Sequence record: LC739535.1
Source of the DNA: Escherichia phage phiWec186
Reading direction: 5' to 3' (one strand)
Length of the DNA: 64,000 nt
In this document: one piece after another, positions 1 to 64,000 of the stretch
How the letters are laid out: each line of letters starts with the position of its first letter
Position numbering within the stretch: the stretch's first letter is position 1
Position numbers and translations under genes: made by a program
Notes under the pieces: generated by a model
Told to the model about the DNA's origin: nothing
Databases searched by the model: none
What the model saw: only the letters and a program-made list of their open reading frames with translations

Positions 1-1
1 G

Positions 2-994
2 CATCGCTCTGTTGCTAACGTTCCTCGCGTTACATCGTTGTTTGGGTACGAAATGCGTAACTTGTTTGGGGTAGAAACACCGCGTTACTTCCAGATCGGT
101 TATGACTTTGACTCCTTGGAAGCAAAGATTGAGTCGCATTATTGTTGGCGCTACGAACCGGAGCCTCATGAATACTGTAACGCTCTCTTGTTGGAGAAGC
201 CTAACGATGTTCATACCATGATGGCAAGACGTATCACAGAAACTATTGGACGTAAGTTTGAACGTAGTCCAGCTAAATCTGTTAAATACGGGATTACATA
301 TGGAGCACAGGCAGACAAAGTTGCTAAGACAATTGGTAGTGATAAGTACACAGGACAACTGGTATTTGATGCGTTCTGGGAAGCAGCTTTCCCGTTAGCA
401 CAACTGAAAGAGAAGTTGAATGCTTTCTGGGTTAACACTGGCAAGCAGTATGTTCTCGGTATTGATGGACGTAAAGTTCCAACACGATCTGCACATGCAA
501 TCTTAAACTCCTTGTTCCAAAGTGGCGGGGTTATCTGTGCCAAGCGTGCAATGGTAATCTATGACGATATGATTGAAGAGGAAGGTTTAGCTGTTGACTT
601 CTTCGTAGATGACTGGAAGAATAAAGAGTTCGTTCAGCAAATGATTGCTTACCACGATGAAGCGCAGCTTGAAGTATCTCGTAACTTGGTGGAATTTAAA
701 TGGTTCTCCAAAGAGTCTTTAGGTTGGGTTAAAGTGGATGACGAGAAAGAGCAGAAGAAAATAGATGCGGAATGTCTTGCAAAAGCTAATGAATGGAAGC
801 ATAATAAAGAGAAAGAGACAGGGCAGATTTGGGCTAACGTTCACGAATCACCTAAAGGTGGTTGGTTTACCGCTTATAGTCGTGCCGGAGAACTTGCTTC
901 TCTTGCTGTTATCAAAGCTGGGGAATATTACAAACTAAACGTTCAGCTTACCGCTGGATACGATGTTGGTAGTTCCTGGGCCAGTTGTCATTGA
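2..994 (+). CDS. DNA polymerase, family A (Pol I-like), C-terminal portion; 5' end lies upstream of the window
   Basis: Frame is open from base 2. Motif B-like RSPAKSVKYGITYG (R..AK...YG..YG) and motif C HDE (AYHDEAQLEV) of family-A polymerases. Confidence 0.8.
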   Translation, partial: HRSVANVPRVTSLFGYEMRNLFGVETPRYFQIGYDFDSLEAKIESHYCWRYEPEPHEYCNALLLEKPNDVHTMMARRITETIGRKFERSPAKSVKYGITYGAQADKVAKTIGSDKYTGQLVFDAFWEAAFPLAQLKEKLNAFWVNTGKQYVLGIDGRKVPTRSAHAILNSLFQSGGVICAKRAMVIYDDMIEEEGLAVDFFVDDWKNKEFVQQMIAYHDEAQLEVSRNLVEFKWFSKESLGWVKVDDEKEQKKIDAECLAKANEWKHNKEKETGQIWANVHESPKGGWFTAYSRAGELASLAVIKAGEYYKLNVQLTAGYDVGSSWASCH

Positions 995-1021
995 CATTTA
1001 CTTGATTTTAAAGGAGTTTTT

Positions 1022-1618
1022 ATGCTTACTGTATATGGTGAAGGTATTAATGATCTGGAGGGTGAGAGCACTCTACCTGGTAGTAAGAAACTGACTCCTC
1101 ATTATATGAAATGGATGGCTATGTTGGGGAGGTGTTACTCCCCTTGCCAACAAGAACGTGATCCTTGTTATCATGGGGTGCTGGTCTGTGAAGAATGGAA
1201 GCTGTTTTCCAACTTCTATGCTTGGTTAAAAACTTGGGAAGAGTGGGAGAAATTAGAATTAGACAAGGATATTATTGGAGGGGGAGTTTACTCCCCTAAC
1301 ACCTGCCTTTTAGTAACAGGAGATCTTAACAAGTTCTTAGCTTATAGAGTGAGTAAAAGATCTCATGGAACTATGGTAGGTTTACATTACGAAAAAGATC
1401 GTAAGAAGTATAAAGCCAATATTAAAACAGGCTCACGCATGGTAACACTTGGACGTTTTGATACTGAACTTGAGGCGCATCTTTGTTGGTTGAAAGCTAA
1501 AGCAGAACAACTTACAAAGTTTTTTGAAACAGAAGACAAAAGAGTTGTTCCACATCTTAAAGCATTGTATAATGATATGCTTGAACATATTGAACAACGT
1601 AAGGAGTGGACACGATAG
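1022..1618 (+). CDS. homing-endonuclease-like protein with C-terminal AP2-type DNA-binding domain
   Basis: C-terminal GLHYEKDRKKYKANIKTGSRMVTLGRFDTELEAHLCW resembles AP2 domains of phage HNH/GIY homing endonucleases; free-standing gene directly after the polymerase gene. Confidence 0.5.
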   Translation: MLTVYGEGINDLEGESTLPGSKKLTPHYMKWMAMLGRCYSPCQQERDPCYHGVLVCEEWKLFSNFYAWLKTWEEWEKLELDKDIIGGGVYSPNTCLLVTGDLNKFLAYRVSKRSHGTMVGLHYEKDRKKYKANIKTGSRMVTLGRFDTELEAHLCWLKAKAEQLTKFFETEDKRVVPHLKALYNDMLEHIEQRKEWTR

Positions 1619-1626
1619 GAGGGTAT

Positions 1627-1821
1627 ATGCGTTACGATTTAGATTACTTTGGTATGCCTTACCTACCCGATGAGTTCGCAGATGAGGCGGAAGATCGTGA
1701 GTGGGATGATGGGGATATCCGTTGTTGGTCTTGTGGTAAAGACATGTCTTACGAACAACACATGCACAACGATGGCTTCTGTCCGCACTGTCAGAATGAA
1801 ATAGATTTAGAGGAGGACTAA
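1627..1821 (+). CDS. small acidic Cys-rich (zinc-ribbon-like) protein
   Basis: ATG at 1627 preceded by GGAGGG; CWSCG...CPHCQ pairs; acidic C-terminus. Confidence 0.45.
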   Translation: MRYDLDYFGMPYLPDEFADEAEDREWDDGDIRCWSCGKDMSYEQHMHNDGFCPHCQNEIDLEED

Positions 1822-1824
1822 TAA

Positions 1825-1992
1825 TGACTTCCGGTATTATGATCTGTTATAAGATCGTTCGTATTGTTGGGGATGAAGTTACTACTCGCCACTTTATGAT
1901 TGAAAATCATGCTGATGAGGTGTATAATGATTGGCTGGAACAAGGCGGATACGACTTCGTATCTAAAGAAACTTTCCACTTAGAAGTATAAG
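1825..1992 (+). CDS. hypothetical small protein (55 aa)
   Basis: ORF read by eye, preceded by GAGGAGG; below the size cut-off of the supplied ORF track. Confidence 0.35.
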
Positions 1993-2000
1993 GAGAAGAA

Positions 2001-2219
2001 ATGCGTAAATTAGTGAGTTTTAATGTTTCAATTCTGATTGATGAACAAAATGAAGATGTTATTAAAGGTCTTGCAAATAAGATTGAAGGTGGAATGACGG
2101 AAGCAGAAGTATGGGAAGAATGTGCTCGACTTTATGAAGCAGGTGTTCTTGAAGTCTTGGAAGATGAGATTAATATGGATGATGTTGTTAAAGTAACTGT
2201 GGAGCGTATCAATGACTAA
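2001..2219 (+). CDS. hypothetical protein
   Basis: ORF with AAGGAGAAG RBS; co-oriented in early block. Confidence 0.5.
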   Translation: MRKLVSFNVSILIDEQNEDVIKGLANKIEGGMTEAEVWEECARLYEAGVLEVLEDEINMDDVVKVTVERIND

Positions 2220-2817
2220 ATCAAGCCAGATTACCCTTGCCCGTGAGATCCTTACTGTTCTTAAGATTGCTGATCCTCGTTCAATCCTGGCAGGTGGCGC
2301 GGTCCGTGATTGGTACATGCTGGACATTGCAGGGCGAGATCTGGACTTCTATACATCATTCCAGCCACACCGAAACATAGATCAGGTGATTACGTTTATC
2401 AAAGAGAATCTTAAAGGCACCAATGTAACCGTGTTAGGTCAGGAGGAAATGGGTGACAACTATGAGTCTATGATCGGACTGAAACATGTGTTTGAGTTTA
2501 TCCGTGATGATCAGGTTTGCAATCTCATGATCATGGAACCATGCTACATGAGCAACATCCTGAAAAACTTTGATCTTTCTGTTTGCAAAGCTTCGTTTGA
2601 TGGTGTAGAATATTACTTCGATCCTGACTTCCTGGTAACAGATGCAACAAATATTTGCTTCGTGCATAAGGATGTTAAAGTGGATGCGAAACACGTCCGT
2701 AAGATCGCGGATCGCTTCCCGCACATGCGTTTTGTACGTGACTTGGATGTGCAGCGTCGCACGCAAGATAAGGCTCTACCAAAGTTCGAAGATACTGATG
2801 AAGATATTCCTTGGTAA
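2212..2817 (+). CDS. Pol-beta-superfamily mini nucleotidyltransferase (CCA-adding-enzyme-like head motif)
   Basis: ILAGGAVRDWYMLDIAGRDLDFY matches the GGxVRD...DxD signature of tRNA nucleotidyltransferase head domains; only 201 aa; C-terminal EDTDEDIPW acidic tail. Confidence 0.55.
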   Translation: MTKSSQITLAREILTVLKIADPRSILAGGAVRDWYMLDIAGRDLDFYTSFQPHRNIDQVITFIKENLKGTNVTVLGQEEMGDNYESMIGLKHVFEFIRDDQVCNLMIMEPCYMSNILKNFDLSVCKASFDGVEYYFDPDFLVTDATNICFVHKDVKVDAKHVRKIADRFPHMRFVRDLDVQRRTQDKALPKFEDTDEDIPW

Positions 2818-2823
2818 TAAAGC

Positions 2824-2853
2824 TTGACTTTCACTAATCTTTTATGATAGGAT
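2824..2853 (+). promoter_or_regulatory. sigma70-like promoter (TTGACT, ~18 bp spacer, TAGGAT)
   Basis: Hexamers read directly; lies upstream of the CDS at 2862. Confidence 0.4.
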
Positions 2854-2861
2854 GACAATCA

Positions 2862-3257
2862 ATGACTGAACGTTCAAAAGTAAGTGTTGAAACTGAATAC
2901 AGCGAATACCTGAACAGTTTGATACTTGTTGAAAAAGATGTAATAGGTCTGGATAACTCGTTCTTCTTTCAAATCCTGATAGGTAAGGGTGGACACCGAA
3001 AGTTATTCTCTCGCGTGGAAGACTCTGACCTATCCGAAACTGAAATAACGGTTAAAGAACTTATTAGCCTACAGGATAACATCCGAAAAGTTATTGACAC
3101 AGCCGGGAACGCTGTTACAATAAAACTCGACATGCATTCTGTGCAATTTGTTCATTTTCCGAATGGAGAAATTGGAGTTGGAATAGGTAAAGGTAAGTAC
3201 CTTTTAGAAAAAGAAAACGCAGAGCTTCTTCGTGAGTTCTGTGCAAAAACAATGTGA
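2862..3257 (+). CDS. hypothetical protein
   Basis: ORF downstream of promoter-like site. Confidence 0.5.
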   Translation: MTERSKVSVETEYSEYLNSLILVEKDVIGLDNSFFFQILIGKGGHRKLFSRVEDSDLSETEITVKELISLQDNIRKVIDTAGNAVTIKLDMHSVQFVHFPNGEIGVGIGKGKYLLEKENAELLREFCAKTM

Positions 3258-3274
3258 ATATAGAGGAGATAATA

Positions 3275-4183
3275 ATGTCCGTAATTAATACTGAAACTGA
3301 TCGTAAAGGCAAAACTGTAACTTATGCAACTGGTGTTGTAGACTACGTTAAACTGGATAAATTCGCAGAGCCTAAAACCTTCCAATGGGATGGTAAGTCG
3401 ATTGTTTCTACTCACCGTGCTTCACTCGTTCTGAAAGAAAAGGGTGCCAAGCAGGATGCAAAAGGGACGTGGATTAGCCTGGGTGATATTGAACTGAAAG
3501 AAGGTTACGAAAATCTTCAGGTTAAAGATGGTGATACTTGGATCACTATCGAAAAAGGTGTTGAAGTTAGTATTGATATCGACAAAGTTGATACCAAAGG
3601 CGACAAAACTTACTACAATACCAAGAAATCTCGTATCACTGTTCTTTCTACTGAAGGTGTTCAGAAGAAAGAAAATAAATCTGGTGGGACTGGCGTTTCA
3701 GGTAATACTGGAAACAAACAATCCTTCAAAAAACGTGATACCGTAGGTCTTGAGACTGGTCATGCAGTTAACGGAGCTTTGGAACTGATTCGTAATGGTG
3801 TGAAAGGTGAAGCGTTTGATATTGCAGGTGTGGTTCAGTCTGCTACTGTGACTCTGAAAGCTGAAGTGGCTAAAGAGCGTGGCGTAGATATCAGTGATTA
3901 TGATCTGGGGGCTTCTGTTGGTCACGCTGTTCTGAATGCCTGTAAAGATCATTCCGGTAAGACTGTTTCGGTAGAAGATTTGATTGAAACTGCTCGTGAA
4001 GTTCTGGCACTTTCTGACAAGGTAGCTAATGCCATTCGTGGCGCAGCAGAACAACCTAAGAAAGAAGAAGCCAAGAAAGAGCCTAAGAAGGAAGAACCGA
4101 AGCAGGAGCCTAAACAAGAACCTGCTCCTCAACAAAATCCAGAAGAACCTCCAATGGACTTCGATGATGATATTCCATTCTGA
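3275..4183 (+). CDS. ssb: single-stranded DNA-binding protein
   Basis: C-terminus ...PPMDFDDDIPF is the canonical bacterial SSB acidic tail; Gly/Lys/Glu-rich linker before it; ATG at 3275 preceded by GAGGAG (the track's GTG start at 3254 is less likely). Confidence 0.75.
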   Translation: MSVINTETDRKGKTVTYATGVVDYVKLDKFAEPKTFQWDGKSIVSTHRASLVLKEKGAKQDAKGTWISLGDIELKEGYENLQVKDGDTWITIEKGVEVSIDIDKVDTKGDKTYYNTKKSRITVLSTEGVQKKENKSGGTGVSGNTGNKQSFKKRDTVGLETGHAVNGALELIRNGVKGEAFDIAGVVQSATVTLKAEVAKERGVDISDYDLGASVGHAVLNACKDHSGKTVSVEDLIETAREVLALSDKVANAIRGAAEQPKKEEAKKEPKKEEPKQEPKQEPAPQQNPEEPPMDFDDDIPF

Positions 4184-4210
4184 TCTTATTGATTTATAAA
4201 GAGTTTTTAT

Positions 4211-4248
4211 AAAAGAAAAGGGAACCTTTGCGGGTTCCCTTTTTTATT
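4211..4248. terminator. bidirectional rho-independent terminator between convergent genes
   Basis: 8-bp stem AGGGAACC/GGTTCCCT flanked by an A-run upstream and a T-run downstream. Confidence 0.6.
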
Positions 4249-6922
4249 AGTCGTAATATTTCAAACCTGTAATAAACTTCGATCCCCAATCCGCACTTGC
4301 GGCGGTGAACGTCAACATCCAAGTTGTAGCTGTACCAGTGAAGACCTCTCGTTGCACAGTACCATCAGTGTGGTAAATGTCCACGCCAGTATGTCCATTC
4401 TTAGGAATAGTGAAGGTAACAGCACTGGTAGTGTCTCGTGCATAAGAACAAACAAATGGTGTCCCCGCCCAGACTGGATTTGTCAAATCACCCATCTCAA
4501 GTTGTGGAACCCAAGCAATAAGACCTGCCGTACCATCTCCTGCGAAAGTGTCTGATCCACTTGCATTCAAAGCTATAATCTCATAGGTTATAGATGCTTG
4601 TTTGGCAACTGTCACTTTGTGTAGAATTACACGATACCAACCATTCCCCATATCGATTATGTTTGCATCTGCACCTGTAAATGTTCCAGCTACAAGATCA
4701 TAAGTCCCTTCGTTAATCTCATCTCCTGAAGTCAATTTGAGTTTCACTTTAGTGATCCCGTCTGGCTTCAAGAATACGGATGCCGCCCAGTGCTTACCTG
4801 CTGTAATATCAGAAGCTGTATTCACTGCTGATAAAATATGTTGTCCTGAAGTTGTAGAAGGTGTTAACTTGTAAGTGTTAGCCGTAGTTCCAATCGGAGA
4901 GTTGATTGTTGATGCTGTGACTGTCAAGTTCGTCTTCAACCACGGGGAAGCTGTTGTCAAGTTATTGTTGATAAAGATATGTGTACGGTTGGCTGCTACA
5001 ACACGTCTACCTTGTGGAGTTGTACCAACATATTCTAAAGGTGCTACGGGAGCAGAACTCTCTGTAGGTACAAGGATATCTCCAGAAGTCCTGGCATAAC
5101 GGTTACTCCTGTTGACCTTTACATCCACCGGAATAGTTTCTTGCGTCAAATCATAGTCCATCACAATCACCACAGCATTCACTGCGAGATAAGAACTATC
5201 TTCGGCAGTTACCACGCCTTGATAAGTTGCTCTACAACCAATACGACAATCTCCATCAGTAACCGCTGTAATAACGCCTGTAACGGGGTCAACTGTTGCT
5301 ACTGTAGGGTCGTTAGAGAAATACTCAACAACCATACCAGGGAGGTTTTCTGCCCCTGCTGGGGTTATTTCTGCCACCAATGTTTGCGTTGTCCCTTCAT
5401 CCATAGCTGAAAGACTTGGAGTATACACTTCCAACGTTGAAGCATAACCTCCAGAGCTATCTGATAAAGTTGTTCCTGCTGCATTCAGTGCTGTCATCCC
5501 CGCATCAAAACCACCTTCAGCCACAAACGTCATCAAACCAGAAGCAGATATTGTCATGTACGCTGGGGCAGATGTTGTGTAAGCTTCATTGAAGATTTTG
5601 GCTCCTGAAGGACTTACTGAATAGGTTAACTGTTTGCTCCCACCAACAATACAAATACCTAAAGAATCTGTAGTTAAACTGGTAGCCAACTCTGATCCTA
5701 AGATCGAATCTTGTGAAATAGGTGCGAACTTGTTAGAATTCAACGTCCCATTAAACAGAGGATTGGTCTTACCATCAACAGTAACACCAGAGTAAAACAG
5801 ATTACCATCGTAGACAAAGAAAGTTGCATGGTAGCCTAACTGGTTAGTCACATCCAGATTCTGACTGTGGACACTTGTTAGTTTGCTCATGTCCCAACTC
5901 GGAACACCTTCGGGCTTAAGAGGCTTCTCAACAACCAAAGGATCTGTTGCCAGAGATGCGTAACCAACACCTAAGTTTCCTGTGTAGTTTTTACCTACAG
6001 CCCACAAACTGTTATTAATACTTAAGAAGAAAGCGTGGCGACTCATTGGGAAACTCCATGCAGAGAAACCGCCAGAGAAGTTGCTTACTTTCGTATAAGT
6101 TGTCGCAGTGTTAGAACGTGCATACAAATAATTCGTTGTTCCAGTACCGCCAGAGGTATCTCCAATTACCAATGTCTGGGAAACTGTGTTAACGTAATCT
6201 TTCACATAAACTGTTTCGGTAGAAGATATAGTCGCAGTAACGAAAGCTGTTGTTGTACTGTTGTTACCTGCCATACCTTTGCTTGCACCGCAAACACGTA
6301 ATGAACCAACGTTGTTAAGGTAAGAACATTGGTTGTATCCTGCATCAAATGCTAAAGCAACAGAAGTTATTTGACGTGGACTTGGGATTTGGTTAGTATT
6401 ACTTGAACCAAGGCTCCCCACTGTGTTTTGTCCTGAACCATAAAGCACTCCATTGTTCATGAGCCACAAGGTATTATTATAACCCCCTTTAACCTCTTTC
6501 AGGTTGGCTAAGGTTATGATTGAGGTAATAGACGATGGGAAGCTGGTCCACGTAGTCATGCAAACATCAGCGCCGCCAGCGGCTGTAGATCCAACAAGAC
6601 CTGCTAACAAGCCAGCATACTGCCAACCACCACTTTGAAGCTTGATAACGAAGCAACGATCTGCCGGAAATATATCTTCTGCTGTTGTTGATGCCAAATG
6701 GAAGGTAGAGTATTTTGCTGTACGTGTGCCGTCAGCAATCTCTCCGAACACATTATCCCCTTGAGTGAATAAACGCCCATCGTTCAAGAGGAGAGCTAAA
6801 CTGGTTTTAGAGTTGCCAGAAGCGTCTGGGTAATCTAAAGTTATTACTTTCTTGATTATTCCTGCTGGAAGTGGAACTACACCTGTGCTGGTCATAATCA
6901 TCATTACTGGAATTGGAAACAT
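4247..6922 (-). CDS. long tail fibre / receptor-binding protein
   Basis: 891-aa Ser/Thr/Gly/Asn-rich beta-type protein at the distal end of the tail module. Confidence 0.55.
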   Translation of the reverse strand: MFPIPVMMIMTSTGVVPLPAGIIKKVITLDYPDASGNSKTSLALLLNDGRLFTQGDNVFGEIADGTRTAKYSTFHLASTTAEDIFPADRCFVIKLQSGGWQYAGLLAGLVGSTAAGGADVCMTTWTSFPSSITSIITLANLKEVKGGYNNTLWLMNNGVLYGSGQNTVGSLGSSNTNQIPSPRQITSVALAFDAGYNQCSYLNNVGSLRVCGASKGMAGNNSTTTAFVTATISSTETVYVKDYVNTVSQTLVIGDTSGGTGTTNYLYARSNTATTYTKVSNFSGGFSAWSFPMSRHAFFLSINNSLWAVGKNYTGNLGVGYASLATDPLVVEKPLKPEGVPSWDMSKLTSVHSQNLDVTNQLGYHATFFVYDGNLFYSGVTVDGKTNPLFNGTLNSNKFAPISQDSILGSELATSLTTDSLGICIVGGSKQLTYSVSPSGAKIFNEAYTTSAPAYMTISASGLMTFVAEGGFDAGMTALNAAGTTLSDSSGGYASTLEVYTPSLSAMDEGTTQTLVAEITPAGAENLPGMVVEYFSNDPTVATVDPVTGVITAVTDGDCRIGCRATYQGVVTAEDSSYLAVNAVVIVMDYDLTQETIPVDVKVNRSNRYARTSGDILVPTESSAPVAPLEYVGTTPQGRRVVAANRTHIFINNNLTTASPWLKTNLTVTASTINSPIGTTANTYKLTPSTTSGQHILSAVNTASDITAGKHWAASVFLKPDGITKVKLKLTSGDEINEGTYDLVAGTFTGADANIIDMGNGWYRVILHKVTVAKQASITYEIIALNASGSDTFAGDGTAGLIAWVPQLEMGDLTNPVWAGTPFVCSYARDTTSAVTFTIPKNGHTGVDIYHTDGTVQREVFTGTATTWMLTFTAASADWGSKFITGLKYYD

Positions 6923-6934
6923 TTTTATCCTCCA

Positions 6935-6962
6935 TAAAAGAAAAGCCCCTTGCGGGGCTTCT
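6935..6962 (-). terminator. rho-independent terminator (minus strand)
   Basis: GC hairpin AAGCCCC-TTGC-GGGGCTT followed by a T-run on the minus strand. Confidence 0.5.
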
Positions 6963-6963
6963 A

Positions 6964-9009
6964 TTATCGTGTTACAACAACCATGTCCACGATATTACCC
7001 GCACCTGGATACGTCAACTGTAGAATTGTCACAGCACTTGCTGCTGTTGCTACATCCGTATCGTTCAGTGCTCCGTAAGACGCATCCAGCGTCACGGTGT
7101 GTCCCGTTGTATCTTGCAGAAGGTAAATCATTGCAGAGAAAGCTTTCGGTTTTGTAGCTCCTGTAACTCCAGGCCATGCCCCGATCGTCAATGCATCTGT
7201 AACGTTGACCACGTACATATTGGTCGCCCCAGAAGGAGTCCAAGAAGTACCTGAACTTGCTACGGTAGTAGTTTCAAGTTCAAGATAACCTGCTGTTACT
7301 TTTGTAGGCGTTATTGCCTCTGTAGGATCGCCAGCCGAGATTTCAATCCAATCACCATCAGAACGCCCGTAGGTCAAACCATCTTCAGGAGCTTCAGGAA
7401 TGCTTGGAAGTGTACCAACTTGCGTCCAAACAGTAGCAGCGGTTTTCTTAAAGACAGCCCCTGTTGCAGTGTTGAAAGCGTAGTCGTTAATAACACCTTC
7501 GGCATTGGTTGGGTTGGTTGCAGCTACAAACCATTGCGCCCCGTCCTTACCATCTGTTCCATTAGTCCCTGGTGTACCGTTAGTTCCGTTTGTCCCGTTA
7601 GTACCTGCTGGACCTGGATCACCCTTATCCCCTTTGTCACCTTTATCGCCTTTTATGCTACCCATGTCAACAAAAGAGGCGGTGTTCGTATCTTTGTCGT
7701 AAGTGTAAATATAAAGGTTACTGGTGTCTTCTGTCAGATAAGCATCGCCATAGTTGTTGTACGTTGGCAGCGCAGAACCGTTTGGTACATGACCTTTGGC
7801 AGTGATAGATGTTCCACCAAGGCTTCCTACGTTCATCCAGTCTGTAGCGCCTTCTACCCAAACATACAAGTTGTTGTTGATAATATATGCATCACCAACT
7901 TCCCCTGTTGCTGGGAGTTCAGATTCATTAGAGAGAACGTCTAAGATTTCCAAGCCAGAGCCTGTTGCCCCAACTGGACCTTGCGGACCTATTTCACCCT
8001 GATCGCCCTGTTCACCTTGAATCCCTTGGTCGCCTTTCTCACCTTTGATCGCTGCGATAAAATCTACTTCCGTCCCTGTGTTACCAATATCTAACCAAGA
8101 TTGGTAAGCTGACTTCCCTTCGTCACCATCTGTCCCATCAAGACCATCAGTACCTGCTTCACCCTGCGGACCTTGTGGGCCTACAATGTTACCCATGTTA
8201 ACCCAGTCTTCACCATTGGAGACATAAAGATATCCACCAATAGAGTAAGCTTGGCTTACGTTATTTGGGTTAGCTGCTGGTAGGTTAGCAGTAGAGTCAA
8301 GATCCCCACGGTAATCAAAACCGTTCGCATTAAGACCTGCTGCCCCTTGTGGACCTTGAGGACCAACGTCTCCTCGATCTCCTTTCAGAGATGCCAAGTA
8401 GTCGTAAATTGTACCAGTATTACCTACTGACAACCACACTTGGTACGCTGACTTCCCTTCTGGACCCAAAGAAGAAATCATTTTCCAAGTTGCGCCGTCC
8501 CAAGCGTAAATGGCATCTCCGACAATCCAACCGTCCCCTAAAGCATTACCTGTTGTAGGTAATTGGTTGATGTTGTTCAAAGATCCTTTGATATTTAATT
8601 GTGCGCCAGTGTCACCTTTAAGAGACGCTAACCATTGTTGTTCTGTGCCTACGAAACCATTATCCAGAGCAATCTGGTAGGCTGATTTCCCAGCTTCAGG
8701 GATTTGAGTAGAGATGTTATTGATCTCTTGCTGCATTATTGCAAAACGGGCATTAATTACTGCGATATCATCAGCAGTACCTACGCTCTCCCATCCAGTG
8801 GAGTTAATACCACCTGTGCTTGCCGGAGTAGAGTTCTCAGGAACAACTTTCGGAAAAGCACCTTTCCATTTATAATAGTTACCGTCATCATCTAAAAGCA
8901 GAACTTCACGGGCATTACGTAAAGTAAATCCCGCTGCAAAGCTTCGACGTTTACGGTACGTAGCTTCGACCATATCTGCAATCGAGCTATTCGGTCTTGT
9001 TAAAAGCAT
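6964..9009 (-). CDS. tail fibre protein with collagen-like Gly-X-Y repeats
   Basis: Runs such as GDKGDKGDKGDPGPAGTNGTNGTNGTPGTNGTDGKDG and GPQGPQGEAGTDGLDGTDGDEG. Confidence 0.65.
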   Translation of the reverse strand: MLLTRPNSSIADMVEATYRKRRSFAAGFTLRNAREVLLLDDDGNYYKWKGAFPKVVPENSTPASTGGINSTGWESVGTADDIAVINARFAIMQQEINNISTQIPEAGKSAYQIALDNGFVGTEQQWLASLKGDTGAQLNIKGSLNNINQLPTTGNALGDGWIVGDAIYAWDGATWKMISSLGPEGKSAYQVWLSVGNTGTIYDYLASLKGDRGDVGPQGPQGAAGLNANGFDYRGDLDSTANLPAANPNNVSQAYSIGGYLYVSNGEDWVNMGNIVGPQGPQGEAGTDGLDGTDGDEGKSAYQSWLDIGNTGTEVDFIAAIKGEKGDQGIQGEQGDQGEIGPQGPVGATGSGLEILDVLSNESELPATGEVGDAYIINNNLYVWVEGATDWMNVGSLGGTSITAKGHVPNGSALPTYNNYGDAYLTEDTSNLYIYTYDKDTNTASFVDMGSIKGDKGDKGDKGDPGPAGTNGTNGTNGTPGTNGTDGKDGAQWFVAATNPTNAEGVINDYAFNTATGAVFKKTAATVWTQVGTLPSIPEAPEDGLTYGRSDGDWIEISAGDPTEAITPTKVTAGYLELETTTVASSGTSWTPSGATNMYVVNVTDALTIGAWPGVTGATKPKAFSAMIYLLQDTTGHTVTLDASYGALNDTDVATAASAVTILQLTYPGAGNIVDMVVVTR

Positions 9010-9049
9010 TTATTTACTCCTGATTAATCATTCGTTTATCGTTGGGAGT

Positions 9050-9075
9050 TAAAAAGGGGGACAAGCCCCCTTTCA
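9050..9075 (-). terminator. rho-independent terminator (minus strand)
   Basis: GGGGG-ACAAG-CCCCC hairpin followed by a T-run on the minus strand. Confidence 0.5.
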
Positions 9076-9076
9076 C

Positions 9077-12000
9077 TTATGTCGTCGGAGTATCAATCAC
9101 CGGAGTAGGACGAATTACCGCAGTGTTACCAACCGCAACGTTGCTTGCGCTATTAGGAATAGTTGTGATACGTACTCCTGCTGCTGTCGCTGTTTGGATA
9201 GGATCTGCGATATCCACCTTCACTGGGTTGGTCCAAGTATCGTTATCCTGATAAGGGGCACGAGTGATTACTGTGTCCAAATCAGATCCACCTGGACCTG
9301 CACCTGCGATACGGATACGTGTACCTGCTGACAGTGGGTAATGATATAACCAAGAAGCATTTGTCGCTGTACCGTTAGGTGTCAGGTTCTGCACAATCGA
9401 TTTATCACCAACATTTGTCGCTCGGATACCGAAGGCTGGAATGTCTGGAATGTACGCACCACTTGTTGTTACAAGGAAGAACGTATTGTCTGCTTTAACG
9501 ATAATATCCCCTTTATCGAATTCTTTCCCAGTTGGGAAGTGCATCCCGTCAATGTTGCGACCTGGGATTGCTTCGATGTAGTAAGATTTACCAGTAGAGC
9601 CTACCAGAGCACCAATACCACCTGCGATGTTCGTATACATGTTCGCTTCAACGTTACAGTTGATACGATGAATATCCGAGTAACGGCAACGACTCCATTG
9701 AGGACGTCCAGTTACCATTGTGTTTCCATTCGGATAGCAGTTTACGTTCACCATTTCCAGAACTGACTTCTCTCTACGGAAGAATCCATCGTAGAAAGTA
9801 CCTGGACCAGATTCCGGTTGACCTACACACTCGAAAGAGTTACAAGTGATGTTAGCCATTGACAACCAAGAAGCGATACCAAACAATTGCAGAGCGTTAC
9901 AACGGATGTTATCGAAGCTAACGCGGTTCTCAAAACCTGGACCCGCTGATACACCTGCGAAGACACGTCCTGTAGCTGTATGTACGTTACGTACCGAGTA
10001 ATTGAAGCAAGGGTTTGATGGGCGACCCTGTGCAGGAACAACAGGTTTACCATCCTCGCCTAAAACTGCGTTCGTACCCCATTCCAGATAGATCATACGG
10101 ATTGCACTTGGCAACGTATTGTCGTCTGTAATAGGCTCACCATAAACACCATCGATCGTGAAATCTTTACAGCCGTACATTACAACAGCGCCTGTTGCAA
10201 GCCCTGTACCAACAGAAACTGTCTGGTCAGGATCACCGTGGATGTTCTGGATAGAAATGTTACGACCAACTTCTACGTGAACAATCTGGCGGCAACGTTT
10301 CGCAAATACGTTACGGATTGTAATGTTCTTACAATACTGCGTATCTGGAATGTCATAACCGTATGGACCTTTACCTGCTACACCGATACCGATACCCCAG
10401 TTAGAAAGAGGAATTGGTGCGTTCGTTCCGTCGATGTGAGACAAGTAGATGTTCTCAATAACACAACCTTCATCGTAGTGCTTGTTGATTACGTTCAGTT
10501 CGATTGCATCGCCCTGCATATCCATAAACGTCAAGTTACGGAAGACACCGCGACTAACTGGTTCGCCAGTACCTTGTTGAAGGATACCGTAAAGTCCGTT
10601 TTTAAATGTACAGTTGTCAATCTCAAAAGTACCTGGAATTGGGTTGCCCTGGAATACCAAGCTACCAACCTGTCCTGGACGAGGTGCACCATCCCACAAG
10701 CAGTCATAGATACGCACATCGCCACCCCAATACATTACACGGGAGTTGCGGAAAGTCGTACCTTCCACTTTACAGTTCTGTAGACGGTAGTCACGTTGTC
10801 CACGGAAGACACCACCAAGGAGGGTGATCCCAGTAATATCAAAAGAACTTGTAGTGAAGGTCATATCACAACCATAAGCATTCAGGATCTTGCTCTTGGT
10901 TGCTGCTGTTGCCACGAGAGCCGCTTGGAAAGCTGCTTCTTGAGTAGCGTACACTGCACTGTTTGCAAACTCGGACAGGTAAACAACATCAAACAGATCG
11001 TCAAACTTACCACCGTGTGGAGTTAACAGACCTTCTGTGTTTGTCAGTACCCAAGCATTTGGACCTACGCCACCAGAGGAGGCAAGGGTGTCACTCGCAG
11101 AGAGAGTTTTTGGCAAAGTGCCAGCCCAACGGTAACGACCTGCACCCATACCAATAGTCTGGTGTTTAAGGGTCAGGGTAATTTCATTACCGAAACTGGT
11201 AGGCAGATGTACATATTGCTGACGTTCAACTGCTAATGCTGCCAAGTCAACAGTACCAGAAGAGTGGGTAAGAACACCAGTATCTGATAAGCTAACAAAT
11301 GTCCCAGTTAAACCAGGTGGCAGGGTGTAAGCTATTTGGTTAGTGGCATCATACAGGGCTTTCAGACCTATTAAAGCTTGTCCTGATTTTGCGTAAGCCA
11401 CTTCATAATTCAGGAAACCATATTTACGAGCGATTGTCTGAAGAGGAACAGCGTTCATATCTTCGGTCAATGTTTCAGTAGTTGTTTCCAGGTTAGAAAT
11501 TCGGTTTTCGAGGTTAGGATCGTTTTCTGCGCTTGCTACAATCTTACCGATGTAAGCAAACAACTGATTAGGTAATCCGGTTGCAGGATCATGTCCAAGT
11601 GGTTCGGACAAGATGATCTGACTGTTCTCAATACGGAATGCATCACCCACAATCTGGATAACGCCGTTGATAGTCACAATAGCACTATCGAACACGTAAG
11701 GAGGACTGATTACTTTTTCATAACCTGTTGCAGAGGTATACAACCAAGGAATAACTTCACTTGGGAGTTGTTCAGTCTGCATTCCCCACAGCACCCAGTT
11801 ATTGTCCCCGACTGGAGTCCCTTGCATTGGGATAGGGTTCACCAGTGTTGCTGCTGGAGCGTAGTAGTATCCACTCAAGATTCCGTTCTGATAAAAACGG
11901 AGTTGGTTGAATACTGTTTCATTAGTCCCTTGCGCCCAGGCAATAGGACTTTTGAAGTAAAAGTTATCAACCAAAGCCTTACGTAAAGTCGGAATCAATC

Positions 12001-12127
12001 CTGATTCCGTATCAATACTTTCTGTTGCGCTTCCGTTGATGATATCGTGTATCTGGTTAGAAGAAAAGATTACCAGATCTACGCCCTGTTCCAGGGACGT
12101 AGCGGGATATGTTGGGAATAGTGTCAT
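9077..12127 (-). CDS. tailspike / depolymerase-like protein (probable beta-helix)
   Basis: 1016 aa; repetitive Asn/Gly/Val-rich segments typical of right-handed beta-helix tailspikes; position in fibre cluster. Confidence 0.5.
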   Translation of the reverse strand: MTLFPTYPATSLEQGVDLVIFSSNQIHDIINGSATESIDTESGLIPTLRKALVDNFYFKSPIAWAQGTNETVFNQLRFYQNGILSGYYYAPAATLVNPIPMQGTPVGDNNWVLWGMQTEQLPSEVIPWLYTSATGYEKVISPPYVFDSAIVTINGVIQIVGDAFRIENSQIILSEPLGHDPATGLPNQLFAYIGKIVASAENDPNLENRISNLETTTETLTEDMNAVPLQTIARKYGFLNYEVAYAKSGQALIGLKALYDATNQIAYTLPPGLTGTFVSLSDTGVLTHSSGTVDLAALAVERQQYVHLPTSFGNEITLTLKHQTIGMGAGRYRWAGTLPKTLSASDTLASSGGVGPNAWVLTNTEGLLTPHGGKFDDLFDVVYLSEFANSAVYATQEAAFQAALVATAATKSKILNAYGCDMTFTTSSFDITGITLLGGVFRGQRDYRLQNCKVEGTTFRNSRVMYWGGDVRIYDCLWDGAPRPGQVGSLVFQGNPIPGTFEIDNCTFKNGLYGILQQGTGEPVSRGVFRNLTFMDMQGDAIELNVINKHYDEGCVIENIYLSHIDGTNAPIPLSNWGIGIGVAGKGPYGYDIPDTQYCKNITIRNVFAKRCRQIVHVEVGRNISIQNIHGDPDQTVSVGTGLATGAVVMYGCKDFTIDGVYGEPITDDNTLPSAIRMIYLEWGTNAVLGEDGKPVVPAQGRPSNPCFNYSVRNVHTATGRVFAGVSAGPGFENRVSFDNIRCNALQLFGIASWLSMANITCNSFECVGQPESGPGTFYDGFFRREKSVLEMVNVNCYPNGNTMVTGRPQWSRCRYSDIHRINCNVEANMYTNIAGGIGALVGSTGKSYYIEAIPGRNIDGMHFPTGKEFDKGDIIVKADNTFFLVTTSGAYIPDIPAFGIRATNVGDKSIVQNLTPNGTATNASWLYHYPLSAGTRIRIAGAGPGGSDLDTVITRAPYQDNDTWTNPVKVDIADPIQTATAAGVRITTIPNSASNVAVGNTAVIRPTPVIDTPTT

Positions 12128-12133
12128 TTATAA

Positions 12134-12469
12134 TTAACCCTTACTCTGTGTACGTTTAGTAATATCCTCTAACATCATCTGGATCGTTGCATTCTTGAGG
12201 TCCATGATTTTTTCAATCTTCTGCTCAAGAGTAGTATTGTTCGCCAGTAATGTAGAGTTAATCTGATTCAGCATTTGAGTAAGTTCAGCTTTCGTTGCGT
12301 AAGTGGATTCGACGAAAACAAGTTTCTTTTCCAACTCACGGGCCTTGTCTTCGACCTTCTCCAAATCAACACCAAACTTATCTATTTTTTGTTTAAACAG
12401 GAACCAGATTAAACCGATTAGAGGGATGATTGCGTCCTTAGCAAGACCCCAGACTTCTTGAAATTCCAT
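12134..12469 (-). CDS. small membrane-anchored coiled-coil protein
   Basis: N-terminal hydrophobic segment AIIPLIGLIWFLF followed by a coiled-coil-like region. Confidence 0.45.
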   Translation of the reverse strand: MEFQEVWGLAKDAIIPLIGLIWFLFKQKIDKFGVDLEKVEDKARELEKKLVFVESTYATKAELTQMLNQINSTLLANNTTLEQKIEKIMDLKNATIQMMLEDITKRTQSKG

Positions 12470-12480
12470 ATTTGCATCCC

Positions 12481-13026
12481 TTATTTTGTTGGTAAGGTAG
12501 GCCAGTTAACCTCGTAAGGATATCCCTCTTGAACAGGAACACGGTTCAATTCCACAACATAAACCTGGAGTTGCTTCAGTTCCGCAAGTTCTTCGGGTGT
12601 CGCTATCTCAAGGTCTTTTGCATATTGCAAAGGAGTGATAAGGGCAACGGCTGCTTCTTGCTTATTCTTTATTTCAGCAGAAACCTTGACAATCATTTGT
12701 TCACGACTGTACTCTTTATCTTTCAGTGTAAGAGTTTCTAAGTCTAAAACCTTGTCACGGATATCTTCGAAACTTGTAATCTCAAAATCAACTTGTGCAA
12801 GAGACATGTTTTCGGGACACAACAGAGTAGGATCTGTGTTCCAAAAAACTATACGGTTCTGATCGTCAAACACAACTTTCATTTTGTCGTTTTTTAACAG
12901 ACCATCGCGTAATTCATACCAATCAAAACCCTGGTCGCAAAGTAGGAACAAAATGTTCTCTACTTCTACGAGTTCTCTTAGGGCGGGATCTTCTGGGATA
13001 TACTTCTTAAAATTAGTGTAGAGCAT
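12481..13026 (-). CDS. tail fibre assembly protein (Tfa / P2 gpG-like)
   Basis: C-terminal LQYAKDLEIATPEELAELKQLQVYVVELNRVPVQEGYPYEVNWPTLP matches the conserved Tfa C-terminal motif; lies directly after a fibre gene. Confidence 0.7.
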   Translation of the reverse strand: MLYTNFKKYIPEDPALRELVEVENILFLLCDQGFDWYELRDGLLKNDKMKVVFDDQNRIVFWNTDPTLLCPENMSLAQVDFEITSFEDIRDKVLDLETLTLKDKEYSREQMIVKVSAEIKNKQEAAVALITPLQYAKDLEIATPEELAELKQLQVYVVELNRVPVQEGYPYEVNWPTLPTK

Positions 13027-14088
13027 TTAGCCTCCAATATCGTACCAGTTTCCGTTCACGTTTCGCTGGAGACGTTTGAAGTAAACACCACCAATGTTAT
13101 CCGCAGAACTACGGCCTGTTTCCTGAACAATAATACCAGAAAGAACATAGCCGGAAGAACAAACGTATGTCCAAGACACTTCGTTACCTGGTGGGTAATA
13201 TACGCCTTGGCTGGTATAACGTATGTCACGAACAAAGTTACCATTCGCATAGTTATAGTTGTTACTGATCTGGTTTTGCAAGTTACTGTTCACGCTGTCA
13301 ATACGTGAGTTTAAGTTGTTGTTAACGTTGTTCAGGTTGTTTTGAACAGAGTTAATATTCGTTTGCAAGGTGTTCTGTAAAGAGCTTAAACGCGAGTTCA
13401 AGTAATCTAAACGAACCAGAGCATTGCCGTTCCCAGTATCTTGTCCACTATTAGATCGTGGATTATCAATCAGAACATAACCGCCATCATACAAACGTAC
13501 TGCACAGGATACGTTACCATTGGTAGGGTTCCTGCGATATATGTAAAGGTGTCCTCCGTTATTATATTCGGAAGAGATTTCACCGTTAGTTTGACCTGCA
13601 AAGTTTTTAAAGAAGATAGTAGCAGGATCTGAAGTAGATGTACCATTTACATAAATATCTCCACCATAGATAGCACCGCCGCCATCGCGTTTAACCAACA
13701 CGTTAGGGGTTACTGTCGTGCTTGTTGCATCTGTGATGTTTGAAGATAAGTGGTTGTGGCTATTATCTACAACTTGAATAGAAAGTGTTACTGCTGCATT
13801 CCCGTTCCAGGTTACTTCACCTGTTGCATCCCCTGACATTGTTATTTTAGTACCAACCAGAGGAAGATACGTATTTGGTAATGTTGGAAGAAACTCGTCA
13901 ACCAGATAACGAATCCATAATCCGTTATTGTTGAGTACCCAATTCATTTCTTCACAGGTCATGATTTGACCGTAATCCATACCCACGGTACGAATAATTT
14001 CTTTAGGTCGAATCTTGTTTAAGTTTTGTGTTCCTGGGAGGGTAACTGTTTCTACAGCCCAATCAGGATAGTATATTGGCTTCGCCAT
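13027..14088 (-). CDS. tail fibre protein
   Basis: Asn-rich repeats (NNLNNVNNNLNSRIDSVNSNLQN); sits between baseplate genes and Tfa. Confidence 0.6.
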   Translation of the reverse strand: MAKPIYYPDWAVETVTLPGTQNLNKIRPKEIIRTVGMDYGQIMTCEEMNWVLNNNGLWIRYLVDEFLPTLPNTYLPLVGTKITMSGDATGEVTWNGNAAVTLSIQVVDNSHNHLSSNITDATSTTVTPNVLVKRDGGGAIYGGDIYVNGTSTSDPATIFFKNFAGQTNGEISSEYNNGGHLYIYRRNPTNGNVSCAVRLYDGGYVLIDNPRSNSGQDTGNGNALVRLDYLNSRLSSLQNTLQTNINSVQNNLNNVNNNLNSRIDSVNSNLQNQISNNYNYANGNFVRDIRYTSQGVYYPPGNEVSWTYVCSSGYVLSGIIVQETGRSSADNIGGVYFKRLQRNVNGNWYDIGG

Positions 14089-14097
14089 TGGAACTCC

Positions 14098-14727
14098 TTA
14101 ATCGATTTGTTTCAGAAGCATACACATGCGTCCAGTTTCATCCCCTGTGGATTCCAAGTACAAGGAACCCAAACCACCAATACCATGAGGATCTTTGGTA
14201 GCGTAATAAGAGGTGAATCCAAAAGCTGATCCGGCTTTAGCTCCCAGTCGGTAGTTGCTTATAATTGGGAACACACTTAAAAGTTGCTCAAGAGCTTGAT
14301 CAGACTGAAGACACAAGTTATAAAAGAACACATCAAAGGATTTATTCAATCCCACATATGTGTTAATTGTATCTCGTTTTGTACCTGTGAAACGGGCGAA
14401 GATATCAATAATGTCCCCACGAGTCCCCGAAGAGGCAACACGATAAGCCCTGATTTTTAAAATTGTGCGGTACTCTTCATCATCAGAACCATTTCGTTCA
14501 ATACCCATCTCTTCACCAAGGAGATCAAGATAATCTCCCGTGGCTGTAGATATTAAACGGTGTTTAGCAAGATAGATCATTGCCTGATCTATCTTTTGCT
14601 TTTCACTTGATACGATGTAGAGGAGCTTGACAATGTTAGGGGAAGATTTAAAATCTTCAATCAACAGATCTTTAACGTCTTCATTGATATTCTCCCAAGT
14701 CGTTACATGGTCAACACTCACTGCCAT
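14098..14727 (-). CDS. baseplate protein (P2 gpI-like)
   Basis: Position after the gpJ-like gene; size about 200 aa; gene-order inference. Confidence 0.45.
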   Translation of the reverse strand: MAVSVDHVTTWENINEDVKDLLIEDFKSSPNIVKLLYIVSSEKQKIDQAMIYLAKHRLISTATGDYLDLLGEEMGIERNGSDDEEYRTILKIRAYRVASSGTRGDIIDIFARFTGTKRDTINTYVGLNKSFDVFFYNLCLQSDQALEQLLSVFPIISNYRLGAKAGSAFGFTSYYATKDPHGIGGLGSLYLESTGDETGRMCMLLKQID

Positions 14728-14729
14728 TT

Positions 14730-16217
14730 TTAGACTCCATACTCGTAGGAAATGTTATCAAGGTCGAAAGACGGGACAATATTGTAGGCAGGAACAATGT
14801 TCCCTTCTGTATATTTACTGTCGTCTTCATTATTAAGTTTAACATAAACACGGAGAGAAGTCAAGCGCCCAAAAGCAAGTGCTGCATAAATAACGCCTTT
14901 AATCTGGTCGTTAGTTACAGAAGAACCCAATTCGAAGTAGGCTTGCAGGTTATCCAGTGCTTTAACAATGTTTTCTTTCTCTGTTCCACTTAACGTTGTA
15001 CCATTGATTGTCTGGTATACAAGTTTCAAGGAGTACGTTGCAGTAGCACCAGGAGAGAAGCGGATAATCTCTTGTCCACCGTCTTCCGTCATGACAGTAA
15101 TGTTAGTTGTGCCATACGTCAAGGTATTGATTGGTTTAGTGTCGTAAATCACTTTAGCGACTTCTTCGGCACTCCCACCGTACACGATTGTCTGGAAACT
15201 CATTGCAGGTGCATGTTCCTGATCGTGGATTGTCGGGTTGTCGTAAATCTTAACCTTAGTTACGCCATCAGTTTGCAACAAGGCTTTAACGATAGCTGCG
15301 CGTGTACCTGCGTTTGCTTCATCAAGGTTATCGTTGAAACGTGAGCGGAACTCTGCGTCTGTCTCTACATCTCGTCCTGAAGAGAAAGCATAGAAGTTAC
15401 CAGAATCAAGGTAGCCTGTGAAGGTTGAAGAGATTCCCGAAATGGATTCCACACCTACCGGATTGTACCCTGCTTCCGCCCCTACCACCGGAATTTCACT
15501 CCACTTCATCCCAACAGGGACAGAAGCGTAGAATTTTATTGGTGTTACCAAACCAACAGGTTCTGCATCTCCCGCTGCTGCGAAGCCAACATAAACGTTA
15601 CTTGCGTCTGTGTGGATTAAACCCTGATCCGTAGTGGAGAGGTTGTCTCGAATAAAGTTTGCAAGATCTGTAATGAATGTCGAAGACGCTGGAGAGAGTA
15701 CACGACTGTTCAGACCACCATCATTTGCACTTTGTGCGTAGAAAGTTATGTTAGCCACACCTGTAGCTGTTGCATTCGCACGCGAGATTTGATATGCTGC
15801 GATCTTAGCATTCAACATGGTAGGTGCGCTGACATAATAGTTCATGTCGTTGTCTGCATTAAAATACGTATCTGTACCAAGTTCAAAAGTCCAAGGGGCT
15901 TTGTTGTTGCTTTTCACATAAGCAAAACCTGAACCAGGTGCAGCGGCTGAACGGTAGAAACCACGTTTGGAGAAGATCTCATCAAGGTAGATACCTTCGG
16001 CACCATCCAGTGTCTGGGTATTATAAACCCCTTGCATTCCTTCCCATAAGGTGTAGTCGGTATAAGCAATAATACGGAACAACTGCCCGAAGACAGTATC
16101 CTCCGAAGTCGCTGCATCAGCACCAAAGGTGTTCTTAAGTGCAGTCATGTAGTTGTTAAGTACATCGTCGAATGTCGGGATTACAAATCCCGCATCGGTT
16201 AAACCATATTCATCCAT
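14730..16217 (-). CDS. baseplate wedge protein (gpJ / gp6-like)
   Basis: 495 aa; position between gp25-like and gpI-like genes; gene-order inference. Confidence 0.55.
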   Translation of the reverse strand: MDEYGLTDAGFVIPTFDDVLNNYMTALKNTFGADAATSEDTVFGQLFRIIAYTDYTLWEGMQGVYNTQTLDGAEGIYLDEIFSKRGFYRSAAAPGSGFAYVKSNNKAPWTFELGTDTYFNADNDMNYYVSAPTMLNAKIAAYQISRANATATGVANITFYAQSANDGGLNSRVLSPASSTFITDLANFIRDNLSTTDQGLIHTDASNVYVGFAAAGDAEPVGLVTPIKFYASVPVGMKWSEIPVVGAEAGYNPVGVESISGISSTFTGYLDSGNFYAFSSGRDVETDAEFRSRFNDNLDEANAGTRAAIVKALLQTDGVTKVKIYDNPTIHDQEHAPAMSFQTIVYGGSAEEVAKVIYDTKPINTLTYGTTNITVMTEDGGQEIIRFSPGATATYSLKLVYQTINGTTLSGTEKENIVKALDNLQAYFELGSSVTNDQIKGVIYAALAFGRLTSLRVYVKLNNEDDSKYTEGNIVPAYNIVPSFDLDNISYEYGV

Positions 16218-16474
16218 TACTCATCCTCTTTGTTGTGTTCAGGGGTGGAAGACCTACCCCAACGCAGGTCTATTAGATTTTTCATTAGTCGTGAGGGAGT
16301 GACCATAAAAACAAAAGCCCAGCCCATCCATTCAGGAATTTCTTTTTCTATTCCTAAAAAGATGAACATGCCTGTCATTGTCATCATACCTACGGCGTTC
16401 CATACTTTAGTGGAACTTACCCCGTTCCCAGGGTAAGTGCAGAACATGCCACGTAAAAATTTTTTAATGCTCAT
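16217..16474 (-). CDS. small membrane protein (two predicted TM helices)
   Basis: Hydrophobic stretches MMTMTGMFIFLGI and WMGWAFVFMV. Confidence 0.4.
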   Translation of the reverse strand: MSIKKFLRGMFCTYPGNGVSSTKVWNAVGMMTMTGMFIFLGIEKEIPEWMGWAFVFMVTPSRLMKNLIDLRWGRSSTPEHNKEDE

Positions 16475-16475
16475 A

Positions 16476-19307
16476 TTATGGCCTCAAATCAATACCGATG
16501 TTTGGTAAGCTGGATTGTGCATTGCTTCGACGATACAAAGCGTACAGACCAAAGCCACGGAGGATTTCTCCAGAGTGGAAACCAAACGCCGGAGCGTTAT
16601 CATTTGCAGAATCAGGGTTAGAACTCCAAGAACCGTTCATTACATGGTTAGGACCAGCAACAACATAATTCTCTTGCAGGAGGTCAAAGCAACGATCCGC
16701 TACGATGGAAATATTAGGGATCTGGTTTTCCAGATTAGCCAACCCGATATAACAACAACCTGCCAAGAACAACGCAGACATGTGTGATGTAAAGTCCCAC
16801 GTAGGAGCCGAGACTGTGCCATCAGGCATGAAGATTGTAGGGGTACGCCCTTCGTTGTTGTCTTGGAACCACTTCAGATAGTTCACCCAGTTCTTAGTTA
16901 CTGTCATGAGTTTGGCTGGAATAGGTTCACCACGAGCTTGCAGTTCATGCAAACAACGAGCACCACAATAGAATGCACGAGCTTCATATCCGTCCCAAGC
17001 TTTTTCATTCCAGTGTTTCATTGTGAACTGGTTCTTTTCCCCGTACTTCAATGCATCCCAACGATCCCATACAAAGGCTTGAGCCATTGGTCCAGGCATA
17101 ACCGGATCAAATGTTTCATAGAACCACATTTGAGAGTCATAAAGGAAGTTGATACTTTCTGTTAAGCGTGTATACTCAATATTCTCACCAGCAAAGCAAT
17201 ACAATACTGGGTACTGATATCCAGGGTAGGGCAGTCCACGCCAACCATCAAAGAGCGCCGTATTAGGATCGCTAATGTTGGAGAATGGAATAATACCTGG
17301 TGTGTAATGGAGGCTATTCAGTTTGTAGTCAACAATTACGCAGTCGCCAAGTTTCGCGCTGTATGGATTTTGTGCTTGCAAAGAGATGCGGAAATACATT
17401 GTGTAATCATCACCATTTGCAGAAGAATACCGAGTAGGCACTTCATTCACACAATACCAATCAAACTGTGCGTTAACACCATTAACAGGATCAGTGTCCA
17501 GCCCAATGTTGATTTGGTCGAGAGCACTAATGTCGATAGTTGCAGGTTTAGGATCTGTTTCTGGGTGATTCGGTTGCCAAGAGCTTAACTGGAAACTTGC
17601 CGCAGTTATTGTCTTAGTTACCCAAGTCCCACCAGTTTTCTCCAACATAGCCCACCATCTCCATCCGTCTTTATCCGTCAATGTGATATTGAAATCATCA
17701 TTGTAAGTACGGTAAGATAAAGATTGGAGTGGTGCTACTTCTTCATCCAGTAGCCAGAAGCCAATAGAGATTCCACCGTCAGTATCCATAACCGCAGTGC
17801 AAATCTGATCGCTAATGTTGGCAGGTAAAATATTCGTCGTATACTGGAAGTTTACCACAGTATTGTCACCCCAGTCAATAACATTTCGCGGATCAGCAAC
17901 AATATACTGTCCACCGCCTGGAGGTGTCGAACGAATAAAACTGGATAATGGAATATCCATTGATTGGATAGAGGTTGTCGCTGTCGGAATACCGCAACGA
18001 TAATCTACCAAATCGTCATTCGTTTTTGTCTTACTCAAAGACAATTCAGGACGGAAGATAACAGGGACACCCGCATCATCCACACCTGCAAACTCTACAC
18101 GCAATTTGGAATTATTATCCACACGGAACCAAATAGCTTGTTGCTCCATTGTCGTCTGTGCAGCCACCTTCTGACGAATGGTAATGTACCCTTGAGCATC
18201 ACGACCAAAATCAGCCGTAGATCCTGATGGATAGTAATAATCATAACTAATACCATCTGTGAACGGAATACTTGCCAATGTGGATTTACGGAAGAACTTG
18301 TCGAAACGGTCGATATCAGAGTAATCAATACAAACCATCAAAGAAGACTTCCACGCCAGACGATACTTTTCTTCTCCGGTGATCTTGTACATCATGTAAC
18401 AAGCATCGCACCACCAAGTTTCAGCATCGGAAGCATTATCTGCAAACGAAATATCAATCGGAACGTTTACAGGGCGGTTATGCCACATTTCGTTACGTCC
18501 GATCAGATAACCACCTTTGTCTACAGGGTTGCATGTTGCGTAGTTGAACTTATAGTTTCCAGTGACTGTCTTATTTTTCAGTTGAACCGTACCATACTCG
18601 GAAAGAGAGTGTCCAGTAGAAAGAATGTTTCCGTCCCAGTCTACTTTACGTCCCAGACGATCAATAATCCAATCCACATCCCACTGACTGCCCTTAACAT
18701 CCCAATCTGTTGATCCGTCTGCTTTGGTGCCATACACTGTAGCGTTTACAGAGTTCCATCCCAGATTACCGTTGAAAGCAAACCAAGCTTTATCCAGGTA
18801 TTCTCCCCAATGCGGAGCGCCTTTAGGAATCACTGTACGTCCGTTGGTCCAAGTCATCACGCTTCCTTTAAAGCCGCCGTGAGTTGGATACCCATCGTCT
18901 GTCAGAGGGTAGTGAGCCAAACGAGGCTCCTTTCCGTTGATGATCCAGTTAGGACGATATTTTGCCGGAGGATTAGGGATTGGCTGACCACCAAAAAAGT
19001 GGTCAATGTAAGCTTGCCAGTAAGTTTTAGCCAGGTCAAGATACTTAACATCGCCAGTCCCCAAATAAGCATAAGCACACCCCAGAACTAAAACAGATTG
19101 ACCTTCTGTGGTCGCATCTCCGTTGGGCTGTCCTTCCTGTCCAGTCCAGTTGATGAAGTGTCGGTTGTTTGCAAGAACATGCTCTGGGTTGATAAGGTAG
19201 TGCTGTACCGTTGGATCGATTGTCAAACCTGTGCTTCTTTCCATGAACTGGACATGACCATCAATCAGTTGGAAAGCATTATCAATATTGTGCTTAATTT
19301 GAGACAT
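16476..19307 (-). CDS. large baseplate-associated protein, possible carbohydrate-active receptor-binding protein
   Basis: 943 aa, Trp/Tyr/Asp-rich; inserted between gp25-like and gpJ-like genes. Confidence 0.4.
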   Translation of the reverse strand: MSQIKHNIDNAFQLIDGHVQFMERSTGLTIDPTVQHYLINPEHVLANNRHFINWTGQEGQPNGDATTEGQSVLVLGCAYAYLGTGDVKYLDLAKTYWQAYIDHFFGGQPIPNPPAKYRPNWIINGKEPRLAHYPLTDDGYPTHGGFKGSVMTWTNGRTVIPKGAPHWGEYLDKAWFAFNGNLGWNSVNATVYGTKADGSTDWDVKGSQWDVDWIIDRLGRKVDWDGNILSTGHSLSEYGTVQLKNKTVTGNYKFNYATCNPVDKGGYLIGRNEMWHNRPVNVPIDISFADNASDAETWWCDACYMMYKITGEEKYRLAWKSSLMVCIDYSDIDRFDKFFRKSTLASIPFTDGISYDYYYPSGSTADFGRDAQGYITIRQKVAAQTTMEQQAIWFRVDNNSKLRVEFAGVDDAGVPVIFRPELSLSKTKTNDDLVDYRCGIPTATTSIQSMDIPLSSFIRSTPPGGGQYIVADPRNVIDWGDNTVVNFQYTTNILPANISDQICTAVMDTDGGISIGFWLLDEEVAPLQSLSYRTYNDDFNITLTDKDGWRWWAMLEKTGGTWVTKTITAASFQLSSWQPNHPETDPKPATIDISALDQINIGLDTDPVNGVNAQFDWYCVNEVPTRYSSANGDDYTMYFRISLQAQNPYSAKLGDCVIVDYKLNSLHYTPGIIPFSNISDPNTALFDGWRGLPYPGYQYPVLYCFAGENIEYTRLTESINFLYDSQMWFYETFDPVMPGPMAQAFVWDRWDALKYGEKNQFTMKHWNEKAWDGYEARAFYCGARCLHELQARGEPIPAKLMTVTKNWVNYLKWFQDNNEGRTPTIFMPDGTVSAPTWDFTSHMSALFLAGCCYIGLANLENQIPNISIVADRCFDLLQENYVVAGPNHVMNGSWSSNPDSANDNAPAFGFHSGEILRGFGLYALYRRSNAQSSLPNIGIDLRP

Positions 19308-19780
19308 TAGATCACTCCCGCCATCACCATACTTCCAATCCAGGAAGCACCGTTGTCTAAACTGATAAATTCAAAAGTATCGATCGCACCTTGACGATAA
19401 CTCAAAACAGGTGCACGCCCAAAACTCCACTTAACCGACGCTGGCCATACCACTTTATTCGCCCCACTACCCTGACGCAAAGCCAGACTAAAGTTTAAAA
19501 CTGTTGCTGTGGTAACGGGAATGTTTGTAAAGCTGATCGTACAAGTAGCAGAAGAGAGGGTAGCATAAAAATACTCTGCTGATCCCACATCTAAAGCTAA
19601 GGTACTGGTGGCGGTGCCACGGGTACTTAAACGGTTACGAGTAACCCCAGCACCATTCAAAAGAACACGAAGGGACGTTTTCTTAGTTATCCCTGCCTGA
19701 TCCGTTACAAAGAAATCTGTATCTGAAACAGACGTGGTTTGAACCAAATCTGTAACTTTGATAGTTGTTAAATCTGCCAT
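19307..19780 (-). CDS. hypothetical structural protein
   Basis: ORF within the baseplate cluster, translationally coupled to its neighbours. Confidence 0.45.
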   Translation of the reverse strand: MADLTTIKVTDLVQTTSVSDTDFFVTDQAGITKKTSLRVLLNGAGVTRNRLSTRGTATSTLALDVGSAEYFYATLSSATCTISFTNIPVTTATVLNFSLALRQGSGANKVVWPASVKWSFGRAPVLSYRQGAIDTFEFISLDNGASWIGSMVMAGVI

Positions 19781-19781
19781 C

Positions 19782-20402
19782 TTATACTCCTGTCATAGCC
19801 GTAAGGCCGAAGTTATTACTTGTTGAAAGAACTGAACCAGAATCGCTAACCATCATGCGTTCAACAGCAGTTTCCGTCGCCCACTCATTCCACCAAGTAG
19901 AATATGTATTTTCAGGCAGACCAACAAAGTTAATGAAGCGGTACAGACGGTTAGAAGATTCAACAATGGTATATGCTTCACAAGTGATTGCTGCATTATC
20001 ATCGCCAGCTTCTGGGTAAATAAATTCTTCAGAAGGTTGGGTGTTGAAACTTGTTGTTACTGTGTCTGCGCCTACTGTGACAACAACATCCATATTATAA
20101 TAGCGTTGGTCACGATCGTAATAAGATTTGTAAGAATTGATTGTGTCAATATAAATGTTCTTGGCAATCTCTGCCAGGAAGATTCGGTCCACAATATCTT
20201 TCTTTCGTGCTACACCGATAATCTCTTGCAGGTAAGGAACACCGAACGTGGTGTTAAGGAACCATTCCCCACGATATGTTTTGAGGGTGATCCCTAATGT
20301 CTGCGCTGCAATCTCGGTACGAGTGGTTGTCAAAACAAGATCCCCATCATCCATGATGAGGTCGTTGTCTGATCCCAATTTTAAATCATATGGGATACCC
20401 AT
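19782..20402 (-). CDS. baseplate wedge protein (gp25 / GpW-like)
   Basis: N-terminal GSDNDLIMDDGDLVL...QTLGITLKTYRGEWFLNTTFGVPY resembles the GpW/gp25 fold signature. Confidence 0.55.
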   Translation of the reverse strand: MGIPYDLKLGSDNDLIMDDGDLVLTTTRTEIAAQTLGITLKTYRGEWFLNTTFGVPYLQEIIGVARKKDIVDRIFLAEIAKNIYIDTINSYKSYYDRDQRYYNMDVVVTVGADTVTTSFNTQPSEEFIYPEAGDDNAAITCEAYTIVESSNRLYRFINFVGLPENTYSTWWNEWATETAVERMMVSDSGSVLSTSNNFGLTAMTGV

Positions 20403-20404
20403 TA

Positions 20405-21139
20405 TTATGCTCCTGAAGGTTTCAAGGATTCCGCACTTGAGCTTCCGCTCTGAATGTTGCGAACCGTATGGGTGTGGGTATGGAAGCCAATACCATTACC
20501 GTCTGTCATCAATCCGTTCTGATCAATCTGTAGTCCGTTAATGTTTGCAGACGTGCCTTTGAAAGTCATGACACCACCTGTCAAATCCAGGGTGCCGGAA
20601 CCGTCTGTCATTGTTATTCCAGAAGGAGTAATATCAATCTTCATTCCTTGACTATTCCATATCGATATAGTGCCAGAAGGATCGAAAGATGCATACGTGT
20701 TTTTGTTATTTGAAATAACTACCTTCTCGGAATCTACTGCTTCTGTTGAATCGGTGCCTGTGGAAATCTTAGGAATAAAGCAAATCGGATATAAACCGCA
20801 AGGCTGCATTAATGTAGTCGTTGTGGCTGCTTCTCCAGAAGTTTGCATTGCATTCGAAGGATCTCGTTCAGAGAAAATAACAACACCAATATCACCGGAT
20901 TTAATAGGGAAGGAGATACGCCCTGTACCTCCTCCATTAACCATAAAAGGAACATCGTGGAAGGTTGGATAGTCGATAGAATCTTCTTCTGATCGCGTAT
21001 TCTTCACAATGGATTCCAGTGTCAGTGTTTTTGCACCGTAATTAACACCTGTAACTCGCACTGGTAATGAGGTATGCACCTCTGCCAGTTGTTCTGTCAT
21101 CATGCCACGCATTGCTGTGACAAAGTTCAAAGCATCCAT
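20405..21139 (-). CDS. baseplate central spike (gpV-like)
   Basis: Gly/Thr-rich beta repeats and a C-terminal HTHTHT motif; position before the gp25-like gene. Confidence 0.55.
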   Translation of the reverse strand: MDALNFVTAMRGMMTEQLAEVHTSLPVRVTGVNYGAKTLTLESIVKNTRSEEDSIDYPTFHDVPFMVNGGGTGRISFPIKSGDIGVVIFSERDPSNAMQTSGEAATTTTLMQPCGLYPICFIPKISTGTDSTEAVDSEKVVISNNKNTYASFDPSGTISIWNSQGMKIDITPSGITMTDGSGTLDLTGGVMTFKGTSANINGLQIDQNGLMTDGNGIGFHTHTHTVRNIQSGSSSAESLKPSGA

Positions 21140-22152
21140 TATTTACCTTCCTTCGTCATGATCGCAGATACAGATACGCACTCAACCTCGGTAATCCACT
21201 CACTACCTTCCTTGTCTCCATGATGCGATACCGACACCACTTTAAATGGTCCATCGTAATCACGACTCTTCAGCCAGATAGTTTTTTCAGGTAAGATTGC
21301 ACCATTCATTTGACATTTGAACTTCACACCGTCTGTAGGTTTCTTGGCTTTCTTAGAAGCTTTAGTCACCTTCTTGGCAGGTTTGATATCGTTGTGGAAT
21401 GGTTCTGGGCTTCCTATCAACCCTGTTTCAGGACTGATGTAGGCGCTTCTTGCGTTGGACATTTGTGAACGAGGTGTAACATAAACAGACCCATCTTGAA
21501 TAGACACGTTATGATCAATACTCTTACAAATGTGTTCCAGGTAGTGTGAAGTATTTCCACACATCGCTGTCGCAGAAGAAAGGGTCTGATCATTGTCGAT
21601 ATGAATGTTACCTTCTGTTGTCCCAAGATCCTTAACAAGATCTGCAACAACACGTCTTACTTTCGTCCCTTTAGGGTAGCTACGACTGGTACGGGCTTCA
21701 GAGATGTTGATACCTCCGTCCAGACAATGGAGAACAGTTTTACGATCGACACTATCGAACGTATCACTTACCCACTGAATTGTACCCTTGAAAATCATAA
21801 CCAATTCTTGCCCTTCGTATCCAACTGCTAAAGCTACTGCCAGGTTGTTACGAATGCCTCGGTTGATGTAGTTTACTGTGTCATCCGACAGGTTGTAAAC
21901 AGTAATCTCCGCTTGGTTAGGATCTTTGTTATTATCTTTCTTGATATTGAAAGTAATTTGATGATGTTCAAGTAGATACAAATTAGAAGAAGATTTTGTA
22001 GTGCTTCCCAATTTAGTATCCAAATCTACTGTTGATTTAAAGGATGAGTTGCTTGTCCTTTTCTGCACGGTATTCGTTGCCGTACCAATCAACAGTTTAT
22101 ATGCCCTGTTCAGATTGGGAACAGGGGCTTTTGTATATTCTCTTTCTGCCAT
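21139..22152 (-). CDS. putative baseplate hub protein
   Basis: Gene order between tape measure and spike. Confidence 0.4.
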   Translation of the reverse strand: MAEREYTKAPVPNLNRAYKLLIGTATNTVQKRTSNSSFKSTVDLDTKLGSTTKSSSNLYLLEHHQITFNIKKDNNKDPNQAEITVYNLSDDTVNYINRGIRNNLAVALAVGYEGQELVMIFKGTIQWVSDTFDSVDRKTVLHCLDGGINISEARTSRSYPKGTKVRRVVADLVKDLGTTEGNIHIDNDQTLSSATAMCGNTSHYLEHICKSIDHNVSIQDGSVYVTPRSQMSNARSAYISPETGLIGSPEPFHNDIKPAKKVTKASKKAKKPTDGVKFKCQMNGAILPEKTIWLKSRDYDGPFKVVSVSHHGDKEGSEWITEVECVSVSAIMTKEGK

Positions 22153-22170
22153 ACAATCTCCCCTTAACTA

Positions 22171-22584
22171 TTAAGCTTGGTTCGATAGATTATCTATGTA
22201 AACCAAAACAAAACGTTTTTCAATTCCTGTAGTTGTGTAACCAGGACGACCGTTAATCTTTACCGTATCGATCATGTAAAGCTGTCCATCGGGAACACCT
22301 TCGAGATACTTGTACGGCTTCAGCAGGTCAAGTCCGTTGGTTATCTTAAACGTTACGCTCGGTTCGTCTCCTGATAAACCTATAAGGCACTGCCAAGCTT
22401 CATCACGAGTGTTCCAACGTAAACGTATATCGTAATCTACACCATCCAATGTTACAGTGTAGGTTTGGTCTGGATATTCTTCTGTCTTCAAATACCAGGC
22501 AAAGTAATCAGAACGGTCTTCCAAGAAGACAGCCTTATATCCAGAGTTTGTTGTGCTTCGTGTTGCTTTAGAATAAGTTGCCAC
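22171..22584 (-). CDS. hypothetical tail protein
   Basis: ORF in the tail module. Confidence 0.45.
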   Translation of the reverse strand: MATYSKATRSTTNSGYKAVFLEDRSDYFAWYLKTEEYPDQTYTVTLDGVDYDIRLRWNTRDEAWQCLIGLSGDEPSVTFKITNGLDLLKPYKYLEGVPDGQLYMIDTVKINGRPGYTTTGIEKRFVLVYIDNLSNQA

Positions 22585-22586
22585 GA

Positions 22587-23321
22587 TTACCCTCCGTTAT
22601 TCGACGGTGTATTAGTATCTCTTGCAGCATTTTGGTTAATTGGGTTAGTGACTTTAGCACCACCAGTTGGAGCCTTGCTCTTAACCTCGCCACCAGTAGA
22701 TTTGTTCGGGGCAGTCTTCACAGCTATCGCGTTAGTTGTTGCAGTGCTGACCAAACGAATCTGCTCCAATTCCAGGTTGAACTGCATAGCGAATTCTGAA
22801 CGATATTCGTAAGTGTAACCTTTCAGGATCACGTTCTCGAAAGTACGGTGTTCTGTTAATAGAACTATCGGTTGACGAGCATCAAAAATCTGATCAAGGT
22901 ACTCGATTGCTTGGGAAATACGTGTTCCATTAACCCCTGCACTGTAAAGCTGATCACGCATCAAACGTACAGGCGTTTCTGTAATAACACCTGTCAATTT
23001 AAAAGTGTTGTTGTTTATTTTGACGTTATCACTCACTGTACTGCCGGATTCAACAGGGAAGCTTGTGATATCTGCTGAACGAGTTACTCCAACTTCCGGT
23101 GCGGAGTCGAAAGTAATCGCCATAAAGTTTTGTATGTATTGATCACTTGAGCTATTGTAAACACTGGCTAAGATACAAAAACCGTTATCACCTTTCACCG
23201 TGGAGGCGGAGTTATTCGTATTTTGTGTTGAGTTCACCTCTTGCTCGGATTTGTAGACGGCTCTTACCGACTGTTGTGGAGTCATTGCTGCCATGATAAC
23301 CTCATAGTAATGGTAATGCAA
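22587..23321 (-). CDS. hypothetical tail protein
   Basis: ORF in the tail module, downstream of the tape measure. Confidence 0.45.
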   Translation of the reverse strand: MHYHYYEVIMAAMTPQQSVRAVYKSEQEVNSTQNTNNSASTVKGDNGFCILASVYNSSSDQYIQNFMAITFDSAPEVGVTRSADITSFPVESGSTVSDNVKINNNTFKLTGVITETPVRLMRDQLYSAGVNGTRISQAIEYLDQIFDARQPIVLLTEHRTFENVILKGYTYEYRSEFAMQFNLELEQIRLVSTATTNAIAVKTAPNKSTGGEVKSKAPTGGAKVTNPINQNAARDTNTPSNNGG

Positions 23322-23396
23322 AGAGGAAGATGCAAGATCTTCCCATATTGATTATGATACCACAAATGTCGTCGTTATGTCAATGTAAAAATAATT

Positions 23397-23425
23397 CTTG
23401 ACTACCATGATCCGCCTTGCTACAC
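23397..23425 (+). promoter_or_regulatory. sigma70-like promoter (TTGACT, 17 bp spacer, TACACT)
   Basis: Near-consensus hexamers read directly, followed by AAGGAGG and ATG at 23452. Confidence 0.55.
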
Positions 23426-23451
23426 TGTATTTATTAACTAAGGAGGAAATT

Positions 23452-24465
23452 ATGGGCGTGATTAAAGGTTGGGACATTCAGAAGAAAGAATGTGAAGAAG
23501 TGGCAAGACCAGGTATTACTGTTCTTGGATTTGTTGAACCGTGGAATGGTGCACATACCAAACTGATGCTGAAATGTGAGAAGCATGGGGAATGGAATAC
23601 AACCTCCATCAACAACTTCAAAAAGAATGGTTCTGGTTGTAATGGTTGTAGAGCGGATATATGTGGTGCAAGAGCAGAAGGGAATAGCTTTGCAAGTAAA
23701 AATGCTATCTCAGATGAGCAACACATTAAGGATTTCTTGGCTACCGGATTGTTTGCAGAGGGGACAACCTTCGTCAATACAGGTGTGAAAACAAAAGGTA
23801 ATCACAACTGCGTGTGGAAAGTAAGTTGCCCTGTTTGTGCTGTGGATGTATATTCTCAAGCTGGTTTATGTGATGGTAGTTTTGAAGGTCTGACTACACA
23901 CCTTAAGGCTGGAAAGGTTCCTTGTCGTTGCTCTCCACGTCATTGCTATTCTAAAGACCAATGGTTGTTTAGATTTCAGTTAATGTGTGAAGAAAAAGGT
24001 TATACTTTCATCAAGGCCATCTACGAAGGGGAAGCATACTCTCATGGAGATGTTGAGTATGCTTGTCCAGAACACGGCTCACAACGCATGACTGTGAAGA
24101 ACCTCATGTCAGGTAAAGGTTGTCCAGAGTGTGCCAATAAAACACAACAGTTCTGTTATATCAATGAAGTGTATGATGAAGATAATAATCTCTGCGCTCT
24201 TAAATTTGGAATTGCCAATGATGCTGAACGTAGGATCAAAGGTCAGAACTCGAAGAATGCTTTCACAATGCAACAGAAAGCTGTCTACTTCTTTGATGAT
24301 ATCAAGTCGTGTCGAGCAGCAGAAAGGAAGTGTTTGAAGATGTTGAAGTGCGGTGTTGTGAATAAATTTCAATTGCAGGATGGACACACAGAAACAACCC
24401 ATCTGGACAATTACGAAATTATTGAGGCTATTTACGAAAGTTTTGGAGGGGTGTTACAGAAATGA
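23452..24465 (+). CDS. Cys-rich protein with three zinc-ribbon-like repeats and a C-terminal GIY-YIG/T5orf172-like domain; putative free-standing homing endonuclease
   Basis: Three repeats of C..HG...G.GC..C; C-terminal CYINEVYDEDNNLCALKFGIANDAERRIKGQ resembles GIY...YIG...R...E; opposite strand to the surrounding tail genes, with its own promoter. Confidence 0.45.
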   Translation: MGVIKGWDIQKKECEEVARPGITVLGFVEPWNGAHTKLMLKCEKHGEWNTTSINNFKKNGSGCNGCRADICGARAEGNSFASKNAISDEQHIKDFLATGLFAEGTTFVNTGVKTKGNHNCVWKVSCPVCAVDVYSQAGLCDGSFEGLTTHLKAGKVPCRCSPRHCYSKDQWLFRFQLMCEEKGYTFIKAIYEGEAYSHGDVEYACPEHGSQRMTVKNLMSGKGCPECANKTQQFCYINEVYDEDNNLCALKFGIANDAERRIKGQNSKNAFTMQQKAVYFFDDIKSCRAAERKCLKMLKCGVVNKFQLQDGHTETTHLDNYEIIEAIYESFGGVLQK

Positions 24466-24467
24466 AA

Positions 24468-24492
24468 AAAGGGGCCGAAGCCCCTTTCTTAG
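24468..24492. terminator. bidirectional rho-independent terminator
   Basis: GGGGC-CGAA-GCCCC hairpin with an A-run upstream and T-rich tract downstream. Confidence 0.6.
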
Positions 24493-26444
24493 TTACCACC
24501 AGATTGTCCACTTAAAGTAGCTAAAGTTAAACGGTTGAAAACATTGTTACCACTGTTCTGAATACGAGCATCCAACATATTACCAAACTCCGAAGACGGG
24601 TTGATTGTTACGTTGATCAGATCACTCGGAATAGCAATCGTGTTTTCTACAATAGGTTGGTTACGAGCCAGATTAACGTTTGGCGTATAAGCTGTTTCAC
24701 GCAAATTCTCTAAAGGATTCCCGAAACCGAAAGCATGTGTTCGAGTTTCTTCTCCTCGGAACATTCTTCCAACGTCTTGAGTATCAATTCCAGTCCACTT
24801 ATAAAGGAAGTCGGCTACTGGGTTGGTATCTCCTGATTGTGTTGCGGCGTACAATTTGTCCGGTATAGTTTTATTAGGATCAGAATCCGGTCCGAAGATA
24901 GATGGTAAGTTTGTCACTAACCATTTATTAATATCTTCCGTGATACCGATAATCTCTGTACCAAACTTAGCAACATTCAGTGTGGCATTTGCAAACTCCA
25001 CCCCAAGATTCTTGGCAAAATTGTCCAAAGATTTAACGTTATCTAACCAAGATTCGTCTTTAGGTATTGCACTCATAAATCCTTCCAGGAAATAGTTCTG
25101 CATCCCTTGACCAACCAAACCTATTGTTGCAGTTAAACGTGTGTACTGTTTAGAAGCTTCCATTTGCTCATTAGTCAATGCAGCACCAGTACGTTGAAGC
25201 ATACGGAGGGTTTCTTGGAAGCCTTCTCCGTTCTTGCTAAACATACGTTGGTAATGCATGAGGTCATCTCCAAGGTTCTCAAGAAGACGACCAATCTGTG
25301 CCGAGTTCATGCCGCGACGCTCACCTTCATTCACAGTTGCCTGGATGAAAGCTAACGGATCGTTCTGCATGTGCTTAATTTGCGAAGGGTTCCAGCCGAA
25401 CATGTTCATGATATCGTTGATACCGTTGTCCCCGCCACGCCATTTTCCTTTCTTCTCGTCCCATTCAGAAGCCATCATCGAGTTACCTAAACGTTCACGA
25501 ACGTCTTTAAGGTTATCGATTGACTTGATAATGTTTGCCGAGTCAACACCGTTCTGTTCACCCCAAGCAGTCATTGTCATAATGGCGTTGGCGTTTGCCT
25601 GAACGTTCTCTGCACCACGACCTACAAACTTGATACGATCATTAGCATTTTGCAAAGTGTTCCCTACAACAGAGCCACCTGCAAATAACCCTGCACCGAT
25701 CATAGAAGAAACCATCATACGAGGGTTAAGACCTAAAGCACCATCTCGCATTTGGGAATACTTACGTTCCTTATCTCGACGTTGTTGTGCCAATTCTCGT
25801 TTATGGTTACGTTCAATATCGCGCAACTCTTTATCACGCATACGTTGACGTTGCTTGGCTTCTGCTTCCAGTTCTCGACGAATCCTACGGCGACCACGAA
25901 CCTCATCCTCAATATCTTTCGTTTTTTCTCTGTGGGATTTACGAAGGTTATCAAGCTGATGGGCCAGAGTTTGGTTCATACGTTGAAGAGTGATATCTCC
26001 ACGTTTGTATGATTCTACAGAGGCATCCATGATTTGTTTTGCTTGGCGTTGTGCATCTATGGAAGCTTTGGTATATTGCATACCACGCTTCTCAAAATTC
26101 TCCATGCGGAGGTTGCCTAAATCGTTACGACGAGCTTGGAGTTCTGCTGCGCGTTCTTCTGGTGTTTTCTTACCTGGTTTCGTTGGACGACCAGGACCGG
26201 AGGTAGTTCCACCACCTTTTGGAGCAGAAGGGGGAGCAGGGCGAGCAGGGAAAGTCTGCGCTTTACGCATTTCTCTTTCGATCTCTTTCATCTGCTGCCT
26301 AAATTTACTCATGTTTAAGGTAGGTTGGATTTTTTCAGCGAACCTTTTAATACTTTCGACAGAATCTTTGGCCTCTTTGAGACTGTTCTTGTCCACCTTA
26401 AATGTGACTACGTTACTGATTTTTGAGGCATTAATATCTAACAA
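24489..26444 (-). CDS. tail tape measure protein
   Basis: 651 aa; long Arg/Glu/Lys-rich helical N-terminal region and Gly/Met-rich middle; follows the chaperone gene. Confidence 0.7.
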   Translation of the reverse strand: MLDINASKISNVVTFKVDKNSLKEAKDSVESIKRFAEKIQPTLNMSKFRQQMKEIEREMRKAQTFPARPAPPSAPKGGGTTSGPGRPTKPGKKTPEERAAELQARRNDLGNLRMENFEKRGMQYTKASIDAQRQAKQIMDASVESYKRGDITLQRMNQTLAHQLDNLRKSHREKTKDIEDEVRGRRRIRRELEAEAKQRQRMRDKELRDIERNHKRELAQQRRDKERKYSQMRDGALGLNPRMMVSSMIGAGLFAGGSVVGNTLQNANDRIKFVGRGAENVQANANAIMTMTAWGEQNGVDSANIIKSIDNLKDVRERLGNSMMASEWDEKKGKWRGGDNGINDIMNMFGWNPSQIKHMQNDPLAFIQATVNEGERRGMNSAQIGRLLENLGDDLMHYQRMFSKNGEGFQETLRMLQRTGAALTNEQMEASKQYTRLTATIGLVGQGMQNYFLEGFMSAIPKDESWLDNVKSLDNFAKNLGVEFANATLNVAKFGTEIIGITEDINKWLVTNLPSIFGPDSDPNKTIPDKLYAATQSGDTNPVADFLYKWTGIDTQDVGRMFRGEETRTHAFGFGNPLENLRETAYTPNVNLARNQPIVENTIAIPSDLINVTINPSSEFGNMLDARIQNSGNNVFNRLTLATLSGQSGGN

Positions 26445-26458
26445 AGTATTTCCTCCTG

Positions 26459-27210
26459 TTAGTGTATCATTTTCTTAAACATGTCTTGCATTTGAGAAGC
26501 GTTCTCTTGTTGCTTTCTCTTTATTGAAGTGTCTTTGCTGTACAGAGCTTCGATATAATCCTCATAGGTGAGGTACTCGTACATTCCTAACAGATAATCC
26601 ACCCCGTATTGATCCAGGGTGGAGCGTGTTTCCGAGGTATTCTTCACAACCTTGCAGAGAATGATCTCATACCACTTCAACGTAAGAGTCTTCTCTGCGG
26701 TTTCCATCGCGTGACGAATGGCTGGACTTAGTTCGTTGCCAGATCCTGAACCGCTTGGAACTGGGTCAACAGTTTTCCGAAACCTCGTTTGAAAAAAGGG
26801 CCATAGTTCACCTCAAGAACTTTTGCTGTCAAGTCGAGGACAAGTTCTGGGTGAGCAAAGAAGAGTTCATCGAAGTTATCAGATACATTATGTCCTGCTT
26901 CGGTATATACTTCGTCTAAGATCTTACGGAGGAACACGGTAAGGTTCTTCTCTTCAAGACCAGAGAACAATTGAATAAGTGCCATTGCAATACGAGATTC
27001 CAGATCTTCATCAGCCGACATAAGGGCGGTATTGTACATGGTCATAGGTACAGCTAAAACGCTACCGAGTTCTGGAATACGTTCGAAGACCTTTGAAGGA
27101 CTCCACTTCAGAATACGGAAGGTTACGAAACGGGTTTCATCCAAGTAAATTTTTACGATTTCTTCTGGACGTGCATATTGTTTGATAGTATCGTCTTGTT
27201 GTTCTGACAT
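26459..27210 (-). CDS. tail assembly chaperone frameshift fusion (G-T-like) via programmed -1 frameshift
   Basis: Slippery heptamer T_TTT_TTC (0-frame CCT TTT TTC) at 26791-26797; the -1 frame runs open from there through the downstream ORF to 26459. Confidence 0.6.
26728..27210 (-). CDS. tail assembly chaperone (G-like, 0-frame product)
   Basis: Lies between tube and tape measure; contains the slippery site near its 3' end. Confidence 0.65.
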   Translation of the reverse strand: MSEQQDDTIKQYARPEEIVKIYLDETRFVTFRILKWSPSKVFERIPELGSVLAVPMTMYNTALMSADEDLESRIAMALIQLFSGLEEKNLTVFLRKILDEVYTEAGHNVSDNFDELFFAHPELVLDLTAKVLEVNYGPFFKRGFGKLLTQFQAVQDLATN

Positions 27211-27224
27211 AGTTTCCTCTCTTT

Positions 27225-27252
27225 TTAGTTAAATAAAAAGGGCATTTCTGCC
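27225..27252 (-). terminator. rho-independent terminator (minus strand)
   Basis: AGGGCA-GAAA-TGCCCT hairpin followed by TTTTTATTT on the minus strand. Confidence 0.5.
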
Positions 27253-27261
27253 CTTTCGTTA

Positions 27262-27741
27262 TTATTGAATGGTCAGTGCAGAGATAGAGTTAAGAACACT
27301 CATACCTACACCAACTTCATTACGTAACAGGCTTGCATCTTTCAGACCGATAACCCATTGGTTCTCTGTAATCATTTCGCCCATGGTGTCTTCAGGTTGA
27401 GACTGAATCCAACCAATGGTGCTAATGTAATAGCCACGAGGATCTTCCAGATAAACGCTGAATGCTACTTGACGAGTAGAATACATTGTTTGAGCATAAG
27501 TTGCAAGAACTTCGTTCGCTGGAGATGTACGTTGCAGAGAAATAGTCATGGTGCCGAGACGGTTGCGGCTAAGAGCCAGAGAAACATCGCCATCAGTACC
27601 AGCATATGGGTTAATAATATCGTTGGCTTTTGCGATTACAATTTTAGTGTCGGTTGCAAAACCCCACGGCTCCCATCCACCCAGGGACAGAACGATTTGG
27701 GAAGGATCATAGGCCATTACGCCAGTAAGCATTTTATCCAA
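27262..27741 (-). CDS. tail tube protein
   Basis: 159 aa, directly downstream of the sheath gene and upstream of the chaperone. Confidence 0.6.
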   Translation of the reverse strand: MDKMLTGVMAYDPSQIVLSLGGWEPWGFATDTKIVIAKANDIINPYAGTDGDVSLALSRNRLGTMTISLQRTSPANEVLATYAQTMYSTRQVAFSVYLEDPRGYYISTIGWIQSQPEDTMGEMITENQWVIGLKDASLLRNEVGVGMSVLNSISALTIQ

Positions 27742-27787
27742 TTTGGATCTCCTTTAGGGATAAGGCGAGGTTGCCCCCGCCAAATTA

Positions 27788-29161
27788 TTAGTTTGCAGTA
27801 CGGTTGGTCAGGACGTGAACCTGAACCTTAACGTAATGGAAGAATCCTGCGTAAACGTATTCAATCTTCATGCCGTCAACCAGACGCTGATTAATCTGCG
27901 AATCAGTCATGTCAGCACGAGAAGGAAGGTAAACGATAGGCTTCAGGTCAACACGCAGTCCAGTTTCTTCTGAAACAACCACTTCGTTAGAAATAGAACC
28001 GTTCAGAATACCAACTTGGATCGGGTTAGCCAGAACCGCTTGTTTAATCAGAGCCAGACCATTGGAAGTAGCACGAACACCACCACCCAACATTGACTGC
28101 TGTTTGAACAGAGTGAACAGAGATTCTTCGGTACGAGCTTTGAACCACAGAGCGTGAACTACGTAGTCAGCAAAGAAACCGTTAACCATCAGACCATCGC
28201 GGTAGAACAGAGTTGCGTGTTCTTTACGGTAGATGTTACCATTCTGTTGAACAATGTTATTTTCCGCAGTCTGACCAAGCTTCTCGATTTCAACTCCAAC
28301 CAGAGTTTTACCGTGTAGAGTGGTAGTACCAGGCTGTGCAGAGCAGATAGAACCAACTACGGCAGCTTCTGGGAATACAGAGTCCGCGTCGCTCATCCAC
28401 AAGGCGAAACAGGTGTTGACGTAACCGAGGTCATTCAAACGCTCAAGAACGTTGTCTTCGGCTTTAGTAGTGATACCAACGTCTGAACTGGAGAAGAAGT
28501 ATACTTTATCATTCTCTTCTACCCAAGCAGCTACATCAAGAATATCTTCAACAGCGTGGGAGTCAGACAGAACCCAGAACCAGCTACTATCGATATCGTG
28601 CAGAGCGGCGATATCTTCGGTAATGCCGTTAGCGTAGACGGTTTCTTTAGCGAAGCCGTTTGCATCCAGAGAAGCGTATTTGCCTACAACTGGAGAAACA
28701 GTGATCACAGCACCATCGTTAGCAACGGTAAACAGACCACCATAAACTACGTCTGCATTGATCATTTCTGTCAGACCAACAACGATTTCTTGTGCTGTTG
28801 CAGTGTCGTCAGCAATGAATTTGAAATCTTTCTTGTTCTTGCCTTCTTTGATAGTGACAACATATGTTGCACTGTCTTCAACTGCTGGGGTCAGGGTAAA
28901 GTTTGTTACTTCACGCTTACCAACAATCACTTGACTTGGTGCGAATAATCCGTTAAACAGTTTAACTGCCATGATATAGGCTGGATCATTAACACCGTAA
29001 CCCGCTTCCAGAAGTGCGTCAGAAGAGGTGTAATATTCAATCGCGTTACCAGTGACAGTCTGACCAGTAAGGATCAGGGGAATGTCAAACTGGGTTTCAC
29101 GGATTGATGTAGCTCCGTACAGTAAAGTTACGGTTGCTACCTTTTCACGAAAAGTTGCCAT
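27788..29161 (-). CDS. tail sheath protein
   Basis: 457 aa immediately upstream of the tube gene; conserved sheath-tube-chaperone-tape-measure order. Confidence 0.65.
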   Translation of the reverse strand: MATFREKVATVTLLYGATSIRETQFDIPLILTGQTVTGNAIEYYTSSDALLEAGYGVNDPAYIMAVKLFNGLFAPSQVIVGKREVTNFTLTPAVEDSATYVVTIKEGKNKKDFKFIADDTATAQEIVVGLTEMINADVVYGGLFTVANDGAVITVSPVVGKYASLDANGFAKETVYANGITEDIAALHDIDSSWFWVLSDSHAVEDILDVAAWVEENDKVYFFSSSDVGITTKAEDNVLERLNDLGYVNTCFALWMSDADSVFPEAAVVGSICSAQPGTTTLHGKTLVGVEIEKLGQTAENNIVQQNGNIYRKEHATLFYRDGLMVNGFFADYVVHALWFKARTEESLFTLFKQQSMLGGGVRATSNGLALIKQAVLANPIQVGILNGSISNEVVVSEETGLRVDLKPIVYLPSRADMTDSQINQRLVDGMKIEYVYAGFFHYVKVQVHVLTNRTAN

Positions 29162-29194
29162 TTATGCTCCTGTTAGAAACTTATTCCAATGAAT

Positions 29195-29893
29195 TTATTC
29201 GTTGGGGTTGTTAAATAATGATCCATCATCAGTTACTGGTGAGTATTCGCCATTAACCTCATGAACTACGTAAATTCTATCCAGAGTTAAATCCAGAGGT
29301 GTGGGATCATTGTAGCTATCTCTGAATGATCGAATATGCATGTTGACAGCCTCTATAGGGGTTGTCATAATATCCTCAATACTCATACGAGTGTTGAAGG
29401 TCATAATCATACGCGCTCTAACTTCAGTCTTATCTCCATCCAGAACTGTGTTTGCCTGTGTGATATTTGTTGCTGACAGGAAACCCATCCCTTTGGAATA
29501 GAGATGCTTGTATTTTAATTCCTCTGCACCACGTAGAGCAGCCAGAACATAGCTCAACAGAGTAGTAGGTCTTCCACGGAAAGCCATGAGTTCAATCTCA
29601 TAGGTATTGTCCATCTCGTAGGAAAACATGTCTTGCTCTATTTTGCCTCGGTAAGACCACCCACCAGAATCACTGGAGGTGATAATACGTAGTGCCAGGT
29701 ATGGATTGGTAGGTTGGACGAACGGTTTGTCCATCACGTAAATTGGCAATCCAGTTAATTCTTGAAGGAAACTACCTATATTAAGATAGATAGCGTTCTC
29801 ATACGCTTCGATTTGTTCGTAGATATTAGCCAAAGTTTCCTCCCTCTTGATCGTAATCCCATGTATTGTTTTGATCGTCCAATATGGCGACAC
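29195..29893 (-). CDS. hypothetical virion protein (head-tail joining region)
   Basis: ORF between head and tail modules. Confidence 0.45.
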   Translation of the reverse strand: MSPYWTIKTIHGITIKREETLANIYEQIEAYENAIYLNIGSFLQELTGLPIYVMDKPFVQPTNPYLALRIITSSDSGGWSYRGKIEQDMFSYEMDNTYEIELMAFRGRPTTLLSYVLAALRGAEELKYKHLYSKGMGFLSATNITQANTVLDGDKTEVRARMIMTFNTRMSIEDIMTTPIEAVNMHIRSFRDSYNDPTPLDLTLDRIYVVHEVNGEYSPVTDDGSLFNNPNE

Positions 29894-30275
29894 AATGATG
29901 ATGGGTTAGGAAAGTAGTTCGAGTCCAATCTTTAAGGGAGTACACAGAATACCACTGACCATCAATCAAGATTTGGTCGGATAGTTGAGAGGTTCCTTGT
30001 TGGATGCCTCGCATTTCTGTTTTAGTCCAGAAACTATATTGCGCCTTTGATCTGTACCCTTCAGGCAGTGCTTTTAGAGTTTTTCCAGAGATTGGTTGCA
30101 GACTTGCAGCCGCTATCTCAAACTCTTCATATTCTACGGTACTACCCATATTGGCGATAACAGAACCTACAGCTTCTTTGTAGACACGTCTACGCCCTTG
30201 ATATGAGGTAAGATCAAGGAGAGTGAATTGATCAAGTAACACCTGTATCTCCTTTTTAGTATACATCAAAAACAA
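29826..30275 (-). CDS. hypothetical virion protein (start uncertain)
   Basis: ORF overlaps the downstream gene by about 68 nt. Confidence 0.4.
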   Translation of the reverse strand: MFLMYTKKEIQVLLDQFTLLDLTSYQGRRRVYKEAVGSVIANMGSTVEYEEFEIAAASLQPISGKTLKALPEGYRSKAQYSFWTKTEMRGIQQGTSQLSDQILIDGQWYSVYSLKDWTRTTFLTHHHCVAILDDQNNTWDYDQEGGNFG

Positions 30276-30287
30276 AATTTATGCAAG

Positions 30288-30776
30288 TTATTTTTTAGAC
30301 TTGCCTTTTGTGATCTTCGAGTCTATCTCGTTAATCATGTGCCCTGTGTCAATCAACGTGTGTGTAGAATAATTCCCTCTATCACGACGAATCTTAATTG
30401 TCACCGGAGAAAGTGCTCTATATCGTTGGGAAGCTATTGCTCTTGCTATTCCTTCACGAGAAGCTTTCGCTATCGGCTCAAAAACTCCGAGTCCTTTATT
30501 TCGCATCAAGTATTGAACAAAAACATTCGGTAATAGCTTGGCTATCTCTTTACTGGAAATCACAGCACCGTCAGTCATAAACGGACGGGCTGGAATATTA
30601 TTTGTTTCGTTACCATATTGCTGGATAGCAGCTATCGCCGGAATAGTGAGATCTGATTCAGGGTGTCTCTTGTTTTCAAGGAAACCAGCTTCAATTTCCA
30701 CATTCTCTAATACCATCATCTTTTTAATGATTGTATCCCAGTCTGTGTCTGTGCCTGGCAAGATCTCACTTTTCAT
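30288..30776 (-). CDS. hypothetical head-tail connector/completion protein
   Basis: ORF in the connector region. Confidence 0.45.
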   Translation of the reverse strand: MKSEILPGTDTDWDTIIKKMMVLENVEIEAGFLENKRHPESDLTIPAIAAIQQYGNETNNIPARPFMTDGAVISSKEIAKLLPNVFVQYLMRNKGLGVFEPIAKASREGIARAIASQRYRALSPVTIKIRRDRGNYSTHTLIDTGHMINEIDSKITKGKSKK

Positions 30777-31324
30777 TATTTGTCCCTACGATAATATGAT
30801 ACAGGTCCGTAGTTTCGCAGATAGTTTACGTTACGTGTTTTACGATCTACACTGGCAACATTACCTAAACCATTCACAGAGTTAGGATCGCTGTTGACAC
30901 GATCGATTTCACGAGCATCTACACCACCAATCAGAACACGACTTGTTGCACCACGTCCAGCGGTACATCCTGGAATAACCATTAAGCCGTTCAGGTAGTT
31001 GTTGTAGATATCTTCCCAAGGAGATTTGTATTCTACTTGACCGTTACTAAACTTAACTTCTACTTCCACTTCGCCCATCTTTTCACGGCGGGACATTGCA
31101 CCACCACTTTGACTGTTGTTATTTAAAACATCAGTGTTCCACAGGTATTCAAGAACAGAAATTAAACTGTTCCACAGAACAGCACACTTATTAGAGTCGG
31201 CGTTACCAATAATATCGATCCACGTCTGGATAATCTGAATCAACACTGCGTCTGGCAAAGTTTCTTGAGACGGATTATAAACAAGGATTCGAACCATTGG
31301 TGCCAATTCAGTAGCAATCAGCAT
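30776..31324 (-). CDS. hypothetical head-tail connector/completion protein
   Basis: ORF in the connector region, coupled to its neighbour. Confidence 0.45.
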   Translation of the reverse strand: MLIATELAPMVRILVYNPSQETLPDAVLIQIIQTWIDIIGNADSNKCAVLWNSLISVLEYLWNTDVLNNNSQSGGAMSRREKMGEVEVEVKFSNGQVEYKSPWEDIYNNYLNGLMVIPGCTAGRGATSRVLIGGVDAREIDRVNSDPNSVNGLGNVASVDRKTRNVNYLRNYGPVSYYRRDK

Positions 31325-31333
31325 AACTTCTCC

Positions 31334-31678
31334 TTACTTTTTACGGAGTGATCGTTTCTTGGCTGGTGAATCTACTGCTTCAACTTTCAGAACTTCCTGC
31401 TCAACTTCAATCTCTTTGTAGTCTTCGAAGCTGACAAGGAAATACCCCATATGCTCTTCACTACTAAACGGATGAACCAACAGACCAGTTTCTTCACGCA
31501 GACGTTGTAAGAAATGAATAAAATTACCACCTAAAGCAACACGACCATCTTTCAGATAGAAAGACATTGGAGGTGCTTGGGTGAGAGTCTTCTCTGCATC
31601 CAGATTGCTCACGAGCTTAGAGAAGTCCTGAATCATTTCGTGGTAGCTGAAGTAACGTTTTAATTGTGGGTTTGACAT
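31334..31678 (-). CDS. hypothetical head completion protein
   Basis: Small ORF directly downstream of the major capsid gene. Confidence 0.45.
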   Translation of the reverse strand: MSNPQLKRYFSYHEMIQDFSKLVSNLDAEKTLTQAPPMSFYLKDGRVALGGNFIHFLQRLREETGLLVHPFSSEEHMGYFLVSFEDYKEIEVEQEVLKVEAVDSPAKKRSLRKK

Positions 31679-31710
31679 AATAATCTCCTCGGTATATAGT
31701 GTTCATATAA

Positions 31711-31745
31711 CAAAAAAGGCTCGCCCATCACGGACGAGCCTCTTT
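31711..31745 (-). terminator. rho-independent terminator after the major capsid gene
   Basis: AGGCTCG...CGAGCCT hairpin followed by TTTTTTG on the minus strand. Confidence 0.5.
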
Positions 31746-31760
31746 TAGAACAGAGTTCTA

Positions 31761-32759
31761 TTAAGCAGTGGTCAGACGAACGATCAGTTCTGGGCGAACG
31801 TTAACTGCCAGAAGAGAGAATTCAGACTGAAGACTTACAGTACGGTGCTCACTGATCATGAACGTGTACAGTTCACGAGCAACAGTGTTAGCCAGTTCTG
31901 GAGTATCAGCAGGAGCGTAGTGCGCCTGGAACATATCCGCGATACCCATAGGCAGAACATATGCTTCACCAGCAGGGATGTTACCGTGAATATCTTCGAT
32001 GTAGGTTACGCCGTTCCATTCGAACACCTGAACGTCCATGTTACCGTTCAAACGGTCACGCAGAAGGTTAGGAGTACCCTGGAAGTACTGGTAAGCCTGA
32101 CGAACGAACGGAGAGTTAACCAGAGAAGCGAAGAACTCACGAGAGCACAGAGCAACGATACGAGTAGCGGTAGAACCGTCTTGTTTTTCGTCGATGATGT
32201 ATGCACGAGCTTCTTGCTCAACGGTAGCCGCTGGAGAAACAGTGGTAGAAGCGAAATCTACAGGAACTGATTTCTGGGTAGCGCCCCACTCGGTGTACCA
32301 GTTGTACGCAGAGTTAGCAGCGCCGCCGCCAGTGTATGCACGACCCATTACTGCTTCAGCAAAGATCTTCTCTTTGGTTTTTGCAGCATCACGCAGAATC
32401 TGCGTCATATAACGGTTAACTACTTCTGCTTCAGTACGCAGAGAGTCGTTGATACCAGCCATAGCGAAGCTACGGAAAGACTGGATATCTTGAGCTTTGA
32501 TGTTCTTATCCAGTGGGAAGAATGGGATACGGAACACTTTGACTTCTGGAGTATCCATAGTCAGGAAGTTACGCTCACCACCACGTTCACGGGCAGGGAT
32601 CAGACCATCTTGAGTTTTTTGTTTGCCGATTTCAACAACGGTAGTTGCATGGTACTGTACATCAAACAGACCCAGGCTGGCAATCAGTGTATCAGGAGTA
32701 TCCTGAAGTTCGATCATTGGGCTGAAATCAACAACCTGATCTAAAATTACTGCTGGCAT
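31761..32759 (-). CDS. major capsid protein
   Basis: 332 aa; strong GGAGA RBS, own terminator; sits after scaffold and decoration genes. Confidence 0.7.
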   Translation of the reverse strand: MPAVILDQVVDFSPMIELQDTPDTLIASLGLFDVQYHATTVVEIGKQKTQDGLIPARERGGERNFLTMDTPEVKVFRIPFFPLDKNIKAQDIQSFRSFAMAGINDSLRTEAEVVNRYMTQILRDAAKTKEKIFAEAVMGRAYTGGGAANSAYNWYTEWGATQKSVPVDFASTTVSPAATVEQEARAYIIDEKQDGSTATRIVALCSREFFASLVNSPFVRQAYQYFQGTPNLLRDRLNGNMDVQVFEWNGVTYIEDIHGNIPAGEAYVLPMGIADMFQAHYAPADTPELANTVARELYTFMISEHRTVSLQSEFSLLAVNVRPELIVRLTTA

Positions 32760-32781
32760 TATATTAATCTCCTATCAAAAA

Positions 32782-33174
32782 TTAAGAAGTGAAAACGACT
32801 TTTTCAGTCAGTTTCAGATCACGAGTTTCCAGTGCTGCTACGCCAGCGTCGTCAATCAGATTACCGTTGCTATAGAATACAGCAAAACGGTTCAGAGTCA
32901 GGTCGCGTACACCAACAACGGCGGTGAAAGTGTCACCAACTGCAACATCATCGATACCGAACAGAGCATCAGTCCACAGCAGAACTTTAGCAGCATCAGC
33001 GGCAGCGGCAGCTTCGGTGTTGTCAGCTTTCAGTACGGAACCAATTTTCATGGTTGCGGTTTTAACCAGGTTTACTTCGCGTACACAGTGTCCGAGGTCA
33101 GAGCTAAAAACTCCACCCAGAACCAGGTGTCCGAATTCCTGGCGAGAGTTAGATAAAGTAATTCCTTTAGCCAT
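32782..33174 (-). CDS. putative head decoration protein
   Basis: 130-aa Ala/Gly/Val-rich protein immediately upstream of the capsid gene. Confidence 0.45.
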   Translation of the reverse strand: MAKGITLSNSRQEFGHLVLGGVFSSDLGHCVREVNLVKTATMKIGSVLKADNTEAAAAADAAKVLLWTDALFGIDDVAVGDTFTAVVGVRDLTLNRFAVFYSNGNLIDDAGVAALETRDLKLTEKVVFTS

Positions 33175-33193
33175 TTAATTTAATCTCCTAAGA

Positions 33194-34312
33194 TTATTGT
33201 TTCTGGGCTTTTTTGAGTTCGGCAGCTTTCTGACGAATCAGTTCAGATGCAGACTTGGCAACAACTTCAACATTGGCAACATCAGCGCCTTGTTCTTTAC
33301 CAAACTCTTTCTTAACTGCTTCAACTTCTGCACGGGCTTTTTCGAATGCGTTAACAACAGTTTCAGCGATCTCTTTATTATCGATCAGGTATTTAACCAG
33401 AGCTTCAACTTTTTCTTCTTCTACGAAAGCGTAGGACTTAACAACAGTGGTGTACTCTTCTTCGATACGAGCCAGTTCAGCTTTACGAAGTTCTTCTGCT
33501 GCGAGTTCTGCTTTAGCGATCTTTTCCTGTGCTGCCAGTTCTGCTTGTTCACGGGCTTCTGTCGCTGCTTTTTCTACAGCTTCAGCAATCTGTGCTTTCA
33601 TCAGGTCTTGGAATTCGGCAGATTTCAGGAATTCTTCTTTGTTAATATTTTCCAAAGGTAATTCTCCTTTATTGATTCCAGTTGTGTTTGCAGATTTGTC
33701 ACCTGCGGGGTTAGCCTCTGCATCCACAGAGTTCTTATTGGTTTGAGCATTATGTGCTTTCACCAGATAATCTTTAACTTGATCGTGTTTCAGAGCACCT
33801 TTAATAAGATCGCCAAGAGCATCTTCGATCAGGTCTTCAAAGAAATCGACGGAAACCATAACGTCACCATCAACAACTTGATAATCGGTAGTACGTACAA
33901 CAGGTTTAGCAACTTCAGCCAGTTCAACAACTAATCCGTTCAAAGTGAAGTCCACAGCAAACATGCCGTGATCAGAACAGAAGATTGCAACGTTAGCATC
34001 AAAGTCTACATCTGCCAGCCAAACCCAGTCCCAACATGTGGAGAACTTTTCGTTTACAGCGTTGGCGATGCGGTCCATTACTTGCTGAATGTAACCTTTA
34101 CGTAATTCAGTAACGTCTTCACCCATTTTAGCCAGAGCTTCGATTTTCTCGAAGGTCACTTCAGGAGAGCCGTCAGATTTAAAAAGCAGTGGGGTATTGT
34201 AACCAGACGCTGCACCACCTTGAAAATCGAAAGTGTATGCGATATGTGCGCCCAGAGTTTCTTCCGTAGCTTTACCCGAAAAGTCTACGTTAGTAAGATA
34301 TGTATTTGCCAC
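33194..34312 (-). CDS. capsid scaffolding protein
   Basis: C-terminal half is an Ala/Glu/Lys-rich coiled coil (AEAVEKAATEAREQAELAAQEKIAKAELAAEELRKAELARIEEE). Confidence 0.55.
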   Translation of the reverse strand: MANTYLTNVDFSGKATEETLGAHIAYTFDFQGGAASGYNTPLLFKSDGSPEVTFEKIEALAKMGEDVTELRKGYIQQVMDRIANAVNEKFSTCWDWVWLADVDFDANVAIFCSDHGMFAVDFTLNGLVVELAEVAKPVVRTTDYQVVDGDVMVSVDFFEDLIEDALGDLIKGALKHDQVKDYLVKAHNAQTNKNSVDAEANPAGDKSANTTGINKGELPLENINKEEFLKSAEFQDLMKAQIAEAVEKAATEAREQAELAAQEKIAKAELAAEELRKAELARIEEEYTTVVKSYAFVEEEKVEALVKYLIDNKEIAETVVNAFEKARAEVEAVKKEFGKEQGADVANVEVVAKSASELIRQKAAELKKAQKQ

Positions 34313-34314
34313 AA

Positions 34315-34794
34315 TTAGTCCTTCTTGACTTTCACGCCCATCGCACCTATACTCAAACCTTTAAGAACACCGTCCTTACGAGCTTGATACAGTTCAGGGT
34401 CGTTGAATTGGATTTTAACGAGGGGAGTTCCTTCCACAACGAGTTCGTCACCAATGTAACAATCAACTTCGTTCACCCAAGCTTTAACTGGAGCAAATTT
34501 GTCTGTGTTCTTCATGTGACCAAGATTACCACTTACGTTAGTAATATTCTCATTGAAGTTGTCTACCATCTTCCTGATTTCCATATCGGACATACGCTCA
34601 CCGTGGAGGTCGTCTTTTTCAGGTGGACAATACAATACCTCAATAACCTGCATTTGCTCTTCGTCAAACTTATTATGTTTGATTACTGTTTGAGGTTGTT
34701 GAGGAGGTGTAGAATCTTGTTGGGATGGGGTTGATTCTTTCATACCGCTGAACGATTTGAAGAGTTCCCAGAGTGTATCTTTATTAAGTTCCAT
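34315..34794 (-). CDS. putative head maturation protease or head morphogenesis protein
   Basis: Position between portal and scaffold only; no catalytic motif identified. Confidence 0.3.
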   Translation of the reverse strand: MELNKDTLWELFKSFSGMKESTPSQQDSTPPQQPQTVIKHNKFDEEQMQVIEVLYCPPEKDDLHGERMSDMEIRKMVDNFNENITNVSGNLGHMKNTDKFAPVKAWVNEVDCYIGDELVVEGTPLVKIQFNDPELYQARKDGVLKGLSIGAMGVKVKKD

Positions 34795-34885
34795 ATGAAC
34801 CTCTTAAAAACAAATATCCCATAAATCTTAGTCTACAGGATATTCGTCATTTTGTCAATACCTAAAATCAAAAAAGTTTAATTTT

Positions 34886-36451
34886 TTAATTCGATAAGTT
34901 TGCTGCTGATGGATCAAGAGCCGAAACGCTGGTGGATGTACCTGTACCTGCGGTCGCCATACCGTCTCCAGAACGTGAAGTTTTATCTGGCATGAATGTC
35001 TCCATATATTCTACGAATTTATCCTTGTCAGAAACAATGTCGTCTGGTATACGATAATCAAAGCCTAACTTCTCTAAGAACTCGTTGATAATTTCCGCTG
35101 TAAGTGGAATAGCTCCTGCTGCAACAATCTGTTGGATCGCTTTAGCGTTTACTTCAATATCAGGATCGCCCATTTCACCACTAACAAACTTCGGCATATC
35201 TTCATCGGAAAGGAAGATATTGTTTAAGCGAAGTGCTTGTGGGATCAATTGAGAGTTAATAGCTTCAACAACAATATCTACATCACGTTCAATGAAGTGT
35301 GAGAGCAGGGTCTGTTTATTATCGGACAATGCAAAGCTGCCAGCGTCCCCGTCACCCATTATCAATACACCCGCACCAAAACGGTTGTAAATATCCAGTT
35401 TACGTTGTTTGATCAGTTCTTGCGTATCAAACTGTTTACCAGCCCCTTCTACACCTTGGAACACCAGGTCATACTGACGCATAACAGTGCCTTCATAAAC
35501 GTCTGAAGGTAATACCATATATGCTTGCTCACCAGAGTGTAGGTTAGCAATGTTTGCCTGGAGCACGCGTAAGGACTGTGCTTCATCTCCGGCAGGGTCA
35601 AGAGATGCGCGGTTAAGAATATCGCTCGGTACTTTCAGAACAGGCATACCGCCCAAATCTTTAGAAACACCGATAACTTCGAATTCTTGAATTAAAGATT
35701 TTTCACGCCAGCTACGATATACAGCCAACAGAGGTGACACACCCAGAGGATTGTTTTCTGTGATATTGCTACCAACAAAAATAACCTTGTTCATGGGGAT
35801 TTGACGTACACCCAGTTGTAGCTTACTATTACCTGGAGCCAACATAGTATTGGTGATGTTCTGGTTTACCGAAATAACGGAGCGACCATCATCAGAATAG
35901 GTGAAAGGGTTTGACATATCCAAAGTATCTTGCGGTCGGAAAGCAAGCTTAGTGAGACGATAATAGCCATAGTATGGACTCTTCGGATCTTCGTCAAGTT
36001 CAAACACCTTTTCAGCAAATGCAAAACCGAACTGCTTATATGTAAGAAGAGATCTCACATACTGGCGTAATGGTGCTTGCATGTTGCGTAACATGTATTC
36101 AATAAACTTTGCAGCTTTTCTTGACTTGGCAGAGTTTACGTTGTATTTTATTTTAAAGTCGAAAAATGCTCTGTCTACGAAAATGTATGTTGCATCAAGA
36201 GCGGTAGCAACATCTGGGTCTTCACCCATTTCCTTATAAGTACGGATGTTTTCAGGAAAGCGTGTTTCATACGGTTGCATGAAGTTAGTGAATGCTTTGA
36301 TTGAGTTCAACCCAATCGTCCCGATTTCAGGAGAGAGAAGTAAACTCTTTTCTTTCTCTGCCTGTTTTGACGGAGAGAGAGCAGCTTTGTTCACTGCACT
36401 TTGTTTCCAGTAATCCGACTTCTTAGTGTACTGTCTTTTTTCTGTTGACAC
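34886..36451 (-). CDS. portal protein
   Basis: 521 aa immediately downstream of the terminase large subunit. Confidence 0.7.
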   Translation of the reverse strand: MSTEKRQYTKKSDYWKQSAVNKAALSPSKQAEKEKSLLLSPEIGTIGLNSIKAFTNFMQPYETRFPENIRTYKEMGEDPDVATALDATYIFVDRAFFDFKIKYNVNSAKSRKAAKFIEYMLRNMQAPLRQYVRSLLTYKQFGFAFAEKVFELDEDPKSPYYGYYRLTKLAFRPQDTLDMSNPFTYSDDGRSVISVNQNITNTMLAPGNSKLQLGVRQIPMNKVIFVGSNITENNPLGVSPLLAVYRSWREKSLIQEFEVIGVSKDLGGMPVLKVPSDILNRASLDPAGDEAQSLRVLQANIANLHSGEQAYMVLPSDVYEGTVMRQYDLVFQGVEGAGKQFDTQELIKQRKLDIYNRFGAGVLIMGDGDAGSFALSDNKQTLLSHFIERDVDIVVEAINSQLIPQALRLNNIFLSDEDMPKFVSGEMGDPDIEVNAKAIQQIVAAGAIPLTAEIINEFLEKLGFDYRIPDDIVSDKDKFVEYMETFMPDKTSRSGDGMATAGTGTSTSVSALDPSAANLSN

Positions 36452-36554
36452 TTTCTTCCTCCGGCACTGTGCTTAAAGATCAATAGGGCAAGGGTTAAAT
36501 AAATTAACCCGCCCATAAAGTCATTGTACACTTTAAAGTAACTTTTGTCAACAA

Positions 36555-38633
36555 TTATCTTCGACGAGGAGTACTTACAGTAGTGAAATGCCTGGAGTTC
36601 ATGTTACTGTACCCAGTAGGTGCATTTGTTGTTGTAGGTATCGCTACAGCCTTGTGTGCCGTCTCTTTCGCCAGAGTGTTGAAGCAAGATGCTGCGGCAT
36701 CTGGAAGGTCATCTTTAAGCATTGCTGTAGATCGTTCACCGTTAAAAGATTCCAATTCTTTATAAAAGTGATTCAAAGTTTCAATGTTAGGAAATGAATC
36801 TTCTACGATATAAACAAAACCATTCTGACAGGCACTACTGAACGGCATGAAACGTTGAAGTTTCTTTTTGTTGCCTGGCATTGCGTCGGGTTTAACAACA
36901 AAACCTTCAACAATAAGTTTCTTAGCTGATTCCGTATATTCAATGAGTCCAGCACCAGACGGGTCTTTTGGAAGAACGATCTGAACATCTGGTCCATCAA
37001 TCTTAGCCTGTTGGAGGATCAGGTTATCCCTGTCACCAGGTAAGCGTCGGAATCTTCCGAAAACTTTACTCTTCTCGTCTATAGCGTCGTAATCATAATC
37101 CCCGAAGATATAAATGTTCCCGTTTAGGTCTTTACCCATCTTAACCGATGCTGTATAGTCGGGATAACGATAACGTTCACTTGGAACGGATACAGCTTTA
37201 TCCCATGCACGCATATACTTCATGTTGTTAGGAACATCTTTGTATTCTATCTTGTGAAGCCATTCACGTTGGAAGAATGATTCCTCTTGAATACGGGCAA
37301 ACCAACAACCATCCAGAAGCTGTGCTCGCTTGATCGCTGTCTGCGATTTAAGAGAAGCCAGGTATTTCGGGTTAAGGCGAATCAGTTCAGGGTTATCAAA
37401 GATCGTACCGCCGATAAACACAAACGTTTGAGGTTCGATCGTAACAATCTCACCAGTGTTTGGGTTCTCCATGAAACAGTTTTCAGGATACTTCTCTTTA
37501 AGTTCCTCTGCTGTGTCGGCAAATACAGGCTCATCATTTACAATAATGAAGTAGGTTTGTTTACCACACATATCTTCACGAGGATAACCGCCTTCGTCAA
37601 GATAAGGTAACACCCAGTTCAGTACCCAGCTATCCGCATCGGGGTTACAGGTACAGAGCATGAAAGATGTTTCTGACTCGGAACGCATACGACCGAGAAG
37701 ATAAAGCATCTCGTACTGGGTGAAATGGGTGAGTTCGTCAAAACCAACCATACTGTACTGTGTACCCTGATGGTTAGTCTCGGCTGTAACGTTATCGTTC
37801 TCCAGATGGTCAAACTTCAAAGTACCACCGTTAGTGGCCTCAAAGATAATGTCCATCGTACTTTCTTTTACGTGTGGTTGTAAAGGAAGATACAAACGTT
37901 TAGCTTCTGTAAACAAACCCCCTGGCTTACGGTGTGCAGTAGTGTTCTTACGGAATAAGATACCACCGAACAAAGGATCTTTATAGGCAAACTTAAGGGC
38001 TTTTAGCAGAAGCAGACGAGACTTGCCGCTATTGCCAGTAACGAAGCAGTGATTGCCCCGTCTAAGGACAATATAGCTACTTGGAGTTTCAAAGCAATAT
38101 TTCTTATCATCAGATGTAATAACCTCGTGTATTTTTAAATAAGTGTTTTGTTTGCCTGGGATGTTAAATGGAACGCGCTTACCGAACGGATCTTCAATGT
38201 ATCCTTTCAGTGGTGCTCCTGCTTGTTGCAGAGCAATAAGATCTCCCACAGCAATCTCAAAATGTTTTTTGGATTTCTTTTTCTTGTAAAAGACGAAACG
38301 ATGCTCCATACTCAACTCTTGGAACACTCCTGCACCATTAGTGATTCGGTACAGGTTGTCATCTTTCATATCGTATTCTACGAAGTAAGGTGTGACCAAC
38401 TCTAAGCGTTTTCTCTTAGGATTATACTGGTAGATATCTTCTCCACTGTACTGACTTATTTGTTTCCAACCATCACGGGTAAGATACTCTGTTTCAGCAG
38501 ATACACAACCTGCGGCACCACCGTAAATCATAACTTCCGGCATTAGATCCATTGCCAGCGTCTGTTTACCTGGTTGAGCCTTTACTTCGATATCAGCGCC
38601 AGCTAAACTGCCAGCCGCTTTTTTCTTAGCCAC
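36555..38633 (-). CDS. terL: terminase large subunit, interrupted by a mini-intein in the Walker A P-loop
   Basis: GTG start with GGAGGAG RBS; split Walker A YGGAAG / SGKS; Walker B MVGFDELTHF; C-terminal nuclease-type region. Confidence 0.8.
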   Translation of the reverse strand: MAKKKAAGSLAGADIEVKAQPGKQTLAMDLMPEVMIYGGAAGCVSAETEYLTRDGWKQISQYSGEDIYQYNPKRKRLELVTPYFVEYDMKDDNLYRITNGAGVFQELSMEHRFVFYKKKKSKKHFEIAVGDLIALQQAGAPLKGYIEDPFGKRVPFNIPGKQNTYLKIHEVITSDDKKYCFETPSSYIVLRRGNHCFVTGNSGKSRLLLLKALKFAYKDPLFGGILFRKNTTAHRKPGGLFTEAKRLYLPLQPHVKESTMDIIFEATNGGTLKFDHLENDNVTAETNHQGTQYSMVGFDELTHFTQYEMLYLLGRMRSESETSFMLCTCNPDADSWVLNWVLPYLDEGGYPREDMCGKQTYFIIVNDEPVFADTAEELKEKYPENCFMENPNTGEIVTIEPQTFVFIGGTIFDNPELIRLNPKYLASLKSQTAIKRAQLLDGCWFARIQEESFFQREWLHKIEYKDVPNNMKYMRAWDKAVSVPSERYRYPDYTASVKMGKDLNGNIYIFGDYDYDAIDEKSKVFGRFRRLPGDRDNLILQQAKIDGPDVQIVLPKDPSGAGLIEYTESAKKLIVEGFVVKPDAMPGNKKKLQRFMPFSSACQNGFVYIVEDSFPNIETLNHFYKELESFNGERSTAMLKDDLPDAAASCFNTLAKETAHKAVAIPTTTNAPTGYSNMNSRHFTTVSTPRRR
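38028..38507 (-). other. mini-intein (Hint domain, about 160 aa) inside terL
   Basis: Starts with Cys (CVSAETEYLTRDGW, block A-like), has a block B-like SMEH, ends ...HCFVTGN followed by Ser; removal restores GGAAGSGKS. Confidence 0.55.
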
Positions 38634-38642
38634 TTCTCCTCC

Positions 38643-38969
38643 TTACTTACTGATAATCCCTTTCTCTTGCAGAGCCTTAATGTAGTTTTGCAGACCGATT
38701 ACTTTATTACGATCTTGACTCCAGAGAACATTGTTTGTGGTTCCGTTGTCAACAACTTCTGAACGAGAAACACCTTTCGCCACTTGTTGATCCGTATACG
38801 GCACTGGCTCACTTACACCCTCCATAAGAGAGGATTCTGGAGCTTTGACTTCTTGTACCGCAACAGCTTTACATTCATCAATTAGAATCGGGGAGGCTTT
38901 TGTTGAGGATGCGCAACCCGTCATCATTAGGGCCGAAGCAAGACATAGACCCAGTAGTAGTTTTTGCAT
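38643..38969 (-). CDS. putative outer-membrane spanin lipoprotein (Rz1-like)
   Basis: Signal peptide with lipobox-like LMMTGC; 5' end overlaps the upstream i-spanin-like ORF. Confidence 0.45.
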   Translation of the reverse strand: MQKLLLGLCLASALMMTGCASSTKASPILIDECKAVAVQEVKAPESSLMEGVSEPVPYTDQQVAKGVSRSEVVDNGTTNNVLWSQDRNKVIGLQNYIKALQEKGIISK

Positions 38970-39285
38970 AGTTTGTTTTCTCCTCGTTTATCTTCTTTTC
39001 CTTGTTTGCTAAATCTTTTCTCAATTGAGCATTCTTGGCAGAGAGTGAAGCGATTTGGTTATTAAGAGCGAGACGTTCATCATCTGCTTTCTTTTGAAGA
39101 ACATCAAAATCTTGTTTTGCTTTTGCTTGTTGTTGCTGATAGATAGTTACTTGGTGCTGTTCTCCAGCAGTGTAACCATTATCATATAAAGCCTTTCCGC
39201 CGAAGTATAAACCAGCTAAAAGGGCTACTAACAGAAGAATAACGTAAAACCATTTACTCTTCAGAATCATTGGTATCAGGTTCAT
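38878..39285 (-). CDS. putative inner-membrane spanin (Rz-like)
   Basis: N-terminal TM helix (FYVILLLVALLAGLYF) followed by a coiled-coil region; overlaps the lipoprotein ORF. Confidence 0.45.
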   Translation of the reverse strand: MNLIPMILKSKWFYVILLLVALLAGLYFGGKALYDNGYTAGEQHQVTIYQQQQAKAKQDFDVLQKKADDERLALNNQIASLSAKNAQLRKDLANKEKKINEEKTNYAKTTTGSMSCFGPNDDGLRILNKSLPDSN

Positions 39286-39564
39286 CTTTAAATCTCACTT
39301 TCGGTAAGGATGGAGAGTTATTCACTACCTTCTTCACTTCCATCGGTTGGGCTTCCGCAAGAATCTCTTCCCACGTCTTCTCGATCATCATCTAATTCGT
39401 CCTCAAGATCCCATTGACGGGAATAATCATTCTTTCTGTCGCGGTGGACAGAAGATTTGTTAAAATCATTCTTAACTACAAAGTTGCGCATATTTTATCC
39501 TCCTCAATATTGATCTTATCACAAAACATATACACAATGCAAGCCCTAAAAATAAAAAGCCCCT

Positions 39565-39600
39565 AACCTTTCGGAAAGGGGTTGTTAAAATAACAAGGAG
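39565..39600 (-). terminator. putative rho-independent terminator (minus strand)
   Basis: CCCCT...AGGGG hairpin followed by CTTTTTATT on the minus strand. Confidence 0.4.
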
Positions 39601-39631
39601 GAGAGGGCAAAGCGCCCCAAGAGAGGAGAGG

Positions 39632-39922
39632 TTAAATTACAATTTTCTTAGGCTGTTCTTCCACAACGGTAGGCGTTTCTTCCTCCATTGCTTCATAATG
39701 TTCTTCCAACCAGTCTTCGACTTGCTCTTTAATGGCTTTCGCTGCTTGGAATCGGAGAGGTTTTGCTGCTTCGTTGTCATACACAAGTTCAACGATGTAT
39801 TTCATGGCTGCGAGATAGTTCTCGGCAAACAATTCCTTCACTGTTGCTTGTGCTGCATCCATAGCGTAAATTTGTTGCATTTCTGCGGTAGGTCGTCCAC
39901 GACCACGTTTAAGTTTAGGCAT
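39632..39922 (-). CDS. small DNA-binding protein (possible terminase small subunit)
   Basis: N-terminal KRGRGRPT AT-hook-like motif; position upstream of terL. Confidence 0.35.
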   Translation of the reverse strand: MPKLKRGRGRPTAEMQQIYAMDAAQATVKELFAENYLAAMKYIVELVYDNEAAKPLRFQAAKAIKEQVEDWLEEHYEAMEEETPTVVEEQPKKIVI

Positions 39923-40020
39923 GTGTATTCCTCCTACAATTTATCGTATCATAAAAATATTCTTGTGTCAAGTTTTACTTTTACATGTACAACTGACATA
40001 CCAATAACCCAGAAACAAAA

Positions 40021-47387: not shown

Positions 47388-47932
47388 TGTTTATTACAAG
47401 CGATTTGCATTTTATGCATAAACGTATTCGAGAGTTTGCTCCTGAATATCGTCCGTGGGAAGATATGGACCACATGACAGAAGCCCTGATTGAAGCATGG
47501 AACAAATGTGCTACTACTCCTGGTGTTAAGATGTGGCATTTGGGCGACTTCTGTTTCGGGACTGAAGAAGATACCCGTAAGATTGCTTCCCGTCTGCAAG
47601 GGGATATCACTTATCTTGTTGGGAACCATGATTACAGCAAGCACCGAGAAGTGCTCGCAGAGTATGGTGAAGTGGTGTATTATGACGAAGTGAAATACCA
47701 GAAGTTGTTCTTCGTCTTAAGTCATTACCCTATTGCCTCCTGGAACAAACAGGGTCGCGGTAGCATAATGCTCCACGGACATTCTCACGGATCTTTCCCT
47801 GATGAAGCCTACGGTAAGATGCTTGATGTTGGTTGGGATGCACATGGCAAGATTCTGCACTTTGATGAAGTTATTGAGATGATGGAAAAACGTGAAGTTA
47901 TCACTGTTGACCATCACAAAATTATCCGATAA
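47387..47932 (+). CDS. calcineurin-like metallophosphoesterase (phosphodiesterase/phosphatase)
   Basis: Motifs SDLHFMH (DxH), LGDFCFG (GD), VGNHDY (GNHD/E), GHSHG (GHxH). Confidence 0.65.
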   Translation: MFITSDLHFMHKRIREFAPEYRPWEDMDHMTEALIEAWNKCATTPGVKMWHLGDFCFGTEEDTRKIASRLQGDITYLVGNHDYSKHREVLAEYGEVVYYDEVKYQKLFFVLSHYPIASWNKQGRGSIMLHGHSHGSFPDEAYGKMLDVGWDAHGKILHFDEVIEMMEKREVITVDHHKIIR

Positions 47933-47946
47933 AAGGGGGAGCACTA

Positions 47947-48285
47947 ATGGAAAAAATTAGAATTGATGTTTTTGATGCAAACATTTGGGTTTACTTCAGT
48001 CTGGAAGAATATCTTGAGGACTTCCCTCACCGTAAAACTAAAAATTTTTCGGTAACAAAGGCATTTGCGACAGTTGAAAGTGTAGGTCCGTGTATGTTAT
48101 ACATTGCAGAACCGACACCAGAACTTGTGACACACGAAGCGATTCACACCGCGTGGGATATTCTTGACCATGTGGGTGTTAAGGTTTATTACGAAAATCA
48201 TGAAGCGTTAGCCTATATCACAGAGTACATTGTTGCTGAAACTTTGAAACTGTGGTCAAACAGAAATGTTGGTGAAGGCATTTAA
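47947..48285 (+). CDS. small HExxH-motif protein (putative minimal zinc metallopeptidase)
   Basis: VTHEAIHTAW contains HEAIH; 112 aa. Confidence 0.4.
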   Translation: MEKIRIDVFDANIWVYFSLEEYLEDFPHRKTKNFSVTKAFATVESVGPCMLYIAEPTPELVTHEAIHTAWDILDHVGVKVYYENHEALAYITEYIVAETLKLWSNRNVGEGI

Positions 48286-48299
48286 CCAAAGGAGGAACA

Positions 48300-48626
48300 A
48301 TGCAAATTTACACAGATGGTCGTAAGTACGAAACGATTCTTGACGAAGATACTGGACGAATCACAATCTTGCGCCACGGGGAAGAGTGGCGAGATGAAAC
48401 TGGGGATAACTACATTTTATCTCTGATTCATCTTATTGAACAAATGCGCGATGATTACACTGAACTTCATTATGAAAACGAGCTAAACAAAGTAAAATTT
48501 GAAAACGCTCTTGAAGAGGAACGGGCTGAAATGGTGCACCTAAAAGAAGAAATCTCCCGTTTGGAGGAAGAGGTTGATTCTCTTCAAGAAGAGATCTACG
48601 AACTGAATAGTGAACTGAACGGTTAA
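48300..48626 (+). CDS. hypothetical coiled-coil protein
   Basis: C-terminal heptad-like EE-rich segment (LKEEISRLEEEVDSLQEEIYELNSEL). Confidence 0.5.
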   Translation: MQIYTDGRKYETILDEDTGRITILRHGEEWRDETGDNYILSLIHLIEQMRDDYTELHYENELNKVKFENALEEERAEMVHLKEEISRLEEEVDSLQEEIYELNSELNG

Positions 48627-48807
48627 GGAGGGAACATGTCAACAATCTATATTTTGTTTGCACTTTATACGCTGAGTAATGGCGGAAGTAGTGACTACAC
48701 CCAAGAGTTCGGATCGCAAGGTGCTTGTGAGATGGCTTTAGCAGAAGGTATCCGTAAGAATGTGTTTGATCGTGGGTTCTGCACACCTAAAGGTTAAGGA
48801 GAAAATT

Positions 48808-48996
48808 ATGAAGAAAGATATCATTGTACCTTGGTTAGAATGTCCTTGCGGTAGTCATGAGATCTCTGTGCATACAAAAGGGGATGAGAATTATGTGTTC
48901 TATGGTGATAAAATCACTTGCCTTTCTTGTGGACGTGTTGGTAGTATAGAAACCGACGATTGCTGTGCCTTTGAATCTTGGGATGAAGACGAATGA
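48808..48996 (+). CDS. small zinc-ribbon protein
   Basis: CPCGSHE...CLSCG cysteine pairs; ATG at 48808 after AAGGAGAAA. Confidence 0.45.
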   Translation: MKKDIIVPWLECPCGSHEISVHTKGDENYVFYGDKITCLSCGRVGSIETDDCCAFESWDEDE

Positions 48997-49220
48997 GTAC
49001 AGCATTTTATGTACGTAGTGGGGAAGAAGATTTCCTTGCTTCTTTCGACAACGATTGCGATCTTGAAGAAATGTATGAAGACATGTTGGATTACGCCAAA
49101 GGACAAGGCTTTACGAGTGTTGATCATATGTTGGCAACTTCAACCATAATCTTGGATCAAGATTTGGATGAGATCTGCAATCGATTAAAAATTGCATTAT
49201 TTACTTGGGACGAAACATAA
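48993..49220 (+). CDS. hypothetical early protein
   Basis: Translationally coupled ORF. Confidence 0.45.
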   Translation: MSTAFYVRSGEEDFLASFDNDCDLEEMYEDMLDYAKGQGFTSVDHMLATSTIILDQDLDEICNRLKIALFTWDET

Positions 49221-49444
49221 TGGCAACAACATTCTATTTTGAAGGTAGTGAGAAAAAGACTTCCATTACCTTTCAAAGGGGTACACCAGCAGAAGATTTC
49301 TTATGGATGATAATCGATCATCTGAAAAGCGAAGGTATTCACCATATAGACGAGTATTTCGCAGAGTCTACGGACTGGCAAAGCGTTGTTATGGAAGATG
49401 TTATTTTCGAACTACACCATATTATTAAGGAGGAGGGAATTTGA
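49220..49444 (+). CDS. hypothetical early protein
   Basis: Translationally coupled ORF. Confidence 0.45.
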   Translation: MATTFYFEGSEKKTSITFQRGTPAEDFLWMIIDHLKSEGIHHIDEYFAESTDWQSVVMEDVIFELHHIIKEEGI

Positions 49445-50556
49445 AACAGACTAATCAGACACTTTACGGTAAAGACTCAAATGGTAAACTGAAGCAATGG
49501 ACTGTTTTCACAGACGGGGCAACAGTTACCGTAGCTCACGGTAAAGTTGGTGGGAAGATTACACAAAAATCATACGAGGCAGAAGCTAAAAACACTGGAC
49601 GTGCAAATGCAACCACTCCAGAAGAACAAGCTGAAGCTGAAGCTTTTGCCAAATGGACTAAGCAACTGAAGAATGGTTATTATAAAACCACGGAAGAAGC
49701 AGAGAACCATGTTCCATCTACACCAATGAAATGCCAGGACTATAAAGATTTTGCGCATAAGGTGGTCTTCCCTGGGTATGCACAATACAAACTGAATGGC
49801 TTACGTTCAATGATCAACATGAAGGGCGAATGTTTGTCTAAAGCTGGAGAAGTTTACAAACTCCCTCCGCACTGGCAAGGTATTCCAAACTTCATCAGCG
49901 AAGTTGTTGGTCATCCTCTGGATGGGGAAGTGTTCGCTGGTCTTGGTGTTCTTAGTTTGCAACAGATCAACAGCGCATGGAAAAAGCACAATGAGAATAC
50001 ACCGCTCCTCAACTATTATGTTTACGATGTTCCTGTGGCAGATATGCCATTTGAGAAGCGTGTTGAAGTATTAGCGGCTCTTAAAGCTGTAGCCGAAGAT
50101 AACGGTTTGGACGAACTGATCTGTGTCGTACATACAGAGTATATTGAAAATCAAGAACAGTTGGATGCATTTTATGCTAAAGCTTTACTTGAAAAAGCTG
50201 AAGGTATCGTGTATCGTAATGCTCATGGTGTCTATGAGTTTGATAAACGTTCCTATGACGTGATCAAACGAAAACCGCGCCAGACTTTGGAAGTTAAAGT
50301 TATTTCTATGCGTTCTGATAAAAATAACGATGGGGTGTTGACAGGTGAGATGGAGAATGGTAAACTTGTTGAGTTCTTGATGCGAAAAGATGCTCACGAA
50401 ACTATCAACTACCGTAAAGCAGAGAATGCCGAAACTTTGATTGGTCAGTTTGTTGAGATCGAGTATGAAGAATTTTCTGATGAAGGTATCCCAACTAAAC
50501 CAGTCGGTGTACGTCTTCGTAAAATGATCCCAGGGACTTGGGAGCCAGCAGAGTAA
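49441..50556 (+). CDS. ATP-dependent DNA ligase-like nucleotidyltransferase
   Basis: Motif I YKLNGLR (K-x-N-G-x-R), motif III-like LDGEVF, motif V-like EGIVYRN, KRK...K tail; TTG start overlapping the upstream stop, after AAGGAGGAGGG. Confidence 0.55.
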   Translation: MKQTNQTLYGKDSNGKLKQWTVFTDGATVTVAHGKVGGKITQKSYEAEAKNTGRANATTPEEQAEAEAFAKWTKQLKNGYYKTTEEAENHVPSTPMKCQDYKDFAHKVVFPGYAQYKLNGLRSMINMKGECLSKAGEVYKLPPHWQGIPNFISEVVGHPLDGEVFAGLGVLSLQQINSAWKKHNENTPLLNYYVYDVPVADMPFEKRVEVLAALKAVAEDNGLDELICVVHTEYIENQEQLDAFYAKALLEKAEGIVYRNAHGVYEFDKRSYDVIKRKPRQTLEVKVISMRSDKNNDGVLTGEMENGKLVEFLMRKDAHETINYRKAENAETLIGQFVEIEYEEFSDEGIPTKPVGVRLRKMIPGTWEPAE

Positions 50557-50566
50557 AGGAGGTTGT

Positions 50567-50755
50567 ATGTTGATTTTAACAGTGTATATCTTGTTGTCAG
50601 TATTGGCTGTATGCTGTATGTTCCTTAGCTGTTGCAAAGATAAGACACTTTTAGTCTCTGTAGCAAAAACTATAGATGCGATAATGGCGGGTATCGGGTA
50701 CGCAGCAGTGATCTACATTTTCTGTTTTTACTTTGTGGCTGAATGGGTTAATTAA
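50567..50755 (+). CDS. small membrane protein (two TM helices)
   Basis: Hydrophobic segments ILTVYILLSVLAVCCMFL and IMAGIGYAAVIYIFCFYFV. Confidence 0.45.
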   Translation: MLILTVYILLSVLAVCCMFLSCCKDKTLLVSVAKTIDAIMAGIGYAAVIYIFCFYFVAEWVN

Positions 50756-50764
50756 GGGGGATTT

Positions 50765-50953
50765 ATGGGTGTTGAAGTTTTTCTGATTCTTTTGTTGCTT
50801 TCTATTGTGGCTTGTGGTATTATTATGGCTTCTACATTCCCATTAAACACTTGGTGGCGAAAATTAAGTCTGATGCTTATATACTGTGCAGCAGGTGCAC
50901 AAATGGGTTCGGTTGTTATCTACTTGACTGAACTCGCAAAAAATTATTTTTAA
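50765..50953 (+). CDS. small membrane protein (two TM helices)
   Basis: Hydrophobic segments VFLILLLLSIVACGIIMA and LMLIYCAAGAQMGSVVIYL. Confidence 0.45.
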   Translation: MGVEVFLILLLLSIVACGIIMASTFPLNTWWRKLSLMLIYCAAGAQMGSVVIYLTELAKNYF

Positions 50954-50966
50954 TAAGGAGAACAAG

Positions 50967-51695
50967 ATGATCGAGAACTTTTTTAAAGAGATTAAGGTAG
51001 ATGTGGACTTCTATAAGAAAGCAGCTAAACATGTAATTGATTGGAATGCAAAAGCGCGTGGCGGAGAACAGCCGGAATTTGACCAGGCGATGTTTGTTTC
51101 CCAGATCGGGTTTGTTCGTGAAGAACTGAAAGAGTATGAAGAAGCCGCTAAAACTAATGATCACGTTGAACTCTTGGATGCAGCCGCCGATGTATTCGTT
51201 GTTTCCAGTTACCTGGTGTACATGTTCTTTGGTGAAGAAGCCACTCTGAAGTTCCTTGAGAATCAGGTTGGTACTGTCTTCACAGAAACAATCTACACCG
51301 ATTTCGACAATATGGAAGCTACCTTCACTGATCCTGTTCAGATGGCAGTATTGAGTGCTGGTATTATGAACCTTGCGCGTGATACGCTGGTGCGTTCTGT
51401 TTATGCAGACAAAAAGATTATGAAAGAAGTTCTTGACAGTAATGATTCTAAGTACCCTACTAAGAAGCAACTGTTGGCTGTATGGAATACTTCCGATATT
51501 GATCTTGCAATTTCACAAGAATGCGCAGCGATTGAAGAGCGTAATGCCAATCGTCCTGAAGGTGCTTACACTGGCGTACATGCTACGTACAATGAAAAAC
51601 AGAAAGTTTATGTGTTCTTTGATGATAAAGGTAAGATCATGAAGCCTTCTACCTTTGTTAAACCTGATATTGCAAAAATCATTGCTAAGAAATAA
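50967..51695 (+). CDS. putative MazG-like nucleoside triphosphate pyrophosphohydrolase
   Basis: Helical EExxE / ELLDAAADV acidic motif pattern; weak similarity judged by eye. Confidence 0.35.
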   Translation: MIENFFKEIKVDVDFYKKAAKHVIDWNAKARGGEQPEFDQAMFVSQIGFVREELKEYEEAAKTNDHVELLDAAADVFVVSSYLVYMFFGEEATLKFLENQVGTVFTETIYTDFDNMEATFTDPVQMAVLSAGIMNLARDTLVRSVYADKKIMKEVLDSNDSKYPTKKQLLAVWNTSDIDLAISQECAAIEERNANRPEGAYTGVHATYNEKQKVYVFFDDKGKIMKPSTFVKPDIAKIIAKK

Positions 51696-51722
51696 TCTGT
51701 AAGCCGCCCTTCGGGGCGGTTA
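51696..51722 (+). terminator. putative rho-independent terminator
   Basis: CCGCCC-TTCG-GGGCGG hairpin followed by a T-rich tract. Confidence 0.4.
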
Positions 51723-51752
51723 TTGTGAGAGTTAAATAATAGGAGGAAATAT

Positions 51753-52631
51753 ATGTTCGTTAAATCTTTTAAATCTGCACTTCCGATGGTTGCTGGTGAT
51801 AATGCTTCTGTAGCGTCTCTGAACGAGTTCAACGAATTTCCGATTGACTTTGTACCTGCTGAAGGATCTCAAGCCCATACTATTGGTCTGGTTCGTTTTG
51901 AAGATGACGGGAAATACGTAAAAGAGTTCTCCGATCTGGAACTCCTTCAGGTTGGTCAATCTGTCAAGAAAGTTGACAAGAAGAAAGTTAAACGTCTTCT
52001 TAATGAACGCCTGGAAGAAATTCGAGTAGATATGGAAAGCCAGGGTCAAGAATTCTTTGTCGCTAAAGAAGACATGAAAGCCCTGAAAGCTGATATTGAA
52101 TTTGGTCTGCTTCCAGAAACTGAACCAGAAGATTTCTTCAATTATGTAGTTCTGGATAAAACAACCAACCTGTTCTATGTGATCAACGGCAGTAAGAAAG
52201 TAGCGGAAGCTATTACTTCCTTCTTCCGTAATGTTTTAGGGACTTTCCCTTCTGTAGGCTTTAGTGTTCACGAAGAAGCGATTATCAAAGGTTTTGGTAC
52301 ATTGCTGAAAGAACACGAAGCTGATCGCCTTACTCTTGGCAACTATATTAAACTGGAAGATAGTGAAGGTGTTGTTGTCTGGACGAAAGAATCTCTTTAC
52401 GATTCCAAAGCAATCGAACTTAAAGAAGACGGTAAAGATGTTGTCGCTATTGGCTTGGAGTACGATGGTGTGCTGGAGTTTGTAGTAGATAAAGAGTTGA
52501 AGTTGAGTAAGCTTCGTTTCCCTAAATACTTCAACGATGACGAAGGTTCTATTGAAGCATCTACTCTACTTTGCTTCAACGAGATTCGTGGTTTGATGGC
52601 AGATCTGACGAAAGCAACTATTCTTAAATAA
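51753..52631 (+). CDS. hypothetical protein (possibly recombination-associated, RdgC-like)
   Basis: 292 aa; only vague pattern resemblance to RdgC. Confidence 0.3.
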   Translation: MFVKSFKSALPMVAGDNASVASLNEFNEFPIDFVPAEGSQAHTIGLVRFEDDGKYVKEFSDLELLQVGQSVKKVDKKKVKRLLNERLEEIRVDMESQGQEFFVAKEDMKALKADIEFGLLPETEPEDFFNYVVLDKTTNLFYVINGSKKVAEAITSFFRNVLGTFPSVGFSVHEEAIIKGFGTLLKEHEADRLTLGNYIKLEDSEGVVVWTKESLYDSKAIELKEDGKDVVAIGLEYDGVLEFVVDKELKLSKLRFPKYFNDDEGSIEASTLLCFNEIRGLMADLTKATILK

Positions 52632-52635
52632 GTGC

Positions 52636-52664
52636 TTGACTTGCAGACTTCATTGTGATACTAT
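52636..52664 (+). promoter_or_regulatory. sigma70-like promoter (TTGACT, 17 bp spacer, TACTAT)
   Basis: Hexamers read directly; followed by a 5' hairpin (52666-52689) and an AGGAGG RBS. Confidence 0.55.
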
Positions 52665-52702
52665 GCCTACCTACTCAACGAGGTAGGCTTTTAGGAGGTG
52701 TT

Positions 52703-52912
52703 ATGAAAAAGACAATTGCAGCGTTACTGTTGGCAACAAGTTTCTCGGCAGCGGCTGGACAAACTACTCTCATTCTTTCGGATGAGGAAGTTAGCGGAAA
52801 TACTAAATATTGTTTCTATTCCAACTCCATCTACGACAAAGTTATCCAGATCTCTGCGAGTCGGCAATGTCCTTACACAAAAACATTCAGTACGGATGAT
52901 GACGATGAATAA
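52703..52912 (+). CDS. small secreted protein (signal peptide)
   Basis: N-terminal MKKTIAALLLATSFSAAAGQ is signal-peptide-like; AGGAGG RBS. Confidence 0.45.
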   Translation: MKKTIAALLLATSFSAAAGQTTLILSDEEVSGNTKYCFYSNSIYDKVIQISASRQCPYTKTFSTDDDDE

Positions 52913-52956
52913 TAGGGGGAATTATCAGCGGGTACATTTTAATAAAACCGGAAGAT

Positions 52957-54048
52957 TTGCACAAGTATGTTGACCTAAACACTGTTGTGGTTATTGACTA
53001 CGATCAGGTTGCTTTCCAAGCGGCTTCTGCTGTAGAGAAGCGTCGTATCTTGGCTAAACATGCAGCCTCCGGTTCCGAAAAAGAATTTGACAATAAGACA
53101 GAGTTTTGGGGTAAGAGTAAGACTGAAATTGGTGGTTGGCTTGGAGCATTGAATGCTAAACGAGAAGAGCAGGGTAAACGTCCTTTCACCAAAGAAGAGT
53201 TTGAAATTATTGATGTGCAATACGTACCAGACACTTTGTCACATGCTTTTCAAGCAGCTAAAACAAAAGTTCAAGCGATCTTAAAGCATTTAAGTTTAGA
53301 AAAATATTGCGGAGTTATCGGTGTAGGGAAAACCTTCCGACATGATTTTAAGATGCCTACCGAATATAAATCTGAACGATCTGACATTAAGCCTTTACAA
53401 CTATCCGATACCAAAGACTACTTGGTAGAGCAACACAATGGGGATGTTGTTACGGTTATCGAAGCCGATGATGAATTAGAGAAGTACGGTTTCCAAGGCT
53501 ACAAAGATTACAAACGCACAGGCAAATTCTCTTACATCCTGGCGTCAATAGATAAAGACAGCCTATCCACTCCAAGCATCCTCTTTAACTTCTACAAAGA
53601 AGACGGTGTATTCAAGAATCCCGATATCATTCTGATAGACGAGTCCATTGGAGATTTGTGGATTGTTGAGAAGGGCAAGAAAAAAGAGGTTAAGGGTTGG
53701 GGATCTTTCTGGTTGGCCTATCAGATGCTGATGGGAGATAAAACGGATAGCATCCGTCCTTACCAGGATTTTGGTATTAAGTTTGGAGATGTTTCTTGTT
53801 TCAACTTGATATCTGAATGCAAGACCCAAGCTGAACTTTTCCAGAAAGTGAAAGATACATTTTATACCTGGTTCCCTGAAGGTGTTAAATTTACATCTTG
53901 GGATGGGGAAGCAGTAGAATTAACAACCGATCAATGGATCGAGACAATATTCCAACTCGTTTACATGAAACGTTGGGATAACGATAACACAACTTTTGAG
54001 AGTATGCTTCAAGCGTACATTTCACAACAGGAGATAATTAATGAGTAA
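52957..54048 (+). CDS. 5'-3' exonuclease / flap endonuclease (FEN-like)
   Basis: N-terminal VVIDYDQVAFQA and later LMGDKTDSIRPYQDFGIKFG resemble FEN/Pol I 5'-nuclease motifs; TTG start. Confidence 0.55.
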   Translation: MHKYVDLNTVVVIDYDQVAFQAASAVEKRRILAKHAASGSEKEFDNKTEFWGKSKTEIGGWLGALNAKREEQGKRPFTKEEFEIIDVQYVPDTLSHAFQAAKTKVQAILKHLSLEKYCGVIGVGKTFRHDFKMPTEYKSERSDIKPLQLSDTKDYLVEQHNGDVVTVIEADDELEKYGFQGYKDYKRTGKFSYILASIDKDSLSTPSILFNFYKEDGVFKNPDIILIDESIGDLWIVEKGKKKEVKGWGSFWLAYQMLMGDKTDSIRPYQDFGIKFGDVSCFNLISECKTQAELFQKVKDTFYTWFPEGVKFTSWDGEAVELTTDQWIETIFQLVYMKRWDNDNTTFESMLQAYISQQEIINE

Positions 54049-55006
54049 ATTAACAACAGAGCAGAAAGTAGAAATCATTAGCCTTAAAACACAAGGTCTT
54101 TCTTCTCGCCAGATCGCTGCATTAGTTCTCGGTAGCGCGACAAAGAAAAGCACAGTGAACGATTTCTTGGTTCGTGAAAACTCTGCCAATGCTGGAACTC
54201 CTAAAGTTAAACCAGAAGGTCCAGTAGTTAAAATTATTGACGTTGAAACAGCACCAGAAATTGCGTATACTTTCCGTCGATTCAAAGCTTTTATCTCTCC
54301 TGATCAGGTGATTCGCCGTGGTTACTTGCTGTCCTACTCTTCCGCAGATCTGCGTACTGCTGAAGTTGAAGGTAAGAACTTGGCAAGCTACCCTCTGTTC
54401 GATATTGATCACACAGACGATTGGGAACTGTGTCAAGACATTTGGAAGCTTCTGGATGAAGCTGATATCGTTGTAGCTCACAACGGTGTTAAATTTGACC
54501 GTGCTTATATTAACCAGCGTTTCGCATACCACGGAATGGTTCCTCCGTCGAACTATGTTGTGGTCGATACTCTGAAAGCGGCTAAGAAACAATTCTTCTT
54601 ACCGTCTAATTCTCTGAAAGAGATGGGTGCTTACTTCGAAACAGAGAGCGAAAAACTTGATAACGAAGGGTTCCCATTGTGGAAGGCTTGTTGTGAAGGT
54701 GATCGTGATGCGTTTGAACGTATGCAAACTTACAACGATGGTGATGTAGTTTCTCTGCGAGATCTGTACATTAAGATTCTGGCATGGATTCCGCAACATC
54801 CTAACGTATCTGCTTACTACGAAGATACCAAAGTTCGTTGCTCTCGTTGTGGCAGTGCACATGTGAATGTACTGGCAGATAAGAAGTACCACACAGCAGT
54901 AAGTTCTTTTGATATTATTCGTTGTGAAGATTGTGGTGGACTTTCTCGTGGACGTGTTAACAGCCGTTCCAAAGATAAGATGAAAAACACCATTGTAGGG
55001 ATTTAA
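54041..55006 (+). CDS. DEDD-family 3'-5' exonuclease with N-terminal HTH
   Basis: IIDVETAP (Exo I D-x-E), VVAHNGVKFDRAYI (Exo II) and YNDGDV (Exo III); N-terminal helix-turn-helix-like segment; C-terminal Cys cluster. Confidence 0.55.
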   Translation: MSKLTTEQKVEIISLKTQGLSSRQIAALVLGSATKKSTVNDFLVRENSANAGTPKVKPEGPVVKIIDVETAPEIAYTFRRFKAFISPDQVIRRGYLLSYSSADLRTAEVEGKNLASYPLFDIDHTDDWELCQDIWKLLDEADIVVAHNGVKFDRAYINQRFAYHGMVPPSNYVVVDTLKAAKKQFFLPSNSLKEMGAYFETESEKLDNEGFPLWKACCEGDRDAFERMQTYNDGDVVSLRDLYIKILAWIPQHPNVSAYYEDTKVRCSRCGSAHVNVLADKKYHTAVSSFDIIRCEDCGGLSRGRVNSRSKDKMKNTIVGI

Positions 55007-55010
55007 TAAG

Positions 55011-55036
55011 AAAGGGGCTTCGGCCCCTTTTTTAAT
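55011..55036 (+). terminator. rho-independent terminator
   Basis: GGGGC-TTCG-GCCCC hairpin followed by TTTTTTAATTT. Confidence 0.65.
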
Positions 55037-55043
55037 TTAAGTG

Positions 55044-55072
55044 TTGACATAGAGAACCAAGTGCGATACAAT
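55044..55072 (+). promoter_or_regulatory. sigma70-like promoter (TTGACA, 17 bp spacer, TACAAT)
   Basis: Near-consensus hexamers; followed by a short hairpin and a GAGGAG RBS. Confidence 0.6.
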
Positions 55073-55114
55073 CTTTATCAAGAAGGCATATCGCCTTAAC
55101 AAGAGGAGACTATC

Positions 55115-55573
55115 ATGAGTAAGAATATTATTGTTTTTCGTAACGCTGCTGATTTCCGTAATTATGCCGCAGAATCTGGTCGTAACAATGCAGCCCGTGC
55201 TTTGTATCGTCAGTTCTTACGTTTAAATAATCTGGAGCGTAACGAGCTAATCCAGGATTCCTCTGGTTTGACAGTAGGGAAAGATAACCGTCAACAAGTA
55301 CTTATCGGAGGTTGCCTGTACGGTGTGTCTGTGAACGATAAAGGTGATTGTCGTCAGTACGACACTGACTATGTTGGTCTGATTAATATCTCCCCGACTA
55401 CAGGCAGAGTTCTACTGGCATTCACTAACGATTTATCTTTACACAAGAAACCAAACTTGATCCGCACAAAAGGAAACAATGCATCTTATAACGCTGCTCT
55501 TAGCAAAGATGCTTCTGTAGAGCTTGAAAACTTTAAAATCTGGGATAACACCACTCCAGAACAAAATTACTAA
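55115..55573 (+). CDS. hypothetical protein
   Basis: ORF downstream of the promoter. Confidence 0.5.
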   Translation: MSKNIIVFRNAADFRNYAAESGRNNAARALYRQFLRLNNLERNELIQDSSGLTVGKDNRQQVLIGGCLYGVSVNDKGDCRQYDTDYVGLINISPTTGRVLLAFTNDLSLHKKPNLIRTKGNNASYNAALSKDASVELENFKIWDNTTPEQNY

Positions 55574-55582
55574 GGAGGTTGA

Positions 55583-55810
55583 ATGAGCATTACATTAACA
55601 GGTAATGAAATTTTTGAATTATTTGAAATGTTGGGTATGAACTACTCAATCGAAAAAGATCCAGAATTATTGGACGTTAGCATCACCGTCTTAGAAGACA
55701 AAGAACTTCTTGATGATAATGGTAACGTTATGTACAAAGGTCGTGTAGCTTTCTATACAGATTACCCTGAAGAGGGTGGAGTTGGAATCCAGGAGGAAAA
55801 TTATGTCTAA
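55583..55810 (+). CDS. hypothetical protein
   Basis: ORF with AAGGAGG RBS. Confidence 0.5.
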   Translation: MSITLTGNEIFELFEMLGMNYSIEKDPELLDVSITVLEDKELLDDNGNVMYKGRVAFYTDYPEEGGVGIQEENYV

Positions 55811-56201
55811 TGCATTTAATGATCAAGTTGACGGACACCATTACACAGATATGGTAATGCAACCTATAGAGTTGGCTTATCTTGTAGGTGGCACACCTTG
55901 TTTCTGCAAGCTTGCTAAATACTCTACTCGTGTCAAGGGTGATCGCATGATCAACTTGGACAAAGCTATTCATTGCATCGCGCTGGAAGCTACCATGATG
56001 GAAAACCATAGTTTCATGGTACAGGAAAACTACCCAGCAGCCACAAGTAAGGCCAAAACTGATCAAGCCATGTTACTGATTGACTTCTTCACAAAAGATC
56101 CGTTAATCCGCGAAGCTTTGAAGTGTATGTATTGTTCTTACTACCAAGATGCAATGATGGCTATCCGAAAACTTAAGGAACAAATTAGTAATGGCGAATA
56201 A
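55803..56201 (+). CDS. DUF3310-like phage protein
   Basis: N-terminal QVDGHHYTDMVMQPIE resembles the G-x-HY...QPIE signature of DUF3310; ATG at 55803 after AGGAGG. Confidence 0.45.
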   Translation: MSNAFNDQVDGHHYTDMVMQPIELAYLVGGTPCFCKLAKYSTRVKGDRMINLDKAIHCIALEATMMENHSFMVQENYPAATSKAKTDQAMLLIDFFTKDPLIREALKCMYCSYYQDAMMAIRKLKEQISNGE

Positions 56202-56382
56202 CACAAAACAGTACGGAGAAGGTGAGGTTTATAAAATTTATAACCGTAAAGGGGATAAGCTTTTAGTAACTATCACCATCCCAGAAAATATGTGCAAGGC
56301 AGGTTTGGATCGCCTGTTGTTCTTTAAACACAATATTCCACCTGGTGAATACACAATCAAGAAGGTGCCAATTGTCAAGTAA
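56191..56382 (+). CDS. hypothetical small protein
   Basis: Translationally coupled ORF. Confidence 0.45.
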   Translation: MANNTKQYGEGEVYKIYNRKGDKLLVTITIPENMCKAGLDRLLFFKHNIPPGEYTIKKVPIVK

Positions 56383-56395
56383 AGAACCAAAAATA

Positions 56396-56950
56396 ATGTG
56401 GGGCGAAGGAACGCCCTGGAAGTCACAAGCAGAGTTTTACACTTATCTTCGTGGCTGTCTTCGTCAGGCTTGGATGCGTCACCCTAACAAAATCAAACTC
56501 CTGAATGCAAAACGATACAAAGCGGATCGTCTTGACAAAGATGGTAAGGTGATGTTAGATAAGAAGACTGGCTTACCGAAACAGGTTTGGCATTGTTCTT
56601 GTGAAGTGTGCGGATACACTGGAGGTATGAAAGACTTCCAAGTGGATCATATCCATGCAGCAAAAAACTTGCAATGTTTTGATGACATTCCTATGTTCGT
56701 TCTACGTCTGATTTATGTCAATGTGGAAGACTTACGTATGGTTTGTAAATCTTGTAACTCTATCTTAGCTTACGCTGACAAGCAGGGCATTTCTTTCGAA
56801 CAAGCAAAAGTTGAGAAAGAAGCTATTGCGATCTGCAAAGATAAGCAAGATAAGAAATGGTTAACGAAACGAGGTATCGAACCAGCAAGTACCGTAGCAA
56901 AACGAAGAGAACAAATAGTCAAAATCCTATTGCAGGAAATCGAAAGTTAG
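56396..56950 (+). CDS. HNH endonuclease
   Basis: CSCEVCG...FQVDHIHAAKN...CKSCN is the HNH zinc-finger nuclease pattern (CxxC...DH...CxxC); start uncertain (track ORF begins at 56345). Confidence 0.55.
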   Translation: MWGEGTPWKSQAEFYTYLRGCLRQAWMRHPNKIKLLNAKRYKADRLDKDGKVMLDKKTGLPKQVWHCSCEVCGYTGGMKDFQVDHIHAAKNLQCFDDIPMFVLRLIYVNVEDLRMVCKSCNSILAYADKQGISFEQAKVEKEAIAICKDKQDKKWLTKRGIEPASTVAKRREQIVKILLQEIES

Positions 56951-56984
56951 GTTAATATAACAATACTGGAAGAGAGGAGGGATT

Positions 56985-57602
56985 ATGAAGATAGTTTGTG
57001 ATTGGGATCTGGTGGTTGCTCCACTGGATGTTGCTTGGCTGGAATGGTTGGTTAAAGTTAGTGGAGATTGTGTAGGCTTCTCCGAAGCTGTCAAGAATGT
57101 TGACTACGATCTTACTAAATACTTCCCAGGTTTCCGTGAGAAGTTTAACATCGATCCTTACGGCTTTCTGGATAATCCCCATCTCTATGACACGATGGGA
57201 TGTATCAAACCTATGGCTGACTTCTTAGAAGGTATTGTGAAAGAGGGCGATAATGCACTTATTGCAAGTGTGACTAAAGGTGGACACCTTAGCTCAAAAC
57301 ACAAACATGTTTTAAGAACTTTGCCAACCATTGATTTTGGTAAAGGTTCTGGTAACGGTTTCTTTGCCACAAAAGAAAAATACCTGTTGCCTTGTGATAT
57401 TGCCATAGATGATAGGGCAGAAAACCTGTTGTATTTTCCAGATCATGTTGTTAAGATTTATTACAATACGATGTATAAAGATTTGTATTTGGAAGAATTA
57501 AAAAAGAAACCAAACGTAGTTGTCACGGGTTTGTACAATCAAGCAGAAACCTGTTGGCAGGTTTATTCAATGTTAAAAGAACGAGGAGAAATTAATGTCT
57601 AA
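56985..57602 (+). CDS. HAD-superfamily phosphatase, 5'(3')-deoxyribonucleotidase-like
   Basis: N-terminal IVCDWDLVVAP (HAD motif I, DxDxV) and CDIAIDDRAEN (motif IV, DD). Confidence 0.45.
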   Translation: MKIVCDWDLVVAPLDVAWLEWLVKVSGDCVGFSEAVKNVDYDLTKYFPGFREKFNIDPYGFLDNPHLYDTMGCIKPMADFLEGIVKEGDNALIASVTKGGHLSSKHKHVLRTLPTIDFGKGSGNGFFATKEKYLLPCDIAIDDRAENLLYFPDHVVKIYYNTMYKDLYLEELKKKPNVVVTGLYNQAETCWQVYSMLKERGEINV

Positions 57603-58584
57603 TATCAGTGCACAAGTCATCGCCCAATCCATCAACGAAGAAGGACAGATGATCACAACTTTCGAACTGGAATATCCACGCATCATCCATTCGGAACTGA
57701 TGACACACCGCCTATTCTCCCGAAACGCTGCTTCAAGCCGCGCTATTCCCGTCAAGACTTTGATTGAGATGGTTCGCAACGAACCTGCGGCACCTGTTCG
57801 ATTTGGTCAACACCAACCTGGGATGCAGGATCAAGGTGTAGAGTATGATGCTCTCATTGGGGTAGGTTATTCGAGTCGTGAGTGGTGGAATTTAGCTGCA
57901 CTTAGTGCGGCAAACTTTGCAGAACAAATGGCGGAAGCTGGTTACGCGAAGCAGGTTTGTAATCGCCTTCTTGAACCATTCCAAAAAATGAAGACGGTTC
58001 TGACAGCAACCGAATATGAAAACTTCTGGTGGCTACGTGATGATGCTGATGCTGATCCGACTATTGAAGCTTTAGCCAAAATTATGTTTGAAGCCTATGA
58101 AGCTTCTACTCCAGAACTACTGGCTCCAGGTCAATGGCATACGCCTTACGTAGATCATGTCTACGAGAACATTGGTTTGGAAGGTGATGATGTTTGGGTA
58201 TTCAGTGGGTATAGCACTACAGATGAAAATGGCAATACTATCATGCTGTCGCTGGAAGAAGCACTTGCAATCTCTTCTTCTTGTTGCGCACAAGTGAGCT
58301 ATCGTCGTCTGAATGCAACTAAAGATAAAGCTTTGGACATTTATGGACGTTTGCTTACCGGACGTAAAGTTCACGCTTCCCCTTTTGAACATCAGGCAAC
58401 CCCAATGAAAAAAATGGATTTGTCAGGCTTAAAACGACAGGAGCATGGTGTTAATATTCCTCCGTTCCCGATTTCTTGGGAACCAGGCGTTACTCATGTA
58501 GATCGTAATGGTCAATTCTGGTCGGGGAATATGAAGGGTTGGGTACAACATCGTCAACTTTTAGACAATCATACTAAATGGTGA
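57595..58584 (+). CDS. thyX: ThyX-like flavin-dependent thymidylate synthase
   Basis: SELMTHRLFSRNAASSRAI aligns to the ThyX RHR-x7-S signature, with Thr replacing the first Arg. Confidence 0.5.
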   Translation: MSNISAQVIAQSINEEGQMITTFELEYPRIIHSELMTHRLFSRNAASSRAIPVKTLIEMVRNEPAAPVRFGQHQPGMQDQGVEYDALIGVGYSSREWWNLAALSAANFAEQMAEAGYAKQVCNRLLEPFQKMKTVLTATEYENFWWLRDDADADPTIEALAKIMFEAYEASTPELLAPGQWHTPYVDHVYENIGLEGDDVWVFSGYSTTDENGNTIMLSLEEALAISSSCCAQVSYRRLNATKDKALDIYGRLLTGRKVHASPFEHQATPMKKMDLSGLKRQEHGVNIPPFPISWEPGVTHVDRNGQFWSGNMKGWVQHRQLLDNHTKW

Positions 58585-58601
58585 TTCGAGTAAATTCTTA
58601 T

Positions 58602-58631
58602 TGACTTTAGTGTTAGATTTAGTGTAGTATA
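58602..58631 (+). promoter_or_regulatory. sigma70-like promoter (TTGACT, 17-18 bp spacer, TAGTAT)
   Basis: Hexamers read directly; followed by a GGGGG...CCCCC 5' hairpin and an AAGGAG RBS. Confidence 0.5.
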
Positions 58632-58680
58632 GCAAAACGTTGGGGGAGGTGAGATTCCCCCTTTATAAAAGGAGAAAATT

Positions 58681-59091
58681 ATGTCATTAGTAAACACTAC
58701 CACTTGGGCTACCGTGAGCATGTCTACCGTTAAGTCTACCCCGATCTGGAAGCAAGAGTCAGAAAAATACCGTGGTCATATTCCTCACGATCGTCACGCA
58801 GATGTACTTCGTGCCGCTCTGGTGTTCCTTGGTATGAACGAAGATGGCAACTTCTCTGTTGAACGTAATGTTAACATTCGTAGTAACAACGACAACAGTT
58901 TGGTTTATATCAACACAACTCTTTATACTTTTGCTGTTAAAGAAAGCTGTCCTTTCAAACATATCTACCAAAAGAATGATATTTTTCATTACGGAGATGA
59001 AGAGTTTGGCGGTTGGGGTGTGACCCACACAAAAATGGATGATTTCGGTAATTCCTATGATCCTGCGAGAGCAGAAGATAATTCACTTTAA
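58681..59091 (+). CDS. hypothetical protein
   Basis: ORF downstream of the promoter. Confidence 0.5.
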   Translation: MSLVNTTTWATVSMSTVKSTPIWKQESEKYRGHIPHDRHADVLRAALVFLGMNEDGNFSVERNVNIRSNNDNSLVYINTTLYTFAVKESCPFKHIYQKNDIFHYGDEEFGGWGVTHTKMDDFGNSYDPARAEDNSL

Positions 59092-59101
59092 GAGAGGGAT
59101 A

Positions 59102-59347
59102 ATGACCGATAATAAATACGAAGGCTGTGAGATTGAAGTTTACTTTGATGAGACAGTAGGCTGTAATGTTACAGTTATTTTAGATACTTCCAAACGCTTA
59201 TCACCAAAACGACAGGAAGCAGATCGCAAAGCTAAAGCGAAAGGTTTCCATGATATAAATCATTTTGAAGGGTTCCTTTATGCGAACGGGCTGTTTAACG
59301 AAATGAAATTTGGATACGATGTAGACGTGCTTGGGATTCATAGTTAA
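59102..59347 (+). CDS. hypothetical small protein
   Basis: ATG at 59102 after GAGAGGG. Confidence 0.4.
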   Translation: MTDNKYEGCEIEVYFDETVGCNVTVILDTSKRLSPKRQEADRKAKAKGFHDINHFEGFLYANGLFNEMKFGYDVDVLGIHS

Positions 59348-59361
59348 TATAGGGAGGAGAA

Positions 59362-61602
59362 GTGATTCGATACGTTACTAAATCAAATGGTAAGACAGAA
59401 GAGTTCAATCCTGAAAAACTGCGTAAATGGTCTGAATTTGCAGCAGGGAAACTGAACTGGTCGGAAATTGAATTAGAAGCTGTGAAACGTTGTTACGATG
59501 GTGTGTCTACTCGTGATTTACATAAAGCTATGATCGCTGCGTGTATTGATAAGAAGACTCAAGCGTACAGTGATATGGCAGGTCGATTGCTTCTCGGTAT
59601 GATTTACAAACAGGCTCACGGGGGATACCACAGTATCCCTTCCCTGTACACTTTCTACCAAGATATGGTGAAGCGTGGACATTGGGCCAAGATGGACTAT
59701 ACCGAAGAAGAAATCAAAGAGATTGGTAAGATTGTCAAACATAACAAGAATCTAACCTACGGTTATTCTGTTCTTCGTCAGATGGCGGATAAATACTTGG
59801 TTCGTGATGCTGTGAATGATGTTGTTCACGAGTCACCGCAATTCCTGTTTATTGGTGTGGCAATGCGTGTTATGGAGATCCAGCCTAAAGATCGTCGTAT
59901 CAACGATATCAAAAAGCTGTACACATACGTAAGTGATCTTCAGATTAACTTACCATCTCCTTATCTGACAACGTTACGTACTCCGATCAAAGGTAGCGCG
60001 TCTTGTTGTTTATTCCGTGCAGACGATACAGCAGAGTCTTTGGCTATTGCAAACTATCTGGCACACGAATATACGTTGAATAATGCAGGGATTGGTGTTA
60101 ACCTCCAAACTCGTGCAACTGGACAGGGTGTTAAGAACAACCGTATCGTTCATGGTGGTCTTCTCCCTTACCTCAAGTGGATGGAAGATAGCGTAGGAGC
60201 TTCTAAACAAGCGAGTCGTGGAGGTAGTGCAACGGTTACGTTCACAATCTTGGAGCCAGATTTTGAAGATCTGATTCGACTGAAGAACCCAACCACTCCG
60301 ATCGATAAGCGTGTTGATAAGCTGGATTACTCTGTTGTTGTAAACCGCTCCTTCCTTCGCCGTGCGGCTAAAGGTGAAGAGTGGATGCTTGTGAGCTGTG
60401 ACGAAGCACCGGAACTTTACGAAGCATTGTACAAAAGTGAAGAAGAGTTCGATGCGGTCTACGATAAAGTTAGTCGCCGTCGCATCAAAAAGAAAATTGT
60501 TAAGGCTCGTGACCTGTTGACTGAAATCATTGTTCAACGTGCAGAAACTGGACGTATTTATATGTTCTTCGCTGACAACGTAAACAATCACAGTCCTTTC
60601 CTGGATACTGTGTATCAGTCAAACTTATGTCAGGAGATCTTTTTACCTACTAAAGCGTTCCATAAAATGACGGATCTCTTTACTGGTGAAAACACAGAAG
60701 ATCAAGAATTGGCTTTATGCTTCTTGTCCTCTATTGTTGCTGGGCGCGTTACGCCGGAGCAATATGAAGATGTTGCGTATTATACTGTATTGACGATTGA
60801 TAACGTTATTGAGACGATGGAATATCCGTTCAAACATAACGAGATCACAGCTAAGGCTCGCCGCTCTATCGGCGTAGGTATTACAAACCTTGCACATTAC
60901 TTGGCAAGCAACTTTGTAACCTATTCTGATCCTTATGCGAAGAAGCTGATGCATGAATTAGCAGAACGTCATTACTTCTGGTTGGCACAAGCCTCTCTGC
61001 GCTTGGCGAAAGAGAAAGGTAATGCCGAGTGGATGGATAAAACTAAGTGGCCTCAAGGTTGGCTCCCTATTGACACCTACGCTAAAGCAGTAGATACTAT
61101 TGGGGACTTTGAACTGAAGCTGGATTGGGAAGGCTTACGTGCTGGTATCATTGAACAAGGTGGTATCCGTAACAGTGTGCTTGCAGCAGTGGCCCCGAAC
61201 GAATCAAGTAGCTTGGTGAGTAATACGACCAACTCACTCTACCCTGTACGTGACACGATCATGTACAAACAGAGTCAGAAAGGTAACGTACTGTTTATCG
61301 TACCAGATTACGAAAAACTGAAAATGTTCTATCAGTCGGCGTGGGATACCCCGTCTAAAGATATTGCCGAGATGTATGGACTCTTCACTAAGTTTACGGA
61401 TCAGGGTATCTCCTGTGATGCTTGGTTAGATTATTCCAAAATGGAAGGTGGACGTTTATCAGTGAAAGCCGAGATGCAATTTATCTTAACATTTGCAAAG
61501 CTTGGTGGTAAATCTCTTTACTACCTGAACAGCCGAACCAAATCAGCGGAATCTATGGCCCAAGAAGATTCTGATGGTGGTTGTGAAGCTTGTAAAATGT
61601 AG
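59362..61602 (+). CDS. nrdA: ribonucleoside-diphosphate reductase alpha subunit (class Ia)
   Basis: N-terminal ATP-cone (VTKSNGKTEEFNPEKLRKW), SNLCQEI active-site region, C-terminal CEACKM redox cysteine pair; GTG start after GGGAGGAG. Confidence 0.85.
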   Translation: MIRYVTKSNGKTEEFNPEKLRKWSEFAAGKLNWSEIELEAVKRCYDGVSTRDLHKAMIAACIDKKTQAYSDMAGRLLLGMIYKQAHGGYHSIPSLYTFYQDMVKRGHWAKMDYTEEEIKEIGKIVKHNKNLTYGYSVLRQMADKYLVRDAVNDVVHESPQFLFIGVAMRVMEIQPKDRRINDIKKLYTYVSDLQINLPSPYLTTLRTPIKGSASCCLFRADDTAESLAIANYLAHEYTLNNAGIGVNLQTRATGQGVKNNRIVHGGLLPYLKWMEDSVGASKQASRGGSATVTFTILEPDFEDLIRLKNPTTPIDKRVDKLDYSVVVNRSFLRRAAKGEEWMLVSCDEAPELYEALYKSEEEFDAVYDKVSRRRIKKKIVKARDLLTEIIVQRAETGRIYMFFADNVNNHSPFLDTVYQSNLCQEIFLPTKAFHKMTDLFTGENTEDQELALCFLSSIVAGRVTPEQYEDVAYYTVLTIDNVIETMEYPFKHNEITAKARRSIGVGITNLAHYLASNFVTYSDPYAKKLMHELAERHYFWLAQASLRLAKEKGNAEWMDKTKWPQGWLPIDTYAKAVDTIGDFELKLDWEGLRAGIIEQGGIRNSVLAAVAPNESSSLVSNTTNSLYPVRDTIMYKQSQKGNVLFIVPDYEKLKMFYQSAWDTPSKDIAEMYGLFTKFTDQGISCDAWLDYSKMEGGRLSVKAEMQFILTFAKLGGKSLYYLNSRTKSAESMAQEDSDGGCEACKM

Positions 61603-61632
61603 CAATACAGGGGCTTCGGCCCCTTTTTTATT
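61603..61632 (+). terminator. rho-independent terminator
   Basis: GGGGC-TTCG-GCCCC hairpin followed by TTTTTTATT. Confidence 0.65.
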
Positions 61633-61643
61633 GAGGAGCGATT

Positions 61644-61982
61644 ATGAGCACACTTATAGTTTTACCTGGAGTAACCCCAATCTACCGACCTGGGTTTAAG
61701 CCTCTGTTGCTTTGCCCTGAAGATTTCACCCCTACTTGGTGTCACCATTATCTTGGTGGACGTGAAATAGCTAACATGCAGATTTGGGAATCTTTTTATC
61801 CAGAAGCCACGGCTTACGCAATAACAAGAGCAAGAAGTGAAGAAACAGTGACTGTTATACTTGGTAGAAGCGTATGGGAAGCATTAGAAGGTTTCTACCG
61901 GAGTAATGGTTTTGAGGAACAAGATATTTTAAACTTAAAAGGTTTTTGTGAAATAGTGGAGGATTTAAATGGCAGCAATTAA
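61644..61982 (+). CDS. hypothetical protein between nrdA and nrdB
   Basis: ORF with GAGGAG RBS. Confidence 0.5.
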   Translation: MSTLIVLPGVTPIYRPGFKPLLLCPEDFTPTWCHHYLGGREIANMQIWESFYPEATAYAITRARSEETVTVILGRSVWEALEGFYRSNGFEEQDILNLKGFCEIVEDLNGSN

Positions 61983-63054
61983 TTTACATAATGAGACTTA
62001 CAAAACAGGTAAATATCCGGTATTCATGGGTGAGCAATTGGGGATCTTTGACTCAATTAATGTGACGTATCCTGAAATGCACCGTCTGTATAAACTTCAG
62101 AAAGCCCAAGATTGGGATGAGAATGAAGTGGATCTTAGTCAGACCCGTAAAGACTTTGTAGCGTGTTCAAAAAACAACTACGATGTTATGATCAAGAACT
62201 TGTCGTTCCAGTGGGAGAATGATTCTCTGGCAAAATCCATCATCACTTTGTTCTCTCCGTTTTTGAGCAACAATGAAGCATGTGCTATGATGATGAAGCA
62301 GAGTGAGATGGAAGTGCTTCACGCTCTAACTTACTCGGAGATTGTTCGCCAGTGTACTCCAAACCCTGTAGAAGTTATTGATCAGATTATGGAGAACGAC
62401 AAGATCTTCAACCGTATGGGTATCATTGCAGAGATCATGGGAGAGTTGGAAGAAGCAGGTCACAAATATGCACTTGGTCTGATTGAAGCTGATGATAAAC
62501 TACGTTTGCTGGTCATGAAAGGTCTGGTAGCCCTGATTGGTCTGGAAGGTATCCAGTTTATCTCTTCTTTCTCGGCAACGTTCGCCTTGGCAGAACAGCA
62601 ACTGTTTGTAGGTGCTTGTAAGCTGATTCAGAAAATCATGTTGGATGAAATCCTGCATGTTAAAATGGACTATGCTGTCATTGATGCTCTGATGCAAGAT
62701 CCTGTGTGGAAGAAGATCTACGAAGATAACATCGAAGAACTTACAACTATTCTGGATACAGTTATCGCTCAAGAAGAGCAGTGGTGTGATTATCTGTTTA
62801 GCGAAGGACGTTTTATCGTTGGGCTGAATGCTGAACTGTCCCGTCAATGGGTGTACTTCAATGCGGCTCCAATTTATCGTCGTTTGAAGATGAAGCACAG
62901 CTTTAAATCTCCTAAACAGAACCCACTACCTTGGATGGACATTTGGTTAAACCCAGATCAGATTCAAGCAGCGGCGCAAGAGATCCAAGTTACAGCTTAC
63001 AAACTGAACTCGGCTAACAAAGATGTTTCTGATGATATGGAGTTTGACTTCTAA
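61969..63054 (+). CDS. nrdB: ribonucleoside-diphosphate reductase beta subunit (class Ia)
   Basis: Di-iron ligand pattern (EVLHALTYSE, LEGIQFISSF, DEILHVKMDY) and C-terminal DDMEFDF tail typical of R2. Confidence 0.8.
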   Translation: MAAINLHNETYKTGKYPVFMGEQLGIFDSINVTYPEMHRLYKLQKAQDWDENEVDLSQTRKDFVACSKNNYDVMIKNLSFQWENDSLAKSIITLFSPFLSNNEACAMMMKQSEMEVLHALTYSEIVRQCTPNPVEVIDQIMENDKIFNRMGIIAEIMGELEEAGHKYALGLIEADDKLRLLVMKGLVALIGLEGIQFISSFSATFALAEQQLFVGACKLIQKIMLDEILHVKMDYAVIDALMQDPVWKKIYEDNIEELTTILDTVIAQEEQWCDYLFSEGRFIVGLNAELSRQWVYFNAAPIYRRLKMKHSFKSPKQNPLPWMDIWLNPDQIQAAAQEIQVTAYKLNSANKDVSDDMEFDF

Positions 63055-63272
63055 TGAAACTTAAATGTGTAGGATTGATCGACACATTCAAAGACGTATT
63101 TGACAAAGGGGCTTCCTATGAAGCCTCGGAGTTAAAGAACGGTTTTTGTGATGTGCATGGTAAACGTCTTAAGAAAAACGGAGAACCTTGGCTTGGTGTT
63201 ATGTCTTGTGGTCATATTGTGGTTAACGGTGTTGCAAAGTTTGAAATCGTAAAGGAGGAAGATAATGAGTGA
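63054..63272 (+). CDS. hypothetical small protein
   Basis: ATG overlapping the nrdB stop. Confidence 0.45.
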   Translation: MKLKCVGLIDTFKDVFDKGASYEASELKNGFCDVHGKRLKKNGEPWLGVMSCGHIVVNGVAKFEIVKEEDNE

Positions 63273-63397
63273 GTTTAGTTTTTGCCCTATTTGTGGTGGT
63301 ACAGGTAATGCCTTAATTAGTGCGGAGCAGTACAGCCCGTGTTGGCATTGTTCTGGTAGTGGTTTGGTAGTTGAAGAAAACAAAGAGGAGGAAAAAG

Positions 63398-63724
63398 ATG
63401 GGGATTGATATCGAATGGAAGATGGTGCAAGGCGCACCATATAAGAAATGGGAAGAAGTGTTTAAAGGCGATCCGCAGATTGAGGATCAATTCGATGGGG
63501 ATTTCAACTGGTTTCTTTACGAAGGTATTGGGTTAGTGAGTGTCTCCCCGTGGTTTGATGCAGATCCTGAAGATTGTGTCTTTGGTATTGAACTTGCGTC
63601 AGGATGCAGCGCACGGGCAATAGATCTCACAAGCTTGGATAAAAAAGCAAACGAGATCTATTTTGAACTGCTTAATAAGTATAATATTGAGACTGAAACG
63701 TTAGTATCACAAAACGTTTGGTAA
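63398..63724 (+). CDS. hypothetical protein
   Basis: ATG after GAGGAGG (the track's longer ORF starts at 63371). Confidence 0.45.
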   Translation: MGIDIEWKMVQGAPYKKWEEVFKGDPQIEDQFDGDFNWFLYEGIGLVSVSPWFDADPEDCVFGIELASGCSARAIDLTSLDKKANEIYFELLNKYNIETETLVSQNVW

Positions 63725-63733
63725 GGAGAACTA

Positions 63734-64000
63734 ATGCGCTATCTGGTAACAGGTGGTCTTGGTTTTATTGGGAGCGCCGTTGTGCGCTCTCTTTGTCAAG
63801 ATCCTAATAACGAAGTTTTTGTCATTGATAAAATGGGCTACGCAGCCGATATTGAAAATGTAGGGGATATCACTCACGCCAAACTAAGCATGACGGATTT
63901 GGCAAACGAAGCACAGGTCAAAAGTTTGGTGGTAGAATGCAACCCTGATTTCATTATTCACTTAGCGGCAGAGAGTCATGTGGACAACTCTATCAAAAAT
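63734..64000 (+). CDS. rmlB: dTDP-glucose 4,6-dehydratase-like NAD-dependent epimerase/dehydratase, N-terminal fragment (continues beyond the window)
   Basis: MRYLVTGGLGFIGSAVVRSL...HLAAESHVDNSI closely follows the RmlB/RfbB N-terminus (GGxGFIGS Rossmann motif and HLAAESHVD). Confidence 0.7.
   Translation, partial: MRYLVTGGLGFIGSAVVRSLCQDPNNEVFVIDKMGYAADIENVGDITHAKLSMTDLANEAQVKSLVVECNPDFIIHLAAESHVDNSIKN

Follow-up and report, generated by a model that had tools for sequence, protein, structure and literature searches.

A probable ATP-dependent DNA ligase of Escherichia phage phiWec186 with asparagine at the motif I aspartate position

In the 64,000-nucleotide stretch of Escherichia phage phiWec186 DNA that we analyzed (the window; record LC739535.1), both the list of open reading frames (ORFs) and the letters themselves place an ORF of 371 codons followed by a TAA stop on the plus strand at 49441-50556. 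This gene, whose product we refer to as the phage ligase, sits in a long run of plus-strand genes in which the stop of one gene overlaps the start of the next or lies close to it. A metallophosphoesterase gene is its upstream neighbor, and on the downstream side lie genes for a pyrophosphohydrolase of the MazG-like kind, a recombination-associated protein resembling RdgC, an exonuclease of PHROG 107 and an exonuclease subunit of DNA polymerase (PHROG 403) with an RNase_H-superfamily fold, with thymidylate synthase and ribonucleotide reductase genes further downstream. As judged from the full annotation of the related phage PsgM04F, other parts of the genome encode DNA polymerase I and a primase/helicase. 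Two adjoining ORFs of 62 amino acids each (50567-50755 and 50765-50953, plus strand) separate the ligase gene from the MazG-like one; related phages list them as hypothetical, and both are strongly hydrophobic in sequence and probably encode small membrane proteins. The ORF at 49205-49444 and the small plus-strand ORFs around it are joined by overlaps of 1-4 nt (ATGA/TTGA) or separated by gaps of 10-15 nt, an arrangement that suggests an operon with translational coupling. Ten tRNA genes (Met twice, Ile, Pro, Gln, Gly, Thr, Tyr, Ser and Arg) occupy 40506-42563 on the minus strand, with the block of structural genes on one side and the early/replication block on the other.

The ligase ORF opens with a TTG codon at 49441-49443. 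The ORF upstream of it ends at 49444 in a TGA stop (49442-49444), and the two codons overlap in the sequence TTGA. The GGAGG core of the Shine-Dalgarno element AAGGAGGAGGG stands either 4 or 7 nt ahead of this TTG, and the element is itself encoded by the final codons (K-E-E-G-I) of the upstream gene. The closest in-frame stop on the 5' side is a TAA at 49426, four codons away, and the next in-frame start is the ATG of codon 96. The original prediction that TTG is the only usable start after a strong ribosome-binding site, overlapping the upstream stop, is therefore upheld. We rejected Met96 as a start, since initiation there would remove the whole N-terminal domain, which is conserved from residue 8 onward. 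For comparison of start codons we relied on an alignment-based scan of viral contigs, a single-protein scan having given just six close loci. Four related contigs with 74-85% protein identity (L004, L005, L007 and L008) carry ATG at the homologous first codon, and a 100% identical contig (L006) also starts with TTG. The same coding sequence was called by the annotators of phiWec179 and PsgM04F. Because TTG is the only candidate before Met96, relatives begin with ATG at this position and the annotations agree, the TTG at 49441 is the genuine start, one substitution away from ATG. It would be served by the strong Shine-Dalgarno element, and the TTGA overlap suggests that its translation is probably coupled to that of the upstream gene.

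The gene is 100% identical at the DNA level to its counterparts in Escherichia phages phiWec179 and phiWec181 (Stephanstirmvirinae, Phapecoctavirus) and 99.1% identical to that of Pseudomonas phage PsgM04F, which carries the annotation ATP-dependent DNA ligase. It is a previously uncharacterized member of a known ligase family, near-identical genomes being already annotated with a ligase at this place. Relatives were found by tblastn in 750 phage records, including phi92-like, rV5-like, Felix O1-like and PAK_P1-like phages. In the PsgM04F genome (OR584014.1), no second full-length ligase is annotated; a 64-residue coding sequence labeled "DNA ligase" at 77873-78067 of that record, outside the window, was considered as a second ligase and set aside as a labeling artifact on account of its length. 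The PsgM04F record bears a Pseudomonas coronafaciens host label, yet at the ligase locus it is 99.1% identical to an E. coli Phapecoctavirus. The features of the gene and its product are collected in the table.

Table. Positions in the window of the Shine-Dalgarno element, domains and sequence motifs of the phage ligase gene
Feature	Position	Strand	Remarks
Shine-Dalgarno element AAGGAGGAGGG	49427-49437	+	Encoded in the last codons of the upstream gene
Ligase N-terminal domain, residues 1-95	49441-49725	+	Beta-sheet packed on a long helix, WGR-like fold
Nucleotidyltransferase (adenylation) domain, residues 96-280	49726-50280	+	PF01068 match over residues 96-278
C-terminal OB-fold domain, residues 281-371	50281-50553	+	Weak PF14743 match; full-length fold match to AsfvLIG, TM 0.78
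Motif I, K117-L-N119-G-L-R122	49789-49806	+	Codons AAA CTG AAT GGC TTA CGT
Motif III, L160-D-G-E163-V	49918-49932	+	E163 invariant; D161 in 125/144 sequences
L173-Q174	49957-49962	+	Equivalent to AsfvLIG nick-site Leu211-Gln212
Motif IIIa, Y192-Y-V-Y-D196-V-P	50014-50034	+	Position 195 F/Y in all; D196 in 133/144
Motif IV, E254-G-I-V-Y-R259	50200-50217	+	E254 and G255 invariant
Motif V, V274-I-K276-R-K278	50260-50274	+	K278 invariant; K276 in 143/144
Motif VI region, G349-I-P-T352-K353-P-V-G-V-R-L-R360-K	50485-50523	+	Placed by alignments; R360 in 137/144

The protein had been proposed to be a ligase-type covalent nucleotidyltransferase with ligase-like motifs III and V, and its domain content agrees: all of the nucleotidyltransferase motifs are present, and the Pfam DNA_ligase_A_M model (PF01068) matches with 40.4 bits, well above its cut-off of 26.2 bits (E 3.4e-10). 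Only one other Pfam model matches at E<=1, DNA_ligase_OB_2 (PF14743), and it does so weakly (E 0.013, below its gathering score). All 76 relatives in our alignment match DNA_ligase_A_M, and 54 of them match DNA_ligase_OB_2. PHROG 114, the family of ATP-dependent DNA ligases, covers residues 2-361 with an E value of 3e-75, while the NCBIfam matches are to DNA-ligase models only, every one below its cut-off. An AlphaFold (AF2) model built from 37 homologs has a mean pLDDT of 92.1, and when it was searched with Foldseek against the PDB, the best matches were DNA complexes of the African swine fever virus DNA ligase (AsfvLIG, NP419L; PDB 6IMJ/6IMK/6IML/6IMN), with E 9e-25 and a TM score of 0.78 over about 400 aligned columns. 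AsfvLIG is likewise the best solved relative by sequence profile (E 4.5e-26 with the close-homolog alignment), and a profile of the 76 relatives (28-50% identity) aligns with residues 61-411 of its 419 at E 1.7e-56. Chlorella virus ligase is the second-best PDB family by the latter profile (E 4.7e-41), and the minimal Lig E enzymes come after it. On these grounds we take the ORF, with a probability of about 0.9, to encode the ATP-dependent DNA ligase of the phage itself, an ordinary representative of a large phage family to which AsfvLIG also belongs; its activity, cofactor and substrate are assigned by homology.

The asparagine in motif I had been taken as a possible mark of an RNA ligase or a capping-like enzyme, a suggestion that the profile and fold searches do not support. 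Of the three kinds of profile, only that of DNA ligases matches the phage ligase; RNA-ligase models (PF09414 or other) and the capping-enzyme model (PF01331) give no match in Pfam at E<=1. The best 50 fold matches are all DNA ligases, with no RNA ligase or capping enzyme among them. An RNA-repair enzyme would have its precedent in the K-x-N-G that forms motif I of fungal Trl1 (PMC6379707) and of the archaeal Rnl3 enzyme MthRnl (PMC4797309), and a conceivable substrate in the tRNA cluster of the window, should its products need repair. Moreover, the RNA_ligase model PF09414 is cross-matched by 18 of the 76 distant relatives, although these matches probably represent overlap between related nucleotidyltransferase models. 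The phage ligase nevertheless has an OB domain, as do the many relatives matching DNA_ligase_OB_2, whereas Rnl1, Rnl2, Rnl3 and Trl1 are not known to have an OB/motif VI module. Trl1 and MthRnl act on RNA and have other C-terminal modules, and their similarity to the phage ligase, in Pfam at E<=1 and among the best 50 folds, does not rise above the superfamily level. In addition, the gene is situated in a DNA replication/recombination block, and its closest solved homolog with the same asparagine, AsfvLIG, seals nicks in DNA. An RNA ligase at this locus is thus highly improbable. A GTP-dependent capping-like nucleotidyltransferase would share the nucleotidyltransferase-plus-OB architecture, and PF01331 is cross-matched by 6 of the 76 distant relatives (best E 9e-6). 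However, besides the lack of a match to the phage ligase itself, the protein carries a DNA-binding-type N-terminal domain in common with AsfvLIG, and bacterial mRNAs are not known to be capped in such a way; the probability of this alternative is close to negligible.

The presence of asparagine where motif I usually has aspartate is confirmed by the sequence: the canonical Asp of K-x-D-G-x-R is absent from the phage ligase, and Asn119, encoded by the AAT at 49795-49797, takes its place. Had the catalytic lysine belonged to a canonical K-x-D-G elsewhere in the protein, the substitution would have been only apparent, but every alignment (Pfam, Lig E 4d05 and AsfvLIG) places this lysine at K117, and a reading of the full 371-residue sequence finds no second K-x-D-G. 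K117 is accordingly the predicted AMP-accepting lysine. The residues K117, G120, E163, E254, G255, K276 and K278 are invariant across the 76 relatives (28-50% identity), and the position of D196 is occupied by Asp or Glu. L173 and Q174 are both invariant among close homologs, and leucine is found at the former position in 114 of 144 representatives.

In AsfvLIG, the segment K151-R-N153-G-V-R156 aligns residue by residue with K117-L-N119-G-L-R122, so that K117, N119, R122, L173 and Q174 correspond to AsfvLIG K151, N153, R156, L211 and Q212. Chen et al. found that AsfvLIG binds ATP and seals nicks, with Asn153 in the same place and conformation as Asp570 of human ligase 1 (HsLIG1) (PMC6344480). 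In the same study, N153D, which was made only in combination with L402R/Q403F, gave activity far below that of the wild type and no gain (PMC6344480). Since an enzyme with Asn153 binds ATP and seals nicks, K-x-N-G is compatible with ordinary ATP-dependent DNA ligation. The proposal that the asparagine alters adenylation chemistry meets a direct counterexample here, and the residue is the majority form in close homologs and makes up 39% of distant ones (see below); what may stand of that proposal is a quantitative effect of Asn119 on the fidelity or on the single-step rates of the phage ligase. The likeness to AsfvLIG has its limits. Two of the four nick-site residues described as unique to the viral enzyme, N153 and L211, are shared as N119 and L173 (HsLIG1 has Phe635 at the Leu211 position), whereas L402 and Q403 are replaced by T352 and K353. 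Overall identity is just ~20%, and the N-terminal domain (NTD) comprises 120 residues in AsfvLIG and ~95 in the phage ligase. AsfvLIG is, moreover, an error-prone enzyme of base-excision repair in a eukaryotic virus.

Other ligases resemble the phage enzyme in part. The Chlorella virus PBCV-1 ligase (PDB 2Q2T, 1FVI) shares the nucleotidyltransferase and OB_2 core but has no N-terminal domain, reads K-I-D-G-I-R in motif I and has Arg-Phe (in PRFPVF) where the phage ligase has Thr-Lys. The same core is found in the minimal Lig E enzymes and the bacterial WGR-NT-OB_2 ligases (PDB 4D05, 6GDR, 8U6X). Lig E is without a DNA-binding appendage, unlike the phage ligase; a bacterial cluster in which an annotated WGR domain is added to the NT-OB_2 core comes closer, resembling the WGR-like fold of the phage protein (PMC7470946). 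The ligases of phages T4 and T7 share the superfamily motifs and, by inference, a nick-sealing role in phage replication, but they are much more distant in sequence. Both have K-x-D-G. T4 ligase binds DNA through a domain that is alpha-helical, and T7 ligase is not known to have a DNA-binding domain.

Asparagine is common at this position throughout the family. Among 121 close sequences (the 120 closest clusters and the query), motif I reads KLNG in 109 and KLDG in 12, and among 143 distant cluster representatives (~30-50% identity) aspartate occurs in 87 and asparagine in 56 (39%), the Asn form being kept in homologs with identities as low as 30%. Fitch counting, on a neighbor-joining tree that is a rough one, gives at least ~26 changes between the two residues. 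Because the position switches repeatedly across the family, the sequences argue for a tolerated change and against a separate enzyme class. With active AsfvLIG carrying Asn153 and 56 of 143 family representatives carrying asparagine, the motif I aspartate of ATP-dependent DNA ligases is a consensus feature and not an absolute one. In 18 of the 143 representatives, Asn replaces the motif I arginine (as in KLNGVN), with a strong enrichment in the Asn type: 15 of the 56 Asn-type members have it and 3 of the 87 Asp-type members. This arginine normally contacts the AMP ribose, which makes the double variant more surprising than the aspartate-to-asparagine change alone.

The motif I residue also appears to vary together with the OB domain. 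In HsLIG1, Asp570 of motif I forms a salt bridge beneath the nick with Arg871 of the OB domain, beside Phe872, and these two OB residues have been equated with Leu402 and Gln403 of AsfvLIG (PMC6344480). By the family profile, T352 and K353 of the phage ligase align with that Leu-Gln pair and with the Arg-Phe of the Chlorella virus segment. Arginine at position 352 is present in 1 of 56 Asn-type and 23 of 87 Asp-type representatives, and lysine at position 353 in 33 of 56 and 13 of 87, respectively, comparisons for which the Fisher test ignores shared ancestry. These counts are suggestive of a tendency for asparagine to occur where the OB-domain arginine partner of aspartate is missing, the statistics treating relatives as independent. 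We read Asn119 as a variant of the motif I aspartate that is neutral to adaptive in its lineage, asparagine being found mainly in members that lost the salt-bridging arginine, as the phage ligase with its Thr352 and Lys353 would have done. In Pmar-Lig, a water molecule that ligates the catalytic metal is held in place by the motif I aspartate (PMC6698739), and the amide of asparagine could still hydrogen bond to such a water, as Asp does in canonical ligases.

Six distant members of the family (P0128, P0162, P0182, P0184, P0197 and P0215; 706-785 residues) carry an insertion of ~340-400 residues right after the motif I glycine, their sequences reading QPKL(D/N)G up to the split and CF.Y... after it. 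Three of them (P0128, P0182 and P0215) were scanned with Pfam: their insertions score above the cut-off for LAGLIDADG_2, and for Intein_splicing they score close to the cut-off or under it. The insertion in the split homologs is an intein within the catalytic motif.

We also considered that the gene might encode a catalytically weakened or inactive relic, with the host LigA performing the real nick sealing; E. coli indeed has an NAD-dependent ligase of its own. According to work cited in PMC4797309, Chlorella virus ligase reportedly cannot do without its motif I aspartate in step 2, and by that precedent Asn119 might slow a step in the phage ligase. The asparagine of Trl1 and MthRnl, by contrast, is reported to be dispensable for activity (PMC4797309). 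Against a relic, however, the other catalytic residues (K117, E163, E254, G255, K276 and K278) are all invariant, the Asn form persists across homologs of as little as 30% identity, and AsfvLIG is active with Asn, its multiply substituted N153D form being the impaired one. The persistence of inteins at motif I in relatives speaks in the same direction, as their retention there implies selection for a functional host protein. We therefore regard a relic as very unlikely and retain the assignment to a functional DNA ligase.

In the phage ligase, residues 1-95 are the counterpart of the AsfvLIG NTD, with which they share a WGR-like fold. The AsfvLIG NTD was first reported as a completely novel fold, with Asn91 and Gln98 as DNA contacts (PMC6344480). 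The aligned residues of the phage ligase, N56 and Q63, are both invariant in the family, and DNA binding by this domain is presumed by analogy with AsfvLIG. When the corresponding part of AsfvLIG is deleted, that enzyme no longer binds or ligates DNA. An annotated WGR domain joined to an NT-OB_2 core is already on record for bacterial ligases, from Williamson and Leiros in 2020 (PMC7470946). The Pfam WGR model (PF05406) matches neither the phage ligase nor any of the 76 relatives, and we therefore use the term WGR-like for a resemblance in fold only.

The chemistry of ligases proceeds in three steps that are standard and established for the superfamily. In the phage ligase, K117 would attack the alpha-phosphate of ATP to form ligase-AMP, and the three domains would close around nicked duplex DNA. 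The AMP would then be passed to the 5'-phosphate of the nick, and attack by the 3'-OH would seal it. From the genome context and homology, the most likely role of the enzyme is the sealing of nicks left in phage DNA by Okazaki-fragment synthesis, recombination and repair during phage replication.

Three points were not found stated in the literature that we searched: that a large phage family has the AsfvLIG N-terminal domain together with its Asn/Leu nick-site residues, that the AsfvLIG-type N-terminal domain is WGR-like in nature, and that the aspartate/asparagine state covaries with the OB-domain arginine. Each is an incremental addition. More speculatively, the sharing of Asn119 and Leu173 with error-prone AsfvLIG, along with Thr-Lys in place of Arg-Phe, might mean that the clade is mismatch tolerant or unusually permissive for nicks in DNA/RNA hybrids or modified DNA, with switching between Asp and Asn tuning fidelity or substrate range in concert with the OB residue; we consider this unlikely, if conceivable. 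The gene itself, as the phage's replicative/repair DNA ligase, is of small weight for basic biology. Its wider meaning lies in the comparison with AsfvLIG, whose Asn153, Leu211 and N-terminal domain, presented as unique in the structure paper, are common to a very large phage ligase family. AsfvLIG is thereby placed inside a phage-derived family, consistent with the earlier proposal of a phage or bacterial origin by Yutin and Koonin, in whose analysis the viral enzyme falls into a cluster of ATP-dependent ligases from bacteria and phages (PMC2806865). These shared features weaken the idea of drug targets specific to African swine fever virus, and the covariation with the OB-domain arginine offers a simple structural rationale for the tolerance of K-x-N-G that engineers of phage ligases could put to the test.

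Follow-up and report, generated by a model that had tools for sequence, protein, structure and literature searches.

We propose that, in phage phiWec181, sigma-70 promoters share short intergenic cassettes with a stem-loop and a ribosome-binding site, and that the stem-loops are of two functional kinds; we put the probability of this reading at about 0.5. In kind A, the stem-loop lies 8–12 nt past the −10 hexamer and would be transcribed as a hairpin 2–5 nt from the mRNA 5′ end. In kind B, it starts at the first base past the −10, is followed by U4–5 and would form an overlapping terminator/promoter junction. The arrangement varies a known type of phage promoter/stem-loop cassette and is not new in kind. 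The phage lineage is Phapecoctavirus within the Stephanstirmvirinae and is not T4-like. The window, meaning the whole 64,000-nucleotide stretch analysed, spans positions 90521–154520 of the phiWec181 record; coordinates are those of the window, except for ‘record’ coordinates, which refer to the phiWec181 record.

Three plus-strand promoters, at 52636 (site 1), 55044 (site 2) and 58601 (site 3), carry most of the argument. Judged by their sequences, they are genuine, conserved sigma-70-type promoters that would be read by host RNA polymerase. Sites 1 and 3 each match 9/12 consensus positions and site 2 matches 11/12; the spacer is 17 nt long at sites 1 and 2 and 18 nt at site 3. In orthologues from Phapecoctavirus, Justusliebigvirus, Citrobacter phage Tr1 and IMG/VR contigs, the −35 and −10 hexamers change little or not at all, in contrast to the variable spacers. 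The strict pattern TTGACW-N16–18-TAnnAT has ten matches in the window against 2.0 ± 1.5 expected (0/100 shuffles reach ten), eight of them in intergenic DNA, which itself makes up ~6% of the window. A looser scan for promoter and terminator consensus gave no enrichment over shuffles (for promoters, 43 found and 40.7 expected) and was set aside as not informative in favour of the strict pattern and intergenic location.

A sequence-only reading had placed promoters at 52636, 55044 and 58602 and given them a common TTGACT-N17 core, each followed within about 10 nt by a GC-rich hairpin and then by a Shine-Dalgarno sequence. All three promoters exist, the third beginning at 58601, and the shared core describes site 1 only, site 2 being TTGACA-N17 and site 3 TTGACT-N18. 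The Shine-Dalgarno sequences were correctly identified (AGGAGG at 52693, GAGGAG at 55103 and AAGGAG at 58669), as were two promoters without a hairpin, 2824 and 23398 (given as 23397), which fold at −1.4 and −0.1 kcal/mol. A hairpin after ‘each’ promoter was an overstatement, many promoters of the genome having none; the gap between −10 and hairpin is 0 nt at site 1, 11 nt at site 3 and 10 nt at site 2, where the hairpin is weak.

Orthologues of the three sites were drawn from GenBank phage records, and IMG/VR, queried through the downstream proteins, gave 1–5 loci each. Transcription starts are predictions, ~52671–52673, 55079–55080 and 58636–58639 for sites 1, 2 and 3, placed by the usual rule of 7 ± 2 nt after the −10; a literature search found no mapped transcription start or 3′ end for any member of the Stephanstirmvirinae. 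Hairpin stability was compared with a background of random 34-nt genome windows. In MAFFT alignments of site 3 and of a family of paralogous cassettes described below, loop lengths differ and 3′ arms fall out of register, so direct pair counts from these alignments are not meaningful; we relied instead on per-sequence folds anchored on the promoter and on covariance-model realignment.

Site 3 is the clearest case of kind A. Its promoter, TTGACT-N18-TAGTAT (58601–58630, plus strand), lies between thyX, which ends at 58584, and a gene for a 136-aa protein of unassigned function at 58681; no terminator stands upstream of it, unlike promoter 55044. TTGACTTT and TAnnAT-AG are invariant in nine distinct orthologues, which also keep an AGCAnAAyrTT block between the −10 and the stem. 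The stem-loop GGGGGAG-gtgaga-TTCCCCC (58642–58661, plus strand; 7 bp including one G.U, 6-nt loop) starts 11 nt past the −10 and folds at −13.0 kcal/mol, with 0.7% of random 34-nt genome windows as stable. Every one of the nine orthologues folds at the same place, between −12.4 and −14.9 kcal/mol; their stems comprise at least five sequences, with G-C/A-U exchanges at four stem positions and G.U pairs besides. A U tract is inconsistent: UUU directly follows the stem in 4/9 orthologues. Covariation was 0.319 in the true register, where it was highest, against 0.213 in shuffles (1/500), although this is a model-fitted count biased by the fitting, and the G-run and C-run arms leave slid registers still ~83% paired; we regard the covariance-model realignment as moderately supportive. 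With +1 taken as the seventh base past the −10, the first paired base falls at about +5/+6 of the predicted RNA. The 4–5 unpaired 5′ nucleotides that this default start leaves are reportedly the upper limit for protection in Emory's work of 1992. From these sequences, the element at site 3 is predicted to be a 5′-proximal mRNA hairpin.

At site 1, the geometry differs. The promoter (52636–52664, plus strand) consists of −35 TTGACT (52636–52641), a 17-nt spacer ending in an extended −10 with TG at 52656–52657, and −10 TACTAT (52659–52664); 7/7 distinct orthologues share TTGACT, the extended −10 (TGn) and TAnnAT, with variable spacer sequence. The stem-loop GCCTACCT-actcaacg-AGGTAGGC (52665–52688, plus strand; 8 bp, 8-nt loop) begins at the first base past the −10, with a gap of 0 nt, and is followed by TTTT (52689–52692). 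Its MFE is −13.9 kcal/mol, and 0.45% of random 34-nt genome windows are as stable. Pairing is kept in 55/56 stem cells over seven orthologues, compared with 29–60% in slid registers, and one pair shifts from U-A to C-G via a U.G intermediate. The promoter's own RNA should be unable to form this hairpin, because the predicted start (~52671–52673) falls in the 5′ arm; a start 6–10 nt past the −10 would mean that most of that arm is lost. RNA from 52673 folds at −3.7 kcal/mol (z = +0.2), no better than shuffles. Promoter-initiated RNA reaches −1.0 to −8.3 kcal/mol over six orthologues and three assumed starts (−3.7 to −6.9 in phiWec181 alone), and read-through RNA over the site reaches −13.9 to −17.6 kcal/mol.

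The site 1 hairpin, 33 nt past the rdgC stop codon, most likely terminates the rdgC unit that lies upstream. The Schickermooser orthologue, in which the tract is UUUUU, is annotated as an ARNold terminator. In phiWec181 the tract of four U falls below our scan rule of at least five T in eight bases, behind a −13.9 kcal/mol stem with an 8-nt loop; the loop is unlike the tetraloop terminators of the same genome, and the FKP3 orthologue has no U tract. Among downstream hairpins, site 1 is the sole one at offset 0 and the sole one with a T run. Terminators on the antisense strand were considered and rejected, as the orthologues have no conserved minus-strand T run. Downstream, AGGAGG and an ATG at 52703 (52693–52705, plus strand) open a gene for a 69-aa protein of unassigned function (PHROG 4641). 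Read by eye, the N-terminus of this protein resembles a signal peptide.

Site 2 has a strong promoter and a weak stem. A canonical intrinsic terminator, AAAGGGGC-ttcg-GCCCCTTTTTT (55011–55033, plus strand), ends the exonuclease operon just upstream, with an equivalent at the same position in Schickermooser, VEcB, FKP3 and Tr1. The promoter TTGACA-N17-TACAAT (55044–55072, plus strand), which matches 11/12 consensus positions, is kept in four close relatives together with the downstream gene for a 152-aa protein (55115–55573). This inserted gene and its promoter are found only in the phiWec/PsgM04F group and constitute an insertion/deletion difference between relatives. The stem-loop AAGGC-atatc-GCCTT (55083–55097, plus strand; 5 bp, 5-nt loop) lies 10 nt past the −10 and occurs only in close relatives carrying the inserted gene. 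It folds at −6.1 to −6.5 kcal/mol, as stable as 15% of random 34-nt genome windows; the stem is identical in three close relatives whose flanks and loop differ, with no covariation. By energy, this hairpin is not distinguishable from chance and is too weak to call.

Taken one sequence at a time, the hairpins have modest statistics; their real support comes from comparison between orthologues. When the short sequences were dinucleotide-shuffled, z was −2.1, −1.7 and −1.4 for sites 1, 2 and 3, and 10/200, 12/200 and 16/200 shuffles folded as well. Among the orthologues of sites 1 and 3, three stem positions are neither Watson-Crick nor G.U, all of them U/U mismatches and never A.C, and in the MFE folds of the paralogous cassettes every non-Watson-Crick pair is a G.U. 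This G.U-tolerant, A.C-free pairing pattern points to sense-strand RNA.

The association of promoters and hairpins recurs beyond the three sites. About 20 paralogous promoter-hairpin cassettes lie between small ORFans at record 39.9–51 kb, and copies, at least 669 of them, occur in 151 phage records of the Stephanstirmvirinae and Vequintavirinae. The 20 phiWec181 cassettes carry 16 distinct hairpins with 154 Watson-Crick and 9 G.U pairs; they keep a gtatCACrTAG block between the −10 and the stem, place the first paired base at +2 to +7 (+1 being the seventh base past the −10) and have A-rich tails. The possibility that the window sites are homologues of this family was rejected, local blastn having found no copy in the window. 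Genome-wide, the 5′ region of 22/47 promoters is more stably folded than 95% of its shuffles, against ~2.4 expected. Strong downstream hairpins start 8–12 nt past the −10 in 15/16 cases, and 15/16 have A-rich or mixed tails without a U tract. Stem-loops upstream of, across and downstream of promoters are all present in phiWec181. The sequence-only reading had taken the hairpins as 5′ mRNA stem-loops; this fits site 3 and the ~20 paralogous cassettes and fails at site 1, and site 2 is too weak to call.

Under the reading that we prefer, kind A would comprise site 3 and similar sites, with the same geometry weakly at 55044, at 36551 and 23383 on the minus strand, and in the ~20 paralogous cassettes. 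Having no U tract and leaving the Shine-Dalgarno sequence free, its hairpin would most likely shield the 5′ end from 5′-end-dependent decay, that is, pyrophosphate removal by RppH followed by RNase E entry, and so give phage messages a stable, context-independent 5′ end. Stems of 5–9 bp are too short for RNase III, and we rejected processing sites for that enzyme on this ground. Kind B, at site 1, would sort transcripts by origin: rdgC read-through transcripts hold the whole hairpin and would terminate there, and locally started transcripts would begin in the 5′ arm, be unable to fold the hairpin and continue into the 69-aa gene. In E. coli, stem-loops at the 5′ terminus are well established as stabilisers of mRNA (Emory 1992, Bouvet & Belasco 1992 and Arnold 1998, cited in PMC3997798). 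RNase E scans past ordinary internal stem-loops (PMC9943677), which means that a hairpin would protect only if truly terminal.

Two known systems come closest, the ompA-type 5′ stabiliser hairpins compared below and the promoter-early stem-loop (PeSL) cassettes described in T4-like phages (Arbiol et al. 2010, PMC2839356; Comeau et al. 2014, PMC4122927). The PeSLs also supply the main alternative: all stem-loops could be PeSL-type terminators or attenuators that damp upstream transcription and give each small gene its own promoter, the cassettes doubling as recombination sites that shuffle genes. A PeSL, too, joins a sigma-70-like promoter, a stem-loop (often poly-G/poly-C) and a Shine-Dalgarno sequence between ORFans; one sub-class has its stem-loop just downstream of the −10, and one PeSL stem-loop cut lacZ expression as much as rrnB T1 (PMC2839356). 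The same range of geometries in phiWec181, the repetition of cassettes between small ORFans, the insertion/deletion of gene 55115–55573 with promoter 55044 and the good fit of site 1 all agree with such a role. Canonical intrinsic termination is, however, not expected of 15/16 downstream hairpins that have no U tract. These hairpins also lie within the promoter's own transcript, which a terminator would stop as well; a terminator would not need the tight 8–12 nt register to the −10, and T4-like stem-loops are mostly upstream of or within the promoter. We think it rather unlikely that termination accounts for all of the stem-loops.

Mere coincidence, in which short G/C-rich inverted repeats common in intergenic DNA happen to lie near three promoters and have no promoter-tied function, would suit site 2, whose hairpin is matched by 15% of random windows and does not covary, and it would also explain the single-sequence z of only −1.4 to −2.1 and the many promoters without a hairpin. 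For sites 1 and 3 the comparative data largely refute it, given hairpins that hold the same position across genera with compensatory changes and rank in the top 0.5–0.7% of genome windows for stability; the 22/47 promoter 5′ regions that beat 95% of shuffles, against ~2.4 expected, add to this, and overall we judge coincidence very improbable. That the inverted repeats act in double-stranded DNA, as cruciforms or as operators at which dimeric phage repressors shut the promoters, is hardly credible to us: the repeats do overlap or adjoin the start-site region, the usual repressor target, and inverted repeats also span the −10 or −35 of other promoters of this phage, but tolerance of sense-strand G.U (T.G) together with U/U rather than A.C at unpaired stem positions is an asymmetry that fits RNA, the stems vary too much in sequence to suit a single DNA-binding protein, and loop length varies from 4 to 8 nt.

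The 5′-proximal hairpins might instead have a regulatory role as RNA signals to a protein or to RNA polymerase, such as nut/put-like antitermination sites, translational operators or conditional 5′-UTR attenuators that yield very short aborted RNAs. Lambda nut and HK022 put are RNA hairpins just downstream of early promoters with a short conserved block before them, and the cassettes recall them both in placement and in the blocks between the −10 and the stem (gtatCACrTAG in the paralogues, AGCAnAAyrTT in site 3 orthologues). Common descent of duplicated cassettes and constraints on start site and promoter escape can explain the blocks, and freely varying stems and loops (16 paralogous hairpins, at least five at site 3) argue against a sequence-specific reader. 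The cassettes have no boxA/boxB-like sequences and occur in dozens of copies, one per small gene rather than one per operon, and we identified neither an N-like protein nor any other candidate binding protein. Rfam 15 gave no match at the gathering threshold across 90.5 kb of the genome, and at E ≤ 1 in window positions 52000–59500 only a chance-level snoRNA hit. Attenuation would agree with the UUU directly after the stem in 4/9 site 3 orthologues and with the premature 5′-UTR termination that is common in Pseudomonas phages (PMC10914365); taken together, we give such signals a small chance. We attach similarly little probability to the idea that, throughout the rV5-like and phi92-like phages, the hairpins tag early transcripts at the RNA level for a specific factor to read, which would make them more than general-purpose stabilisers or terminators. 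Such a tag might mark messages as self against phage-induced or host decay or defence, or might equip RNA polymerase with a processivity or antitermination factor.

The cassettes resemble PeSLs in their compact intergenic build, in which an AT-rich lead-in and a strong sigma-70-like promoter are joined to a G/C-rich stem-loop and then to a Shine-Dalgarno sequence with its start codon. Both are repeated many times between small ORFans in a variable (hyperplastic) early region, both place the stem-loop at several positions with respect to the promoter, and both go with insertions and deletions of genes among related phages. The many copies are those of the ~20 cassettes at record 39.9–51 kb, of which the three window sites are not sequence homologues. 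PeSLs are known from T4-like myoviruses, whereas the lineage here is Stephanstirmvirinae with copies in Vequintavirinae. Their stem-loops, read as terminators, lie mostly upstream of, between or across the hexamers, unlike the present ones, which mostly lack a U tract and lie 8–12 nt past the −10, in the transcript. The cassettes are not homologous to PeSLs in sequence. A literature search found no description of these hairpins for Phapecoctavirus, rV5 or phi92, though they may have been described elsewhere.

Like the ompA/papA 5′ stabiliser hairpins (cited in PMC3997798), kind A places a simple hairpin within a few nucleotides of the predicted 5′ end; an A-rich leader that lacks structure comes next, the Shine-Dalgarno sequence stays free, and the stem sequence may vary if pairing is kept. 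The ompA type needs no more than ~2–4 unpaired 5′ nucleotides, compared here with a first paired base at +5/+6 (site 3) or +2 to +7 (paralogues) from predicted starts; in phiWec181 the hairpin is fused to a promoter as a repeated cassette instead of being part of a long structured leader. Site 1 resembles intrinsic terminators in its −13.9 kcal/mol stem-loop followed by U4–5 and in the ARNold call on its orthologue, and differs from them, and from known junctions, in having the promoter upstream of the stem and the start site inside it, an 8-nt loop and a moderately G/C-rich stem.

If the proposal is right, a widespread group of large coliphages that is drawn on for therapy collections wires its dense early genes with one module of host-type promoter, 5′ hairpin and ribosome site, and the same block, moved by ~10 nt, serves as a terminator against incoming transcripts and passes locally started ones. 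The PeSL idea would then reach past T4-like phages. Expression design would gain naturally diversified, covariation-tested 5′ hairpins and terminator/promoter junctions, and annotation would improve, as ARNold-type tools call such hairpins terminators wherever they lie with respect to the start site. The proposal draws on textbook mechanisms and opens no long-standing question.

Two further promoter-hairpin pairs on the minus strand of the window, both overlooked in the first reading of the sequence, are each known from a single sequence. At 36551–36523, promoter TTGACA-N17-TACAAT is followed after an 8-nt gap by a stem-loop at 36514–36486 (−15.8 kcal/mol, p = 0.01 against shuffles). At 23383–23354, promoter TTGACA-N18-TATCAT is followed after a 9-nt gap by the stem-loop GGGAAGAT-cttgc-ATCTTCCT (23344–23324; −8.7 kcal/mol, with ~5% of the background as stable). 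Similar hairpins also occur in intergenic regions that have no recognisable promoter.

The three plus-strand promoters are real. Site 1 (52636–52664) reads TTGACT-N17-TACTAT with a TG upstream, site 2 (55044–55072) TTGACA-N17-TACAAT and site 3 (58601–58630) TTGACT-N18-TAGTAT; the TTGACT-N17 core that the sequence-only reading had assigned to all of them is exact only at 52636, and its third promoter, placed at 58602, was off by one. Using the relaxed pattern TTGACW-N16–18-TAnnAT, we found 10 matches in the window against 2.0 ± 1.5 expected (0 of 100 shuffles reached 10), with eight being intergenic and directly upstream of a gene or tRNA; a looser consensus scan of the window gave no enrichment (43 versus 40.7 expected). 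Intergenic DNA makes up ~4.1 kb (6%) of the window. Orthologous intergenic regions were gathered from phiWec188, PsgM04F, Schickermooser, TSP7_1, BI-EHEC, VEcB, PD114, BME3, Klebsiella phage FKP3, Citrobacter phage Tr1 and three IMG/VR contigs. Every orthologue of sites 1 and 3 has the same −35 hexamer and keeps T-A-n-n-A-T at the −10 (with the TGn extension retained at site 1), while spacers change freely, the footprint expected of working promoters. E. coli RNA polymerase starts 6–10 nt past the −10, most often at the seventh base, with a preference for a purine that follows a pyrimidine. Since the −10 assignments have good support, starts should fall within that interval here.

The phage belongs to the genus Phapecoctavirus (subfamily Stephanstirmvirinae; genome ~154 kb). 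The window is the same, base for base, as 90521–154520 of phiWec181 (LC739534.1, the source of all record coordinates below), and phiWec179 and phiWec181 are 100% identical to the 4-kb piece around the finding. From 43939 to the window end every gene is on the plus strand, with small genes of unknown function coming first and those for DNA metabolism (rdgC, exonucleases, thyX, nrdA and nrdB) after them.

Hairpins follow the promoters with unequal strength. The site 1 hairpin (GCCTACCT/AGGTAGGC, 52665–52688, plus strand) has an 8-nt loop and −13.9 kcal/mol, with no gap between it and the −10 and with TTTT directly behind it. At site 3, GGGGGAG/TTCCCCC (58642–58661, plus strand; −13.0 kcal/mol) lies 11 nt past the −10, and at site 2, AAGGC/GCCTT (55083–55097, plus strand; about −6 kcal/mol) lies 10 nt past it. 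Among random 34-nt genome windows these rank at 0.45% (site 1), 15% (site 2) and 0.7% (site 3) for stability; when the short sequences themselves are shuffled, the z-scores are modest (−2.1, −1.7 and −1.4, respectively). Conservation excludes chance hairpins at sites 1 and 3; site 2 is compatible with chance. The earlier statement that each promoter is followed by a hairpin was overstated; two of the three hairpins are strong and conserved, and one is weak. A Shine-Dalgarno sequence does follow the hairpin at all three, and the promoters at 2824 and 23398 (given as 23397) indeed lack a downstream hairpin. Two minus-strand promoters absent from that list, 36551 and 23383, each have one.

All nine distinct site 3 orthologues fold a 7–9-bp hairpin in the same place (−12.4 to −14.9 kcal/mol). 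Counting the seventh base after the −10 as +1, pairing begins at +5/+6. The stems vary (GGGGGAG/UUCCCCC, GGGAGGA/UCCUCCC, GGAGAGC/GCUCUCC and GGGGAGGU/GCCUCCUC), with G-C and A-U exchanged at four positions and several G·U pairs. After covariance-model realignment the covariation score was 0.319, compared with 0.213 for shuffles (1/500), with the true register highest, although slid registers are ~83% paired because the arms are runs of G and C, and the structure had been used in fitting the alignment. No consistent U tract follows the stem across the nine orthologues.

Site 1 has a different geometry. In every orthologue its stem follows the −10 without a gap, which rules out a 5' hairpin. 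Over seven orthologues 55 of 56 stem cells are paired, compared with 29–60% in slid registers; one pair changes from U-A to C-G through a U·G intermediate, and five of the eight pairs never vary. RNA begun at 52673 folds to only −3.7 kcal/mol (z = +0.2), whereas read-through RNA holds the full −13.9 kcal/mol stem and then UUUU. The site is most simply read as an overlapping terminator/promoter junction, in which rdgC transcripts would end at the hairpin and the promoter's own transcripts, lacking the 5' arm, would continue. Depositors annotated the Schickermooser orthologue as an ARNold terminator (−13.9), and U4–5 follows the stem in five of seven sequences. Weak points are the run of only four U (failing the scan tool's terminator rule), the 8-nt loop and FKP3, which has no U tract.

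We extended the analysis to every upstream intergenic region, including the rest of the genome. Among the 47 promoter-associated 5' regions, 22 have folds more stable than those of 95% of their dinucleotide shuffles (~2.4 expected). In 39 promoter-holding intergenic regions upstream of protein-coding genes, hairpins of at most −8 kcal/mol lie downstream of the −10 in 16, overlap the promoter in 8, lie upstream in 7 and are absent from 8. Fifteen of the 16 downstream hairpins start 8–12 nt past the −10 (exactly 10 nt in ten) and carry no T run; the sole exception is site 1, with offset 0 and a T run. A single paralogous family of ~20 cassettes between small ORFans accounts for most of the 15; its members lie on the minus strand at record 39.9–51.0 kb (record pieces L004 39866–45000 and L005 1–6100) and at record 74383 (L005 29383–29466). 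Their layout is TTGACA-N16/17-TAnnnT-gtatCACrTAG-GC hairpin-A-rich leader-AGAGAG-ATG, and the 16 distinct hairpin sequences (−10.5 to −16.4 kcal/mol) contain 154 Watson-Crick and 9 G·U pairs. The cassette recurs at 669 positions across 151 phage records, among which are those of phi92, phAPEC8, VEcB and two vequintaviruses, FV3 and slur16. Sites 1–3 share the architecture of this family and have no sequence homology to it; a site 3 covariance model weakly detects three members (E = 0.03–0.7).

For hairpins lying 8–12 nt past the −10 within the promoter's own RNA, as at site 3, the role with the best support is that of a 5'-terminal stem-loop, which would hinder attack by RppH and by 5'-end-dependent RNase E, as described for ompA and papA (references in PMC3997798). 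The idea that these are 5' stem-loops of mRNA survives in spirit at 58601 and for the genome-wide class; it is wrong at 52636, where a terminator of the upstream unit is the better reading. Ordinary internal stem-loops can be bypassed by RNase E (PMC9943677), so protection would depend on the exact start, which here is predicted. These hairpins leave the Shine-Dalgarno sequence free and have no U tract. They tolerate G·U (T·G) on the sense strand, and unpaired stem positions in orthologues are U/U, never A·C, which argues for selection as sense-strand RNA and, together with the diversity of the stems, disfavours a double-stranded-DNA operator.

The closest described system is the promoter-early stem-loop (PeSL) cassette of T4-like phages (PMC2839356, PMC4122927), which is alike in architecture and genomic habit but differs in phage lineage and shares no sequence homology. 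The usual placement of the stem-loop also sets the two apart, as here it mostly lies within the transcript and lacks a U tract. A pure PeSL reading, with every stem-loop a terminator or attenuator plus recombination site, agrees with the cassette organization and with site 1, and fits poorly in part: in the main class U tracts are missing, and stem-loops sit within their own transcripts in tight register to the −10. The proposed function there is that of a classical 5'-terminal stabilizer, as opposed to the intrinsic terminator proposed for site 1. At other promoters (window 34795–34885; record 22290–22350, 46699–46776, 48573–48668 and 55857–55924) inverted repeats span the −35, spacer or −10 rather than lying after it, mirroring the positional sub-classes of PeSLs. 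The conserved block ahead of the stem and the 5'-UTR termination seen in Pseudomonas phages hint at a signal for factor binding or conditional attenuation; the free variation in stems and loops and the lack of an Rfam match speak against one. In the searchable literature, which excludes the PVP-SE1 and phi92 papers, the hairpins are mentioned neither in the rV5 genome paper nor in any Phapecoctavirus paper.

Site 2 is part of a moron-like insertion (55044–55573, plus strand). Its promoter, its hairpin and the 152-aa gene, for which neither Pfam nor PHROG gave a match, are confined to the phiWec group (phiWec179/181/188/190), PsgM04F and one IMG/VR contig. Among carriers the stem is unchanged while loop and flanks vary, with divergence too small for a covariation test. 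Other Stephanstirmvirinae have the same terminator at this position, followed in Schickermooser by a different promoter without a hairpin and in VEcB, FKP3 and Tr1 directly by the next gene. 'Pseudomonas phage PsgM04F' (OR584014.1) shares 94–98% identity with the coliphage across the region, and near-identical phapecoctaviruses or justusliebigviruses also stand behind many records named as 'Campylobacter', 'Acinetobacter' and 'Serratia' phages; such host labels look unreliable.

At 2824–2864, the promoter (TTGACT-N18-TAGGAT) stops only 8 nt short of the annotated ATG (2862), leaving no room for a leader; the transcript would be leaderless, or the gene would be translated only from read-through RNA, with AGGA within the −10 serving as the Shine-Dalgarno sequence. 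At 23324–23426, promoters 23383 (minus) and 23398 (plus) diverge back to back within one 157-nt intergenic region, with a hairpin following only the minus-strand promoter. An unannotated minus-strand ORF of ~104 aa (40123–40435, starting MYTLKTIRKFSKEDEV...) lies in the 583-nt 'gap' that separates the last structural-side gene from the tRNA cluster. Within the tRNA cluster, two minus-strand stretches of >300 nt without an annotated tRNA or gene (41161–41473 and 42081–42411) may represent degenerate tRNAs or another kind of non-coding RNA, and each has a TTGACA-type promoter-like site at its start.

Follow-up and report, generated by a model that had tools for sequence, protein, structure and literature searches.

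The window analysed here, a stretch of 64 000 nucleotides from Escherichia phage phiWec186 (sequence record LC739535.1), ends inside a reading frame resembling that of bacterial RmlB, the dTDP-glucose 4,6-dehydratase. The locus raises two questions: whether the gene and its pathway are complete beyond the last nucleotide and, if they are, on what acceptor a lytic phage would place the sugar. The initial annotation, made from the window alone, located the gene after the nrd operon, truncated by the window edge, and suggested either DNA glycosylation or the synthesis of an unusual sugar for modification of the host surface or the virion. The features at this end of the window are the following.

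61609..61624, + strand, terminator-like GC hairpin and T-run just 3' of nrdA, from a consensus scan
63723..63729, + strand, Shine-Dalgarno sequence AAGGAGA of rmlB, 4 nt 5' of the ATG, read from the sequence
63734..64000, + strand, codons 1-89 of 330 of rmlB/rffG (the 5' 267 nt), from translation, Pfam and identity to phiWec179

The ATG codon of rmlB (63734-63736) has a strong ribosome-binding site, which overlaps the TAA stop codon (63722-63724) of the upstream open reading frame (108/117 amino acids) and whose context is matched at rmlB of phAPEC8. Translation of 63734-64000 gives 89 stop-free codons, MRYLVTGGLGFIGSAVV...HLAAESHVDNSIKN. The position after the nrd operon is as first described: nrdA (59362-61602) and nrdB (61969-63054) are followed by three small open reading frames and then by rmlB. 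Against Pfam, the 89-residue fragment matches GDP_Man_Dehyd far beyond chance (5.7e-17, 62.6 bits against a cut-off of 27) and also matches Epimerase (9.5e-14). Such matches are those of an extended-SDR nucleotide-sugar enzyme; the fragment itself assigns the protein to the superfamily and does not single out RmlB, so that the complete gene from an identical genome was needed. The fragment shares 38 of its 89 residues (43%) with Salmonella RmlB (PDB entry 1g1a). It contains the NAD-binding Rossmann motif GxxGxxG as GGLGFIG (residues 7-13), and GGxGFIG and HLAAESHVD (residues 76-84) are both exact. The description of these residues as closely tracking RmlB is therefore sound for the motifs, but at this level of identity the word 'closely' is somewhat generous.

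Positions 61000-64000 of the window are 100% identical to the Phapecoctavirus genomes phiWec179 (LC739533) and phiWec181 (LC739534), with no mismatch to the identical genome over the last 15 kb. The sole causes of the truncation are the window edge and the linearisation of the phiWec181 record; in phiWec179 the rmlB frame runs on to 330 amino acids. The features listed below lie outside the window and carry virtual coordinates, which continue the identical phage genome past 64000. The genes after rmlB are taken from the annotation and open reading frames of that genome.

64726 (virtual), + strand, end of rmlB in the identical phage genome
64735-65613 (virtual), rmlA, directly after rmlB
65610-66170 (virtual), rmlC, after rmlA
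66167-67009 (virtual), rmlD, after rmlC
67006-67266 (virtual), glutaredoxin gene (grx), after rmlD

The complete RmlB of phiWec179 scores 428.8 bits against TIGR01181, dTDP-glucose 4,6-dehydratase (equivalog cut-off 365.1), over residues 2-328 of 330, and this score agrees with the open reading frame, the Shine-Dalgarno sequence and the Pfam matches in placing an RmlB-like gene at 63734 that is open to 64000. The rest of the pathway, which had been expected beyond 64000, follows directly, with rmlA, rmlC and rmlD products each above the NCBIfam equivalog cut-off (RmlA, 465.7 bits against 360.65; RmlC, 246.1 against 155.75; RmlD, 244 against 224.05). The matches to solved enzymes are 6e-110 for RmlB (Salmonella), 2.5e-123 for RmlA, 5.7e-62 for RmlC and 1.4e-49 for RmlD. 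The catalytic residues of RmlB, STDE (123-126) and YSASK (150-154), are encoded beyond the window end and align with those of Salmonella 1g1a; the motifs GGSGTRL in RmlA, RGMHFQ, GKLVR and FEYK in RmlC, and STDY and YGLSK in RmlD are all present. These comparisons show the four predicted proteins to be true orthologues of the bacterial enzymes leading from glucose 1-phosphate and dTTP to dTDP-L-rhamnose. The literature searched contained no assay of a phage RmlB, and the dehydratase activity is here predicted from sequence. A search downstream for rmlA/C/D or glycosyltransferases, which the initial annotation had proposed, thus yields three adjacent partners, together with four glycosyltransferase genes elsewhere in the genome; in place of a decayed gene without partner enzymes there is an intact gene with three intact partners.

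Start and stop codons overlap at the rmlA/rmlC, rmlC/rmlD and rmlD/grx junctions, which suggests translational coupling. The hairpin at 61609..61624 is the last terminator-like signal 5' of rmlB, and the next convincing one is located 3' of the lysozyme gene (virtual 67935-67954). As no convincing hairpin lies between the two, the stretch from nrdB through the small open reading frames, rmlBACD and grx up to and including the lysozyme gene looks like a single transcription unit. The number of sites in the promoter and terminator consensus scan around the cassette was not above shuffled expectation, and the operon boundaries are for this reason to be read as suggestions. Judged from the identical genome, rmlB opens an intact operon, rmlB-rmlA-rmlC-rmlD, which is inserted between nrdAB and the glutaredoxin gene.

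Compared with the bacterial systems (RmlA/B/C/D of Salmonella, E. coli and Pseudomonas, and RffH/RffG of enterobacterial common antigen synthesis), the phage has all four enzymes above the equivalog cut-offs; they align end to end with the solved enzymes, their catalytic residues are intact and their predicted chemistry is alike. The phage genes differ in being found in a strictly lytic myovirus, inside a ribonucleotide-reductase/glutaredoxin operon, and in their order, B-A-C-D as against B-D-A-C in E. coli K-12. There are no adjacent wzx/wzy or O-antigen transferase genes as in bacterial rfb/rml clusters, and the phage RmlB, at 330 amino acids, lacks short insertions that are seen in its enterobacterial counterparts (355-361 amino acids). 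The gene and cassette were already known, being annotated in the identical GenBank record, and rmlB is in this respect an ordinary gene. The same locus between nrdB and grx is occupied by rmlBACD in other Stephanstirmvirinae (phAPEC8 gp166-169, phi92 gp064-067 and the BASEL phages Bas60-62), from which the phiWec179 lineage differs in nothing essential; this cassette is annotated in GenBank and has been discussed by Olsen et al. (2020; PMC7552041) and Maffei et al. (2021).

Gene order and site are identical in phAPEC8, phiWec188, phi92 and PaulScherrer. A 198-nt open reading frame 5' of rmlB is present in phiWec188 and phi92 and absent from the phiWec179 lineage. The amino-acid identity of RmlB is 93-95% to other phapecoctaviruses and ~62% to phi92-like phages, and the cassette proteins of the two phage genera are about 52-70% identical; the rmlC/rmlD alleles of the phiWec179 lineage are divergent, being 64-66% identical to those of phAPEC8. 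Comparison of the sequences shows that the common ancestor of Phapecoctavirus and Justusliebigvirus already carried the cassette. A recent capture from E. coli was considered and rejected, because RmlD resembles the Bacillus anthracis enzyme (1.4e-49) more than that of Salmonella (1.4e-25), and because the two genera share the cassette at the identities given above.

It might still be asked whether the rml genes are a non-functional, decaying leftover of a bacterial rfb fragment. Their dispensability in the laboratory, the phages ESCO37, ZCKP1 and SF1-1, which are without rmlBA, and the isolate 'cardinal', in which rmlA and rmlC are gone and a chimera, RmlB::RmlD, is encoded, could be taken in that sense. 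We regard it as extremely improbable. The reading frames are intact, every catalytic motif is present and all four proteins exceed the equivalog cut-offs. The cassette has been kept in ~100-130 sequenced genomes of two genera, and its G+C content (40-43%) matches that of the phage. Values of dN/dS are 0.03-0.23 for the four rml genes, between lineages that have saturated synonymous sites, and those for rmlA and rmlB are 0.03-0.04 (strong purifying selection). On these estimates all four genes are shown to be under purifying selection, and the selection and conservation data effectively refute the leftover explanation already.

The distribution of the genes divides the cassette into a core and an accessory part. 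RmlC (at least 60% identity) was found in 131 phage records, GT3 of the phage glycosyltransferase cluster described below in 130 and RmlB in 103. The co-occurrence of rmlC/rmlD with that cluster is thus ~1:1 (131 versus 130 records), but it lies almost wholly within one viral subfamily and is therefore not phylogenetically independent; the isolate 'cardinal', which retains the cluster, counts against a link between the two. From about a fifth of the genomes with rmlCD and the glycosyltransferases, rmlB and rmlA are absent through a precise deletion from one Shine-Dalgarno sequence to another. ZCKP1 and SF1-1 keep rmlC and rmlD in this way, and rmlB and rmlA are reported to be absent from ESCO37 as well (PMC10269720). 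As the breakpoints fall inside the two Shine-Dalgarno sequences, the left one being that of rmlB, rmlC retains a ribosome-binding site. Every enterobacterial host would already make dTDP-4-keto-6-deoxyglucose, via RffH/RffG, for enterobacterial common antigen. The essential contribution of the phage would then be RmlC and RmlD, which would convert this intermediate to dTDP-L-rhamnose, while the phage RmlB and RmlA would merely raise its supply. A supply-boosting role would explain why rmlB and rmlA alone are cleanly lost in a subset of phages, and the loss fits redundancy with the host RffG/RffH.

The same core could also serve to manipulate metabolism with no glycoconjugate being made. RmlC and RmlD would divert the host's dTDP-4-keto-6-deoxyglucose, and the resulting dTDP-L-rhamnose would block RmlA, so stopping the drain of host dTTP into enterobacterial common antigen and O-antigen, or starving receptor synthesis, and favouring A+T-rich phage DNA. 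Allosteric feedback inhibition of RmlA-type thymidylyltransferases by dTDP-L-rhamnose is established enzymology, the cassette lies within a deoxynucleotide-supply operon (nrdA, nrdB, grx, ThyX and 5'-nucleotidase), and its conserved core is rmlCD alone. Perturbation of RmlA is also reported to alter dNTP pools in mycobacteria (PMC8870461). We nevertheless consider this role very unlikely, since most of the phages also carry rmlA and rmlB, which at a dN/dS of 0.03-0.04 are strongly constrained and which would raise dTTP consumption. It would in addition leave unexplained both the 1:1 co-occurrence with the glycosyltransferase cluster and the dehydratase-like genes inside homologous glycosyltransferase cassettes.

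Four adjacent glycosyltransferase genes are annotated in RefSeq phAPEC8, and their phiWec179 orthologues match PHROG glycosyltransferase families at 1e-102 to 3e-138. The cluster is located ~4.5-7.7 kb upstream of the window start. It adjoins primase/helicase and DNA polymerase genes, the rml cassette lies among nucleotide-metabolism genes, and neither is in the structural module. No transmembrane-like or hydrophobic segments were seen in the four transferases, and NCBIfam and PADLOC scans of them gave no meaningful match. The cluster comprises GT1, GT2 of predicted GT-A fold and the GT3/GT4 pair of predicted GT-B fold. The GT2 model (pLDDT 87.7) has a generic minimal GT-A fold, with STIV A197, vaccinia H3 and the phage-encoded teichoic-acid transferase TarP as neighbours. 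The GT3 model (pLDDT 94.1) is a GT4-type GT-B structure whose fold neighbours include TarM, PimB' and PglA (wall teichoic acid or lipid-linked acceptors), with no T4 alpha- or beta-glucosyltransferase among the top 50 matches. These fold searches, with a generic GT-A and a GT4-type GT-B structure as their outcome, do not identify the acceptor.

The GT1-GT2-GT3 triad is a mobile cassette that recurs in other phages. At three loci (L017, L018 and L019) it is found directly upstream of terminase and head genes, and in a Pseudomonas alliivorans prophage (L021) it comes after the major capsid gene within the operon for head and tail. In two contigs (L014 and L015) and in the Enterobacter/Klebsiella prophages L018 and L019, an SDR gene is embedded between GT1 and GT2, and in all four its best NCBIfam match is dTDP-glucose 4,6-dehydratase. 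A gene inserted beside the head genes of a temperate phage may also be a 'moron' that serves lysogenic conversion.

DNA glycosylation, the first of the uses originally suggested, would place rhamnose on (hydroxymethylated) bases of the phage DNA and so evade host nucleases; T-even phages glucosylate hydroxymethylcytosine. The location of the genes is in keeping with this. The rml cassette is in a DNA-metabolism region, from nrdAB to grx, and the glycosyltransferase cluster adjoins replication genes, as do the T-even transferases in their early/middle region. GT2 has a weak local match (3e-7, ~60 residues) to PHROG 842, the T-even beta-glucosyl-HMC alpha-glucosyltransferase, and a match to Pfam TAGT, the TET-associated glycosyltransferase, that is below the cut-off (2e-3). 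DNA rhamnosylation has already been proposed in print by Olsen et al. (2020; PMC7552041), and the idea is repeated in PMC10844046.

Several observations stand against it, and we judge DNA glycosylation to be quite unlikely. The whole RefSeq genome of phAPEC8 and the phi92 region viewed have no annotated ThyA-family hydroxymethylase, TET/JBP dioxygenase or dCTPase-type gene, an absence judged from annotation (PHROG-based RefSeq for phAPEC8) that leaves many proteins hypothetical, and no source of hydroxymethylated bases is annotated near the cassette in phi92 or PaulScherrer. The T-even phages, in contrast, have a dCMP hydroxymethylase. The sole thymidylate-synthase-like gene is of the ThyX type and, according to its annotation, also occurs in rV5, PVP-SE1 and Felix O1. 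The T-even donor is UDP-glucose, whereas here it would be a dTDP-6-deoxyhexose, and GT3 is structurally closest to GT4-type enzymes instead of those of T-even phages. In HK97-like and other temperate prophages the triad lies beside or inside head genes, with no base-modification genes in the surrounding 18-21 kb that were viewed. The literature on relatives describes the phi92-like phages as 'exceptionally susceptible' to restriction-modification (PMC8594841), and among them is PaulScherrer (Bas60), which carries the full rmlBACD cassette. The restriction sensitivity of this cassette-bearing phage, taken with the head-gene contexts of the triad, makes global DNA glycosylation unlikely.

The host envelope is the second acceptor to be weighed. 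Remodelling of an undecaprenyl-linked O-antigen, enterobacterial common antigen, LPS core or capsule could mask receptors, exclude superinfection or prevent trapping on debris. O-antigen and other surface polysaccharides normally receive their rhamnose from dTDP-L-rhamnose, the fold neighbours TarM, PimB' and PglA of GT3 and TarP of GT2 point in this direction, and in temperate prophages the cassette could be a conversion module. These phages also recognise surface glycans (ECA/NGR, LPS core and capsules) via many tail fibres (PMC8594841; PMC11990801). We nonetheless think envelope remodelling unlikely, since the cycle of the phage is short and strictly lytic, the cassette comes without a flippase, a polymerase, an initiating phosphoglycosyltransferase or any membrane-anchored protein, and all four transferases are without hydrophobic segments. 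The prophage cassettes, moreover, are in the late (lysis/head) region, away from the integrase and immunity genes near which serotype-conversion genes are usually found.

Our preferred explanation, to which we give an even chance, is that a functional rmlBACD operon supplies dTDP-L-rhamnose to the phage's own glycosyltransferases and that the acceptor is a phage-made, probably virion, protein and not DNA. The soluble enzymes GT1, GT2 and GT3/GT4 would be the candidate users of this donor. The acceptor is the weakest step. Since the triads elsewhere often come with a 4,6-dehydratase-like gene and stand beside or inside head-morphogenesis operons, a virion protein appears the most likely acceptor, and the contexts of the homologous cassettes are compatible with virion or surface modification. 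The balance of this evidence favours a phage protein over DNA, and glycosylation of a phage (virion) protein is our best guess. A scan of the structural proteins encoded in the window for Ser/Thr-rich glycosylation tails was uninformative, none being obvious. No experimental work on rhamnosylated phage DNA or glycosylated coliphage virions was found in the literature searched, and no coliphage virion is known to carry a glycan.

More tentatively, and at less than an even chance, we suggest that the rml operon feeds a mobile GT1-GT2-GT3 cassette, shared by lytic coliphages and temperate phages of Enterobacter, Klebsiella and Pseudomonas, which would build a rhamnose-containing 6-deoxyhexose glycan on the particles. 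If this is true, phages of Gram-negative bacteria would here have their first described system of virion glycosylation, and since rmlCD, and usually rmlBA too, are supplied by the phage, the donor sugar would be independent of the host O-serotype.

A close parallel is the virion glycosylation of the mycobacteriophages Che8, Corndog and Myrna (Freeman et al., 2023, as cited in PMC11256854 and PMC12363180). There a small set of soluble, phage-encoded glycosyltransferases has been proposed to modify capsid or tail proteins of the phage itself. With GT2 as the query, tblastn found distant homologues at the right end of 163 mycobacteriophage genomes (23-29% identity, E values of 1e-5 to 8e-8), the same genome region as the Che8 transferase genes; the matches are to cluster-F-like transferases only. 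Direct BLASTP comparison of GT2 with Che8 gp109 and gp110, and of GT3 with gp108, gave no similarity (E of at least 0.23). The proposal that the relatives of GT2 are the Che8 virion-glycosylation enzymes was accordingly rejected, and the link is kept as an analogy only. As far as seen here, the mycobacteriophages have no nucleotide-sugar pathway of their own, whereas the present phage has rml. An association of transferase genes with virion morphogenesis genes is seen for the homologous triads in L017, L018, L019 and L021, which lie beside terminase genes or directly after the major capsid gene, whereas the cluster of the present phage adjoins primase/helicase. The UDP-L-rhamnose enzymes of Mimivirus and the capsid glycans of PBCV-1 are further cases in which a virus encodes activated rhamnose and transferases for its own particle. 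These giant-virus and chlorovirus pathways are of eukaryote type, start from UDP-glucose and use a bifunctional epimerase/reductase, and their 6-deoxyhexose synthesis is likened to the phage rml pathway by general description.

Phapecoctaviruses and phi92-like phages are among the coliphages of broadest host range and are repeatedly included in therapeutic or biocontrol cocktails, and all of them have a complete or core activated-sugar pathway with several glycosyltransferases. A virion glycan coat, if present, would influence how antibodies recognise the particle, how stable it is in the gut and possibly its self-adsorption, and the range of virion glycosylation would then reach beyond actinobacteriophages to phages with Gram-negative hosts. 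Sparse DNA modification or a change in host surface glycans would instead bear on defence evasion or superinfection exclusion. The ~1:1 co-occurrence of rmlCD with the glycosyltransferases, the rmlBA deletion between Shine-Dalgarno sequences and the contexts of the mobile triad are new here, as is the setting of the published restriction sensitivity of Bas60 against its full rml cassette.

[quoted passage not shown]

59362-61602, nrdA, upstream of rmlB
61969-63054, nrdB, upstream of rmlB and followed by three small ORFs
63722-63724, stop codon of the small upstream ORF, read from the sequence
63723-63729, strong Shine-Dalgarno sequence AAGGAGA, read from the sequence
63734, ATG of rmlB, which on translation gives 89 codons without a stop up to 64000

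The 89-residue fragment contains the Rossmann motif GGLGFIG and an HLAAESHVD block, with 38 of 89 residues identical to Salmonella RmlB. Its Pfam matches (GDP_Man_Dehyd, 5.7e-17; Epimerase, 9.5e-14) are far above chance and, taken alone, would assign the protein only to the extended-SDR nucleotide-sugar enzymes. We also note a 47-residue ORF between nrdB and rmlB (63265-63408; phiWec179 stretch L001, 14266-14409) with two CxxCxGxG motifs (CPICGGTG and CWHCSGSG) resembling the DnaJ zinc-finger repeat; its phi92 counterpart, gp070, is annotated as 'putative DnaJ chaperone'.

Two Escherichia phages from Japanese pig-farm sewage, the phapecoctaviruses phiWec179 (LC739533) and phiWec181 (LC739534), are 100% identical to the window over 61000-64000, and over the window's final 15 kb there is no mismatch to phiWec179. 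The opening 6 kb of the phiWec181 record match the phiWec179 continuation exactly. That record (LC739534.1) starts inside rmlB, at 63883 in window coordinates, and its ends overlap by approximately 148 nt; for this reason rmlB appears in it only as a partial misc_feature (record positions 1-844; window 63883-64000). The truncated form of rmlB therefore reflects where the window ends and the way in which the record was linearised or assembled, not gene decay. In phiWec179 the rmlB ORF is full length (330 aa) and rmlA (292 aa) starts 8 nt after it, while rmlC (186 aa), rmlD (280 aa) and a glutaredoxin gene each overlap the preceding gene by 4 nt (ATGA); further downstream come genes for a T4-type lysozyme, PhoH and an HslV-like peptidase. 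The remainder of the pathway, which had been expected beyond 64000, is thus found directly after rmlB. The gene itself is already known, being annotated as rffG in the identical GenBank record, and both the full pathway and the DNA-glycosylation hypothesis are already in the literature.

Each of the four Rml proteins scores above its curated NCBIfam equivalog cut-off and can be aligned over its whole length with solved enzymes, and the dehydratase identity first proposed from the fragment is upheld by the full 330-residue RmlB.

NCBIfam scores, closest solved enzymes and retained catalytic motifs of the four Rml proteins
Protein; score (bits); cut-off (bits); E value, closest solved enzyme; motifs kept
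RmlB; 428.8; 365.1; 6e-110; STDE, YSASK
RmlA; 465.7; 360.65; 2.5e-123; GGSGTRL
RmlC; 246.1; 155.75; 5.7e-62; RGMHFQ, GKLVR, FEYK
RmlD; 244; 224.05; 1.4e-49; STDY, YGLSK

Recent capture of the cassette from E. coli was ruled out, because RmlD is far closer to the Bacillus anthracis enzyme (1.4e-49) than to that of Salmonella (1.4e-25) and the G+C content of the cassette (40-43%) is the phage's own.

The B-A-C-D order is found at the identical site, with the small ORFs that follow nrdB on one side and grx on the other, in phAPEC8, phiWec188, phi92 and the BASEL phage PaulScherrer. A tblastn search with RmlB matched 209 phage records, 103 of them at 60% identity or above (phapecoctaviruses, ~93-95%; phi92-like phages, ~62%), with cyanophages among the weaker matches. 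Pairwise dN/dS values for all four genes are 0.03-0.23, with synonymous divergence near saturation; the Stephanstirmvirinae have therefore carried the cassette for a long time, and purifying selection has maintained it. That it is a decaying remnant is, in our view, extremely unlikely. The cassette is, moreover, a mosaic. In the comparison of phiWec179 with phAPEC8, identity is higher for RmlB (94%) and RmlA (97%) than for the flanking NrdB (88.6%), whereas RmlC and RmlD reach only 64% and 66% (L001 16611-18010 compared with phAPEC8 stretch L002, 11761-13163).

Several matching records carry unexpected host names. PsgM04F (OR584014, 'Pseudomonas phage') has 97.7% nucleotide identity at the locus and 98% in the glycosyltransferase GT3; among MG065650, MG065689 and MG065645, Campylobacter phage B15 is phapecoctavirus-like (RmlB 93.9% identical) and Campylobacter phages A110a and A145 give phi92-like values (62-70%); and GT3 of Acinetobacter phage ABPW7 (OP562383) is 78% identical. 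These hosts are doubtful and may reflect contamination or mislabelling, because the locus or proteins match members of the two coliphage genera.

The two halves of the pathway are not equally widespread: at 60% identity or above, RmlC occurs in 131 phage records and GT3 in 130, but RmlB in just 103. In Klebsiella phage ZCKP1 and Shigella phage SF1-1, rmlB and rmlA are missing and rmlC and rmlD are retained; ESCO37 is also reported to be without rmlB and rmlA (PMC10269720). We compared the junctions in ZCKP1 (L009 8030-8070) and SF1-1 (L010 7866-7906) with those in phAPEC8 (L002 9870-9890 and 11745-11765). The phAPEC8 sequence is TAAGGAGA/ACTGATG before rmlB and GCGGAGA/GAAAATG before rmlC, and that of both other phages is TAAGGAGAGAAAATG. 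The rmlBA deletion is therefore precise, with both breakpoints inside Shine-Dalgarno sequences, and leaves rmlC with a hybrid ribosome-binding site. It is well established that, for enterobacterial common antigen, all Enterobacterales make dTDP-4-keto-6-deoxy-D-glucose via RffH and RffG, and host RmlC and RmlD are restricted to strains with rhamnose-containing surface polysaccharides. Most simply, the target of selection would be dTDP-L-rhamnose, the final product, with RmlC and RmlD as the indispensable phage contribution and RmlB and RmlA as a booster that would free supply from host flux. In the phi92-like isolate cardinal (L012 5001-5909), RmlB (residues 1 to ~125) is fused in frame to the C-terminal part of RmlD at their shared HISTD motif, and the genome has kept the glycosyltransferase cluster but no longer has rmlA or rmlC; complete loss of the pathway is therefore tolerated, at least occasionally.

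In the RefSeq entry of phAPEC8, a run of four adjacent glycosyltransferase genes (gp071-074) separates the endolysin gene from the primase/helicase gene. Their phiWec179 orthologues (LC739533 125324-128464) lie on the rml strand, ~4.5-7.7 kb before the start of the window:

GT1, 187 aa, matching a PHROG glycosyltransferase family only
GT2, 227 aa, GT-A fold
GT3, 315 aa, GT-B fold
GT4, 314 aa, paralogue of GT3

All four match PHROG glycosyltransferase families (1e-102 to 3e-138), with weak Pfam matches. The AlphaFold models of GT2 (pLDDT 87.7; a minimal GT-A fold with an invariant DDD motif) and GT3 (pLDDT 94.1) are confident. Foldseek neighbours of GT2 are STIV A197, vaccinia H3 and the phage teichoic-acid transferase TarP; those of GT3 are GT4-type enzymes (GlgM, PimB', TarM, BshA and PglA) and include the protein O-glycosyltransferases SdgB and Gtf3/GtfC, with T4 DNA glucosyltransferase and EarP absent from its top 50. 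A scan of GT1-GT4 found no transmembrane-like segment. Our preferred reading, held at about even confidence, is a functional dTDP-L-rhamnose operon that would feed these soluble transferases, the acceptor most probably being a phage (virion) protein. Remodelling of host envelope glycans is an unlikely alternative, and metabolic manipulation without a glycoconjugate product is very unlikely. In the papers searched, no experiment addresses this pathway or the glycosylation of coliphage virions.

Directly upstream of the endolysin gene and transferase cluster of phiWec179 we note a Ter-type stress-response cluster (TerC, vWA-TerF-like and TerD; L008 8787-16008, outside the window). That of the relative L015, a large myovirus-like contig, contains TelA and a PRTase_3 phosphoribosyltransferase (1-3110, 6313-7134).

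Homologues of GT1, GT2 and GT3 (37-49% identity) are found together in very different phages:

L014 and L015, large myovirus-like contigs: GT1, SDR, GT2, GT3, small ORF, primase/helicase, DNA polymerase
L018 (Enterobacter huaxiensis) and L019 (Klebsiella variicola), prophages: endolysin, GT1, SDR, GT2, GT3, HNH, terminase, HK97-type capsid, portal
L017, Pseudomonas silvicola prophage: GT2, GT3, then terminase genes
L021, Pseudomonas alliivorans prophage: GT1, GT2, GT3 directly after the major capsid gene, within the head-tail operon

The best NCBIfam match of the L014 and L015 SDR is dTDP-glucose 4,6-dehydratase (162-171 bits, below the cut-off). From the gene orders in L014, L015, L018 and L019, a 4,6-dehydratase-like gene therefore travels inside the triad cassette in several lineages. 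It is absent from the cassettes of the two Pseudomonas prophages; their hosts normally produce dTDP-rhamnose on their own. The prophage cassettes lie in the late region, beside or within morphogenesis genes. Judged from gene order, the triad is a mobile cassette linked to 6-deoxyhexose and head genes, a context that points, through guilt by association, to a 6-deoxyhexose as donor of the transferases and to a role for them in virion production. A Trinickia symbiotica contig (L020 9001-10026) has a GT3 homologue (43% identity) on its own, in a non-phage chromosomal context beside an invasin/intimin-like gene; neither GT1 nor GT2 accompanies it. The GT-B component therefore occurs outside phages too.

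The same prophages bear on glycosylation of phage DNA, which has been proposed in print for exactly these phages (PMC7552041) and to which the weak local similarity (3e-7) of GT2 to the T-even beta-glucosyl-HMC alpha-glucosyltransferase family could also point. No base-modification genes were found in the 18-21 kb stretches viewed around the triads of the HK97-like and other temperate prophages. Also speaking against a T-even-like modification, the phAPEC8 annotations include neither a ThyA-family hydroxymethylase nor a TET/JBP gene, the only thymidylate-synthase-like gene being of the ThyX type and annotated as common to rV5, PVP-SE1 and Felix O1. Furthermore, phi92-like phages are 'exceptionally susceptible' to restriction-modification systems 'despite a putative dTDP glycosylation machinery' (Maffei et al., PMC8594841), and we confirmed a complete rmlBACD cassette in the genome of one of the BASEL phages, Bas60/PaulScherrer. 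We consider DNA as the acceptor distinctly unlikely, slightly more so than the host envelope; sparse or sequence-specific DNA modification is possible.

The ThyX-like protein in the window (57595-58584; 329 aa) has a long unexplained C-terminal extension, since its Pfam Thy1 match (9e-9) is limited to residues 21-173; the overlapping upstream gene (56985-57602) encodes an NT5C-like 5'-deoxynucleotidase. Ten tRNA genes on the minus strand (40506-42563; two Met, Ile, Pro, Gln, Gly, Thr, Tyr, Ser and Arg) separate the terminase end of the structural module from the early/middle genes.
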